DNA of 64,000 bases from the NCBI GenBank assembly GCA_964016885.1, contig OZ024743.1:20212001-20276000 (forward strand), given 5' to 3'. The stretch comes from Eledone cirrhosa (taxonomy: Eukaryota). The translations under genes and the position numbers were made by a program. How positions within the stretch are numbered: position 1 is the first letter of the stretch; each line of letters opens with the position of its first letter. The notes under the pieces were generated by a model. That model was not told where the DNA came from, ran no database searches, and saw only the letters and a program-made list of their open reading frames with translations. This document shows, piece after piece, positions 1 to 64,000 of the stretch.

Positions 1-383
1 CAACGATTCTTGCTCAGGATCTACCCCTGTGTCTCTTGCCAGTTGGCTTTGCCCATAAAATCTGTCCAGTGATTCTTTCCTAAGATATTTTAACACCAAT
101 CCCATAGTATCGGAGCTGTGATCTCTCAATTCAGTTAAGTAGCAGCTCTACTCGGAGTGACTCTCTGATCTTCGAACTATGCACTTTATCGAGTAACATT
201 ACTCCAGAGACTCTTCAGAGGAATCTCATTTCAGCTGCTTCTATTTGCGATCATATTCTTTCAGTCATTACACAAGATTCATGACCATAGGTATGGGTTG
301 GCACGTAAACCGAATTGAAGATAACAAGTTTGGCTTTTATGCCTACCTCCATTATTCTGATTACTGAATGCTGAAGACGGCGA
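1..383 (-). mobile_element. RTE-clade LINE fragment (3' part of RT), truncated by the window edge
   Basis: Aligns by eye with 8600-8900 (cattctttcagt..catgattcatgaccata..gaattgaagataac..gaatgctgaag); minus strand encodes a TYGHESW-type motif. Confidence 0.8.
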
Positions 384-1085
384 ATTTTAATACTTAATCC
401 TAGAATCTATTAACAGAGGCGATAGACGTGAATTATGTTTTTTTATCATTTTAATCTATGAGAAAAAGTATGTGTCCACAGACCAATTATAAGGAATCTA
501 AATAGATTACTGTAAAGCTGCTGTTTTATATAAAAACTAGTATTTGTTTTACTTTAATTCAGTGGCCTAATTTGGTAATTGACAAAGTGCTTTAGGAAAA
601 GCATCAAAAACTTTCTTGGTTAGGAAATTCAGCAAAGATTATTCTTTTATAAGACCGTTGTTAGATATAATCATTATTCATTTGTTCATTCAGTCTAGAT
701 ATTCCAAGCAGATATTCTAATTTATTCACAATGCAAAAGTTGTAATAGACTTAGCTTGATTTGAACTGAAAAGCTTAAACTAGCAAAATAGTTGTCAAAT
801 ATCTAGTTAGTTTAATGCTACAAAATTAAATTACCCTGCCTCAGGTTCTTTATTACAAGTCACAGCATAATCTTTTTCTAAGAAAATGACATGTTTTTAC
901 TTAATTCTGACATAGTTACGCCTAAGTCATGTATCGTAATATAGCAAATAGTTCATCCTGTTTATCATATAAACTCTTCAAATATTTGCCTGGAATATAA
1001 TTCTATACTCCTGCAGCTTCAATGTTTTCAAATAAAATTTAAACAAGCAGAGTTATATTTTGTTATGAGTTTAGTAAAGTTAGTT

Positions 1086-1405
1086 CATCATCATCATCAT
1101 CATCATTTCATTTTACGTCCGCTTTTCTCTGCTTGCAAGAGTGTGATGGGAACTGATTCTGGCTTGATTTCTACAGCTGGATGCCCTTCCTAACACCAAC
1201 CTCATTTACAGTGAGTGTTGTGTGCTTTTTTGCCGTGGCACCTCCACGACCACTTTTCAGTCCCTATTATCTAATTTCTACAGCTGAGTAAACTGGAGCA
1301 ATGTGAAATAAAGTGTCTTGCTCAAGGAAACAACACATCACCCGGTCTGAGAATTGAACTCACAACCTTTAGATTGAAAGACCAATGCTCTAACCACTAA
1401 GCCAT
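1086..1405 (-). mobile_element. tRNA-derived CORE-type SINE with RTE-derived 3' tail and (GAT)n end
   Basis: Minus strand begins CATGGCTTAGTGGTTAGAGC (A box) ... GAGTTCAATTC (B box), has a CORE-like TCCTTGAGCAAGACACTT segment, and its tail matches the RTE 3' UTR at 44230-44460. Confidence 0.85.
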
Positions 1406-2094
1406 GTTAAAATTATTAGCTGAAAAACTATTTTAGATTCCAGTTTTTAGTTTTTATCTATTTAATAACCTTAAATTATCTACCTGCTATTTGTGAACGT
1501 CAGGTTTACAAAAATAGGGATTCATATCAAATTTATGCTTTTAGAATTTTCTGTTTCTTTTATTCTCGTATTCTGTTTAAGGAGGTAAGAAAGAACCCAC
1601 ATCCTTTTTTGTCTTGCCATACCATTAATGAGGGGAACTGAAGAAGAACCCATAGCATATGGCTAATTCTCAGACCAAAGACTTACTCTAAATGCCCAAA
1701 AGAATAGACATTACAAAAATTAGATAATGGTATTAAACAATACAATCAATAAAATCAACCACTCATGTACATCTGACTGGATTCTACATAGTTATTGTCT
1801 TCTATTTTCATTCATATGGTTTGGTTGTACCTGAGGCAATGATAGAAGATATTTACTGAAGTAACGTTTAATACAGCAAGCTTATTTAGTATTTATAATT
1901 AGATTTGCTTTCTGTTGTATCTAATACATACCATTCTTGAATGTTTCACACCTGGTCAAACTGTATCTGTTAGACATGCAATGACTAACAACAGAATGTT
2001 TTAAGTCTGCGTGTCTGACATATATGCGTAGCTTGTGAATAAAAAATTCAAGGGGTGTCTCTGGCCGTGGTAATCGCTGCCAAACATGTTTTGT

Positions 2095-2330
2095 AATGTA
2101 TCGTCTTATTGGCTAATTTCATCGTCTTATTGGCTAATCAACCAACGAGAGTAATAGTTGCTCAAAAGCATCCGCCATTTTGTTTGCATGTTTATTTATC
2201 GTTTCGCTTTCGAATCTTCCTCCTGTATTTCGTCGTTTATCATCAAAATATTGTTCTTGTTTTGGTAAGTTATATTGTTAATTTATATATGATTTTTTAA
2301 ATTTATATTAACTATTTTTTTTTTCAGTTC
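2095..2330 (+). promoter_or_regulatory. Pol II promoter-like segment with possible first exon and short intron
   Basis: Duplicated TCGTCTTATTGGCTAAT (inverted CCAAT boxes), YY1-type CCGCCATTTT at about 2172, donor-like TG|GTAAGT at about 2264 and acceptor-like T-run CAG at about 2327; locally CpG-richer than its flanks. Confidence 0.4.
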
Positions 2331-2505
2331 GTTATAACATGCTTATAATATTGGTTGTATCATATTATTGTTCGTTTTATGTTAGATTATTTTATTATTA
2401 TTATGTTAGATTTTTTTTTATTATGTAAGACTATTTGTATGTAATATTCAATTTTTATTAATTCAACTATAACAATTATTATGTAAAATATATTTATTTT
2501 GTAGT

Positions 2506-3289
2506 TGTTTACATTAAAATTTGAAAATATTTTTATACATCTTACAATAATATTTATAAGATCATTTATAAAATAACAATTATATAATCTAATTACATTA
2601 CAACGATAATTTATTATTAATATATATCATGTTTAACTAGAGTTATTACAAGCGTTGCCATAAAAAAATATTAAACTAGACCTGAAAAATGCGCAAGCTC
2701 AAAAGAGCCACAGAATGTTATAATAAACCTTCAAAAGTGTGGGACTAGAGTTGTTGCTAAAAAATATTGTAATCATTATCTATCGTACACTCTGTGGCAC
2801 CCTTTTATAAAAAAGAGACTCATAATGAACTCAAGACGACACGATAATTATTTAAGTGAATTTATAATATAGAATTTGGTTTAAGTACATTTCGTATTAA
2901 TCATTACTAAACATCTAATATGAGATATTGAACATTAGCTTAAATAATTATCGTGTCGTCTTGAGTTCGTTATGAGTCTCTTTTTTATAAAAGAATGCCA
3001 CAGAGTGTATGATAGATCATGATTACAATATTTTTTAGCAACAACTCTAGTCCCACACTTTTGAAGGTTTATTATAACATTCTGTGGCTCTTTTGATCTT
3101 GCGCATTTTTCAGGTCTAGTTTAATATTTTTTTAAGGCAACGCTTGTAATAACTCTAGTTAAACATGATATATATTAATAATAAATTATCGTTGTAATGT
3201 AATTAGATTATATAATTGTTATTTTATAAATGATCTTATAAATATTATTGTAAGATGTATAAAAATATTTTCAAATTTTAATATAAACA
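2506..3289. repeat. Long inverted repeat (about 350-bp arms, 82-bp spacer)
   Basis: 2506-2856 is the near-perfect reverse complement of 2939-3289. Confidence 0.95.
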
Positions 3290-4169
3290 TTTTGCGCATT
3301 TTTCAGGATTAGTAAAATTACCTGCTTTGTTTTTAAATTTATTTCGTTTTTGTAATTGTCTAAACCCTAGTTTACTCTTAACAAAAACAAACTGTGATCA
3401 TTCCATATTTTTCTTGCGAATGTGTCCTTCTTCCCTAAGAACAATGTTTTAATAATATATTTATATACTTTTATAATTAATAACTCATCTCCAAGTTTTT
3501 GCCATCAATTTACTTTTGCAGAAAAAAGTATTTTCATGATTCTATGAGAGCCAAATACAAAATATAATAGAAAAATATTGATATTAATATAAAGAAACGA
3601 TTGAAAAATATTGCTTATAATTTACTTACATTTAATAACATGTCAAACAGGAAATGGTTTACATTTGCCAAATACTTCCCCATGTATTTTTCAATAGTGG
3701 AGAGTTTTTGTAAAAACAATACTGTGGCAGACTTTACTGTTATCTCAGTGCTAAATATGACTATATAAGCAGGCTTTTTTTAAGCTATGTCTTTATCAAA
3801 ATAAGATAATGGTTGCATTTCAAGATTGCATTTTTGGTGCTAACAATATTTCCGAAAGATAAAATATAGAATTTGTGAGTACATATGAAAAACAAATCAA
3901 GATTATTTTAAAAAATCAAATTTATCTAAAGAACAACAAATATAAGATTGTCTGCCAAAATATATAGATTTCTATTTGATATGAAACATTATTGAAGAAT
4001 AGACTATATCATCATCATCATCATATATATATATTTATACACCAACATCATCATTATTACCAACAGGTTTATATACATTTTTCCCTGCTAGCATAGGTTG
4101 GATGGGATTTACTAAGGCAGACCTCTACAGCTGGATGATCTTCCTAATACCAACCCTCACATGTTTACT

Positions 4170-5100
4170 AAGTAAGATATAGATAGTCACATATGTAACC
4201 TCTTAAGTGACTGGATTGCTGTTTATGTGAAATAGAAGGATGGGCTGAAAAGGTCATAGACTCACAATTAACGAATAATGCTAAAGCAGTCCAATCTCTA
4301 GAGTTACTGATACCTTTGGCAAACAACATCACCATCTATGCAGAGTGGGATTTACATATAAGCTAAACAAGCTATAGCTTAGGGCCCCCACACAAAAGAC
4401 AGCGACAATCTGTCGCTGACATGGGACATCTGGACATATAAAGGGCCCCATTATCTCAAATAGCTTAGGGCCTCTTCAAATCTAAATCTGGCCCTGCATC
4501 TATGAAGTGTCAGAGTTATATCCCTGAAAACAAAAGTTGGAGTTTATCATGCATGGACATTTTATCACATCCACATTTATAAGCTTGCTGTCTTCAACAA
4601 ACATTGTCTTTGCTCTATCTCTGGTTATGCACTTTCTAGTGGAATTTCCAATGCTGATCTCTTCATGAGGTGCAACATCCGTGGAATTGAGTCATTCCAC
4701 AAGTCAATCCCAACTCAGATGGGCTGGTCATGATTACTGATAATCACACACCCAAGGAACTGTGATACAATCAACTTTATAAGGGTGTATATTACTCAAA
4801 TATAAAGACAAACTAAACTACTAACTTAAATCTGTGAACATACCTTTTACTTTTTTTATGACCTAGCAGCTGACCATGGAAAATGCAGAATAGTCTGCCA
4901 TAATGGTACAAAGAACTTTGAAAACTCTCATCTGATGATTCTATGTGTTCTAAGATCTAACACCAAGATCCAATCAAACATTCCAATCTGCTCACCTGAA
5001 AATAATGTCATCTGCACTAAACACGGCCTGATATGTAAGTCAGCTGCTGGACTAAAGTGCCATTTATGGCATAACCATAGAAATTTAAACTAAGAAGACT
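4170..5100 (+). mobile_element. Heavily decayed RTE/BovB-like LINE 3' region
   Basis: Residual peptide ISNADLFMRCNIRGIE...QLRWAGH...TPKEL near 4640-4760 resembles the RTE RT C-terminus; boundaries approximate; interrupted by a hAT MITE. Confidence 0.55.
4341..4496. mobile_element. hAT-type MITE with 8-bp TSD
   Basis: Imperfect TIRs CAGAGTGGGATTTA / TAAATCTGGCCCTG, subterminal TAGCTTAGGGCC repeats, flanked on both sides by CATCTATG. Confidence 0.85.
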
Positions 5101-5167
5101 GTAAAACTATCATATGTTGATATACAATGGAAGTCCATCATATTTATATGTATATATATATATATAT

Positions 5168-5851
5168 AGGGCAGGTAAAATTCCCGAGATCCATGGACGA
5201 GTTCTCTCCAGTGGTCTCTGTCCCTCATTATCGCTGCCTTGTCCTGCATCTCCAACAGACCAGTGTCTGTCCTTAGGACATCAACATATGTTAACCTCGG
5301 TCTTCCTCTTCAAGTGTGTCCATGTAGGGGCTCCTACAGGAGCACTGAGTGCAGTGTCAACTCTGGATGTCGGTCAGCATGTCCAGCTAACCTCAGTCTC
5401 CTCTGTGCTACTCTCGAGCTGACTTTTGGGAGGCTCCCATACAGCTCTGAGTTCTTCATCCTCAGTGTATACTGATTAATGTTCAGAACCATCCTCAGCA
5501 TCCATCCACCATCTGAGTGAGTTTCTTGGTCAGTATCCAAGTCTCAGACCCGTACAGCAGCACAGACTCCACTACAGCAACAAAGAGACGGATCTTCAGG
5601 TCTTTACGAAGGTCCGACTTCCACACCGATCTCAAGCTGTGGCACGCCACCCAGGCTTTGCTCTTCCTCTCGACCACATCATCTTCCATATTCCCAATCT
5701 TTGCTCCCAAATACAGGAAGTTCTCAACCAATTCTAGCGGCTTCCCACCTACATTAGTAATCTTGTCTGGCTTCTTAATATTCTCTATCAGATACTTCAT
5801 CTTAATCTCATCGACACAGTCTCCACCTCCTGCATCAAATCCTCTGCCTCC

Positions 5852-5852
<1 letters not shown>
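5168..5852 (-). mobile_element. RTE-like LINE 3' fragment (family B)
   Basis: ORFs 5495-5800 and 5334-5540: VENFLYLG, ESVLLYGSETW, RRLRLAGH; flanked by (TA)n; a second copy of its 3' end lies at 15365-15600. Confidence 0.85.
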
Positions 5853-5891
<39 letters not shown>

Positions 5892-6351
5892 TATATATAT
5901 ATAAACTAAATGTGTTTTCACTCTGTTAGAGCGAAAAAGCAATTTTTGTTTTTAATTTTCGGCAAAGCCAGCCATAAAATTACTCGGTATGCTAATTAGC
6001 CGATGTATACTATAGAGAATACTATATATTCTCATGAGGTCTAGTATGTAGCAGAAAAGCAGAAATACACTATCTTGACAAAGGGCAATAACCCTGAAAT
6101 AATTGTAATTGTTGATTGTTTTTCTCTGTTACTGCTAGAGCAAAAGGATGAAGATAGTAATCTAAAACAGTGTTAACAGGTTGTTTGCTTCCAAATGAAT
6201 CAAATATCAATAATATTATTATTATATTATTATTATTTGATATAAAACTCACAATTTCATATATATATATATATATACTGGGTTAGTTCAGATCTAGCTG
6301 TCGAAACGGCCAGAGCTCAGCCGTCGGGGTCCTGACTCTTTTCCTATATAT

Positions 6352-6780
6352 CATCATCATCATCATCATCATCGTTTAACGTCCGTGTTCCACGCTTGCA
6401 TGGGTTTGGACGGGGGTTTTCCCACTTGAGGCAAGAGTGATTGTCTTGCTCGCATAGGACTGTCTGGCAGGTTTTCTACAGTTGGATGCCCTTCCTAACA
6501 CCAACCACATTTACAGTGTGGGTCTGGGAGGTTTTTACCGTGTTGCCTACACGGCCACATTACAGTGTGGACTGTGTGTTTTTTTGTCGTGACACCTACA
6601 CGATCTCATTTGTTTCGGCCTGGATGGTGTGGCACCAACATAACTTTACATAGAGGGGGCGGTGTGGATGGGGTGGGGGTGGTGGGACGGGGGTGTATTT
6701 TGTTAGAGATGCCTACTGACTGTAGTAGGTTTTACTTTGTATTTAGGTAAGGCGGGTCTTCTCTATTACTGAGTACCGCC
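6352..6780 (-). mobile_element. 5'-truncated RTE copy (3' UTR and tail only)
   Basis: Nearly identical to 15631-16066; (CAT)n tail on the plus strand. Confidence 0.9.
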
Positions 6781-6822
<42 letters not shown>

Positions 6823-8429
6823 ATATATGAAAACAAAATTTGTTTTCTCTCTAACATTGTTGATAAGTTAGTGAACAATTTTATATCATAGCGCATTCAG
6901 GAGATTTGGTTTCAAAGGGATTAATTATTATGAGAAATATTAAAGCTATTGGATGAAATTATTCAGACCTACACAAATGTCTAAAAAGTTAAAATGGTAT
7001 GAAAAATCCAATATTTATATGATGGTCCTAATTAAGTACTATTTATAGGGAAATAATTTTATAAGATTTTATCTCATTCAAAATACAGCCACTCTCTGAT
7101 AGGCTTATTATTGAACCCATAGAGTAGGGACTTCCAGTGTTCTTAATCCACAGACAAGCTCCTACCTAACTATTGGGTTGGAGTTGGCCACCCATGGGAA
7201 TGAGCTCTGCAAGCTGGAATGATAATTTCAATGCATCTCCTTCATCATCCTCTAAGGCAATACTCTCCATTCCATCTGCTGCAACCATAAGTCAGTTTGT
7301 GTCAGGAGTTCTGCACACCAGAGAGTGTTCTCCCACATCATCTTGACTTCTATCATTGGGTGGTGAGGTTTGTGTATTCTCTTTCATGTTTTCGTTTTTC
7401 TAACAATTTTATGTTCTTATTTAAATTAAAAGCTTCAAGCCTAAGAGAGCTCCATAAAACTCTTATACCCTTATAATACAAGTTAACATTTGACACTTTC
7501 TTCAAAGTTGAGGCAGTTCAAATTGTATGTAACATATGTTCACAACATTAGTAAAGAATTAGTATTCATGCATCAGCATTTTCTTTAAATTTCAAATAAA
7601 TATGTTAAATTAAAAACTTCTTTGAGATAACATTATTGAATGGGATTAATTTCTTAGTCTCTAAGTCAGAAAAAGAAGAAAATAGAAAACAGATCATACT
7701 AATTTTACTTTTCTTCTTTTACTGCTATTTATCAGAGTTAGTGGGCTTATCCTTTGTTTCTTTAAGAAAAAGATATTTTATTTTGAATTGAAGCCAGAGT
7801 TTTTAGTATAGGTGTTGTTATTTGTTTCTTCTAACTTTATCTGTTTGTTTTAAGTGTTGATGTTGATTTTAAGCCAATAACTTAAAAGTTATTTGAATGC
7901 AATTCAACAATTTTCATAAAAATCTATAATTCACTGGTTATTTTTAAAGTGACAAACTCTGATAAACTTTAAATATTTCAAAAAAACAAAAAAAAAACAA
8001 TGATAAATAATGAATTTTTGACTGATTTCCTAATTTGACATAAGCAGTTTCAATTTGGTTAAAATGTCTGCATTTTTAAACTTTAAACTTTTGAGTCTTT
8101 TGTTTAAATTTTAACATCAATCCTTGCCAATTTCAAACTGACATTTACAAATATAAATATTTTTGTTTTATTCTTAATCACATTGGAATAATGTTAAAAA
8201 TTCATTGTAGCTAATGTAATTGAAAGTATTTAGAGAAAATGCTGCATAACAATGGGTAATGTGACATTCAAGTTTAAACATGGAACTTTATAGATAGCTT
8301 AAGAGGTCTAAGATATTAAATTTATCCTTAAACTGGAGAAGATGATTGCAAAAAAATAAAATTAATTTTGGCTTTACCAAAAATGTTAATTTTCAGAGGC
8401 TGAGAAATCCAAATTTAAATTGTAAGAAT

Positions 8430-9490
8430 CTTCTTCTGCTTCTTCGCCTACTTATTCTTGGGATGGTTGTGGGGACAGAGTCTTCAATGCATACCTTCTA
8501 ACGGGTTCTATCGGAAGCAATCATCTTCCCCAAGCAAGACCAGCTGAGCTCATGGATATAATGCAGCCATCCTGCTTCTGGCTGGTTTCAAAATCTGTCC
8601 AGCAATGCTTTTCGACATAATACATAATTTTGGAACACTGAACTCTCAATTCAAAGAAGTAGTGGCTCTATTTGGAGCAACCCTGATCTTTGATCTAAGC
8701 TGTTTACTGAGTAATATTACTCTTAAGACCCTTCAGAGGAACCTCATTTCAGTTGCACGTATTCGCAATTGCATTCTTTCAGTTATTGCCCATGATTCAT
8801 GACCATATGTAAGGGTTAGCATGAATACTGAATTGAAGATAACGAGTTTGGCTTTTACATCTCCCTCCCTTCTTTTGATGATTGAATGCTGAAGCTGGCG
8901 CATTACTGCACCAGCTGCAGCAATTCTTGCACTTAATTCAGCCACCTGCCTCCTATCACTAATGGACATGGCTCCAAGATACTTGAACTTCTCCACCTTC
9001 TTCAGGGGAACTCCACTCACATGCAGTGTGCACTGTGGAGGCTTCCTTGAGAGAACAGGTGTCTCAGTCACTGCAGCACTGATTTTCATTCCTGTCATGC
9101 AGCATTCAGCAATAAACCTATAAAATGCATGTTGGAGATCACATTCTGATAAGTTAAGTAGTACCATGTCATACACAAATTTCTGCTGACAGATCCTACA
9201 CCCACCAGTCTCAATACCACTTCCAAAACAGCAATGCATGTCAATCCTGTCTATGAATATTATGAACGAAAGATGTGATAGTATGCAACCTTGGCTGAGT
9301 CCTACTCTCACATTGACTTAGCACCATTTCTCTGAACACAAATACTAAGGTATTCACATAGAGTCGTCAGGGCAACAAGAAGTTATCCATTGATCCCATA
9401 CTCCTGCAGAACCTTCTAGAACAGGTCCCGTGAAATATGGCCAAATACCTTTTTAAAGACTAAAAAGCAAGCATGCTCCTCTTGGCAATA
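8430..9490 (-). mobile_element. RTE/Rex3-like LINE RT fragment (pseudogene)
   Basis: ORF 8733-9311: GLSQGCILS, decayed YADD (FVYDM), VEKFKYLG, LTYGHESW..RATEMRFL; (AGA)n-like tail at 8430. Confidence 0.85.
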
Positions 9491-10129
9491 CTAAATAAAT
9501 ATACACACACATATTAATGTGTGTGTATATTTATTTGTCTCATCTCTCACCTTCTTTTCTCTCTGCATTCAGCATGGCCAGAAGTGATATTTGATTATGT
9601 TCTGCATAAATAGAGATTCCCCTCTTCAGTGGTTAGACATGTGAAGCTGTTTTCCTTAATGACACTGTGTAACAAACAAATTTTTTTTCTCTGTCCCTGC
9701 CTTGTAATCACTTTTTTGTGTTGCTTAGGTCCCAAATAAATAAAAGTGCTATTAATCAGTTAAAAGTTTGGGTTTGTAAAAATTCTAAGCTATTCACTAT
9801 AATTATTTGTATGCTGGACTTTAAGTTGTATGTAAGTTTAATTTGCTTATGTTAAATGATTTTTTTATATATGTTTCAGGTTAAATTACAATTATAAAAT
9901 AAAGAGTAATAGCTAAAGAAAATGATAAAAGTGCAATAAAGTATAAAATTGTTATTAAGTGGATTAAAGAGATTTATTGATACTGGATTTTCGCACCCTG
10001 AATAAAGAGTAAGTGGTGTTTTAAGCACAAATTTTCATTAGTATGATTAGTGTTCTTTTATATTATTTAAATATGTATTTCCCTTTCCAATATTTATTTT
10101 GTATTGCATATCAAATTTATTTTCCAAGA

Positions 10130-11360
10130 CAAGTATTCTGATGAAGAGGAGGAGATGGATGCAGAGGACCTGGATTACCTGCCTGAGGTACCAGAAAAAG
10201 TTCCTCACTTCCCAAACCCAAAAGAAGTCAATGGGTCTAACCAAGTCCAATGCAGAGCTATTCGTCTCCAGGATGAAGCAGTGGAACATGGTCAAGGAGG
10301 AAGTGCAGGTGACAAGTCAGAGAAGTCGACACAAACCTTTCTCGGGCTTTTACTCTCTTAGGGATGGCCTCTGCTTCTGCCATGGCGTGCCTGGACTGTT
10401 TGACCTTATTGGGGTGCCGTTTGTGTCCAAGGAGTGGCGGCTATTTATAGACAGCTCCACCACAAGTTTGAAGGCTGTCCTCCTCCACAATGGAAACAAG
10501 TTTCCGACACTGCCCCTAGCTCATTCAGTCTGCCTGAAGGAAGATTACTACAGTGTGAAAGTCCTCTTGGAAGCTCTGTAATACAACCAGTACAATTGGG
10601 AAATCGTTGGCGACTTCAAGATGGTGGCTTTCCTGATTGGACTCCAAGGAGGCTTTATCAAATTCCAATGCTTCCTCTGCCTTTGGGAGAGCAGAACCAC
10701 CTCTGACCACTACATAAGAAAGAACTGGGAGCAGCGAACAGAATTTGTAGTTGGGACCTGGAACGTCATGTGGGAGCCACTGGTTGATCCCAGGATTGTG
10801 CTCATGCCACCACTGCACATTAAGTTGAGGTTGATGAAGCAGTTTGTGAAGGCTCTCAACCAAGAATCAGCCGTTTATAAGTACCTTCTTGAGTTCTTCC
10901 CCAAGTTATCTGAGGCCAAAATCAAAGGTGGAATTTTTGTTGGACCTCAGTTAAAGAAGGTGTTTGAGTCTACCGAGTTCTCCAATAAGCTCCATAGGAT
11001 TGAGAGAACAGCATGTAACTGTTTCAAGGCAGTTGTTAAGGGCTTCCAGGGCAACTACAGAGCTGAAAACTACCAGCAACTGGTGCAGGATCTGATAAAG
11101 GCTTTTGGCGCCATGTGATGCAGGATGTTGCTTAAACTCCATATGCTGGATGCTCACCTGGAAAAATTCAAGGACAATATGGGCGCCTACTCAGAAGAAC
11201 AAGGCAAACGATTCCACCAAGATGTGAAAGAGATAGAACGGAGGTACCAGGGCCACTACAATAAAAAAATGATGGGGGACTATATCTGGGGGCTAGTGCA
11301 AGAATGCGACCTGGACTACAACCGCAAATCCAGGTTCCAGTCATTTCTGACGTGTATAAG
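10130..11360 (+). pseudogene. Chapaev3-like transposase with in-frame stops
   Basis: Motifs WRLFIDSS..SLKAVLLHNGN, GDFKMVAFLIGLQGG..CFLCLW, PPLHIKL.LMKQFVKAL, KLHMLDAHL, GAYSEEQG.RFHQD across ORFs 10099-10581, 10621-11118 and 11125-11415. Confidence 0.85.
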
Positions 11361-11549
11361 TTGCTTTATAAGTATTATTTGTTTTTACTTGTTTGCTTTT
11401 GATAAGCTTGTGTAATACAATAAATATATACTCTGTTGATTTAATTATATGAACTGATAAATTTTTAAAAAATGTGTTTTTTCTTGAAAAATATGAAACT
11501 CCTGACCACAAACCCAAACTTCTGATTAAATAATAGTTTTTTTTTTAAA

Positions 11550-11718
11550 TAATTGTTTCTACTTTCGGCACAAGGCCAGCAATTACCTAGTACATTACTG
11601 GTACTTTATTTTATCGATCTCGTAAGGATGAAAGGCAAAGTTAACCTTGGCGGGATTTGAACTCAGATCGTAAAGGGACGTAACTATACTGGAAAGCATG
11701 TCCAACCCTCTACCATTT
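11550..11718 (-). mobile_element. Meta-domain-like tRNA SINE nested in the Chapaev right arm
   Basis: Reverse complement of the 31799-31985 family (GAGTTCAAATCCCGCC, GCCTTTCATCCTT..GATAAAATAAAGTACCAG). Confidence 0.85.
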
Positions 11719-12475
11719 TTTATAATAATGGGATATAATAAACCATGAAATGACACTTAGAACTGGGGAACAAAAAATATGTTACACAGTGTTATGAAAC
11801 AAATGAGTGTTGACATCAAGAAGGGCCATAATATTCTGTCTCAAAAATCTTCATCCAGCTCATAGCATCATGGAAAAATAAACATAAAATTGATGATGAT
11901 GAGGAGGAGGAGAATAGTAGATATCAGTAAAATCTAAGCATAAATGTATAGAATTATAGTTTTCAGTAACTTCCTCCAAAGAAACTTGCTGCCTTTTATA
12001 GATATTATTATCTACTACTTTACATATGTATTTTCATTACAGCATGAATAAAAAGTAATTATTTTCTTTTTTGACAAATTTAAATATTTTCAGCTTATTG
12101 TTGGAGGATAAACAGTTCTCTAAGAATATATATTTGCTTAAATACCTTATCTAAGTTAGATAATTAATACAATTTTAAAATGATGCCCATTAGCATTTCT
12201 GAGAATTATCATTGCGATAATGACAAAGTTTTTGGCTATTGGTTATTTTTAAATTTTATTAGTAATTGTTGGGTAACAGATAAACACCTATTTTTCAACT
12301 CTGTAATACAGAAATTGATTTTGTATACTTGAATTATCAAGAAGTTTTGTGAAAATAACCCATAGAATTATATTTTTCCATACAACACTTCTAATATGCA
12401 TTATCCCAAAATAAATTTAGTTACATTCTGAAATTACTATCAAGGTGACTTAATGTTTTTATTATTAAAAATTAA

Positions 12476-13220
12476 GGGCAGTGAATTGGCAGTATCAGTA
12501 GAGGGTCGGACGCCATGCTTTGACACATAGAGTTACGGCCCTTGCCATTCTGAGTTCAAATCCCGCCGAGGTTTTACTTTGCCTTTCATCCCTTACGAGG
12601 GTCGATAAAATAAAGTACCAGTAATGCACTGGATAATTACTGGCCTTGTGCCAAAAGTAGAAACAATTATTAAAGATTAGAGAAGGGTGGGGTAGCAGTG
12701 TTGTTAGAGTATCAGACAACATGCTTTATGGCTTACATTACGCCCCTTTCTCCTACTGACGTTAGCTTTGCTTTTCATCCTTACTGGGTCAATAAAATGA
12801 AATACCAGTAATGCACTGGTGTCGATTTAATTGCCTTTCCCCTCTCCCCAAATTGTTGGCCTTCTGCCTAAATCAGAAACCATTATTACAGATTAGAGAG
12901 GTGGATTGGCCTCTGTCACCAGTGTCAGACAAAAAGCTTTGCAGCATTTAGTTACAGCTCTTTATATTCAAATCCCACCGAGGTCAGCTTTGCTTTGCAT
13001 TCTTTAAGTCGATAAAACAAAGTACCAGTCAAGTACAGAGGTTGATATAATCGACTTCTTCCTTCCTACAAATTGCTGGTCTTGTATTTCAATTAGAAAT
13101 CCTTATTAAATATCAGGTGCATTTGCTGGGTCAGTAGAACACCATATGGTTTAGGCCATCCACAGTTCAAATCCCACTAAGATCAACTTTGTCTTTTATA
13201 CCTATGGAGTTGATAACAAT
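12476..13220 (+). mobile_element. Head-to-tail cluster of about 4 Meta-like SINE copies of different ages
   Basis: Units start near 12476, 12684, 12897 and 13115, each with an A-box-like head, CTTTGC..TTCATCC..GATAAAA..AGTACCAG and a TAGAAAC-like end (last copy partial). Confidence 0.8.
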
Positions 13221-13780
13221 CTATAAAATCAATCATAATGATTATGATGATGATCATTATGATTTTATAACTGTTTCCCACTCTAGAATAGTTTGGATGT
13301 GTTGACACAGTCTGAACTAGTTCTTATTCAGAATTATTAAACTCCTAGACATAATGAGGGACCATGTCTTCCTTGTACATTCCATTTTTGGTATGGTTTC
13401 TGAGGCTTGATACTCTTCCTAACACCAATCACTTTACAGTGTGTACTGGGTTCATTTTGTTGTAACCCCAAGACTAGAGAGACTGCCGTGTTCTTAACGT
13501 GAATGAAGTATTCTCTCCTTGATTTTATGTTGTTTCCATTCTTTCAAGGCAAACATGACCAAGAGAGTGAATAGAAGGAAGAGTTATGACTAATAGTGGG
13601 GAAAGAAAAAAGAGTATGGACATGAACAGTGTAGTGTTATTACAACAAAGATGGATGATGGTAAAAAATATTAATATTACAATGTAGTGATCCTTCCCAA
13701 AAAATCATCATATGTCAATTCGAAAAATTAAAAATAAACTCATTATTAATTGCATTTATGGATTGCATTATTAATTGCAT

Positions 13781-13966
13781 TGGTGGATTGGCAGTATCGG
13801 TAGAGGGTCAGACGCCATGCTTTGACGCATAGAGTTATGGCCCTTGCCATTCTGAGTTCAAATCCCGCCGAGGTTAACTTTGCCTTTCATCCTTATGGGG
13901 TCGATAAAATAAAGTACCAGTAATGTACTGGGTAATTTCTGGCCTTGTGCCAATAGTAGAAACAAT
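13781..13966 (+). mobile_element. Meta-like tRNA SINE with TSD
   Basis: GGTGGATTGGCAGTATCGGTAGAG head, B box GAGTTCAAATCCC, TSD ATTATTAATTGCATT. Confidence 0.9.
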
Positions 13967-15364
13967 TATTAATTGCATTTAGTTAGCTTTCATTTTTTTT
14001 AAATCACATATGAAAAGCTCCTTTATCTCACAATGCTATAATTCCATTCCATTCTATTCAGCTGTTTTCAATGGAGGAAGCTTATTTATGCTAGTTGTAT
14101 ACCTACCTTTCCATGCTGGAAAGTTGAATAGGGTGCTCCCATGGTTGAATGATTAATTCTGACCCTGGGCTCCAGTAGAGAACTCAGAACAGATACAGCA
14201 TTGGTTTTTGATATTGGTAATCTATGACCCTAACAGATGAAAGGCAAAGCTGATCTCAACAATATTTGAACTTAGAGTGTAGAGAGTTGAAAGAAATATT
14301 TACTTATCTAATGGTTCAACTAATTTACTACCATACAATACTGTCAAGTGTTATTGAATTGCAGCTTCAAACAAAAATATCTTAAATTAATATAGACTTT
14401 ATAAAAACCAATTTGGGAGAGAAAAGTGAAACAAACCCACTGATGAGACTCAAACAGCATTTGTTGCTTGCAAAGTAACTGTGTTACCAATTACTAAGCT
14501 TTTGTATGCAAGCCAATAGTACTTACTCTGAATACTCTAAATTTTGCCTGATTACTGTGCTGGCAAAGATATGGTGTTCAAATGTTATAGACAGCATGTT
14601 TTCAATTCAAATTGGTGCAATATTGTTGGTATGAAAAGTATAAATGATTAAGAACTTCACCTAAATTTGAACATAGAGCTGTAAGCAAATTCTCACCTAA
14701 GCACTAGTTTCAAATTATCTTCATCTTCCTCTTTGCAAAGAAGTAAGCACTTATTTGGGTTACTTTGTAATTCTGTCATCAGCTTAACATTGAGCTTTAC
14801 TTAACGTTTAAAGATGAACAAGGCACAGTTTTGTTTTCTTAATAGCATTAATCTTTTCTGTATTTTATCTTACGTGTTACTATAATAACTTAGAAGTGAA
14901 TTTTATATTTTACACATACATGTTACTATGAAATTAGTAGTGAATTCTATAAAGAATATATAGCATTGCATGAGAGGAAATGTGGTTAATGAATAGAAGA
15001 AAAAATCCATTTATGCTTAATTAAGTTTTCAAAGTATATGTGCATTTCAAATTCTTCTTTAACATGATTTTCAACAATTTTAATTTTAAATTTGACTTCA
15101 TCAACAAAACATCATATAAATTCTTATTGATACATGCATACATGACAACATACAAAATCATATATTGTAAGAATATATTGTAAGAAAGAGCTAAGTTTGT
15201 CAACATTATTTAGATATTTTGCTTTCTCTTGAATTTAAATTATTCACTATGTGACTGTGTTCTTTTAATGGGCAACTTCTTGATCTATAAACATGTAAGC
15301 ATATTTTAATGCATATTAGTAAACAAATGTATAACTATATATATATATATAATCTATTCTATTC

Positions 15365-15600
15365 TAGGGCGAGTAAAATTCCCGAGATCCATGGACGAGT
15401 TCTCTCCAGCGGCCTCTGTCCCTCATTATCGCTGCCATGTCCAGCATCTCCAACAGACCAGTGTCTGTCCTTAGGGCATCAACATACGTTAACCTTGGTC
15501 TTCCTCTTCCAGTGTGTCCATGTAGGGGCTCCCACAGGAGCACTAAGTGCAATGTCAACTTTGGATGTCAGTCAGCATGTCCAGCTAACCTCAGTCTCTT
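15365..15600 (-). mobile_element. RTE-like LINE family B 3' end
   Basis: Closely matches 5168-5400; ORF contains VLLWEPLHG..GRGRPRLTYVD. Confidence 0.85.
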
Positions 15601-15630
15601 CTGAGTATATATATATAAAGTATAACTTTA

Positions 15631-17335
15631 TCATCATCATCATCATCATCAACGTTTAACGTCCGTGTTCCACGCTTGCATGGGTTTGGACGGGGGTAGT
15701 CCCACTTGAGGCAAGAGTGATTGTCTTGCTCGCATAGGACTATCTGGCAGGTTTTCTACAGTTGGATGCCCTTCCTAACACCAACCACATTTACAGTGTG
15801 GGTCTGGGAGGTTTTTACCGTGTTGCCTACACGGCCACATTACAGTGTGGACTGTGTGTTTTTTTGTTGTGACACCTACACGATCTCATTTGTTTCGGCC
15901 TGGATGGCGCGGCACCAACATAACTTTACATAGAACGGGGTGGTGTGGATGGGGTGGGGGTGGTGGTGGTGGGACGGGGTGTATTTTGTTAGAGATGCCT
16001 ACTGGCTGGAGTAGGTTTTACTATATATTTAGGTAAGGCGGGTCTTCTCTGTTACTGAGTACCGCCAAAGGTCTCGGTCCAGTGACATTGTCTTGGAGAG
16101 GTGTAAGTGTGTGATGTCGGAGTTTATCAGCTCGTCCCAGGTTTTTCTAGGTCTGCCTATTCCGTGACTACCGTCTATCTTTATTGCCCTGCACTTTGTT
16201 ATACAGCTATCGACTTTCATGTGCATCACGTGTCCATACCAACGTAGCCTTCTCTCGAGTAAACAACATCTGATCCCTCTTATCTCTAATTTTTTCCTTA
16301 GTTCGTTTATGCTTTGCCGTTCACGTATATTACTGTTACACATCCAGCGGAGCATGCAAGCTTCGTTCCTCTCTAGTCTGCGTATATCCTCTGCACACAA
16401 TGCCCAGGTCTCACTGCCATGCAGCATTGCTGTTCGTATGCAGGCATCGTACAACCTGCCTTTCATTTTTAGGGAGAACCCTTTAGCAGCTAATAGTGGT
16501 ATAAGCTCTCTGAACTTTTTCCAACCAGTTCTGACTCTAGCTACAGTACTTTCAGAGCACCCTCCCCCACTGCTGATTTTATCGCCCAGGTAACGGAAGC
16601 TGTCCACTATTTCTATAGAACCCTCTGCGCAATTGAAAGAGCTAGTATTTTGTGGGCACTTGCTGCTACTTATTGCACCAGAACACCGGCCACATGTAAA
16701 ATCTATGTTCTTAGTTAGCTTACCTGTGATCCCACTACATCTTTTATGCACCCATACTTTGCATTTAGGACATAAAATGGAGTTTCTACCTATGCCTTTC
16801 CTACACACCGAGCACGACCATTTCCCAGAAGGGATCGCCGCCTTGTTTTCTTTCCTACAAACTAGAACTTTGGTCTTAGCCAGGTTAATTTTAAGTCCTT
16901 TTGACTCTAGGCCGTGCTTCCATGTTTGGAATTTCTTCTCTAGCTCGGCCATTGATTCTGCTATGAGTGTCAGGTCGTCTGCATATAGGAGTTCCCATGG
17001 GCAGCCTGTCTTGAACTCCTCTGTTATAGCCTGAAGGGCAATAATAAATAGTAGGGGGCTGAGAACAGAGCCCTGATGGACGCCAACTTTTACGCTAAAC
17101 TCTTCACTATATTCGTTGTTAATTCTAACCTTGCTGACTGTTTCTTTATACATGGCTTGTATAGCCCTCACAAGCCATTCGTCAACGCCTAGTTTTCTAA
17201 GAGCCCACCAGATAATGGAGCGGGGGACTCTGTCGAAGGCTTTCTCCAAGTCGACAAAAGCTAAGTAGAGGGGTTTACCTTTAGCTAGGTACTTCTCCTG
17301 TAGTTGTCGTACTATGAAAAGAGCGTCTGTGGTAC
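15631..17335 (-). mobile_element. Young 5'-truncated RTE LINE (family A) with open RT and PHD-like finger
   Basis: ORF 16029-17249 (406 aa, reading frame extends upstream): DLEKAFDRV, GVHQGSVLSP, LLYADD, C4HC3 cluster, FRYLG, HGSETW, RRLRWYGHV; 3' UTR ends in (GAT)n. Confidence 0.95.
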
Positions 17336-17389
17336 TTTATATATACATATATATATGTATATGTGTGTGTGTATATATATATATATTAG

Positions 17390-17745
17390 GAGGCACATGG
17401 CTTAGTGGTTAGAGCATTGGCCTTGCAATCGAAAGGTTGTGAGTTCAATTCTTGGACCGGGAGATGTGTTGTTTCCTTGAGCAAGACACTTTATTTCACG
17501 TTGCTCCAGTTTACTCAGCTGTAGAAATGAGATGATAGGGACTGGGGTCTCTATCATTCCACTGCAAAGTGGTCGTGGAGGTGCCACGGCAAAAAAGCAC
17601 CCAGCACTCACTGTAAATGAGGTTGGTGTTAGGAACTGATTCTGGCTTGATTTCTACAGCTGGATAGCTATAGAAATCAAGCCAGAATCAGTTCCCATCC
17701 CACCCTTGCAAGCAGGGAAAAAGCGGCCGTAAAATAAATAAAATG
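17390..17745 (+). mobile_element. CORE-type tRNA SINE with RTE tail, full length
   Basis: GAGGCACATGGCTTAGTGGTTAGAGC...GAGTTCAATTC; same family as 1086-1405; internal inverted duplication at 17632-17695. Confidence 0.9.
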
Positions 17746-17762
17746 AATATATATATACACAC

Positions 17763-17795
<33 letters not shown>

Positions 17796-17904
17796 AAGTT
17801 ATACTTTGGTAGTTTGCAGGTTAAAGAGGCTCATCATATCAATAAATATTGATACTATTAACAAAAGACGTGGGCTGTATGTGGCTGACTGGCTATATAT
17901 AAAT

Positions 17905-17905
<1 letters not shown>

Positions 17906-17935
<30 letters not shown>

Positions 17936-19240
17936 CCTTTTTACGTCGATTCTTCCACGCTAGCATGGGTTATACGGGTTGTCCTGTTGTGGGCAATGTT
18001 AGGTTGGCTGACCTTGTCTTACTCATACGGGAACTGATTCTGGCTTGATTTCTACAGCTGGATGCCCTTCCTAACACCAACCTCATTTACAGTGAGTGCT
18101 GAGTGCCTTTTTTTTCCTGTGACACAGCCACTTTACAGTGTGGGCTGGATGATTTTTTGTTGTGATGCCTCCATGACCACTTTGCAGTGGGAGTGGAGGG
18201 GGTGGGTATATCGTCTATATGCTTTGGCTTCGGCTTGTACCCATGGGAAGTCAGGTCTTCTGTATTATTGCTTGACGCCAGAGGTCATGGTCCTGTGTCA
18301 TCACTGTTCAGAGGTGCAATTGGTCAAGATCAGTTTTTATCACCTCATCCCAGGTCTTCTTGGGTCTCCCCACTCCATAGCTTCCATCAACTTTTAGTGT
18401 TCTGCACTTTTTTATGCAGCTGTCATCCTTCATACGCATCACATGTCCATACTAACGCAACCTCCTCTCCTGCACACAGCATTTGATTTCTCTTATGTTC
18501 AGGCTGTCTCTCAGTTCATTTATGCTTTGCCGTTCACGTATATTGCTATTACACATCCATCGGAGCATGCAAGCTTTGTTTCTTTCTAACTACGCAAGTC
18601 TTCTGCACACAATGGCCAGGTCTCACTACCATGTAACATTGCTGTTCGTATGTATGCATCATACAGTCAGCCTTTCATTGTGAGGGAAAAGACTTTCGCA
18701 GCTAGCAGTGGCAGTAGCTCCCTGAACTTCTTCCATCCCGTTCTTACCCTAGTTATTGTACTTTCAGAACACCCACCTCTGCTGCTAATTTGGTCACCTA
18801 GGTAGCAGAAGCTGTCTACTGTTTCTACAGAGCCCTCTAAAAGTTTGGTAGTGCTTTTTTCCTGTGGCTGTTTGCTGCTTACTGTCCTGGTGCAGATGCT
18901 ACATTTAACGCCTACATTCCTAACTAAGCTTCCTTAGATCCCACTACATCTCTTGTGTACTTATAGTTTCCATATGGGGCAGAGGATAGAATTCCTACCT
19001 ACACCTTTCCTACATACTGAGCAAGGCCATTTCCTTGAGGGGATCTGAGTTCTGTTTTCTTGTCTACTTACAAGGACCTTAGTCTTCGACAGGTTGACTT
19101 TGAGACCCTTTCTTTCTAATCCCTGCTTCCATGTTTGGGATGTCTTCTTTAGTTCCACCATAGATTCAGCTATAAGTGTAAGATCATCTGCATACAGAAG
19201 TTCTCATGGGCATCTGGTCTTAAACTTCTGTTATAGCCAG
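17906..19240 (-). mobile_element. Decayed RTE family A copy
   Basis: Colinear with 34598-35873 and the reverse complement of 43200-44460; frameshifted RT, WPCSVCRKGVG motif. Confidence 0.9.
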
Positions 19241-19244
19241 CAAT

Positions 19245-19336
<92 letters not shown>

Positions 19337-19472
19337 TCCTAACTGCAGCGGCAAGTGGTTTCAGCTTGTGGGTTCAGAAAGCCTTTGCTAAGCACACATG
19401 CTGAAACTGTTTGGCCCCATGGTCAGGATTTTACCTATCTATGTGTGTATCTAAAAAAGTCTAAAGTCTGTC

Positions 19473-19640
19473 TTAACCCTTTACATTTAAACTGGCCATA
19501 TCCAGCCAGAATTCTCTCACCTATGTCTGTTCAAATTGGCAATAACCGGCTGATGTTAAGTTATTGTTCTCAAAATAAATAATATCAAAATCTCATAGAT
19601 TCGATATTATGTTAGGTAAAGTGTTTACTGCGAAAATACA
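19473..19640 (+). mobile_element. Possible piggyBac-like MITE left end
   Basis: TTAA followed by CCCTTT terminus; no matching right end found nearby. Confidence 0.3.
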
Positions 19641-19683
19641 ATAGTAAATATAGAGTAATGTAAATGTCAGAAGGCTCATTTTA

Positions 19684-19920
19684 TCGGTGCTTATCTCAGT
19701 TTCATGATGTGAAGCGACTGAGAGTACAAGACTCCTCTCTGGACAGGACGCCAGTCCATCACAGAGTTAAACACCCAGCTATTGCTGGTACTCATTTTCA
19801 GCTGAATATACTGGTGCATCGTGAAATGAAGTGTTTTGCTCAAGAACACGACATGCAACCTGGGAATGAAACTCATGACATTATGATTGTAAGTCCAACA
19901 CCCTTACCACTAGGCCACGT
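19684..19920 (-). mobile_element. Second CORE-type tRNA SINE subfamily
   Basis: Minus strand GTGGCCTAGTGGTAAGG (A box), TTCTTGAGCAAAACACTT (CORE-like), and a different tail containing GATGGACTGGCGTCCTGTCCAG. Confidence 0.75.
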
Positions 19921-19977
19921 GTGTGTGTGTGTGTATATATATATATATGTATATATATATATAAATATATATGTATA

Positions 19978-20010
<33 letters not shown>

Positions 20011-20106
20011 TAGAAAATATATAGCTTTCACCGTATTTTTAACTAAAGGAATTTTAGCTTGATAACGGGGTTTAGAACCCTCAGATAAAGAGGAAAAGAT
20101 GAGTAT

Positions 20107-20177
20107 TGACGTACATGGGAGTCGAACCCACATCTGTGGTTATCGCGACCACTGTGCTACCATTACAGCAACACATC
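20107..20177 (-). ncRNA. tRNA-like cloverleaf (copy 1)
   Basis: Reverse complement of 20576-20646. Confidence 0.75.
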
Positions 20178-20575
20178 TCCCATCTCTTTCCATTCAAATT
20201 AGAAACTACATTCTTGGCGAGTTTAAATAGCAAGTAAGTATGTTTTGAAACAGTGAGCGAGTTTGAAATTAGAAAATATATAGCTTTCACCGTATTTTTA
20301 ACTAAAGGAATTTTAGCTTGATAATGGGGTTTAGAACCCTCAGATAAATGGAAAAAGATGAGTATTGACGTACATGGGAGTCGAACCCACATCTGTGGTT
20401 ATCGCGACCACTTATCTGAGGGTTCTAAACCCCGTTATCAAGCTAAAATTCCTTTAGTTAAAAATACGGTGAAAGCTATATATTTTCTAATTTCAAACTC
20501 GCTCAGTTTCAAAACATACTTGCTATTTAAACTCGCCAAGAATGTAGTTTCTAATTTGAATGGAAAGAGATGGGT

Positions 20576-20646
20576 GATGTGTTGCTGTAATGGTAGCACA
20601 GTGGTCGCGATAACCACAGATGTGGGTTCGACTCCCATGTACGTCA
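20576..20646 (+). ncRNA. tRNA-like cloverleaf (copy 2)
   Basis: GATGTGT TG CTGT AATGGTA GCAC A GTGGT CGCGATA ACCAC AGAT GTGGG TTCGACT CCCAT GTACGTC A; one D-stem mismatch; T5 run about 10 nt downstream. Confidence 0.75.
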
Positions 20647-20773
20647 ATACTCATCTTTTTCCATTTATCTGAGGGTTCTAAACCCCGTTATCAAGCTAAA
20701 ATTCCTTTAGTTAAAAATACGGTGAAAGCTATATATTTTCTAATTTCAAACTCGCTCACTGTTTCAAAACATA

Positions 20774-23402
20774 TTTAGCAGTATTAGTTATTATTGTAGT
20801 CGCCACTTTAACAGAGTAGATGATTGAAGGTCGTTAGTTGCCAGTGTGGTAAGTGATAGTATCCTCGTTGGATTATCTTGTTGACATAGACGTGAGGGAA
20901 GGTCCCTCGATCTATTTACCATCTATTTACAATATTCCTTTCGTCAGGTCGCCAATTCCAGCAGCATTGATTATAGATGTTATTGAGACACGAGTAACAT
21001 AATAATGATTTCAACAGCAGTAATTAGAAATGAAATGTTTGTTTATTTATATGGTTGAAGTTACAGATAAAAAGAGGCGAGGCTAGGGTGCAAATCTCAC
21101 CGTTACATTATGCGTGTTGCTGGCTTGAAGTTTCCGGTACAAGAGAGATTCTTCAAATCTTCGCGGGGAATTTTTTCCTCCGGGCGCGTAGGGATACATC
21201 CTCTTCCACTGGCGCTGATTGGCTGAACTGAGCCAAATCACGCACAGAGAATGTATGTGAGCCCGCGGAATGTAGGTCACTACATCACCTCCGACCAGAT
21301 TTTCAGCCGAAAATCGATAACGAAGAAACCAAGGACCCACATATTATTGAATCAGCAAGAACAAATGCTGAAAGAACACATCAGTGAAAAAATAATTGAG
21401 CAGAAAGATTCATGCAAGAACAAAAAAAAATTAGGCGCGACGGGCCGTGTTGAGCCACTGTCAAATGACTAGCTGTTTTGTAGTTTAAACGAGACCCTCA
21501 AGGGCCTACCAGAAAACAGATAAAGTCTGATATGGGAGAAGTTGCTGTTCTTGCATTAAATGTTAATGGTAAGCGTTGCACCAGTAGCTGTGAACGAAGC
21601 TATTATGGTAGTTTACCAGTGCTGGCGAGAAAATGATGGCCCCCAGATGTATTGTCGAATGTGCTGTGGAGCCAGGAAAAAATGGCTGGTTGCTTTTTGT
21701 AAAGAAAAAAAAAGGCAAGTTTAATCAGTAGGTGGGCTGCAGTGTAAATTCCATAATTCGGGCGAATCCACAGAAGTGGCTGAAATATCGACAAGTCCAG
21801 TTCAATTTGTTGCTTTCCCAGCGAGTCGGGCAAAAACAACAAGACGGATGGCCGTCATGGACGATCAGTGTGCAACGAGATGCGAAGCTGTTTGAGTTCA
21901 GCTGCAATTAGTATTCTCGTGTTGCGGTGCCTGTTTGAATCCAGTGGATTAAGCTCTGTGAGCTGCTAGCATGTGACAGCATCTCAACCAGGTGAAAAGG
22001 GACTCGCAGAAAATTACGTTTGAAGAACATATACCAAGAACAACATGTTGGTGTGTGATAAAAAAAATGTGTGCATATGCAGGCATGTAAAACAGCAAAG
22101 AATGTGAATGAACAAAAACCATTAGCAAGCAAATAGCAAAAGAGCACAAAACAAGTAAATGCATTCTACAAAGAAATATGTGAATGTAAGAATCTTATAA
22201 TTCAAAGTCAATCTAAGGGAGCAGAGAAATTGCCCAATAAGTTCAAAGTCAAATAGTTCACACATCACCAGTGTACAGACACTAGTTCTATCTGAAAACT
22301 GAAAAAGAAGTTTGTTAATGCCGTTAGGGGTTGGATGTATGGTGCTTTTGTGAGATTTCGTGGCCATCTTGTGTGGCATAAGGTTGTGTTGCTTATTGTT
22401 AAAGCAAAGTCAAAGAATCCTCTGTAGAGTAGCGGTCACCAAATATGGCAGACACGTCTGACGCCATAATGGTGCGAAAACTACTGTCTCAAATTCTGGC
22501 GGGGGGTTATGTAGCGGTTGTCTCCCAACCCCAATAGATGAACAACATCTAGACGGGAAGTAGAACCCTTTCTGTAACTTCCGGCAGAGCCCTATAAAAC
22601 GAATAGCCTTCGGCTCTCTCCCTCTCATTTGCCCTTCCGGCGCCTGGCCTTAGCCAGGCGTCTCGCGTTCGCCTGGCAATCAAAACGGTATCTACTAACT
22701 TTGCTTCATTCTATCAACTATACTGTTCTATCTATATCCATGATTGTTAATTAAATATTATACACACAAACCATGTCTCTTTGTTACATTCATACAACCC
22801 AGTATCTTCGCTATATTGGTAACCCTGACGTGATACGAACACGCAGCCGTTCATCACGTCGGGGTCACCACTTTAGCAGTATTAGTTATTATTGTAGTCG
22901 CCACTTTAACAGGGTAGATGATTGAAGGTCGTTAGTTGCCAGTGTGGTAAGTGATAGTATCCTCGTTGGATTATCTTGTTGACATAGACGTGAGGGAAGG
23001 TCCCTTGATCTATTTACAATATTCCTTTCGTCAGGTCGCCAATTCCAGCAGCATGGATTATAGATGTTATTGAGACACGAGTAACATAATAATGATTTCA
23101 ACAGCAGTAATTAGAGATGAAATGTTTGTTTATTTATATGGTTGAAGTTACAGATAAAAAGAGGTTACAAAAGGAAATGTGCCGTTAAGCCGGCGAGGCT
23201 AGGGTGCAAATCTCACCGTTACATTATGTGTGTTGCTAGCTTGAAGTTTCCGGTACAAGAGAGAGATTCTTCAAATCTTCGCGGGGAATTTCTTCCTCCG
23301 GGCGTGTAGGGATACATCCTCTTCCACTGGCGCTGATTGGCTGAACTGAGCCAAATCACGCACAGAGAATGTATGTGAGCCCGCGGAATGTAGGTCACTA
23401 CA
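20774..23402 (-). mobile_element. Non-autonomous LTR retroelement (Gypsy-like) with 4-bp TSD CATA
   Basis: Direct repeats 20774-21283 and 22872-23402 (minus strand TGTAG...CTAAA); PBS TGGTGACCCCGACGTGA complementary to tRNA-Trp; CATA at 20770-20773 and 23403-23406; no recognisable gag/pol ORF. Confidence 0.9.
22423..22848 (+). mobile_element. Second, unrelated LTR-like segment with its own extended tRNA-Trp PBS
   Basis: TGTAG start at 22423, CTATAAAA TATA-like box near 22592, ATTAAA near 22750, CTATA end at 22815, then TGGTAACCCTGACGTGATACGAACACGCAGCC. Confidence 0.6.
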
Positions 23403-23467
23403 CATACTTACTTGCTATTTAAACTCGCTAAGAATGTAGTTTCTAATTTAAATGGAAAGAGATGGGT

Positions 23468-23538
23468 GATGTGTTGGTGTAATGGTAGCACAGTGGTCGC
23501 GATAACCACAGATGTGGGTTCGACTCCCATGTACATCA
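23468..23538 (+). ncRNA. tRNA-like cloverleaf (copy 3, best paired)
   Basis: 7/4/5/5-bp stems, A box TGGTGTAATGG, B box GGTTCGACTCC, 7-nt loop CGCGATA with G33 and T37 (non-canonical), 4-nt variable loop, T5 terminator. Confidence 0.8.
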
Positions 23539-23675
23539 ATACTCATCTTTTTCCATTTATCTGAGGGCTCTAAACCCCGTTATCAAGCTAAAATTCCTTT
23601 AGTTAAAAATACGGTGAAAGCTATATATTTTCTAATTTCAAACTCGCTCACTGTTTCAAAACATACTTACTTGCC

Positions 23676-23740
<65 letters not shown>

Positions 23741-23835
23741 TAAAAATATATATGTATATATATATATACGTATATATATGAAAGACGTAAAATAAGAAAA
23801 TTTTAGAAATTAAAAATTAACTTACTAAAATTTTC

Positions 23836-23917
23836 ACTCCAACTAATTAGTTTCTGTAATGGGATAAATATAGTTACACAATGTAACTATCGAGAATTCA
23901 TTACGTCATCAGAGAGT
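23836..23917 (-). ncRNA. Type I hammerhead ribozyme (copy 1)
   Basis: ACTCT CTGATGA cGTAATG..CATTACa GAAAC TAATTA GTT GGAGT. Confidence 0.8.
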
Positions 23918-24333
23918 CTATTCTCAGCTAAGTTCCCAGACAATGCACGGACACTAGGAACCCATATAAAAATAATAATTCAGTGGATGTAGTAAGCACT
24001 GAAAAAATTCACTGCCTCTGGTCAGTAGTGGATTCTAAAGAATCAATCACGTGACACTGAGGTTAGTCAGTTAGGAGTGGGGTGGTATTATGACAAGAGC
24101 CTACTACTACTACTATGAATTAGCAGTAGATTTGGCAAGTTTGCTCAACAAATAATTTGGAGATAAATATAGAGAATTAATACATCTACCAACAGATGTA
24201 CACTAATACTAGTAAATATATAAGTTATGTCAAAGTACCTAGGTGGTTCAATGCAGGGGGATGCAGAACAATTATATGAAAGACGTAAAATAAGAAAATT
24301 TTAGAAATTAAAAATTAACTTACTAAAATTTTC

Positions 24334-24415
24334 ACTCCAACTAATTAGTTTCTGTAATGGGATAAATATAGTTACACAATGTAACTATCGAGAATTCATT
24401 ACGTCATCAGGGAGT
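24334..24415 (-). ncRNA. Type I hammerhead ribozyme (copy 2)
   Basis: Stem I ACTCC/GGAGT, core CTGATGA and GAAA, stem II extended by an ATAGTTACA/TGTAACTAT hairpin, palindromic stem III, GUU cleavage triplet. Confidence 0.85.
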
Positions 24416-24477
24416 CTATTCTCAGCTAAGTTCCCAGGCAATGTGCGGACACTAGGAACCCATATAAAAATAATAAC

Positions 24478-24706
24478 GACTTGTATCAGAGCTCCTTAGC
24501 AATGGTGCCAATTGACTTTCTAGGGTTCTTATCAATAGATTCCTGCACCTTTCATATATATTTGGATGTTCTGATGGTTTTAAAACTCTTAGTAGGTATT
24601 TTACCTTCGGCTACTGCTGTAGAATCCTTGTCAGTGGCTTGAAGTTCTTTGCGAACTTTAACAACAAAGGACCGTGCAACTTTCAGGAAGCAAACAATCC
24701 CTAAAA
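24478..24706 (-). pseudogene. Tc1/mariner-superfamily transposase N-terminal HTH fragment
   Basis: Translates as IVCFLKVARSFVVKVRKEL...TIRTSKYI*KVQESIDKNPRKSIGTIAKEL. Confidence 0.65.
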
Positions 24707-24708
24707 CA

Positions 24709-24741
<33 letters not shown>

Positions 24742-24745
<4 letters not shown>

Positions 24746-27700
24746 AAAAATTGAACGGGAACAAAACAGAGAGGCAGTACGAACAAAGGTTTATTAGTTT
24801 CACGCTCTTGAGAGTGGGGTGGTGGTGGGGAACGACGTTTCGGGCATAAGCCCTTCTTCAGGTGAAAAGTGTGTGGGAAGAGAGTTCCAAGGGTGTGTAG
24901 GGGAGTGGTGGAGAGACATAGAAAAAAGGGGGTGAGAGGAAACGGTACAAATGAAATTAAATATAAAAGCATAATAAAAATAAAAATAAACATGAAGTAA
25001 AACAGGTGGTGGAAGGGTATAGGGGTGGTGGCGGGTGGAGTGGGGAGAGGGAGGCGGGGTGTCTGAGCGGGGAGGGCTGAAGGTGGTGTGTGTGTGTGTA
25101 TGTGAAAGTAAGAGTTGGGGGAAGAACGGGGTTGCATGTTCAGGAAGAGGTGTGTGTGTCGGGGGGGGAGAGGATTCCGGAGGCTGAGTGCGTCAATATG
25201 TGGTGATATGGACGTGTGTGTGTGGTGTTTATGCGTGTGTGGATGTAGGTGGCATGTGGGAAAAAAATATTTTTTAGTGTATGTCAGTTGGTGAGTCCTT
25301 AAGGTAGTTCTGTAGAGGATGTGGTGGATGCTGGGTAATATCCTTGGGATCTGGTGGATTCTAGGGATCTATGTTCAATATGTCTAATCCGTGGTTGGTC
25401 GGAAGAGGGGAGATGTGGGGTGCGCACGCAACAGGAAGTGGTCAGAGGGTCAAGGCAGGAGGAGGGTTGTGTGTCTGTGTGTGCGGGGAGGTGGTCAGAG
25501 ATAAGGGCATAGCAGCAGTCGGGTAGGATGGTAAGTGAAGAAAGTCGGTGTGTCGGTGTGTGCGGAGGTGCGGCGGACAGGGGAGAGGATGGGTAGGTGT
25601 GAAAGTTGGAGTGAGGAGGGCGTGTGTGTGTATTAGTAGAAGTGTTAGTGGGATGTGTGTGTGTGTGAGAAAGGGTGTGGATGGAGCGGGGAGAGAAGGG
25701 TGTGGGGGCCGGTGGAGGGAGTGTAGTGTACTGGTGTGTGTGTGTGCGTGTTTGGATGAGTGTGTGTGTGTGGTGAAGGAGGTGTTAGTGGGTGTTAGTA
25801 TACTGGAGGTGGGGAAAGGGTTGAATGCAGGTGTGAGTGGGGGTCAGTGGTGGTAGGGTGTGTAGAGTGGGTGGTGTAAGTGGGTGTGTGCGTTCGTGTG
25901 CGTGAGGTCGGGGGTGTTAGTTGCGGGGTGGTGGGGTGAGGGTTAGTGGTGGTAGTAGGGTGTGTTAAGTGTGAGTGCGTGTATATATGTACCGGTGGGT
26001 GTGTGCGTGTGATAATGGGAGGGGGAGAAGAAGGGAGGGATGTTAGTATGTTAGTTGGCGAAGGGTGGTCGGGTGTGGGGTGGAAGTGTTAGTATTGTTA
26101 GTTGTGGGTGGGCGGTGAAAAGGAGGGGTGTGTTAGTGGTGTTAGCGGGGGATATGAGTGGGGGGAGGGGGGCGGTCGAAGGCTAAAGGAATAAGAGTGG
26201 AGAGTTCAGGCCGGGGGGAGTGTGGGTCTGTAGGGTGAAGATGGTTCGTTGTTCGACCCTGAGGAGAGTGGCGGGTGTTCCGTGACATTGGAGTAGGCCA
26301 CAGACTGTGAGGTAGTCTGCGGAATGTCCAGGGGCACCAAAGTGGCGGGCGATGGGGGAACTACTACCGAGACGAATATCTCGGAGGTGTTCGGTAAACC
26401 GGTCCGCCAGGCGACGTCCAGTCTGTCCGACGTAGGTTGCGCTGCACTCCGTGCAGCGAAGTCCGTAGACTGGGTTGGAGGAGGTGCAGCGGAAGGCGTG
26501 CCGGACAGAGCGAGAGTGGCCGTTGGGACCCTGGAAGATGGTGGTGTTGGTGATGTGGGGACAGGTTTTTGCAGCGGGGCCTGGAACAGGGAAGGGAACC
26601 AGGGGGGGTGAGGAGAGCATGGGTTGGGGGGTAGGGAGCTGTGGAGGGTGCGGAGATTGCGTGCGCGTTTGAAGGAGGGGAGTGGTGGGGCTGGGAAGAT
26701 GTGGGAGGTGGAGGGGTCGGACTGGAGGCGTTGGAAGAGGCGAAGGATGGTGCGATGGAGGGGTGGTAGGTGATAGGGAAGGGGAGACGGTGGGTGGGTG
26801 TGGGGTGAGGGTGGTGGAGCGGTGGACAGCACGGGTGCGGGTGAGAGCGGGGGGGGACCTCTGCGGATGAAATGGCTGACTAGGGAAAGGCCTGGGACTC
26901 AAAGTCAGCATCTCGGCTACAGAGGCGGCGGATCCTGAGGAGTTGGGAGTAGGGAATAGAGTGTTTAGTGTGTGTAGGGTGGGAAGAGGTGAAGTCGAGG
27001 TAGGAGTGGGAGTCGGTGGGTTTGAAGAAGGCGGAGGTGACGAGGGAGTGATGGGAGGGGTCGAAGGCGACGAAGATGTCTAAGAAGTGGATGGGTGGTG
27101 GAGATAGAGGAGGTGAAGTGGAGGGAGGGGTGGAAGGAGAGAAAGGAGTCGAGCTGTTCTCGGGTGAGGGTCGTGGCTCCAATACAGTCGTCGATGTGAC
27201 AACCGTACAGTTCGGGCGTGGGGCCGATGTACTGGGAAAAGATTTGGGCCTCAACATGGCCAACAAAAAGGTTGGCATAGTTTGGGCCCATTCTTGTACC
27301 CATGGCTACCCCCGTGACCTGTTGGTAAAACTCACCCGAGAAGGAGAAACAGTTGAGGGTGAGGACCAGCTCGGCGAGGCGAAGGAGGGTGGGGTGGAGG
27401 GGATGGGGGAGGGGCGAAGGTCGAGGTAGTGCTTGAGGGCACGTAGGCCGTCGGCGTTGGGGATGACGGTATAGAGGGACTTGATATCTAGGGTGAAGAG
27501 GAAGGGCTGTGGGCCGGGTGGGTAGGTGAAGGAGTCGAAAAGACGCAGGGCGTGGTTGGTGTCGGAGATGTGGGAGGGGAGGGTGGTGACAAGGGGGGGG
27601 GAGCATGCAGTCAAGAAAGGCGGAGATGAGTTCGGTGGGGCAGTTGCAAGCGGAGACGATGGGGCGGCTGGGGTTGTCGGGTTTGTGGAGTTTGGGGAGG

Positions 27701-27846
27701 AAGTAGCTGGTGGGGGTGCGGGGGGTGCGGACGATCAGGTGGGAAGCGGCGTGGAGGATGAGGGAGGAGGAGACAAGGTGTTGGATGGTGGAGGAAACTT
27801 GTTATTGGTAGAGGGGTGTGGGATCGGAGGGTAGAGGGCGGTAGAA
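24742..27846 (-). mobile_element. Penelope-like element 1 (GC-rich, 5'-truncated, frameshifted RT plus C-terminal GIY-YIG)
   Basis: YFLPKLHKPDNPSRPIVS, FTLDIKSLYT, GVAMGTRMGP, HIDD, FKPTDSHSYL; endonuclease VYGLRCTEC..YVGQTGRRL.DRF.EH..GLN; long 3' UTR with HHR and AATAAA; (TA)n on both sides. Confidence 0.95.
24830..24864 (-). ncRNA. Minimal hammerhead motif in the PLE 3' UTR
   Basis: CTGAAGA AGGGCTTATGCCC GAAACGTC with palindromic ACGT stem III; stem I is weak. Confidence 0.75.
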
Positions 27847-27892
27847 ATATATATATATATATATATATTTATTTATTTAATTATATATATAT

Positions 27893-28042
27893 ATATTGCC
27901 AGAAGTAATGGCAGAACACATTCACTGTTTGGTTGGTTTTCGCTTCTGTATCTTTTATAAAAGTGAAAACCAACCAAACAGTGAGTGTGTTCTGTTATTA
28001 TTTCTGGCAATATTACAACAATATGACCCTCCCCAAGAATAG

Positions 28043-28047
<5 letters not shown>
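27893..28047. repeat. Palindromic PLE pseudo-LTR remnant
   Basis: ATATTGCCAGAA..TGGTTGGTTTTC / GAAAACCAACCA..TTCTGGCAATAT; shares ATGACCCTCCC and AACCAACC with the PLE2 end; embedded in (TA)n. Confidence 0.7.
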
Positions 28048-28078
<31 letters not shown>

Positions 28079-28400
28079 CTATGGATGATTTGAAATATGA
28101 AGAGTGGAATTCAAAGTGCGGAAAATAACCATAACAACAGTCAATAGCAAACGATAATAGTAGTTTTATAAGATCAAATAAAATTCCCTTTGGGACAGAA
28201 AAAGGGGGCCAGCAGCCACTTCTCAGTAGTAGCTGCTGGCTGCTTGTTCCTGTTCTTAAGTGTACCTTACCATATTTCATAAAGCTATTGATAGTGATAA
28301 CGTTTTGTTACAGTTATTTTCTGATTGTGTTCCTACATTTATATTACATCATCATCATTGGAGTTATCTCCCCTGCTTTTCTTTTTTTTAAACGCATATA

Positions 28401-29295
28401 CGAGGTGGGTCAGAAAAGTTCCAGGACTGATGTCACAAAATATTTATTTCAAACCCAAACTTCACACTAAGAGTTTTCTCCTTCAAAGTAATCCCCCTGG
28501 GGTATGTAACTGAATCTTAGCTCTCTGCAGTGATCAAACTTTTTTCTTCATAATGTTATATACATGTTCTCTGTTTCAGGTTGTCAAGCAATGAGCACAG
28601 AGCAATGAACAAACTTGAAAACTCCATCAGGAGCACTGGGATTGCTGCAGCAAGTGTATGGAGTTGAGATGATGTCATGCTCACGTGTTTTTGAGTGGTG
28701 CAAGAGGTTTAATGAAGGACACGAGGACGTGGAAGATGACCCCAGGAGCGAAAGGCCCTCAACAACCAGGACTGAGGTCAACATTGAGCGCGTCGGGCAG
28801 ATGGTGCGTAGCAATCGTCGGCTTACTGTTCGACTGATGGCAAATGAGCTGGGCATGAATCAGGACAGCATCTGGAAGATTCTCACTGAAGATTTGGATA
28901 TGCGGAAAGTCTGCGCGAAGATGGTGCCAAAACTGCTGAACGATGACCAGAAGAGTCGATGCATGCAAGTGTGCCAGGACATCCTCGAGCACCTTGAAAC
29001 CGAACCAGACTTGCTAGGGACAGTCATCACCGGTGATGAGTCATGGATCTTTGAGTACGACCCGGATGGGACCCGTTTTGAAGAAGTGGACAACATCAAA
29101 AAGGCTGTGGCGATGGAACTGCGGAGGATCCTGAAAGAATCCTTCCAGGGGTGCATGCAAGCATAGCAGAAAAGGATGGAAAAGTGCATTAGACTCCAGG
29201 GGAATTACTTTGAAGGAGAAAACTCTTAGTGTGAAGTTTGGGTTTGAAATAAATCTTTTGTGACATCAGTCCTGGAACTTTTCTGACCTACCTCA
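28401..29295 (+). mobile_element. Internally deleted mariner with about 100-bp TIRs and TA TSD
   Basis: ORF 28615-29166: HTH, RSERPST, KMVPKLL, ITGDESWIFEYDP fused directly to GTRFEEVD; 28401-28500 is inverted at 29196-29295. Confidence 0.92.
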
Positions 29296-30299
29296 TATAA
29301 GGAGTTTTGGTCTTTTAATTGCAAGGTTAGTTGAAGTTAGTTGATTTTTTGTAGCTTACATAATTGAGAATCTGCCATATGTGGGTTTAACAGGCAGAAT
29401 GTGACCCTGAAGTATCTTTGTTCTTTCTTATTGATAATTTAAGCTGAAGATTAACCCCTCAACTATTTCAAGTCTCTTAATCAGTCAACAAAAAGATGGT
29501 ATATAATTGCTAAACCAGTGTAGCGTCAGAGTGCTGCATCATCTTAGATCAAATTTCCAATTTTTAGTCTATTTTTTTATAGAAAACTCTTTGCAATTAA
29601 TTTGTATAGATATTTCTGTGTTAGACGTAGATGCATGATTTCTGTAAATTCTATATTTCCTGAGTGACGTCAATGGTGTTTTCTACTGAGACTAATGACA
29701 CTACACAGGACAGAAATTATTTAATATGAATTCTGAAGGTGACAATTAGAATTATGCTATATATTTTTTCTCGTAAAAATTATAAATACATCTATATTGT
29801 GGTAAAATATAATTTTCTTTTTTTTGTGTGTTTATGTTCTTTTTGTTTTTTCTTGTATTTTTTTCTTTTTGTTTTTACTCCAGCCTCAAGCTTTTTGAAG
29901 ACTAATATAGAAATATTAATAGATATTTTATTTCAGACAGTCTGCCTGCAAATGCCTTAAAAATTTGTTAAAGTAAGAGAAATATTAATGAACACACTAG
30001 TTATAAAATAAAAGTAAACAGCATGAATTATGCTTAAACAATATACAATTATTACAGAACCATGTTTCAATTACCAGACAGTGTGTCTGTAAATATACAA
30101 GTAGATACCAAGAAAACACCCACTAAAACGGAGCAATGTTTGCACATATTTTCATTTTACAATTCTCGTCAAGTTGCAGTGGTGAATTAGTAATATATAC
30201 ATATATGTTATGAAATAGCTGAATACTCACAAACAAGTGTTAACAAAAAATAAATGGTTATTTTAAATATATATATATATATATATGTACATATCATTA

Positions 30300-31131
30300 T
30301 TGGCATCATCATCATCATTTCATTTTTACATCCATGTTTCCACACTTGCATGGATTTGGATGGGTCCTTTTCCGTACAGCATTTCTCAACACATCACGAT
30401 TCTTCGTCATCTCCACTGTGTGTTTCAGCTATCTGGGATCAGTTCTCACAACCCCCCTCCAGGTTTAACTTGGCCTTCCTCTACTGCAGCTTCTTCCCAC
30501 TGGGATTTCTTGGCACTTTTTCAGCCAGTGATAACCATGCATGTGCAACACATATCCATACCAAAGAAATATACTACTTCTGATTCCTCTTATACCCAGT
30601 TTTTCTTTCAGTTCATCCAGGCTCTGTCATTCTCTTACATTAACATTGCACATCCATCAAAACATGCTTGCTTCACTTCTCTCCAATCTGTGCAAATCCT
30701 CTGCAGTCACTGCCCATGTTTCAGAGCCATGAACTTCCCATACAGTCAACATAATACTGGTTTTTCATTTGGAGGGAGAAAACATTTGTTGTCAATAGAG
30801 ATAGTAGTTCCCTAAGCTTCTTCCAACCTATCCTTATGCTACTACTGATTAAATCACCTGTATAGCAGAAGCTATCAACCATTTCCTTGAAAAAGATGTA
30901 AATCATTGTCACTGCTATCAATCAACTCTGAACATCTGCACACAAAGTATTCATTTCCTGTTAGTCTACCTGTTACCAAACATCTCTTACATAACCAAGA
31001 TTTACATTGTGTATATCATATAGAATTCATGCCTATTCCTTTTCTACACATTGAGCAGGGTCACTTTTTTGAAGGTGTCAGAGTCCTATCTTCTTTCCTA
31101 CTTACTAGCACTTTAGTTTTGGGTAAGTTTA

Positions 31132-31135
<4 letters not shown>
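30300..31135 (-). mobile_element. Old RTE family A fragment
   Basis: Residual KWPCSMCRKGIG, VDSFCY.GD and GWKKLREL motifs with a (CAT)n tail. Confidence 0.8.
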
Positions 31136-31179
<44 letters not shown>

Positions 31180-31798
31180 TCATCATCATCATCATCATAT
31201 ATATATATATCTAATGCAAATGGAAAACCCAGGTTGTTATTTAAATCCCATCTTTAATTTCTACAATTGTTTCTATAGAAGTATATATAGTGTCAATATA
31301 CAGAATCAATCAATTAATCAATCCAACAATTAATAATCAATAATTTAAATGCATAAATCACCATTTGGAATTTGAATAACAATCTTGGTTTCCATTTGTA
31401 TTAATTATCTATTCTCTTCAGCTTTCAATGACTGATATTGAAACCCATCAGAGTATGCCTTTGATTTGGATTCCTGCATACTGTCAACTTTAATAATGTA
31501 TTGAGTTTGATGCACCTTACCAAAATAATAGTGGATTATTCCACTCTCATTATCTCTATTGCTATATATATACATATATATATATATACATATATATTTC
31601 AGCATACAGTTGTTTCTGGCTCAACATATGGACCTTCGCTTGAAGTTGTTCCTATGGTGTTCTTCTGAAGGTACCAGAATTGATAATCCTTGGAGTAATT
31701 GTAATTAGACAATAAGTTACACAAATGCACCATTCACTGTAAAAGAAGGAATAGCATTTATTGCATTTCTACCTATGTTTCATTAATATGTGAAGTTA

Positions 31799-31984
31799 GA
31801 GCGGTGGATTGGCAGTATCGGTAGAGGGTCGGACGTCATGCTTTCCAGCATAGTTACGTCCCTTTACGATCTGAGTTCAAATCCAGCCGAGGTTGACTTT
31901 GCCTTTCATCCTTACAGGGTCGATAAAATAAAGTACCAGTAATGCACTGGGTAATTGCTGGCTTTGTGCCTAAAGTAGAAACAA
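31799..31984 (+). mobile_element. Meta-like tRNA SINE with 17-bp TSD
   Basis: TSD ATTAATATGTGAAGTTA at 31782-31798 and 31984-32000. Confidence 0.92.
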
Positions 31985-34086
31985 TTAATATGTGAAGTTA
32001 TTGCAATTAGAAAGCGCTAATCCTGATATGATATTGGGATTAATAGGATTCCCTTATAGTAAATATACCTCCACACATCAATAATTTTCCAAAACAGAAT
32101 AACAACTTGAATTGATTTGGGAACATATAATGAGACTAGGTGCATCGATAGCAGGAGAAGATAAAATAGATATCAAATTGATAACCACTAATTCCTTTTG
32201 TAAACCATTCTTGTATAATCACACATATTCCTATTCTATCCCTTATTTGTCATAAGAGTTCTTTTTCAGAGTTACTGTCCTTCAAGACAGATAGCCTGTA
32301 ATGTGGCTCCAAATCCATGACATCAACCACTTTACAAAATATAGTGTAATAATTTTATCATGCCACAATCATTATAGAGTTTGCCCCATGCAGGAAGAGG
32401 ACTGAAGAGTTCTCCCAACCCTGTATCAGCTCTTACAAAGAGTAACTACTCTACTATATAAATATGTGACAGTCCTTATTAATGCCAATCACCAAATTCT
32501 TCATCTCATCATGTTTGTGCCTCACTCCCCCCACTGTACTTTGTTTTGCTAAACCTCTTCTCTTTACAGCAATGCTGAATGCCATTTGTTGTACCACCAC
32601 TACTAGAGAGACTTTTTCATGTAGAAGAGTTCCATCATGTAGTGAGTTCGATCTATTCAACGATGTTTCTATTCATTTCTTCATTTTTTTTTTTTTTAGC
32701 ATGGTTCAGAGAAAATTAAGGAAATATAAGTTCACTTTTGATGTATATAGATAGGAGCAGTTTAGGCCAATAGTGGTCCTGATTGAGTTGTCACGTAGGA
32801 TTTTGTAACAAATGACTAGAATTTATAATATAATTAAATAGTTTATATTGAAAATTTAATTATCCTTAGTTACCAAGAATTATTTAAGACAATGCGAACA
32901 ATACATAGTTAAATGTGACATCTTAGATCTATAATGGCTGCCAGAGTTCTGATGGCATCTTTCTCAATCAGCTTATATGTATAAATTGCTCTTCTTAGAA
33001 ATGCAGGATTATTTAAGATAGTTGAAACAATACATATATAGCAATACATAAATAAATGTGGATATTAGCAACAGGCAGTAAATGATGTAGTCATTGTTGA
33101 GCCGTGTGTGAAGTAATATAATTAAATAGCTCGTATTTAAAATTAAATAGTCCTTCTGAGAAACCTAGAATTATTGAAGATAGAGGGAACAATTCATAGA
33201 TAATAATAGATAAATAAATGTGACATTTCAGATCTATAATTGCTGCTAGTATTTTGAAGATGTTCTTCTCTTTCAATTTGTGTAAATAAATGAGAGATCA
33301 TTGGCATTCTTAAACATGTACCCCACCATGTGTAATAGTGATAAGAATTTCATAGAATTTATTATATAATTACATGGTTCTTATTCAAAATTAAATGGTC
33401 CATCTTAGAAACCTAGAATCATATAAAATAGTGGGAACACTACATAGATAATATTAGATGGATGACTATGACAACTCAATAATGACTGTCAGAGTTTTAA
33501 ACATGCCCATCACTCCTGACTGCTCCATTCAAATGAGAAATGGACAGAATTAATAGACATGGATATGATTTTGATAATAATTTTATAGAATTTTTAATAT
33601 AATTAAATGGTTCAAGGGAAGCAGAGGATAAAAAGTTCAAGTATGTTTTGCAGCGTGAGGACCTGAAGCAGGAGGTGTTCAGGATTGTGAGGCAGTGTGT
33701 TAAAGAAAATTGTGATGTCATTGGAGAGAAGTGTGTCCGAGATGATAACGGTGAGCTTGCCCTCACAAGTGCCAAGGAGAAAGCAGTGTGGAAGAGCCAT
33801 TATGAAAGATTACTGAATGAGGAGAATGCATGAGAGAAAGTGATCCTACTCAAGTGGAACCCATAGAGGGCCCAGCAATACAATTCAGCAGCAGTGTAGT
33901 AAGTAAGGCAATTAAAGATATGAAGACTGGGAAAGCAACCAATCCATTGGGTATAGCTGCGGAGATACTGAAAGCATCTGGGTTAGTAAGTCACACCATA
34001 ACCACACATTTGTATATTATTCTATGTACTATACGTACTATACCTTTGACGAGTTGTAGTGCACCTGAGCACTTTACACAATAATT

Positions 34087-34118
<32 letters not shown>

Positions 34119-34119
34119 G

Positions 34120-34417
34120 TTGTTCTTTGAGTCTCAGTCATTGATGTTATTTAACTGGAAAGTTTGTTGAAATGAATATCAAGCCACTACCTGCAGCCTC
34201 AGATATTCAGGACGTATCGGAGGGTTCTTGCTGTTCTCAGCAAGCATGCCTTTTAAAGTGTTCCAAAAAGCAGAGCGGGACCAATTTTCTTTAACCATCC
34301 TTGGAAACTCTTTGAGATAGTACCTAGTGCGCCTATGACAATCGGGACCACTTTGACTTCATGGCAGTTCCAAATCCTTTTTACCTCCCACTTTAAGTCT
34401 TGGTATCGGTTAATTTT

Positions 34418-34421
<4 letters not shown>
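34120..34421 (-). mobile_element. R4/Dong-like LINE 3' end in a (TAA)n microsatellite
   Basis: Translates as EKINRYQDLKWEVKRIWNCHEVKVVPIVIGALGT...KACLLRTARTLRYVL; (TTA)n on both sides fits known Dong targeting. Confidence 0.85.
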
Positions 34422-34483
<62 letters not shown>

Positions 34484-34596
34484 ATACTGTTAACCAAGTA
34501 ATACTAGAGTGCATCATACCAAATGATTGGTGCAGCAGCATCATTGTTAACTGCTACAAAGGTAAAGGAGATGCACTGGATAGAGGAAACAATGAC

Positions 34597-35873
34597 TCAT
34601 CATCATCATCATCACCGTTTTACGTCCGTTCTTCCACGCTAGCATGGGTTAGACGGGTTGTCCTGTTGTGTGCAGTGTTTGGTCGGCTGACCATGCCTTG
34701 CTCATACAGGAACTGATCTGGCTTGATTTCTACAGCTGGATGCCCTTCCTAACACCAACCTCATTTACAGTGAGTGCTGGGTGCTTTTTCGTGGCGCCTA
34801 CACGTCCACTTTACAGTGTGGGCTGGGTGCTTTTTTGCCGTGGCACCTCCACGACCACCTTGCGGTGGGGGGTGTGGGGGCATATTGTTTATATGCTTCA
34901 GCATGTACCCATGGGAGGTCGGGTACTCTGTATTACTGCGTGACGCCAGAAGTCACGGTCGTGTGTCATTGTCTTTGAGAGGTGTAATTGGGTAAGGTCG
35001 GCTTTTATCACCTCATCCCAGTTCATCTTGGGTCTCCCCCACTCCGCGGTTTCCATCAACTTCTAGTGCTCTGCACCTTTTTATGCAGCTGTCATCCTTC
35101 ATACGCATCACATGTGCATACCAGCGTAACCGCCTCTCCTGCATGCAGCATTTGATTCCTCTTATGCTCAGTCTCTCTCTCAATTCCTTTATGCTTTGTC
35201 GTTCACGTATATTACTGTTACACATCCATCGGAGCATGCAGGCTTCGTTTCTCTCTAATCTACGTAAGTCTTCCACCTTCAGCGCCCAGGTCTCGCTACC
35301 ATGCAACATCGCTGTTCGGATACACGCATCATACAGTCTGCCTTTCATTCTTAGGGAGAAGCCTTTTGCAGCTAGCAGTGGTAGTAGTTCCCTAAACTTC
35401 TTCCATCCTGTTCTTACCCTAGTTATTGTACTTTCTGAGCACCCACCTCCGTTGCTAATTCGGTCACCTAGGTAGCAGAAGCTGTCTACTGTTTCTACAG
35501 GGCCCTCCCAGAGATTGGTGGTACTTGTTTCCTGTGGCTGTTTGCTTGCTGTTTCAGCACAGCTGCTGCATGTGAATCCTACATTCTTAATTAAGCTTCC
35601 TGAGATCCCGCTACATCTCTTGTGTACCCATTGTTTGCATTTGGGGCAGAGAATGGAGTTCCTACCTACACCTTTCCTACATACTGAGCAAGGCCATTTC
35701 CCTGAGGGGATCTGGGTTCTGTTTTCTCGTCTACTTACAAGGACCTTAGTCTTTGTCATGTTGACTTTGAGGCCCTTTCTCTCTAGTCCCTGCTTCCAAG
35801 TTTGGAATTTATTCTCTAGTTCTACCATAGATTCAGCTATGAGTGCGAGGTCATCAGCATACAGGAGTTCCCA
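34597..35873 (-). mobile_element. Young 5'-truncated RTE family A copy
   Basis: ORF 35013-35828 with PHD-like finger and thumb motifs; 3' UTR and (GAT)n tail. Confidence 0.93.
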
Positions 35874-36007
35874 TACCGAGGAATTTAGTATACAGGTTGG
35901 TATCTACCAGGGCTCTGTTCTTAGCCCTCTCCAGTTTATTATCGTATTGCAGGCTATGACAGAGGAGTTTAAGACCAGAGGCCCATTGGAACTTCTATAC
36001 ATGGATG

Positions 36008-36115
<108 letters not shown>

Positions 36116-37574
36116 TAGTAGAGAAACGGTCATATATGAAAAAAGAATTGCTAGAAATTTCATACAGTGTACAAAATGTACTTTATGGGTATACAGTAGA
36201 TGTAGCAGGATTTCAGGCAGGCTAAACAAGAATGTAGGTTTTGTATGTGGCAGATGCACAGGTGAAGTAAACAGGAGGAGCTTATATGAAACAAGTTCTA
36301 TTCAATACTCATAAGGCTCCCTAGAAATAGTTGACAGCTTCTGTCACCTAGATGACTTGATCAACAATAGGAGTGGATATTCTGAAAGCATAATAGCTTG
36401 AGTGAGAACTGAATGCAAATTGTTCAGAGAGCTACTGTCTCTGCTGGCTACAAATGGTTTCTTCTTCAGGATGAAAGGCAGATAATATAATACTTTTACA
36501 AGAACTGCAATGTTGTATAAAAATATGATTTGGGTTTTGAATACAGAATATCTGTGAATATTGAAAAGAAATGACATGAATATGTTCCAATGGATGTGTG
36601 TACATGAACTATGAAGCATTAGTGAACTCAGAAAAAAGCTATGTATGAGGAATTAGATGGAGTATACAAGAGAGGAGACTACACTGGTATGGACATGTGA
36701 CAGCACATAGGAGATGATAGTCACATAAATAAGAGCAGGCATTGAAATTGATAGAAAATGGGAAGAGGAAGAAGTTACAGGAAAATTTGAAAGGTTGTGG
36801 TGAAGGCTGATCTCAGGTAGCTGAACATCACAAAGGAGATAATACTAGATCAATTTGATTGGTGACATGTCATATGACAGAAGACTAGCCTTACCTTGCA
36901 TGTGGAATAAAATGAGCATGGAGGGAAGAACAGAGAGGAAAAATGACATTTAGACCCATGCTTATCAATATGCTTCATATCTAACTCTAACCCAACTCTG
37001 ACTCCTTTCTCTACCTTCCCTCACTTTATTCCGCCTAATTCCAACTATACTCTTCTTTCACCAACTTCCCCCTCTTTAGTCTTCCTCTACTTACATCCTT
37101 CATATCCTTCCCTTTCTCATCCAACTCATACCAGCATAGAAAGTCAGGTACTCCCCACAATATAGTGCAAGATGCAACTTCACCACTTTGAGATTACCTC
37201 TTTGACCTGGGGCCTGTTCTCCTGCAGTAGGATGTCTCCCTCTCTTGCAAACAGCATGTAACTTCCCTGCCTCTCTCTTCCATCATACTCCTGACTGGCA
37301 ATCATATAAGCATCCTAGTGATGTAATGAGCTAGTGATTCTGTCACAACAAAAAACACCCAATCTACCTTGTAAGGCAGTAATTTTGTTGCCCCAATAAA
37401 ATGCTCCTATTACACACTATAAAGTGGTTGGCATTAGGACAGGTATCCAGCCTTGTTCAAACCAAGTCAAAAACGAAATATATGAGCAAAACTCAGTCAC
37501 TTGATCAGTCTAGCCTATGGATGTAACCCATGCAGGCATGGCAAATAGATCCTAAATGATGAAGATGATGATGA

Positions 37575-37629
<55 letters not shown>

Positions 37630-37636
<7 letters not shown>

Positions 37637-40515
37637 ATGCTTTGGGAGGGTCATGTTGCCAATAAGAAACACACGCACCAGTTGCTTTCACTTCAATTTA
37701 TTATAAATTAAATTTATAAATTTAAGAATTTATAAATTTCTGGTTGGTTGGTTCCATAACCGGACGGTTATAATGCACGCAATTGCCGTCGCAGGTCGAT
37801 GAACAAAGAGAAGTACAATTTAGTATAGCTAGATCTAAACTTAGAAATATTATAGAACAGTATAGCAAGAAGCAAAATAGAATGGAGGCCCAGCAACTGG
37901 GAGAAAATCTGCAAATGGCTTGCGTAAGCTCATGCAGCGCTCACGTAATGGAGAGATTGCATGCTTTCCAACAGACAAGCTGGCAGAATGTCGGTTGACA
38001 GTCTGTCAAACTACATCCAGGCAATGCAACCTCACATCACTAACACAAGAGAGGTAACACCACAAGAGCATGAGGATAGGGAGAAAACCCTCAATGCCCA
38101 TATGATGATGTTGACAAACATAATGCAGCCCAATAAAAGGACTGCCAACAACTTCCAGACCTGGAACAATGACGTGCCAGTGTTGTATGGGCTTCGAAAA
38201 GACCATAAAACGAGCAGTGACCCTGTCACGGGACCACCAACATGGCCAGTCTGTGGAGCTAACATTGCTAATAACTACAGACTTTCCTACTTCCTCTCCC
38301 TGATCATATGCCCCATCATTGAAATGTCCCCAGATATATGTGACAGCACAGAGGACCTCCTCAGCAGAATCAGCGAAAATAACCGATCTAGGGACCTAAC
38401 AGACTGTATAATAGGTAGTATGGATGTTGTGTCCCTATATCCATCCATTGACGTGGATTTTGCTGTGGAGAAATGCGTAGAAATGATCAGTGAGAGCACT
38501 GTTAAATTCCGTGGGAGTGATACCAGTGAGCTGGGATTCCTACTTAAACTTACCTATAGTAATGATTATCTAGATACATATGACCTTAGCAACCTGTGCC
38601 CTACAAGACCAGCAAGAGGTAGACCACTTACCATTACCTCAATGGCCAAGAAAACCCACACAGAAAGATGGAACGGGTAGACCAGAGCCATACGGACCCC
38701 CGAAAACCACGATGAACTAAAGAAAATGATTGCATATGCGGGTGGGGCCAGTATAAAATTAACCCTTAAGGAACATATGTTCAAATTTAATGGAAAAACA
38801 TATGCCCAAGAGGAGGGAGCAGCCATTGGTGTTAGCATTGCAGGTGACATAGCTAACCTATTCATGGTATGGTGGGACAATAAACTTAAACTTAAAGAAC
38901 AATTAGAAGACAGCAACCTCTTAACCCTGATAATGTACTCCCACTACGTTGATAATATAAACATCGTAGTAAAAACACCCCCACTAGAGAACAGTCAGGA
39001 ATTAGAGAAAAACACCATGGAAAGCATCCAGCAAATAGCTAACTCCATCCACCAGAGTATTAGAGCTACTATAGACTACGCAAGCAAACACCCCAACCAT
39101 TGATTACCTGTACTAGACACAGAGCTCTGGTTAGAAACCATTAATAACAAAAAAACAAATCCTCCATTCTCATTATGCCAAACCCATGATTTCCAAATAT
39201 CTGATCCACCGAAACTCAGCTGTTTCGGATCACACCAAAATCAACATACTGATTGCGGATTTGGTATGGGTGATGAAAAACATGTCCCGCATGTGCAACC
39301 CCAAAGAACTAGAGAGACACATACAACACTTCATCCGCTGTATGCAGTTCTCTAGTTACAATCAGAGAGATAAAATCAGAGTATATAGAGGAGCCAGAAC
39401 CAAATGGGAAAAAATGGTAAATAATGATACAAATGGGACCTGCCCCTTGTAAAGGAGCAAATTTTGGAATAGAATAGAAAGAACTAGGAATAAGGTTAAT
39501 AGAATAAACTCATGGTATAAATACCAGCAATAAATACCAGAATGTAATGTTCATCAATACAACCCCTAGAAGTGAATTAGCTTACAAATTTAGAAGGGCC
39601 CTAGATAAACATAAACTTAATATTAAGATAGTAGAAAGACCAGGTACCTCCATAAAAACACTTATTAGCAATACATACCCTTTTCAAAGACCTCCCTGTA
39701 TAGATAAGAAATGCATAATCTGTAAACTAAGCCCCCATATTAACTGAAAAACTAGAAATGTAGTATATAGCATAAGATGTACTGAAGGACAATGTAAAGA
39801 TAAGAATATAGTGTACATAGGTGAGACAGCTCGTAGTATAGGAGACCGGTTAAATGAACACTGGCGAGAACTTCAAGATAAAAAAGAATCATCAATACTC
39901 CACCCACATGCTAAAATAGAACATAAGGGCAAATTAGAGAACATAAAAATAAAAATAGAATCTACACACAGAAAAGCCGCAATGTTTAGACAAATCACAG
40001 AGGCAATAAACATAAATTAACTCAAACCAAAATTAAATAGAAAAGATGAATGGAATAGCATCATCACAACTTAGAATTAAGGACAAAATAAAAACACACA
40101 CACACACATAGAACAAACAACCAACCAGTAACATGATAATAAACAAATAAATAAACAAATAAAAACACACACAGACACCCGGATGTAACACATGCGCAAA
40201 CTAAGCACACAACACACACAAAAACAAGATGGCGTAGGACAGAACAAAGGAGAGACACAAAAGAAAGAAAAGAATCCCCAGTCAATGAAGAGGTCACAGA
40301 ATGTGTGAGGAAAGAACTTTGACAATATATGAACAAACGTCCGGTTATGGAACCAACCAACCAGAAATTTATAAATTTAATTTATAATAAATTGGAGTTT
40401 TAGCAACTGGTGCATGTGTTTCTTATTGGCAACATGACCCTCCCAAAGCATAACAATATCGGTTTCAACACACGTTTTCAGATAAAGAATCTTGCTAAAC
40501 AAATTCAGAAACGTA
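37630..40515 (+). mobile_element. Penelope-like element 2 (AT-rich, RT plus C-terminal GIY-YIG) with inverted pseudo-LTR
   Basis: LYGLRKDHK, IIGSMDVVSLYPSI, YAQEEGAAIG, YVDNI, LPVLD, NVVYSIRC..YIGETARS.GDRLNEH, LNRKDEW; several stops and frameshifts; 37630-37766 is inverted at 40338-40459; flanked by (TA)n. Confidence 0.92.
40281..40323 (+). ncRNA. Degenerate mini-hammerhead in the PLE2 3' UTR
   Basis: GTCA aTGAAGA ggTCACA..TGTGAg GAAA GAACT T TGAC; stem I GTCA/TGAC; core C3 replaced by A. Confidence 0.55.
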
Positions 40516-40590
<75 letters not shown>

Positions 40591-40859
40591 TTCCGGTGGT
40601 ACGAAGCCAGACAGATTTCTGATTTCCGAAAGGCTACATGGATTCCTAAATATGCTCAGCCTGTCCCAAGTTCAATCATAGATATTAATTCTCCTCTCTT
40701 GCAGGTATCTGCCTTCCTTCCTCCTCAATTTCAAAATGTCCTGTTCACATCATTTATTTTTATTGTTGTTATTTCTAAATGTCCTATGATGATATACGTG
40801 TGCTGGCTGCCTATCTCACAATTTCACTCCCACCCACCCCACTCACCACCATAGGCTAT

Positions 40860-43800
40860 TCTGGCAATCAAACCTCAACCCATTAGCACCAACAAACACT
40901 GCCACTACTGCTACTACCACTGAACTCCTAGCCCTTACCAGCCCCAACAAACTCTGCCATTACTACTGCTGTCCTTCTAGCCCTGCACTAATAATAATGA
41001 TTCCTTTACTGATATCTATGGATGAACTGAGAATCAATGGAACAACCCCGAATTAATAAATGAATATGAATCCGCAAGCTACCAAACACCCATGCAAAGC
41101 TTTAATCCAGAGACAGGAAGCATACACTCCCCACAAAAATTCAACCCATCCTACGAGTGATGGCAAATGTCCAAAACTCTGAGTTGGAACCATCAATGTA
41201 AGGACAATGAAAGGAAGAGCAGGAGAAATTGTAGAGATGCTAGAGTGAAAGGAAATTGATGTATGCTGTGTGCAAGAGACTAGGTGGAGAGGAGAGTCCG
41301 CTAGAGTCCTCGTAGGCAAAGTCAATGCTACAAATTTTTCTGGGTGGGAAATGACAACGGGATGGGAGGTGTAGGTATACTATTAGCTGACAAGTGGGTT
41401 GATAAGGGAATTCCAGTGAACAAGGTGAATGCAAGAATCATTAAACTCAGACTAGTCATGAATAAAACAATTGCCACAATAGTATCAGCTTAAGCACCCC
41501 ATTCGGGGATGCCAGACGAACTTAAGGATAGGTTTTAAGAGTCCCTAATGCACACTACTGCCCTAACAAATGACAATGACTTCCTAATCATTGCAGAAGA
41601 TTTTAACAGACACGTTGGTAAACACCGTGATGGCTTCTATAGAGTCCATGGAGGCCACGGGTTTGGCACAAGAAATGAAGAAGGCTTCAGGCTTTTGGAA
41701 TTTTACGATGCCAATGACATGTTGATATGTAACACAAACTTCAAAACACTAGATAACCATCTGATCACCTATAGATCAGGGGAGCATTCTAGTCAGATAT
41801 ATTTTATCCTCATCAGAGGGCGTGATAGATGGATGGTTGTAAACACAAAAGCCTTCCCTGGTGAGGAATGTACCTCCCAACATAACTTAGTTGTCAGCGA
41901 CCTCACTGTCAAAACTAGACAAACGTGGAAACAGAAGGCAACCTGGAGAAGAAAAATCTGGAAGCTGAAAAACCCCTCAGCCAGTAATGGATTTAAAGAT
42001 ATTCTACTCGACGCCTATGACAGTAAAGAAGAACAGATAGAGACATTCAATGTAGAAGGGCACTGACAGTTCCTAAAAAATAACTTGCTAAAGGCGACGG
42101 ACAAGATCTGTGGTTGGAGCAAGTCCACAGGGAGGAGGAGAGTGACTTGGTGGTGGAACAATAAGGTAGATGAGGCAGTTAAGGCTAAGAGACAGGCATG
42201 GAAAGAATGGAAGAACGGGGGTAGCAGGGTACATTACATAGAGACCAGGAGGGAAACTAGGTGACAAGTATACTTAGCTAGAAGGGAAGCAGAGGATAGA
42301 ATATTCAAGCATGTTTTGCAATGTGAGGACCAGAAATAGGTGTTCAAGATTGCGAGGCAGTGTGTCAGAGAGAATCGTGATGTCATTGGAGAGAAGTGTA
42401 TCCGGAATGATAACGGTGAGCTTGCCCTCACAAGTGCCGAGAAGAAAGCTGCGTGGAAGAGCCATTATTAAAAGATTACTAAACGAGGAGAATGCATGGG
42501 AAAAAGAGACCCTACCCCAAGCGGACCCTATAGAGGGGCCAGCAGTACAAGTCAACAGCAGCATAGTAAGGCAATAAAAGATATGAAGACAGGGAAGGCA
42601 ACCGGTCCATTGGGTGTAGCTGCCGAGATGCTGAAGGCATCTGGGTCAGTAGGTCCCACCATAACCACACAAATTGTTAACCAGGTAATACTAGAGGGTA
42701 TCATACCAAAGGATCAGTGCAGCACCATCATTGTCAACTGCTACAAAGGTAAAGGTGATGCACTAGATAGAGGAAACTATAGAGGTATAAAGCTGATGGA
42801 CCAGGTCATGAAAGTAATGGAAAGAGTTATAGCACAGTTGATTAGGGACTGGGGGAAACTAGATGAGGTGCAATTTGGGTTTGTACCAGCAAAAGGCACC
42901 ACTGATTCCCTCTTCCTTGTGAGGCAGTTACAGGAAAAGTACCTAGCTAAAGGTAAGCCGCTCTATCTGGCATTCGTCGATCTGGAAAAAGCCTTCGACA
43001 GAGTCCCCCATGCTATAATCTGGTGGGCTCTTAGAAAATTAGGAGTAGATGAATGGCTTGTGAAAGGTGTACAAGCCATGTATGATGAGCAGTCAGCAAA
43101 GTTAGGGTTAGCAATGACTATAGCGAGGAATTTGGCATACAGGTCGGTGTCCACCAGGGCTCTGTTCTTAGCCCTCTCCTGTTCATCATAGTTTTGCAGA
43201 CAATAACAGAGGAGTTTAAGACCGGATGCCCATGGGAACTCCTATATATCGATGATCTCGCACTTATAGCTGAATCTATGGTGGAACTAGAGAAGATATT
43301 CCAAACATGGAAGCAGGGACTAGAAAGAAAGGGTCTCAAAGTCAACCTGACAAAAACTAAGGTTCTTGTAAGTAGAGGAGAAAACAGAACCCAGATACCC
43401 TCAGGGGAATGGCCTTGCTCAGTATGTAGGAAAGGTGTAGGTAGGAACTCCATCCTCTGCCCCAAATGTAAACAATGGCTACACAAGAGATGTAGTGGGA
43501 TCTCAGGAAGCTTAACTAAGAATGTAGGCTTCATATGTAGCAGCTGTGCTGGGACAGCAAGCAGCATATGGCCACAGGAAACAAGCACCATCAAACTCTG
43601 GAAGGGCTCTGTAGAAACAGGAGACAGCTTCTGCTACTTAGGTGACCGAATCAGCAGCGGAGGTGGGTGTTCGGAAAGAACAATAACTAGGGTAAGAACA
43701 GGAGGGAAGAAGTTCAGGGAGCTACTGCCACTGCTAGCTGCAAAAGGCTTTTCTCTCAAAATGAAAGGCAGACTGTATGCGAACAGCGTGTATACGAACA

Positions 43801-44459
43801 GCAATGTTACATGGTAGTGAAACCTGGACGCTGTCTGTAGAAGACTTGCGCAGATTAGAAAGAAACAAAGCTTGCATGCTCCAATGGATGGTAATAGTAA
43901 TATTCACAAACGGCAATACTTAAACGAATTGAGAGTGAGACTGAGCATAAGAGGAATCAAATGCTGTGTGCAGGAGAGGAGGTTACGTTGGTATGGACAT
44001 GTAATGCAGCATAAAAAGGTGCAGAGCACTAGAAGTCGATGGAAGCCACAGAGTGGGGAGACCCAAGAATACCTGGGGTGAGGTGATAAAAGCTGACCTT
44101 ACCCAATTGCACCTCTCAAGGGCAATGACACATGATTGTGACCTCTGGCGTCATGCAGTAATACAGAAGACCCAACTTCCCACAGGAACAAGCCAAAGCT
44201 GAAGCATATAGACGATATGCCCCCACCTCTCCCACTGCAAAGTGGTCGTGGAGGTGCCACGGCCAAAAAGCACCCAGCCCACACGGTAAATGAGGTTGGT
44301 GTTAGGAAGGGCATCCAGCTGTAGAAATCAAGCCAGAATCAGTTCTTGTATGAGCAAGACAAGGTCAGCCGACTGGACACTGCCCACAACAGGACAACCC
44401 GTCTAATCCATGCTAGCGTGGAAGAACGGACATAAAACGGTGATGATGATGATGATGAT

Positions 44460-44460
<1 letters not shown>
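40860..44460 (+). mobile_element. Near-full-length RTE family A LINE (APE + RT + PHD-like finger), pseudogenised
   Basis: APE motifs VGTINVRTM, VCCVQETRW, EDFNRHVG, SQH.LVV; RT motifs NYRGIKL, QFGFVP, AFVDLEKAFDRV, LYIDD; (GAT)n tail; 5' boundary approximate. Confidence 0.93.
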
Positions 44461-44503
<43 letters not shown>

Positions 44504-44654
44504 TATCCAGCCAAACATACACTCACACACATAATATAAACCTCATCATAATTCTATATCCATTTTCCATTCTGATATGGTTTGGACAAGCCTACATACA
44601 TACATGCATACATACATGCATACATACATGCATACATACATGCATACATACAAA

Positions 44655-45345
44655 TATCTGCGGCACAAAAGAGGAGGGCCATCAGCTGACAATAAATGCA
44701 GGGTATGTAAATCAAAGATCGAGGATTTAAGCCACATTGTTGCCAGCTGCGAAAGAATGTCATCTCGCTACTACCATGAGACACGATGGGATAGCTAGAA
44801 CCATCTGGACCATACTTCGGAAAACAAAATTAACAACAAACGAGGAAGAATATATTGAGATAGATGGCACTAAGGAATACTGGTGGAGCCTGAAAAAATA
44901 AAACTGCACAAAAATTAAAGCACAACCGGTCTGATATTGTTGTTTGGGACCACACATTGAAAATGTGTTCTGTTGTGGAGATCAGCTGCTCACTTGATGT
45001 AAACGTTGTCAGAAAAATACAGGAGAAGGACGACATCTACGGACCATTGATGAGGAGTCTACAAATCTAGTATCCAAGATACACCTTTAGCTTCATACCC
45101 ATCATTATTGGTGCTACGGGTTATATACCAACCCGCTTGGACCAAAATATGACTGAACTTGGATTTGCGGACAAAGAGCGCAGCTCCCTAATTCATAGTC
45201 TACAAATGGCTGCGAAAGCTGGCACCTTCAAAATTTGCAAAACATTCTTGCGATTCAAGGGATGTCAATTTCTTTTCTTTTACAACCTTGCCACCAGGAA
45301 GGTGGCCAGTCAAAAAACTATACTCGAAAATAAGAGAAAGAGATA
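44655..45345 (+). mobile_element. R4/Dong-like LINE fragment (CCHC knuckle plus restriction-like endonuclease)
   Basis: CRVCKSKIEDLSHIVASC, RHD-like motif, HNRSDIVVWD, VVEISC, EKDDIY, IPIIIGATG; preceded by a (CATA)n-type repeat. Confidence 0.8.
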
Positions 45346-47645
45346 ACATACATAATTATATCTATATACTTCCATTCCCCACAAAATAAAAGGAAAAAGA
45401 AAGAAATTCAATCGATGCAAATTATTTTATCAATACACACACAAAGATATACCAAATAAGTGATCCATGACTATAAGTACCTCAAAAATTCTGCTGGAAG
45501 TTCCAAATTAGTGAATGTCTTACTCTAAACTATTCTTGTCTTGCAAGCTGTTTGAGACTGATATGAAATGTTCACATTATATTCTTTTGGGTGTAGAAGT
45601 AAAGGCACCATTTTCTAAGTATCAAACCCTTATGGTAAATATATCTGTGCATTATAAATAATTTGATATGGAAAAAAATCAATATTTATGCCCAAGAAAA
45701 ATACGACAGAAATACGTGATAATAGTTGTTTATATTATACTTGTAGCATGTTTAAAAAGTAAATATATAGACATGAAGTGAATGATAAATAATAGCCCAT
45801 TTATATTCAATAGCTGTTTTTATATTTATTGTCATGCATTCATGTAAAAAAAATCTGTAGTTTTGGAAACTTGTGTTTTATACTCCTAATTAGTCAGATC
45901 TTTGTATCTGAAAAATATTGTCTGGAACAAGTGTTCACAAATTGTTCATTGAGATTTTAATCGAATTCAAAAACCCACTTTTTATCAGCATAATAGTATG
46001 ACTTTTATCATTATTGTTTTTATTATTATTATTATTAATCATTTATTATTTTTTCAGAGTGCTAAAAGCCTTTAGGGTATTATGAGGTAAAGCAATCAAC
46101 AAATCATAACATATATGCAAGCAATGACTTGCAGGTAAATACTCTTGTTAACTGCATATGCAAAAATTTAGGAAGAGAAAGCTAAATGTGTAAGAATTGA
46201 TGGATTGTATACAATACTGGTCCAGTGAAAGTTATTTGCCTATGTTCCATTTTGAAATAGTACATTATTACATGAACATGATAGAAATCTTATTTCTAAT
46301 TCAGGCATTATGCATGTCAGTTGCATAGTCATCAAATTATGTAAGGAAATATTTTTCTGAGAATGAAGATACTAAGAAATAATATTTATCAGCTTGTAGA
46401 TAGATTTCAGTCTTAAAGCAACTTACAATGGTTTAGAAACCTTATGCTATCTAGTGGATAAGTGTTTATGTATGTGTTAATATATTGTATACACACATAC
46501 ACACACACACACACATCACACACACAGAAAGATAGTTTCACTTTATTAATTGTCATGTAATGATGAGCCAAAAGCTCAGAATGAGCTCTGGTTTCTGATT
46601 AATGAGCCAATGTCAATTGTATGCTAGTGGTTATTAATGTAATGAAGGCATTGGATGTTATCTTCATTATTAGAAATCAGGAGATATTTATTTGTATGCC
46701 TGCTTTTAATCAAGCAATGCTTTACTGGGTGAAACCTGTCCAGAACTGTTTCAAGTCTTCTTATTTTACTTTCTCATTAGTCATGGATATCTTTAAATGA
46801 AGTTAGAGCAATGAAAACTGCCATAAAGTGGTCTTTGATGGTAATTCGACATTGGCTCTGCATCGAAAATGCACAGCATTTATCTACTGAATGAAACTAA
46901 TTTCTCATTTAATTTGACAAATGACTTTGAAATTGATTGCTTAGTGCAGCTAAACTCTCATGCTTACCAATAAAGTTAAAGTTATATTCCTTTCACAGAA
47001 GGATAAACACATGCAATGTTTCTTGTAATATTTTCTTCTCACTGCTGCAAAAGTAAATTGGTTTTTCAGTTTGTTTTGAAGTTTTAGTTACCTATTTGTT
47101 TAAGAAAATTGCTGTTTATTTATTTACTAGCTATTTGTTTTCCAGTATGTTTATTTATTAGTCTCTTTATTTACTTTCTCAAATAAGTATTACTGGAATA
47201 ACATGATAACAAAAAGTAATGCAAATTAATTTGGGTATAAATTACTGAGGATAATAGTTAATAAAATGATATTAACTATTTTCCTGATAAAACAGAAGGT
47301 AATATTTTATTCCAAAGGTATTTTCAAAGAGGCTGTGCAATCCTATTGTGTGATAAATCTTAATTTCACCTCATGATTAATAACAAGGTCCAATTCTTTT
47401 GTAAAGGCTAAGACAGTAGATTCCAAGCAATTCATTTAGAAGTCTCTACTAACAGCTTCTTAATAAAATTACTTTCTTGGTGGATGCCAAAATGAAAATA
47501 ACAAATTCTGAATAGCTGTTACTTTAAAACTAGATACACTGTCTACACTATAATATTGGTAAACTCCAAACTAAAACTTAGAAAATTACTAAATATAAAT
47601 ATCTATATGTATTTCATATCAAGTATATTAAACATTATATATATA

Positions 47646-47748
47646 CTGGGTGTCCCAAAAAATGTATACACACTTCAACAACATTCTAATAAATATTGCC
47701 TGTACAGATAATCAAAGTGTGTATACATTTTTGGGGGGGTACACCCTC
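47646..47748. mobile_element. Tc1/mariner-type MITE
   Basis: TA-CTGGGTGTCCCAAAAAATGTATACACACTT ... AAGTGTGTATACATTTTTGGG..ACACCCTC-TA. Confidence 0.75.
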
Positions 47749-48417
47749 TATATATAACACCATTCAAATTGCATATATAAATATATAGATTTCTGCTTAT
47801 TTATAATGTTTAGAAACGAAACAGTAAAATATTTGCAAACAGAAAATTTAGTCACAATAAATATTTAGTGACCAGGTGGTAAATGTAACATAAAAGTCTT
47901 TGATACCAAATATATATATTTACCAAATATATATTTACCAAATATATATATTTACCAAATATATATTTATGCATGTGTATGCGCATGCATGTATCTGTGC
48001 TTGTGTATGTATATATATATATATGTGTGTGTGCCAGTGTCAGGTCGCTCCTAAGCACTACTGGTAACATGTAATCCAGTACAATCTGTTGCATAATCAG
48101 GTCGTCAGCAATTAAACTGGCAACCCACGAAGCTTGCTTAGTGAGCAGGGTGATTATTGGACATCCTGTGTAATGAAAAGCAAAACCAATCAAAGAGAGG
48201 AGGAACTCATATAAGTCAATGGCTATCCATTAGTATGTAACTATCTATATATACATATATTGTGTATATATATATAAAATTGTAAATAAATTTTTATTTA
48301 TTTATTTTTTTATCCTTTTAGCTTTGTAACTTTTTTAATTCACTTTATTTCATTTTCTTTCTTATTATATATATTGCATATTATTATCGTATATATCATT
48401 ATTTCATAACTCTGAAA

Positions 48418-48636
48418 GGGCAGTGGATTGGCAGTATTAGTAGAGGGTCGGACGCCATGCTTTGCAGCATAGAGTTATACTGCTTTACGGTCTAAGTTCA
48501 AATCCCGCTAGGTTAACTTTGCCTTTCATCATTACAGAGTAGATAAAATAAACTACCAGTAACGTACTGAGGTCGATTTAATCAACTTTCCCCTCCCCCC
48601 AAATTACTAGCCTTGTGCCTATACTAGAAATCATTA
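48418..48636 (+). mobile_element. Meta-like tRNA SINE (longer subfamily)
   Basis: Same head, B box and central domain as other copies; ATCATTATTT.ATAACTCTGA is repeated on both flanks. Confidence 0.85.
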
Positions 48637-48829
48637 TTTTATAACTCTGATATAACACCAGGTCTCTAATTGCTGACGGTCCCTGTATAGAGTGATACTA
48701 TCAGTAATCTCTGACTCTTAGGATAGACTAGACTCTATAGCTCAGTTATGGTAACTAGTCTAGGATATGGTAAGTTCTGACTAACCAGCCTGAGGCCCCT
48801 GAATTTCTTGGTGATTTCCTTCCATATAA

Positions 48830-51800
48830 TATACTAATGAAATCTTCTATGGTCAAGAAGTGGGGGTAGTTCTGTGCAAGTTATGTCTACTTAAAATATG
48901 TTTAACTGCACAGGTACTACTTGTATACTACAAGCTTAGTTAACATCAGCTGTATGGTTGTCAGTAACCTTAAAATGTGCTTTAAACCCATTTGAAATGT
49001 CTCAAGTAGAATCACTAAATGGCTCTAAGGACTAGGAAATTACAGGTGAATAGTTCTGGCTTGGTAGGTGCCCCAACATGCTGTAGGCTGGGCTTGGTCA
49101 TTATCCTACTGCTGTAGTCAATCAACAAAAGAGAAAGATTAAACACACTAAGAAACTTGCTTGTTAGAATGTGCGTACTCTAGAGGACAACAATTTGTTC
49201 CAAAGACCAGGAGACGAACTACATTGATCGCTAATGAATTAAAAAAATATTAATTGAATATAGTGGCTCTCTCTGAGACATGCATACATGGAGATGGTCA
49301 GCTCAATGAAAATGGATTTGGGTGCATTTTCTTTTGGAAAGGTGTATCAGAAGGTCAAAGGAGAGAAGCAACTATTGGCTTTTCTGTTAAAAACTCTCTC
49401 ATCTCATCTTATGTAAGTTATATCAGTGGTTCCTCTGAACATATGTTATGTCGTCTGCATTTGCAAAAAGGAAGATACCTCACAATAATAAGTGTTTATG
49501 CTTCTACAATGTCACACGTAGAAGAATCTATTAAACAATTCTACAATGAACTTGGAGAATTAGTGAAAAAAGTACCAGGATTGGATCTGATTTGATAACA
49601 TAGCCTGCCTTAGGTATATATGGTGTAGGAAAGTGCAACTGAAATGGTGTTTTACTCCTCACGTTTCACTCTGAATATCAACTTGTAATAACAAACACTT
49701 CTTTTAACATATATAGAAAACAACTTGGATGCACCCAGCTCAATCTAACTATAACACCAAAAGCTAGACACTCTGGGACTAAAGTACCAAAGAATCTTAA
49801 TGTAGTAAATTTCATATCTTTTGATGCTATCCATTATTTCCTGTAGTACATTAGATAATATCAGACTTGCCCCGAACAATCTTTGGGAAGATTTTAAGAT
49901 AAAAGTCTTCCTGGCAGCATCTGCATCAAAAGGTATGAGATCAAAGAGATCTAATGACTGGGTTACAGATAACAACCCTGAAAGACAAAAAATATCTTTG
50001 TCAAAAACTTCTTTCTCAATCAAACAATCCTAATTGTGATAACTCTCATAAGTGACTAAAAACAAAAGTACAAAATGCTTTGAGAAATATTAAGCAGCAA
50101 TGGTGGCAAGGCAAAGCCAAGCAAGCACAAGAAGTAGTAAATCACAAGGACACTAAGGCATTTTTCTCATACATCAACGGCACCTGTAAGAACTGCAGAT
50201 GGTCAGTTACTCTTGACTGATATTGTCTCCAATCAGAACTGTTGGGTAGAACAGTTCCTTCAGCTCCTTAACAAGCATTCTAATACCAACATAAACATTA
50301 TTGAATCAATGAATCAATCAAAAGCTAATTGTAGATGAAATGGCATCAGAATCAATTCGAAATTATATTGCTTCTGCTGTACAAAAATTAAATAGCAATA
50401 AATCACCTAACCTAGATGGTATTAATGGTGTGGTTCTCAAGCATGGAGGTGAGAAAATGGTAGTACATTTACACACTGTAATAATATATTATTAGAGGAA
50501 GGAGGAAGTACCACAAGACTAGATTGATGCTATCTTGGTCTCCCTTTTCAAATCTGGTGCCAAAGACCAATGTGGTAATTTTAGGGGAATTTCCCTATTG
50601 TCTGTTGTCAGTAAGCTTCTAGCACGTGTCCTTTTGGAATGGTTTCATAAGTTCATAGTGCCAAGAGTCGTATCAGTGTCACAATGTTGTTGTTTTTTGT
50701 GAAAAGAGGCACTAGTGATATGATCTTCAAAATTAGACAACTGCAGGAAAGATGTATTGAACACAACCTTACTCTCTACCATTGTTTTTTTTTATCTCAG
50801 TAAGGCATTCGATACTGTTAATAGGAATGTCTTATGGTTGGTTTTGTCTAAATTTGAATGCCCTTAAAAGTTTGTAAATATATTGAAAGCTCTTTATAAA
50901 GACATGAAAGGCAGAGTTAACTGTAGAGGCACCCTCTCTGAGCCTTTTGCAGTTGAAAGTGGTGTGAAACGGGGAGACATTCATACACCTACCGTCTTTG
51001 CAATATATTTTGCTGCCATGCTTTTCAAAATAACAGTGAAGGCATGTAAGATATCAAACCACAGGAAGAGCAAAATGTTCACCCCACTAGAAAGAGTCCT
51101 AGTGTATGCTAATCACTGTAACCTTATCAGTCATACTGAGCATGAATTGTAATTGTTGATTTCTGTATTTGATTCAGCATCTGATATCTTTGGTTTGAAA
51201 CATAGAGAAAACGATAGTTTTATGTCAACCTGAACCTGGTCAAGTTATGTAACAACCTAAACTATATGTGAAAAGTTGTTGAATCCTTCATATACCTTCA
51301 GATGGAACATTGGATTCAGAAATATCTCTAAACAGAAACATCTCTAGACAGAAATATTTCTAGTCAGCAAAAGCTTTTGGTAGCTTAGAGCCTCGGATTT
51401 AGTCACAAAGACAACAAGAATTAAAAAGAAGTATCTGTTTATAGGTCTTCTGTACTCTTCTGAAACTTGGATGTGTTACAAATATCACTTTAGACACCTG
51501 CAACGATTCCATCAAAAATGCTTATGCCATATTCTGAAAATAAAATGGAATTCATTCACTCTTGATTCTGTTGTCCTAGTATCATCTGCTATTTGTTCCA
51601 TCCAGGCAATCATTTTGAAAACCCAGCTGTGGTCGTCTAGACTTATTGTCTACATGGCTGACAGACGTACCCCTAAGCAACTGCTTTATGAATAACTTGC
51701 TCTGGAAAAAAGGAAACAGAATAAGCCAAAGAAAGGGTTCAAGGATGCATTGAAGGAGAACTTGAAGACTGAAGGAATTGACCACAGAGATCTGGTAAGT

Positions 51801-52200
51801 CTTGTAGTGGATTGCGCTACCTAATGTTAAAAAATATGGGATGTTGTAAAAACCTTTGAGCAAAACTAGCTAATGCATGTAAATATTAAGAAGAATATAA
51901 GAAAAAATAGCCAGAAAGGGAATATGAAATTAATGGAAATGTTTCTACTTGTTCAGTTTGTGGCAAGATCTGCCTGTTAGAGACTGGACATCAAGCTTAC
52001 ATAAGGAACTTCCTACTAACCATAGAACATATTAACCAGCTCACTCCTTTCAATGCCACATATGCTACAAGATCTGCAAATCTGAAGGAGGTATAAAGAG
52101 ACATCTCAAAGTTAATCAAGATACATAGGCAGCTAATATGCAATTTATGTGGATGGTTTTATAAAAAAAATGTCTTTTTTTAAAAACCACATAAGATCTC
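48830..52200 (+). mobile_element. Old near-full-length RTE-BovB-like LINE
   Basis: APE remnants NVRTL, NIVALSET..GDGQL..FFWKG; RT remnants NFRGISLLSV, DLSKAFDTVNR, SGVKRGD, LQRFHQKCL; C-terminal CSVCGK zinc-finger remnant; many stops. Confidence 0.85.
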
Positions 52201-52261
52201 ATGCTAGAACTGAGCATCACGTACACTGAAGTGGTCAAGCTTTGCACTCAGCATATAACCA

Positions 52262-52568
<307 letters not shown>

Positions 52569-53240
52569 TAAAAGTCTGCAATGTCAAGACAAGGGAGAGT
52601 ACAAATTTGGCTAGTACTCCATGCATGGGAAGGTGCATATTGTGTATAAAGAAAGGTAAAAAAACCCCACTGCGATGCCTACCTCTTTTGGCTTGTATGT
52701 AGCACACTGTCTCAAGAATATACCCTTGAGAAGGTGTGCTACATACAATCCAAGACCATCATGATCAGGTTTTTACCTTTCTTTATATATATTTATGTAT
52801 ACACATAATCCATGCCAGTATGGAAAGATGGATACACCCCACTGTAATGCCAGACACCACTCATTCACTATCTCACTCTCTCCATGACCCAACACTTTCT
52901 TCCCGCTCAATCACACTGAATTTATACCTGAGTATCCACCTTCTCGTCCAACCATTCCAGAATAGAATGTGTGAGACATGGTCGTCCCAGAACATGACAA
53001 GCTATCTAACCCATACAAGCATAGAAAATAGACGTTAAACTGTGATGATATATATATATATGTATGTGTGTGTGTATGTGTGGTGCGTGTATGTGTGTGG
53101 GTGTGTATATATCATCATCATCATCCCTGTTTTACATCAATTCTTCCACTTATATGTATATATATATACCGTAGTAAAAGTTTGGTAGAAATATCCAACG
53201 GTAAGAGCACTCATTTCATAGGACAAGTTTAGTATAAACA

Positions 53241-53430
53241 ATTACAACAGTGACATAAACTGGTGCTTAAGTTTCGTTGGGCTCTGGACCCCAACTCATT
53301 CAGCCTGCTGTCATAAAAAAATTAAAATAAAGATGGCCATCTTTATTTTTATTTTCCTTATGACAGGCTGAATGAGTTGGGGTCCAGAACCCAACGAAAC
53401 TTAAGCACCAGTTTATGTCATTATTGTAAT
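53241..53430. repeat. Spacerless palindrome carrying a hammerhead-like motif on each arm
   Basis: Centre GATGGCCATC; arm reads CTGAATGA GTTGGG..CCCAAC GAAAC..GTC. Confidence 0.85.
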
Positions 53431-55700
53431 ATATATATACTTGTGTGTGTATGCTATATTTCATAAATGCACAAAATAAAGTGTATATATGATATGAGCC
53501 ATATTTCACTTCTTTATGATGAAGGAAAGAAAGAAAGGTAGTAAATGCTTAATAAATAAATTATAAAGTCCTGAAAAAAAATAAGATCTTGTTTAATGTG
53601 CTCTAGTAGTTATATCTCAACTACTTTTATATATATATATCATAAGGCCAGTTTGTCTCTCTTTACATAAATTTCTTTTCCAGATTTAACCACTTCATTG
53701 TCTCAGAATTTTACAAGAAATATATAGCTTTTCTTTCTTTCTCTTATTCTGTATCTCCTGTTCTTGTGGAATATTGATATTATTAATGTAACATATAAAT
53801 AAAAATACAGGCGTTGATAAACCAATGTAATTGTTATGAGCATTAATAGAATTACTTACCAAAGCTAATGGCAAAAAATATTTTGCTATATATCTATAAA
53901 TAAACTGTAGTTAAGCCATTTCACACTTCAAATTTTCAGAAAGTCAGCATTAGAGGCACTGATGAATAAATAGTAATATAAATAAATAAATAAATTAATT
54001 AATTGATTAAATAAATAAAATTAAATATTTTCCAAATTTCTAATTAATAAAACTTTTAACGAAAGCAAAATGATACCAGAGGAATTTTTTAACATCTTGT
54101 GCAGATTACTAAAGCACATTTCATTAAATCAGAGATGCTGACAGCATTACACTTTTTGATGATACCTGAAATCATAATTAAAACCATTAAAAGGTTACAG
54201 TGATGCTAGTGTCTCACACTGAAACAATATTCATTTAAAAACCATGATTCACCCTGATAACCTATCATTTCTAAAAGTCTTTCTTTACACTATCTAAATT
54301 CCTTTATCCTTTATTTATGCACCAAAAATCCAATGAAGAGGAGACCAAGGGTATCAACATAATTTTTTCTGATGAAAGATATTAATTTTGAAAACATTAA
54401 AGATTTTAAGAAAATTTAATAATGCAACTATCAGTTATATTTTTAAAATATTGCTTGTAGCATAACTTAAATGTTCTTCCATAAAATTGGAAAGGTTTTA
54501 GATGAATATAAATGTTTTAAAATAAACAGGTTATACCATAGAACAACGATGAGTTTCAGACAGTTTTTATATCAAAAGGGTTAACATTTGTTATTGGTTG
54601 ATGATTTCAGACTATACACAAGAAGTCAGTATAAAAAAAATTTGATTTAATGAATAATATTCTTCAAAATACAAGGAAGAAATGTGGCTAAAGCTTTCTC
54701 TCACATTTTGTTATACATCAAAACAACAAAACAAATTTATATTTTCAAATAAAAATGATTAGAGAGAGGCATTTGATTAGTCTAACTAACACCATTCCAA
54801 TGATAATAAAACGACTTCAAAACCCTCAAAACATAAGGCAGTGGAACACATTTATGGAAGTAGTTTACTAGATTAGAAAATTAATGATAGTCAACCAAAA
54901 AAAATACTTAGTAAATATTCATCAAATGATAACTCAGAATGTAAAATACAGAAATATGCATCTAAGTTGTCAAGTATTTGTGACATTATCACTGACTTAT
55001 ATATAAGAATAAAGCTTATCTATGACCAATAACTGTCAAGTCTCCATACTCACTGAAAGTTAAACATTTTTATGCAGGAAAATAGCTAAGAGAAATAAAC
55101 TACCTCATCGGTAAAAAGAATACAGAAAATATACACCTAAATTATTACTAAGATGTAATTTGTTATGTTTCTGGTATTCAGCAGATATCTTCATCACCAC
55201 CACTATCAGCATTATCATCATCATCATTATCACTTTTACATACACTTCTCCAGAACAACTTCTCTTCACTTGTCTCTTTCTTTGGTCTTCATCTTCGGTG
55301 GCTTTCTTCCACTTGGAACACCTAAAGAGTTTTTCATCTAAAAATCATCATCCATACACACAGTGGCGGACTCACCAGACTGCCAGGTTGCCCAATGGCA
55401 ATTGGGCCCCAGTATTGCAAGAGCCCACAGTAGCATTGCAGGGCCCACTGTAGTATTTTAGGGGCCAATGATTTGCTTTCAAAAATACCTGAATTCTAAG
55501 AGAAAGAATAAAATCTTTTAAAAAATAAATAAAACACTTAAGCAAAGCATTTGGTCAACCAACTCCATAGGGAATTACTAGAAACCAAAATATACGATAG
55601 TGTAAATAGCTGGAATCAGTAGTTGTACATTCTACTAAATCTAAAGCTTAGTGTATTCATTCATGCAGGCAAACATACATATGTAGACACACACACAGAA

Positions 55701-55729
<29 letters not shown>

Positions 55730-55736
<7 letters not shown>

Positions 55737-55884
55737 ATACTTTGGGAGGGTCATGTTGCCAATAAGAAACACACGCACCAGTGCGTGTGTTTCTTATTGG
55801 CAACATGACCCTCCCAAAGTATAACAATATCAGTTTCAACACACGTTTTCAGATAAAGAATCTTGCTAAACAAATTCAGAAACG

Positions 55885-55885
<1 letters not shown>
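55730..55885. repeat. Solo palindromic remnant of the PLE2 pseudo-LTR
   Basis: Right part matches 40408-40513 and left part matches 37630-37680; embedded in (TA)n. Confidence 0.9.
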
Positions 55886-55923
<38 letters not shown>

Positions 55924-56076
55924 GTTATGCAAGAAATGCTTAGGATTATCCTGAATGCAGTAATGGTTAATTACTACACTAGATAGAGTCGACGTACGGT
56001 GAGGCGTTACTCAACGAGTTATGGAAGAATAGTTAAAGAAACTTAGTTTCTGATTCTTCTGTATTCCGGAGTGTAG

Positions 56077-56406
56077 ATAAAGAATGAATAATAAAACAGG
56101 TAGACATCATAAAAAGGTAATTTATTCCGAGTGCTTACAAATGTTTCAACAGTAGTTACACAGCCTAGCCATGCTATGTGCAAATTGGTAGTTATTTATT
56201 TTCAGATACTCAATTTTCAAATGTTGCTTCTCCATTCTGCTCTGAAGATACGATAGGAGAAGCAGCATTTGAAAATTGAGTATCTGCAAATAAATAACTA
56301 CCAATTTGCACATAGCATGGCTAGGCTGTGTAACTACTGTTGAAACATTTGTAAGCACTCGGAATAAATTACCTTTTTATGATGTCTACCTGTTTTATTA
56401 TTCATT

Positions 56407-56412
<6 letters not shown>
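56077..56412. repeat. Inverted repeat with about 157-bp arms and 22-bp spacer
   Basis: 56077-56233 is the reverse complement of 56256-56412; contains GAAACATTTGTA and AATAAA; ends in (TA)n. Confidence 0.92.
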
Positions 56413-56459
<47 letters not shown>

Positions 56460-56514
56460 CTGTGATTGTTTCATGTGTTTATTTTAAATATATGTATGTC
56501 AATCAATTTCTAGT

Positions 56515-56557
<43 letters not shown>

Positions 56558-57037
56558 CTTACACACGAACTACTGACCAAATAATATTTGGTATCAATGG
56601 GTTAAAGACATCTGTCAAATCAATTAGTGGTGAAGGTGGTGTATATATATATATATATGTAGAGAGAGAGAGATAAATACACACACATACACGTGATGGG
56701 TGGAGAGATGCTGTGCTGATTAGGGCCGGTCCAACCCTTGCAAGCAGGGAAAAGCAGACGTAAAATGATAATGATATATATTGAGTAAGTGTGAAAGACC
56801 AAAGTTCATCATTGAAAGTCTTTGAATTTCGCAAAATACATATTTTTTATTGCAGAAGGTAAGATATTTTTCCACAAAAATTTGATTGCACTGTTTTGTT
56901 TCCACTTATGTATTTTTTGAAAATGTTATTTATTCATTATAAAAATTAAATGATACAATTCTATATGTAGATGGGCCCCCTTCATCTGGCGACCAATATT
57001 TTTAGACATAGTCCGCCACTGTATATATATATATATA

Positions 57038-57210
57038 ATTGTTTCTACTTTTGGCACAAGACCAGCAATTATCCCAGTGCATTACTAGTGCTTTATTTTA
57101 TTGACCCTGTAAGACAAGGTTAACCTCGGTGGGATTTGAACTCTGACCGTAAAGGGACGTAATTCTGTGCTAGAAAGCATGGTGTCTGACACTACCAATA
57201 CTGCCAATCC
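57038..57210 (-). mobile_element. Meta-like tRNA SINE
   Basis: Reverse complement of the family consensus, with a small internal deletion. Confidence 0.85.
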
Positions 57211-57214
57211 ATAT

Positions 57215-58715
57215 ATAATGCCAATCATTGTAAGTTTGAATCTAACTGACATGAAAAAACATATATATAGGAATAAGGTAAGCCCAAATCATAGTAAATT
57301 CAAATATCACAGAGAGAGAGAGAGGGAGAGAGGGGGGGGTGGAACAGAAATAAAACACGGGTTACAGGTTAAAATGTAGTCTAGATAGATGAGAAACAAA
57401 ATGAGGATGTAACAGCCAAATGATTTAGAAGTCGACCTTAAGTAGGAGCAATAACATTAAGAAAGACATGAACGACACCACAACACTTTGTTTTGAAAAT
57501 TTTGAAAGTAGGTTTATAAGAATGAATTTTCATATGATTTTTGTAGTTGTCTTTCTGGCCTAGCAGTAGGTACTCGAGACGGTGGAGATCCTGACCTTGG
57601 ATTCAATCCTGGTCAAGAAGTACATGTAACCTTTTTTAGTTTTTATTTGACAACCAATAGAAGAAAAACTGAATAGGTTTATTGGGAACCTTACTCCCGA
57701 CCAGGATCACCACTGTCTATGATTCCTCAAACTAGGCCACTGAGACAGCTTCAAAATTATAATGAAAATTAATAATTATAAACCTACTTTCAAAATCAAA
57801 GCTAAAAAGATGTGGTGTCGTTCATGGCTTTCCTAGAGCTATTAGTAATATTTAGGGTCGGCTTGTCAATCTTCTGGACCTTTGGTAACAACCTTATTAT
57901 TCCTATGTGTGTTTAACTGTTGAATTAATTTAATTTGATTATTTTAGAAAACAAATAATATATGTATATATATATCATCATCATCACCCTCATCGTTCAA
58001 CGTCCATCTTCTATGCTAGCATGGGTTAGACCCATTATATATATATATATAATGCCAATCATTGTAAGTTTGAATCTGACATGCAAAAACATATATATAT
58101 GAATAAAGTAAGCCCAAATCATAGTAGATTCAACTATCACAGAGAGAAAGAGAGAGAGGGGGAGAAATGAGGTGCAACAGAAATGAATTATGGATTACAG
58201 GTTAAAATGTAGTCTAGATAGATGAGAAACAAAACGAGGATGCAGTTTATGGAAAACCCAAATGATTTAGAAGTCAACCTTAAGTAGGGGCAATAGCATT
58301 AATGAATGACACCGCAACACTTTGTTTTGAGAATTTTGAAAGTAGGTTTATGAGTATGAATTTTCATAAGATTTTCGTAGTTGTCTCTGTGGCCTAGCAG
58401 TAGGTACTAGAGACGGTGGATATCCTGACCTTGGTTTCAATCCTGGTCAAGACATGTAAGGTATATGTAACCTCTTTCAGTTTTTATTTTAAAACTGAAA
58501 AGGTTTTCCGGGAACCATACTCCCGACCAGGATCGAACTTCAGACCAGGATCACCATCGTCTATGATTCCTCCAACTAGGCCACCAAGACAGCTACAAAA
58601 GTATAATTAAATTTGATAATTATAAACCTACTTTCAAAATCAAAACTAAAAATAAGTGGTGTTGTTCATGGCTTTCCTAGAGCTATTAGTAATATTTAGA
58701 GCCAACTTCTGGTCA
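57215..58715. repeat. Two diverged copies of an about 660-bp unit containing tail-to-tail tRNA-like sequences
   Basis: 57215-57870 resembles 58050-58710; each has inverted arms with a TGGCCTAG A box and a GTTCGATCC-like B box. Confidence 0.8.
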
Positions 58716-58730
58716 TTATTGAATGTCTCT

Positions 58731-58912
58731 GGTGGATTGGCAGTATCGGTAGAGGGTCGGACGCCATGCTTTCCAGCATAGTTACGTCCCTTTATGATCT
58801 GAGTTCAAATCCCGCCGAGGTTGACTTTGCCTTTCATCCTTACAGGGTCGATAAAATAAAGTACCAGTAATGCACTGGGTAATTGCTGGCCTTGTGCCTA
58901 AAGTAGAAACAA
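58731..58912 (+). mobile_element. Young Meta-like SINE with TSD
   Basis: ATTATTGAATGTCTCTGG is duplicated at 58715-58732 and 58912-58929. Confidence 0.92.
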
Positions 58913-60838
58913 TTATTGAATGTCTCTGGATTTCGCAAAATACATAATATTTTTTATTGAGAAGGTAAGATATTTTTCCACAAAAATTTGATTGCATTGC
59001 TTTGTTTCCACTTATGTATTTTTCTAAAATGTTATTTATTCATTATAAAAATCAAATGATAGCATTCTATATGTAGGTGGGCCCCCTTCATGTCTTGGCA
59101 ACCATTATTTTTAGACCCAGTCCACCACTGCATACACATTACATGACCACACAAAAACAATCTTCACTTTTGCACACTACATATTAATTATTTCATACTC
59201 AGTTTAGATACAGCCACACAGGCTTCAACCTGGTTTCCACCTGCTGAACTTCACTTACAAACCTTGGGTTGACATAAAGCTCTTTTAGAAGATTTTTGCA
59301 CAAAGTGCTTAGCCCTGGGATCAACTACAACATATATTTTTGTAATGAAATTCTCTTTACTGCATGTCTATGTTATTATCTATGTTATTATCCATGTTAT
59401 TATCTATGGTAAATATTTTCTTTGATTTTGTTTATGATTCCTTCATTGTTTATTCAAGTAGCCTCAGCATTGGTATCATTATTATAAACACATTACAATT
59501 AAAATATTCTTTGAAAGCACAAATCTCAACACAAACATCACTCTCAACTTAATTCTTTTTTTTTAAAGTGCTCATTTGCAGAATTATAACCAAATCTTGA
59601 GTATTTATTTCATTTTTCATCAAACATAGGATAATGAGATTATTGATTACAATTTAAAGCAGTTAAAGTCTAGTACTTGAAATTACTGCAACCAATTCAG
59701 GTTCAAATTTTTTACATTTAAATTTCATTTTTAATACACTAAATACTCATTTTTATTGTTCTGTAGTACAACCCCAGCAATTGATATTTGTTAGTTACTT
59801 GCATGGAAGACAGAATGAAGTGTCTCGATGTAGTGAAATACAACTAGTAATTGTTAGCTTATTTCAATGAAACTATATTACTAAATTTAATATTGTTTTT
59901 TTTTCTGTATGATTCCTTCTTAGGAAGTTGTAACATTGTCTAACAATTCTGATGTTTTCAATTAATTAGGACTCTGTAACAGAAAATAGAAAACCAAACG
60001 ATTTTCAGAAATAGAGACCATTTCCATTTCAGAAATAGAGACCATTTCTATTCATAGAATAGACATTTGGTCAGTTGTCAAAATACATTTTGGTGAAATG
60101 TTATGAAATATATTTGTAAACATTCTTGAAAGAGATACCTAAAAATGTAGCTTTTACTTTAATTCCTCATTCATCTCATTTAATGGAAGTTAAATAAGTG
60201 TTATATTTTGTATCAGCAAAGCTAAAATGTTAAATAATGGTTTGTGGGGTATTATCAAACTATATAATAATTGGAAATGTATCATTCTTAAATATAAACC
60301 CACAACAGAATTCATTTCAGAAGACAAACATAATTTTTTTTACATGATTTTAAACAAAAATTATACAAATCTGACAACATCAATATTTAGAAAAACAAAA
60401 CTTCCAAACACATCAAAAATTATATTTATATTTATAAATTATGAATAATCTGTTTTCTATTGTAAAAAAAAATTCGCAATGTAAGGTTATTAAAAATAAA
60501 ATGTTATGTTGTTATATATGTTAACCTGAAAATCAACATGAAAAGATATTTGAAAACACTATACACAGATTACATTGATATGTTGCCAAGATTTTGACAA
60601 CTACAAACAAAGAAGTTACCTTAAAATCAAATATTAATTGAACTCATGCTTAATTTGTATATTCTTTATCATTTAATATATAAAGAGATTACTATTTTTT
60701 TTTCATAAAAATAGAAAGACAGTATAATGTTCCCTTACACAAACCTATACCACAACTAAATACAACAAACCTCCACAAGCCAAAGATATACAACAAAATA
60801 CAATTACCCAAGTAAGCAAAATCAAAATTAAAACCTAC

Positions 60839-60931
60839 CCACTATACTAGTACTAAGAGGGCAAACTGAATCAAGCTGAGGCGGCGAGTCCACTGGGGCT
60901 GCAGGGCGGCCAACATATGGGCCCCCATTTG
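60839..60931 (-). CDS. Candidate 93-nt internal host exon (phase 1-1), product unknown
   Basis: Polypyrimidine tract plus TTTTGAG acceptor, GC-rich body open in one frame only (NGGPYVGRPAAPVDSPPQLDSVCPLSTSIV), donor G|GTAGGT; lies in non-repetitive sequence. Confidence 0.4.
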
Positions 60932-61523
60932 CTCAAAATAGTGAGAGATGGGGAGAGCAGAAGGGATATTAAGATAACAATGTCTACACACCTTCATTTT
61001 ACTACACAAAGATATGAATGTCAAATATCAGAATGAAACAAGTACTGGAATACATATGATTGACTAAAATACTTGAAAGCATTGTTTTAGCATAGCTACA
61101 GCCAAATGACTGAAAACAGTATAAAAGAATATGTATGTATGATGAAGTTATATCTGTATAAATACAAAATGTGTAACCAAATCTTCAACCATGCATATAA
61201 AATATATACATTTTTAATATGTAAACATGCCTGTAAATTGAAATAACAATAAACACCTTTATTTGTTTTTCAGATCCGATTGGCACCTTATCAGAAGATA
61301 TGTTTATCACCCAATCAACCATAATATGTATTTGATGGGTATATATAGCCATTTGCTCTTAGTATTATTCTGAAATGGACATACTAATTTGCATATTATT
61401 AGTACTTGTGTTGGTAAATCATAAAGATATATATTAAGAAGTGTACTAGCAGCCGAAGTGTATGATAAAGTTATATCTTTATAAATACAGTGTGTAACCA
61501 AAGCTACAACAATGTATATATAT

Positions 61524-61709
<186 letters not shown>

Positions 61710-62689
61710 ATACATTTTTGATATGCCAGAAAATAGGAATTTAGTATGTATGTAAATATGTATGTATGTATATATGTATCTATATATGCATGAGTGTGTG
61801 CGTGTATGTGTGTGTGTATTTACATAGAGGCATGCAATAAAGGAAAATCTAAAATTATATACACAGGGAGTATGTTAGATTAATTAACTAATTTTTCTTT
61901 GAAACATATCAGAAAATAAAGTGAGTAAATATTGGTAAAAAGAATTGTGTAAATCTCTCATTATATCTTATATGATTTCTTTCAGTTTAGATTTCTGTGT
62001 TAAATTTTAAACAATTCAATCATTAGACTGTTCTTAAAAACCTCTTGAATATACATATAATTATATTTAGCTTACTTTCTTAAAGTATCCAAATTTGTCT
62101 GTAAAGATAATAGCTGTTACTTATGAATTGAAACTTATTTTTTATTTGTTTCATATTAATTAACGACACCATGAAACTAATTACTTTGTGAGTGTGTAAT
62201 AAGCAAAATTTCACAGAACTCTTATTGCAATAAAGTTAGTCTTAGGTAATATTATGAATATTATGATATTCATTACAATACAAAACCTGAGCTAAGTAAT
62301 GGATATTAACTGATAGCTAGCATTACTATAACTTAATTATTAGTAAAAGTTACAAAATCAATTTTAATCATAATTATTAATTCAAGTTTGAATGCAGAAG
62401 TCATAAGGTTCTTAAATTATATATCTATCATTTGGAAATACTATTAATTTGTTTCTGTATAACATACTCAGTAATAAAGAGTTTATCATCATGTATGTTA
62501 CTTTGGTATATATTATTGACATATCAACCAACTGAACAATTGAAACTAGTTAATAAAATTTAGAATTAAGAAAGAGATTCATCAAAATAGAAATATGTAT
62601 ACTAGTCACTAGAATTTTGTAACATATTATCTAATCTAATCTAATCTGGCCGAGTTTACACTCACAAATAAGAAGAACCAGGGCCGCCC

Positions 62690-63033
62690 CTAGGAGCATT
62701 GGATTTGGTGTACTTCATATTTGTTTCGGTTGCTGAATACAATCAGGGGTCACTGCTTCTCCTGAAGGTCAATACTTCTCTTCTAACTCGAGCAGAAGCG
62801 CCTTTCCATTGTCAATTTGCATTGTTCTCAGGACCACTACACCAATCTTTTGATGTGTGCAGCTGGAACTACTGCCACCCATTGATTTTGCAGGATCACA
62901 ACTCATTTCTACAGCTGAGTAAACTGGAGCAACGTGAAATAAAGTGTGTTGCTCAAGGACACAACACACCACCTGGTCCAAGAATTGAACTCACAACCTT
63001 TCGATTGCAAGCCCAATACTCTAACCACTAAGC
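62690..63033 (-). mobile_element. CORE-type tRNA SINE with an alternative tail
   Basis: Head GCTTAGTGGTTAGAG..GAGTTCAATTCTTGGACC and CORE segment match 17400-17530; the 3' part differs; left boundary approximate. Confidence 0.75.
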
Positions 63034-63770
63034 TATTATATTCCCCTTTAAAATATGTTGTTTTACAGTTTAACAGGTGAGAATCAGCTATACACATCAT
63101 TGTTGTTCAGAGCTTCCACAACATGCTGGAAGAAATTGTTCTCTGGTCTGAATAAGGTTTTGGACTTCAAAATAAGGTTTAAGGCTTCAATGCTGCTCAG
63201 TGGTAATCTGCACCTAACTTGAAGGGTAGTAACATGAAGAACAAGACAGAATTCTTTCTCAAAAAGTCTTGTTAAACACTTACCAGCTTGGAAAAATGGA
63301 TGTAAAATTGATGAGGATGATAATAGTGAAGAGAGGAAGGATATTTCTTTGCACCCCATTTCGTACTTTTAAAAATCTATCAGTTGATCAGAGCAAGCTT
63401 CAGAAGTGTCTTTGCTCTTATAAACTCGCATATCTGACGAGATGTCAAAAAAGAACCAGGCCCTGTCAAACATTTGTAATATACAAATACAGTTTGTACT
63501 TATGCTGCAACACTGACTTCGATCCGTCTTAATCTATCTACACTCTGTGCACTACAGCTGCCTTAACGTTAGAATACAATCCAAACAAGGAAGACCTCAT
63601 AACAGCATTGAGTACTTCGAATAATGTGTCTCCTGTAACTGTAGTTACACACCTAACTAACATATATGTATATATATATAAGCAGAAGGGATATTCAATT
63701 TGTTGGTAATTCAACAAATATAAATGTTTATAACGGATTTAGAGCACTCAACAAATTTACTGGAGTATAA

Positions 63771-63925
63771 TATACATTGATATTAAATAAATGGAAACTA
63801 TATTTATAAAACCATATTTATTCTATTATATATATTTCAAGGGTACCAACATTTTGGTACCCTTGAAATATATACAATAGAATAAATATGGTTTTATAAA
63901 TATAGTTTCCATTTATTTAATATCA

Positions 63926-63931
<6 letters not shown>
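63771..63931. repeat. Palindrome with about 78-bp arms abutting (TA)n
   Basis: Centre CAAGGGTACCAA CATT TTGGTACCCTTG. Confidence 0.9.

Positions 63932-64000
<69 letters not shown>

Follow-up and report, generated by a model that had tools for sequence, protein, structure and literature searches.

A dispersed 259-nt repeat of Eledone cirrhosa with a clamped tRNA mimic, Penelope-type insertion geometry and a copying stop that fits m1A58

The window analysed here, a 64,000-nt stretch of Eledone cirrhosa contig OZ024743.1 (GCA_964016885.1, positions 20,212,001 to 20,276,000), contains a compound insertion of a short repeat unit whose recomputed period is 259 nt, as first described. Unit positions (u) are numbered such that G1 of the tRNA is u67 and A73 is u137. 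The insertion lies between (TA)n targets on both outer sides (19934..20010 on the left, 23676..23779 on the right), which bears out the reported (TA)n setting. Its inverted arm (20009..20412, minus strand) comprises 1.6 monomers, u91-259 followed by u1-235, holds a tRNA mimic with C at position 10 (20107..20177, minus strand), and has its outer end at u235, the second of two inferred reverse transcriptase (RT) starts. The abrupt inversion among the units could be located at 20408-20412, where u91 meets u152 over a short microhomology, and from there the upstream part of the forward arm (20408..20773, plus strand) runs through u152-259 and then one monomer, whose tRNA mimic lies at 20576..20646 (+) and which has private changes at u28 and u76 in common with the inverted arm. 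The forward arm is then interrupted by a nested, multi-copy LTR element outside the family (20774..23402, minus strand), which inserted between two monomers of the unit and shows minus-strand LTRs at 20774-21284 and 22872-23402, a PBS-like tract at 22853-22870 and a flanking CATA duplication (20770-20773 and 23403-23406). The terminal monomer (23403..23675, plus strand) ends with a tail, u236-274, and the outer end of this tail, at u272-274 (23673-23675), marks the putative first RT start. On the plus strand of this monomer the mimic (23468..23538), with a non-decoding loop and A58 at 23523 as the inferred m1A block, is enclosed by the 5′ arm (23450..23467) and the 3′ arm (23541..23558) of an 18-bp stem that extends the acceptor stem. 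The preliminary description had assigned the interval 20010..23675 to copies of the 259-bp mobile unit, which holds for the monomers and arms but not for the 2.6 kb of the LTR element (20774-23402), and had placed a cloverleaf in every unit, whereas three of the five window pieces hold a whole tRNA and the other two do not. The extension stem that clamps the cloverleaf, the nested LTR element and a sharp stop in copying had escaped it.

All three complete cloverleaves of the window match the Rfam tRNA model, with 47.4 bits for 23468-23538 (gathering score 29) and 34 bits each for 20576-20646 and 20107-20177; C at position 10 breaks one D-stem pair in two of the three. The stems of 7/4/5/5 bp, U8-A14, A15-U48, G18G19 and TTCGA were all recovered as reported, together with the loop CGCGATA with G33 and T37 and the 4-nt variable arm. 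ARAGORN annotates the mimic as tRNA-Ser(CGA), and the earlier view that it is not a normal tRNA of this kind stands, as it lacks the decoding features U33, a purine at 37 and isotype-consistent arms. Across subfamilies A to D the anticodon loop reads CGCGATA, CTGGATA, CCGGATA or CCGGCAA, with positions 33-34 varying between subfamilies. The D arm resembles, minus one T, that of the tRNA-Gln-type genes of this genome, which the anticodon and T arms do not resemble. The T5 run noticed downstream of the cloverleaf is indeed present (23548-23552) and forms part of the 3′ arm of the extension, a stem of 18-20 bp that is retained in all subfamilies and clamps the cloverleaf, each of its arms being 2 nt longer in subfamily D. 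Folding of the 113-nt region that includes it gives z = -5.85, against z = -0.15 for the 71-nt tRNA alone. A masking of the cloverleaf by the extension stem was rejected, since adding its 5′ arm raises predicted acceptor pairing from 0.00-0.10 to 0.35-0.69 in 8/9 A/C copies; in subfamilies B and D the predicted clamp effect is mixed.

A genome-wide copy check placed the unit in a dispersed, protein-less repeat family of about 259-276 nt with thousands of copies, not at a single locus. Exact matches to the 3′ end number 1759, 1433 and 174 for three subfamily groups, and the search patterns, with 103 and 1759 matches, yielded 0 when reversed as a control, so that the unit is not a product of chance. 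Between subfamilies, the cloverleaf is more conserved than its flanks: leaving D aside, 3/71 tRNA columns vary against 37/135 in the flanks (p 3e-5), and with D included 12/71 against 59/135. Fixed stem changes between subfamilies mostly preserve pairing, namely 2:71 from A-U to G.U, 3:70 from U.G to C-G, 13:22 from U.G to U-A, and 27:43, which occurs as U-A, G.A or G-C. Pair 27:43 is mostly a G.A mismatch in copies belonging neither to A nor to D, and pair 3:70 in D is C-G in only 16/29 copies and C.A in 6; this tally is reliable for A, D and the remaining 'other' copies, while its B/C split is imperfect, with many C copies placed in B. RNAalifold found no double-sided change and preferred an alternative rod over the cloverleaf. 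Taken with the A58-dependent stop described below, the conservation and the pair-keeping changes support the idea that the tRNA fold matters at the RNA level. The A and B boxes are perfect and invariant in subfamilies A-C, and A58 of the B box is lost in D. A run of T5 (A-C; 50/58 A copies) or T6-T7 (D; T6 or longer in 23/29 copies) lies 10 nt past A73, upstream of both inferred RT starts.

The insertions themselves have the geometry of Penelope-like elements (PLEs). Among 150 A/C arms the outer ends fall at u268-274 (83), u235 (25) and u227 (14), and the same two outer ends recur in B and D, so that the family has two fixed ends (u235 and u272-274) about 37-39 nt apart; for a PLE, a tail of 30-40 nt between two RT starts inside the element has been demonstrated in vitro (PMC11167929). 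Inverted arms occur in 58/89 position-ordered insertions, 44 of these 58 having one end at u268-274 and the other at u222-242 and none having both at u268-274. At least one side carries (TA)n in 85/89 insertions and both sides in 67/89, compared with 633/4450 background windows, and 24/133 arms continue into a second monomer. No A-rich or simple-repeat tail was found on the copies, which have the two fixed 3′ ends instead. Inner-end counts were taken from position-ordered 3′-end matches, as tRNA-bearing selections biased the end piles, and arms lacking a canonical outer end were excluded (17/150 in A/C, 12/109 in D, 3/52 in B).

An abundant autonomous family, N1, with a 1227-aa ORF that is naturally intact at locus L281, lies close to the unit at 35/214 loci, and a Neptune-type PLE at 6. 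N1 is called a PLE on the basis of motifs read by eye, its pseudo-LTR (pLTR) and its hammerhead core; Pfam returned nothing for the 1227-aa ORF, and one weak RT match for a window fragment. Two of the 214 unit loci are chimeras with N1: at L099 a unit arm passes collinearly into N1 at a common AATGG, and at L209 one arm is unit and the other N1. With the two fixed ends, the inverted arms and the (TA)n targets, these chimeras uphold the proposal of a non-autonomous element mobilised by a PLE, although their weight is reduced by the general frequency of N1 around the unit. The suggestion that the unit is the pLTR of an autonomous PLE fails for both families tested, as nhmmer found no 3′ or pLTR similarity to N1 or the Neptune type in 945 kb of loci, its best matches in the pLTR search being distant family members. 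A hammerhead core scan that was positive in both autonomous pLTRs found none on either strand of four natural stretches of A, B and D, and an Rfam ribozyme search of the unit gave no match at E up to 1.

The copies also record where copying ended. Out of 103 A/C arms at risk, 57 end at u122-133, just 3′ of A58 (p 2e-56 against the background hazard), as do 16/33 B arms, compared with 1/56 arms of D (Fisher 3e-13), which carries T58. The deepest A/C stop ends are u122, 122, 123 and 124; in round 1 the A/C sample has no ends at u110-121, and B has ends at u121 and u113. Most stops, at u127-129, coincide with the T-stem/acceptor boundary and fall 5-7 nt short of A58, so that trimming to microhomology must be assumed. 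When the same sequence is traversed a second time, 2/44 arms stop, too few for the palindrome alone to explain the stop, and CATG is retained in 44/53 D copies. Loci L083 and L108 carry independent deletions ending at A58. Misincorporation at A58, counted per locus without D, is 5/138 against 28/2070 (p 0.05; p 0.01 for T or gap only), a test which supersedes the pooled count of 15/291 pieces and from which the changes of L222 were excluded because long arrays look DNA-expanded. In subfamily D, C59 is changed as well as A58 and the T54-A58 pair is lost, position 54:58 being T-T in 27/29 copies; this subfamily is of greater age, and its RT may have been a different one. The stop pattern, read from genomic copies, fits m1A58 blocking the reverse transcriptase, and because the stop lies before A58 and is absent where the base has changed, methylation of the RNA by the host has probably left its trace in the DNA copies. 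In the accessible text of a recent study, m1A58 is added on precursor tRNAs and protects tRNA-iMet from XRN2 in human cells (10.64898/2026.05.17.725798).

We therefore favour, at a probability of roughly 55%, the reading that a PLE RT copies this family into (TA)n from an RNA that folds a tRNA mimic and is methylated by the host at A58. Read-through of tandem copies would yield RNAs exceeding one unit in length, with the weak, G.U-rich acceptor stem clamped by the 18-20-bp stem. A PLE RT/endonuclease, for which the abundant N1 family is the best candidate source, would nick both (TA)n strands and prime at the two internal sites. On molecules bearing m1A58 (TRMT6/61A type) the RT would stall and the cDNA ends would join via the CATG/GTAC palindrome, leaving tRNA-less dead copies, while unmodified molecules would give the read-through, multi-monomer arms that renew the family. 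In the weakest step of this scheme, the mimic most likely replaces the hammerhead, serving not as a decoder but as a feature of the RNA on which host tRNA maturation can act, with a role in stability and end formation. As to the putative release of monomers by RNase P at G1 and RNase Z after position 73, a search for the two extension arms joined with no tRNA between them gave one match, an inversion junction. Inner ends do lie near G1, but many fall upstream of it, and ends at u134-139 form no pile (1/103).

A rival reading keeps the PLE-driven element but has the tRNA act chiefly as an internal promoter for Pol III, as if a SINE head sat on a PLE tail; transcripts would begin 6-9 nt upstream of G1 and now and then continue through T5. 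An internal promoter, part of the earlier proposal, is possible for subfamilies A-C with their perfect boxes, and inner ends do pile up at u58-75 (9/37, p 5e-5) with a left edge at u58-61, a pile extending 6-9 nt upstream of G1; precedents may be seen in Helenus (PMC10886601) and Sm-alpha (PMC6765202), as far as these are described in the accessible text. However, the T-run directly downstream of the tRNA lies before either RT start, 28 of 37 A/C arms that reach u75 extend beyond u58, the extension stem requires RNA from u49 and its arms co-vary in length, and D has spread despite a T loop without A58. A modified tRNA at the 5′ terminus further predicts a stop at A58 on the second pass, which was seen in only 2/44 arms. 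On balance we regard a mainly promoter role as rather unlikely.

About equally doubtful is a circular template of 259 nt, which would form when the host cleaves the RNA within the tRNA mimic and its ends are joined, and from which the RT would copy in a rolling-circle mode. Arms of several monomers are frequent (137 were counted); of these, 59 enter the upstream monomer by no more than 60-75 nt and about 35 do so via reference end overlap only. A rare variant recurs in all four monomers of L248, three of L117 and three of L129, ends pile at u97-104 in the anticodon loop (5/44, p 0.003), and L083 and L108, having skipped A58 in the first round, terminate at u127/u136 in the second. By contrast, the variants of L002, L031 and L090 are tied to monomer position in both arms, so that a single circle would need later gene conversion, and tandem neighbours have a rare variant in common in 10/185 cases, compared with 32/325 across arms (p 0.09), 11 of the 32 coming from one misaligned locus, L232. 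A rolling-circle origin of the long arrays was rejected: L141 (33 variable columns in 9 monomers) and L249 (old, with over 20 units) are heterogeneous and resemble later expansion at the DNA level. Equally tentative is a wider notion of a ribozyme-free retrozyme, in which circular or multimeric RNA would be cut or protected by the host tRNA pathway through the clamped mimic and spread by Penelope-type retroposition, the copies then preserving, like fossils, a map of RNA modification in vivo: m1A58 in A-C, perhaps m1G9 in D, and within the anticodon loop a cleavage or a mark.

A stop without a methyl mark, due to RT stalling at the tRNA elbow or at a bound protein, or to an RNA cut in the T loop, would be relieved in D by a loosened elbow, D having lost T54-A58 and, in 10/29 copies, G19-C56. 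The concentration of ends at u127-129 and the weak misincorporation signal at A58 speak for it, but we consider it improbable against the deepest ends at u122-124 with none at u110-121 (A/C, round 1), the two independent deletions ending at A58, and the all-or-none contrast between first and second pass, in keeping with a covalent mark borne by some of the molecules. Finally, the ARAGORN call and the Gln-type D arm could point to a conventional tRNA SINE driven by a LINE, or to copies of tRNA-Ser/Gln genes in decay. Such an origin is contradicted by the two fixed 3′ ends, inverted arms, tandem units and lack of an A-rich or simple-repeat tail, and by anticodon and T arms unlike the Gln-type genes and stems that are conserved and not decayed, which makes it very improbable.

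The body of a SINE2 normally has no internal Pol III terminator, whereas the unit has T5 or T6 and longer runs inside its body. The modules mascRNA and menRNA are non-decoding tRNA mimics within longer RNAs, and in embedding such a mimic they resemble the unit, but they are single-locus modules of host lncRNAs and not mobile. Among retroelements, non-LTR retrozymes are, like the unit, PLE-dependent and form short non-coding monomers, tandems and long arrays; in their available description each unit carries a type I hammerhead and is pLTR-related (10.64898/2026.07.22.740005), in place of which the unit has a clamped tRNA mimic, with no hammerhead core and no pLTR homology found. Tailed PLE insertions, as described for Poseidon PAc (PMC11167929) and in the accessible text of Craig et al. 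(10.1101/2021.04.23.441226), resemble the unit in RT starts 30-40 nt apart, an inverted 5′-truncated arm and AT-rich or (TA)n targets, but these PLEs encode an RT and a GIY-YIG endonuclease while the unit has no coding capacity. Among the Chlamys elements, MRC1 and others are likewise head-to-tail, non-autonomous PLEs of a clade with no hammerhead reported there; as a rule they have 3′ sequence in common with autonomous partners, and that text mentions no tRNA module (10.1101/2021.04.23.441226). Schistosoma Sm-alpha is also a short tandem retroposon, which appears to be transcribed by Pol III and, according to the portion available, frees its monomers by a hammerhead, whereas the unit does without one and retains a full cloverleaf (PMC6765202). 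Helenus/TRIMp3 shares with the unit a tRNA-like sequence within the repeat of a non-autonomous retroelement, but as far as described there it combines LTRs, PBS and PPT with 4-5-bp duplications, and its conservation centres on boxes A and B (PMC10886601), in contrast to the conserved stems, extension stem and PLE-type geometry of the unit, at whose loci, made of arms in (TA)n, a Helenus-type structure of two LTRs and an internal domain is absent.

In the literature covered, Repbase/Dfam and subscription papers lying outside its scope, non-autonomous passengers of PLEs appear as hammerhead retrozymes or 3′-homologous derivatives, and we found none built on a conserved tRNA fold, though the family may already be named in a repeat library. 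A minimal template of 259 nt with two mapped starts makes PLE RT recognition and the building of inverted arms directly testable. The A58-dependent stop, for which T58 provides a natural control, suggests that the form of retroposon copies depends on tRNA modification state, which could then be read from genome assemblies. Meanwhile, tRNA finders miscall such copies as tRNA-Ser(CGA).

The insertion at 20009-23675, built of a 259-nt repeat unit that carries a tRNA mimic, is real and mobile, with more to it than the preliminary description saw. The cloverleaf, anticodon loop, T5 run, tandem order, inversion and (TA)n flanks reported there were all found again in the window, and the interval 20010-23675 holds as a unit insertion except for 20774-23402, which is an unrelated LTR element. 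At 20009-20412 lies an inverted arm of 1.6 monomers; it adjoins a forward arm of 2.5 monomers, which is split by the later LTR insertion. Counting unit positions (u) from window 23402 on the plus strand, G1, A58 and A73 of the tRNA fall at u67, u122 and u137. An 18-bp stem (u49-66 / u140-157; z -5.85), here called the clamp, prolongs the acceptor stem after a 3-nt bulge, with the T5 run inside it. Immediately right of the insertion lies a 204-nt direct repeat (98%; 23775-23978 / 24273-24476).

The host assembly comprises 3.0 Gb. Exact matches to the 22-letter 3'-end motifs number 1759 for subfamilies A and C together, 1433 for B and 174 for D, which are lower bounds with some insertions counted twice (the first 100 A/C matches represent 89 insertions), and reversed control motifs gave no match. 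Inverted arms occur in 58 of these 89 A/C insertions; in 44 of the 58 one outer end lies at u268-274 and the other at u222-242, and long ends never occur on both arms. (TA)n borders 85 of the 89 on at least one side and 67 on both, against 633 of 4450 background windows, and the whole tRNA is present in only 26. Contigs bearing a different organism label (X6) also carry the unit including its tRNA part (394 contigs, 341 of them less than 95% alike). Tailed, partially tandem and inverted insertions in (TA)n are the pattern ascribed to Penelope-like elements (PLEs) in the available text of 10.1101/2021.04.23.441226, and the anole PLE, in the accessible part of its description, nicks AT-rich DNA on both strands, extends each of them, and reverse-transcribes from two internal sites flanking a 30-40-nt tail (PMC11167929). 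Very probably, the unit is mobilised by a PLE reverse transcriptase (RT) with two internal starts. Satellite-like arrays were also seen, one of more than 20 monomers (L249, G000:C1:131457500-131465500) and one of about 10 (L141).

Two autonomous PLE families are present in the window, each inside (TA)n and each with a hammerhead core in its pseudo-LTR. One is a truncated Neptune-type copy (24742-27845, minus strand; core near 24838-24861) of a very abundant family; the other, N1 (about 37633-40515, plus strand), has an inverted pseudo-LTR, and its intact ORFs (the family of the window copy; L281, L282) encode 1227-1239 aa with an Asn/Thr-rich insert. RT and C-terminal GIY-YIG-like motifs were read by eye in the N1 ORFs and were not confirmed by Pfam, and the outer ends of N1 lie about 60-75 nt apart, exceeding the usual 30-40-nt tail. 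N1 is a candidate partner, as yet unproven, because neither PLE shares detectable sequence with the unit and direct unit-N1 chimeras amount to two insertions (L099, L209) among 214 unit loci, yet N1 is much commoner nearby, about six times more so than the Neptune type (35 vs. 6 of 214), for which no chimeras were found at these loci.

Comparison of copies indicates that the tRNA fold is under constraint, and cloverleaf and clamp are both conserved. One T aside, the D arm is identical to the one in tRNA-Gln-type genes of this genome (isotype inferred from CTG/TTG anticodons), and the anticodon and T arms differ from theirs. Taking a minor letter of at least 5% to define a variable column, 3 of 71 tRNA columns (positions 33, 34 and 43) vary vs. 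37 of 135 in the flanks when D is left out, and 12 of 71 vs. 59 of 135 when it is included. Over long alignments subfamily D shares 65-72% identity with A, and its four fixed stem changes (2:71, 3:70, 13:22, 27:43) all retain pairing; each arm of its extension stem is longer by 2 nt. The anticodon loop varies freely among subfamilies. Counting against constraint, most B/C copies have G.A at 27:43, 6 of 29 D copies have C.A at 3:70, and RNAalifold favours an alternative rod and shows no double-sided change. In ensemble folding the 5' arm is predicted to move 8 of 9 A/C copies from the rod toward the acceptor stem, with mixed effect in B and D. A search of the units for a hammerhead core gave none. 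About 20 tandem tRNA-Gln-type genes with both anticodons, some damaged, lie at G000:C1:168211720-168275618, and at window 1347-1404 (minus strand) another partial match to tRNA exceeds the Rfam gathering score; it is unrelated to the unit and probably a SINE head.

Inner arm ends were taken as end points of cDNA synthesis. Against a background stop hazard of 0.003 per nt, 57 of 103 A/C arms reaching u133 terminate at u122-133 (39 of 89 insertions), the deepest at u122-124 and none at u110-121; B shows the same zone (16 of 33 arms). Most joins there fall at the CATG/GTAC palindrome or TA-like microhomology, and junctions are varied. D has T at position 58 in 27 of 29 copies and retains CATG in 44 of 53, and a single one of its 56 arms terminates in the zone (p 3e-13); of 44 arms passing the same sequence a second time, 2 stop there. 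Most simply, some of the RNA molecules would carry a covalent block at A58. The modification m1A58 blocks or miscodes reverse transcriptases. It is placed on precursor tRNAs and guards against XRN2, according to the accessible text of 10.64898/2026.05.17.725798. We consider m1A58 the probable cause of the stop; two independent deletions terminate at A58, and the support that miscoding lends is weak, with A58 altered at 5 of 138 loci and the remaining adenines of the tRNA in 28 of 2070 cases (p 0.05). D also alters C59 and has lost T54-A58, and therefore a structural block rather than a methyl mark may halt copying. Smaller A/C piles of inner ends occur at u58-75 (9/37) and u97-104 (5/44), and a second-pass pile at u95-121 (22/42). 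In D a pile at u76-96 (15/46) has its left edge at nucleotide 10, as expected from a block at G9 (m1G9), which is a lead only. At the D loci L324-L393 the inner ends accumulate at u76-91, often in pairs (u76-80 with u87-90) that could be joined via D-stem complementarity.

We propose, at a probability of roughly 55%, that the replicating RNA would exceed one unit in length and that the mimic would act at the RNA level where a hammerhead would, because the clamp includes sequence lying 5' of any Pol III start, both RT starts come after T5-T7, arms continue beyond u58 in 28 of 37 cases, and D was able to spread although it lacks A58. The same four observations count against the mimic being a Pol III promoter, a reading that keeps real support from perfect boxes in subfamilies A-C and from arm ends 6-9 nt upstream of G1. 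RNase P/Z may release monomers. The template may be a linear multimer, as suggested (unless by later conversion) at L002, L031 and L090, where variants follow monomer position in each of the two arms, or it may be a circle, as suggested by variants common to all monomers at L248, L117 and L129, with which the pattern at L083/L108 is compatible.

The unit works like a non-LTR retrozyme but lacks the hammerhead, the defining feature in the available text on these elements (10.64898/2026.07.22.740005). It stands to PLEs roughly as Helenus to LTR elements, although in Helenus, as far as the accessible text tells, mainly boxes A and B are conserved, and in the unit the stems as well (PMC10886601). 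Sm-alpha, from the portion available, combines a Pol III promoter with a hammerhead (PMC6765202), and likeness to SINE2 fails on tail and terminator. A literature search found no tRNA-bearing non-autonomous PLE; because repeat databases and bioRxiv supplements lay outside that search, the family may already have a name among unclassified SINEs or tRNA repeats. The accessible part of an Octopus vulgaris repeat paper gives class totals only (PMC13282606), and earlier octopus tRNA retroposons are cited in the text seen of PMC4758252.

The nested LTR element (20774-23402, minus strand, 2.6 kb) is multi-copy and unrelated to the unit. It ends in TGT...AAA on the minus strand and has direct repeats of about 510-530 nt, a 4-bp CATA duplication, no long ORF, and a PBS-like tract which we take to be complementary to tRNA-Trp. 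Within it, about 330 nt at 22502-22870, absent from nine relatives, resembles a foreign LTR that was captured together with a PBS behind it; this PBS extends as far as the T-loop region of the tRNA and can pair with itself in a 17-bp hairpin, and the stretch is possibly captured strong-stop cDNA. Elsewhere in the window, RTE-like LINE fragments (16029-17336, 35013-35903, 41539-43817), a mariner-like transposase fragment (28609-29166) and another transposase-like fragment (10051-11118) were recognised by eye.

Follow-up and report, generated by a model that had tools for sequence, protein, structure and literature searches.

A minus-strand LTR retrotransposon of Eledone cirrhosa containing an inverted PPT-LTR-PBS cassette with a long tRNA-Trp primer site

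The stretch of Eledone cirrhosa DNA analysed here (64,000 nucleotides, hereafter the window) contains a minus-strand LTR retrotransposon of 2,629 bp (20774-23402; designated element B), within which lies an inverted PPT-LTR-PBS cassette of a second, repeated family (designated family A). The identification of the insert as such a cassette is based on the presence of its own PPT ahead of its LTR (LTR-A) and its own primer-binding site (PBS) behind it, on a step in sequencing depth and on contigs that diverge from the window at its edges. The composite is real and well bounded, and the tRNA-Trp primer sites of the two families face each other in a hairpin.

Anatomy of the host element

Element B is bounded by a pair of direct LTRs, a 3' LTR of 511 bp with the termini TGTAG...CTAAA (20774-21284, minus strand) and a 5' LTR of 531 bp (22872-23402, minus strand), which differ by 8 substitutions in 499 aligned sites and by 3 indels. 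A preliminary description of the locus had placed the minus-strand LTR at 22872-23402 correctly and had left its partner unmentioned. A 4-bp target-site duplication, CATA, was found at both ends of the element (20770-20773 and 23403-23406, plus strand), and the empty target site is kept in a neighbouring unit of a tRNA-like array, where the uninterrupted junction lies at 20225-20260. The replication signals occupy their normal places, with an 18-nt tRNA-Trp primer site (22853-22870, minus strand; 18/18 matches) behind the 5' LTR and a purine-rich tract, read from the sequence, before the 3' LTR (PPT region, 21285-21303, minus strand). In sequencing run X9, 393 reads had mixed loose ends behind 21284 (agreement 0.47).

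No gag or pol frames were detected in element B, the longest stop-to-stop frame being 95 aa. The internal region at 21304-22490, in which no gene was detected, was repeated in the sequencing-run data (records from all four runs compared) and gave no match to a family or a protein. Pfam searches matched none of six frames of element B and one of 12 pieces (E 0.32), and one frame, which is Gag-like, had no match among 1.84 billion proteins. Two stretches of the element resemble what we take to be a CsRn1-type Gag and a gypsy integrase tail; these candidate coding remnants were rejected, given the lack of a credible Pfam match and of any protein match for the Gag-like frame. The anatomy and the frame and Pfam searches support the earlier proposal of a chimeric element with two tRNA-Trp sites and no detected coding capacity.

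Three PBS-like 13-mers were present in the 64 kb, all of them within element B. The third of these is degenerate (22429-22441, minus strand; 11/13). It is preceded by bases resembling the end of LTR-A, and the plus-strand peptide of the same stretch presumably recalls a gypsy integrase tail.

The element sits in a junction between array units, 64 bases upstream of one tRNA-like copy. The array, at 20009-20777 and 23403-23669, is composed of units of roughly 260 bp in tandem and inverted arrangement, with a tRNA-like gene in each unit. ARAGORN called Ser(CGA) at 20107-20177 (minus strand), 20575-20647 (plus strand) and 23467-23539 (plus strand), with Rfam scores of 34-47 bits; the genes called lack a U at position 33, however, and their variable arm is short. 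Other features of the window are a 204-bp direct repeat, whose copies (23775-23978 and 24273-24476) share 98% identity at a distance of about 500 bp and may represent a further small element, a region of strong GC skew (0.52-0.56; 24001-28000), where the GC content reaches 57% and so departs from that of the remaining sequence, and long near-perfect inverted repeats with short loops at 2506-3289 (365 nt arms, 96%) and 56074-56415 (160 nt arms, 98%).

Boundaries of the inverted cassette

Reads and contigs from four of 11 sequencing runs (X1, X4, X5 and X9) were compared with positions 21150-23450, and read depth was used for placing boundaries only, not as a copy number. LTR-A was found to start at 22510 and to extend to 22815 on the plus strand, a length of 306 bp with the termini TGTAGCG...CGCTATA, a TATA-like box near 22593 and ATTAAA near 22750. 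The start at 22423 given in the preliminary description was rejected on the basis of a PPT match, the depth profile and a contig of a second organism. The purine-rich region and TGTAG at 22510 matched the PPT and TGTAG of element B at 20 of 27 ungapped positions, and none of 2714 window tiles matched as well. Depth rose near 22500-22536 and not at 22423; between the bins 22382-22458 and 22536-22612 it increased from 4465 to 21989 in X1 and from 68 to 1782 in X5. A contig from run X4, which represents the second organism, was unbroken over 22396-22501 and hence across 22423. The LTR termini are complementary at 6/7 positions for a start at 22510, compared with 5/7 for a start at 22423. The PPT region of family A was assigned to 22491-22509 (plus strand) from its likeness to the element B PPT and from X4 and X5 contigs, which match from 22491 and have other sequence upstream. 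It was because of the wrong LTR-A boundary that the PPT before LTR-A and the second copy of the LTR of element B (LTR-B) had been missed.

In the run data LTR-A was present at higher depth, with many variant records and with differing upstream and downstream sequence in contigs; no paired LTR-A copy with a target-site duplication was obtained from these data. Its U5 end resembled that of another locus, L213 (79% over 76 nt, E 4e-9). No target duplication was found around the LTR-A cassette, which is flanked by PPT and PBS instead. A nested insertion plus deletion was rejected as the sole cause of this arrangement, since it does not place both a PPT and a PBS on one LTR. The two LTRs had been described as unrelated. 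This holds for their bodies, between which no homology was found (47 of 300 shuffles scored as well), but not for their termini and PPT; family A thus appears, as judged by sequence likeness, to be related to element B in PPT and termini and not in the LTR body.

The hairpin formed by the two primer sites

A hairpin with a tRNA-Trp PBS in each arm had been proposed and was confirmed at 22817-22870, the two sites matching the tRNA complement at 18/18 and 28/32 positions; the z-scores on the two strands were -4.78 and -5.48, and none of 200 shuffles was as stable. The window contains further hairpins of similar size, the first 60 of 63 matches in a scan being spread over five places, so that the hairpin alone is not unusual; the special feature is the tRNA identity of its arms and not its size. 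An Rfam search with the 37-base arm alone gave no match, the arm being too short. The hairpin is likely to be a by-product of the meeting of two tRNA-Trp sites.

The suggestion that the hairpin masks its own PBS held in part. At computed equilibrium the mean unpaired probability was 0.07-0.08 over both sites, which are thus buried, but the masking is not absolute, as a simple model that leaves out tRNA unfolding gave an opening cost of 28.7 kcal/mol for the element B site against -37.2 kcal/mol for the tRNA duplex. According to this model, priming at the element B site would be possible despite the hairpin. For the family A site, with tRNA unfolding again left out, the opening cost was 29.5 kcal/mol against a duplex of -28.6 kcal/mol (18 bases) or -54.2 kcal/mol (32 bases).

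The long tRNA-Trp primer site of family A

The primer site of family A (22817-22848, plus strand) corresponds to tRNA positions 76 to 45. The reference for this comparison was the complement, with CCA, of a eukaryotic-type tRNA-Trp(CCA) gene at locus L218, which is not the host's own. This gene belongs to a cluster of eukaryotic-type tRNA genes in records with bacterial titles (L218:1-1424, with six genes called, and L217), a cluster that is probably host contamination. The site matched the reference at 28 of 32 positions, the mismatches being at site positions 5, 10, 19 and 20, two of which fall within its first 18 bases. The match of about 32 nt, reaching past position 58, that had been reported was thereby borne out, with 12 of 14 matches at site positions 19-32 (p about 3e-6 at a fixed place). 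The mismatch at site position 19 lies opposite A58. Site position 20 differs identically in all four comparison loci (L211, L213, L219 and L220) and probably reflects an isodecoder difference. One X5 contig tracks the window to 22854 and continues into other sequence, which suggests, on the basis of this contig, that free copies of family A may have the long site.

The comparison loci were obtained with search patterns in which the CCA-complement start was unspecified and the extension was required, an A at site position 19 being required in addition for L211 and L213. Long sites starting from the CCA complement were found on the minus strand of L211 (1998-2028; 27 of the first 31 positions), L213 (703-738; 31/35), L219 (689-728; 37/39) and L220 (202-235; 31/33), and these sites sit behind LTR-like ends. 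As the patterns demanded the extension, these matches represent recurrence and not frequency. The base opposite position 58 is A in L211 and L213 and T in L219 and L220. Long CCA-starting sites accounted for two of nine metagenome matches, the other seven being set aside as without a primer site, and for two of four genome-collection matches. In viral contigs, nine of 86 PBS-core matches start at the CCA complement and none of these nine extends past 18 bases; three of them have A at site position 19, so this base is not diagnostic alone. The L211 site precedes a long frame with a DUF1759 hit below the cut-off (E 0.0047) and no match for the frame as a whole. Some of the sequence upstream of the L219 site has further copies in the same assembly (5 other matches), with no LTR pair shown.

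A PBS usually has a length of 8-18 bases (PMC13524379). Reverse transcriptase misincorporates at m1A58 (PMC12140624), and m1A followed by A is described as giving mainly T and G signals and low C (PMC4787781). The A at site position 19 together with 13 further bases of tRNA copy would fit a read-through that became fixed. Such a read-through trace is likely to be an inherited feature of family A rather than the event that made the junction, because similar sites are found in four unrelated loci and because the X5 contig continues past the site. Against an inherited read-through stand the A at position 19 in three of the nine viral 18-base sites, the T in L219 and L220 and the use of a reference tRNA that is not the host's. 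Moreover, the PBS of Ty1 and Ty3 is reported not to be inherited from the primer (PMC5371799), so that fixing a read-through would need a rarer route.

The joint between the two primer sites

The element B site ends at 22853, its 18th base, and the joint lies exactly there. The start of the family A leader and the junction occupy 22849-22854 (plus strand), of which 22853-22854 (AT) can be assigned to either side, probably as a microhomology; this 2-base overlap follows from the X5 contig, which leaves the window after 22854, and from X9 reads, which rejoin it at 22853. The latter, 95 reads that all have one start, join 21930 to 22853 and represent a form of element B without A. Among 24 of about 2,030 pieces, no read or contig bridged the PBS/PBS joint at 22849-22853, and both matches of a junction-pattern search (2/2) were chance-like. 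In X9 the positions 22475, 22484 and 22504 have similar depth, from reads with 8-14 starts, and the join between the internal region and the PPT of family A would accordingly be present in raw X9 reads. In the second organism, X4 contigs tile 21296-22501. One X4 contig has 354 unlike bases, where the window has 361, and then matches 22863-23060, the PBS match in this organism beginning only at 22863. The frame is therefore common to both organisms and the slot differs.

Origin of the composite

We consider the chances about even that element B captured the inverted PPT-LTR-PBS of family A by a strand-transfer error during reverse transcription. The position of the joint exactly at base 18 of the element B site favours such an error, and retroviral plus-strand synthesis is described as stopping at base 18 of the PBS (PMC8599865). 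According to this model, B and A would have been copied in trans by the same Ty3/gypsy (CsRn1-like) machinery, as primer, termini and PPT are common to both. Plus-strand strong-stop DNA of element B, ending at PBS base 18, would have paired over 2 bases with an A template of plus sense, for which a one-LTR circle, a tandem read-through or a plus strand still being synthesised could be considered; synthesis would then have run in reverse across the PBS, LTR and PPT of A and finally switched back to B. The 32-base site of A would date from an old read-through of m1A58, at which a wrong base was inserted, and would already have been fixed in family A when the capture took place. The composite would continue to be mobilised as an element of the B type, with priming from the 18-base site in spite of the hairpin. 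Dead-end plus-strand DNAs with a tRNA copy have been described to accumulate in Ty3 particles (PMC5371799), and one-LTR circles to form in particles (PMC7197481).

When the cassette is compared with a captured strong-stop DNA, the order of parts (PPT, LTR, tRNA copy) fits and the left junction is unplaced, which, together with the Ty1 and Ty3 PBS not being inherited from the primer, weakens the capture model. Against it stands further that 22396-22501 is unbroken in the second organism, so that the A-derived part may reach left of the PPT primer, and that the 354 unlike bases and the PBS match from 22863 in that organism are not explained by a single capture. In addition, the native leader of A is represented by one contig and the A-less form of B by reads with one start, and the PBS/PBS joint has no bridging record among the pieces compared.

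A capture at the DNA level seems to us rather unlikely. Family A DNA, as a tandem array or a one-LTR circle, would have served as repair template for a break in the leader of B, or would have been inserted and then trimmed by deletion, the hairpin being incidental and reverse transcriptase having no role in the joint. Tandem arrays, described as common in small non-autonomous LTR elements (PMC6934838), have PPT-LTR-PBS as their inner unit, and end joining is compatible with the 2-base overlap. Rearrangement is evident at the locus itself, where the units at 20009-20777 are in inverted and tandem order, and the left junction may be far from the PPT. Such a capture gives no reason for the joint to lie exactly at PBS base 18, however; no tandem array of A was seen in the window, and the cassette is without a flanking target duplication.

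The presence of opposed PPT-LTR-PBS sets, each with its signals in correct order, could alternatively indicate a two-way element, of which a circle or tandem dimer would be copied either as the B-form or as an A-form with two LTR-A ends, the inner slot being kept and refilled under selection. We regard this as improbable. The A site could still bind a primer according to the energies given above, and the X4 contig of the second organism keeps the PPT-proximal bases and the frame (354 against 361 bases). Yet no A-form was seen, the 354 bases may be either another LTR or plain leader, the A site has two mismatches in its first 18 bases, and passive carriage in a successful B copy accounts for the persistence of the cassette. 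More ambitious, and very doubtful, is the proposal that the inner LTR of such a two-way element is exchangeable and that either circular permutation is copied by tRNA-Trp-primed machinery, in a lineage where m1A58 is passed by the reverse transcriptase and the misread base has become fixed in the 32-base site.

The preliminary description had attributed the junction to aberrant strand transfer with read-through into the primer tRNA; with a single m1A58 read-through end joined to B, the 32-base match would be private to the junction. The match does end 4 bases from the site of B, with its mismatch opposite A58, and over-long plus strands are reported to be unable to transfer normally (PMC8599865). 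This origin was not supported by the data and is very doubtful in turn, since a contig of family A carries the window sequence to 22854 before it differs, and long sites recur in L211, L213, L219 and L220, that of L213, whose U5 end is like that of LTR-A, having the same A. An assembly artefact, by which two repeats were mis-joined via their palindromic primer sites, would fit the lack of a bridging record for the PBS/PBS joint (24 of about 2,030 pieces) but is highly improbable given the coherent LTR pair and target duplication, the same part order on one contig of the second organism and the X9 reads over 22475, 22484 and 22504, which suggest an internal-to-PPT-A join in raw reads.

Comparison with known retroelements

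A Trp PBS, a 4-bp target-site duplication and TGT...AAA or TGT...ATA termini are given as marks of the CsRn1 clade (PMC2582038). The clade (CsRn1, PwRn1, AgCR) resembles element B in its tRNA-Trp PBS, 4-bp duplication and PPT before the 3' LTR, and the termini of both LTR-B (TGT...AAA) and LTR-A (TGT...ATA) fit (PMC2582038). Judged from PBS, duplication and termini, element B would work like members of this clade and may belong to it. It differs from them in the lack of detected gag and pol, in the second, inverted PPT-LTR-PBS set and in the 32-base site, the last of which is not described in the text consulted (PMC2582038).

The nearest described oddity is cqgypsy_1 of Culex quinquefasciatus, a gypsy element in which, like here, CCA-bearing reverse-transcribed tRNA lies head-to-head at the PBS region (PMC3286476). 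According to that account it contains two whole tRNAs (Lys and Glu; 149 bp) and a 26-base duplication and no foreign LTR (PMC3286476), whereas in the composite the two Trp complements are partial and follow one LTR each.

TRIMs are non-autonomous and keep PBS and PPT, as does the composite (PMC6934838, PMC10886601), and a 4-bp target-site duplication like that of element B is described for animal Helenus (PMC10886601). The size given for TRIMs (<1000 bp, repeats of 100-250 bp; PMC6934838) is exceeded here, at 2,629 bp with LTRs of 511 and 531 bp. In the TRIM arrays described (biv-TRIM), inner repeats lie between the PPT and the next internal part and are direct and of the same family (PMC6934838), whereas the inner LTR here is foreign and inverted. 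Helenus (TRIMp3) is reported to have a tRNA-like sequence inside its LTR (PMC10886601); ARAGORN and Rfam found no tRNA inside the LTRs of the composite, and their calls were in the flanking array only.

The cassette is like the strong-stop DNA of retroviruses and of Ty1 and Ty3 in consisting of an LTR and a tRNA copy with a PPT ahead, and the site of element B ends at base 18 (PMC8599865, PMC5371799). In the strong-stop DNAs described there, copying that continues beyond A58 yields a dead-end product or has a match only to U54 (PMC8599865, PMC5371799), whereas the 32 bases found here are genomic and are met again at other loci. In the literature searched, which was mostly open-access, neither a foreign PPT-LTR-PBS cassette in inverted orientation nor a fixed PBS mismatch at position 58 was found to be reported.

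Implications for LTR retrotransposon replication

The 18-base length of the primer site of LTR elements is attributed to the stop at m1A58. The CCA-starting sites described here are 31-39 bases long and in three of five cases have a wrong base opposite A58, which suggests that a read-through product has become fixed in the genomes of some invertebrate LTR elements; the position of the plus-strand stop in such elements becomes directly testable. An inverted cassette joined at base 18 of another element's primer site may be the fossil of a particle-internal intermediate. Cassette capture may, in addition, be a route by which non-autonomous elements acquire a convergent promoter and double-stranded RNA and, if the A-form exists, the composite would be an LTR element copied from either strand.
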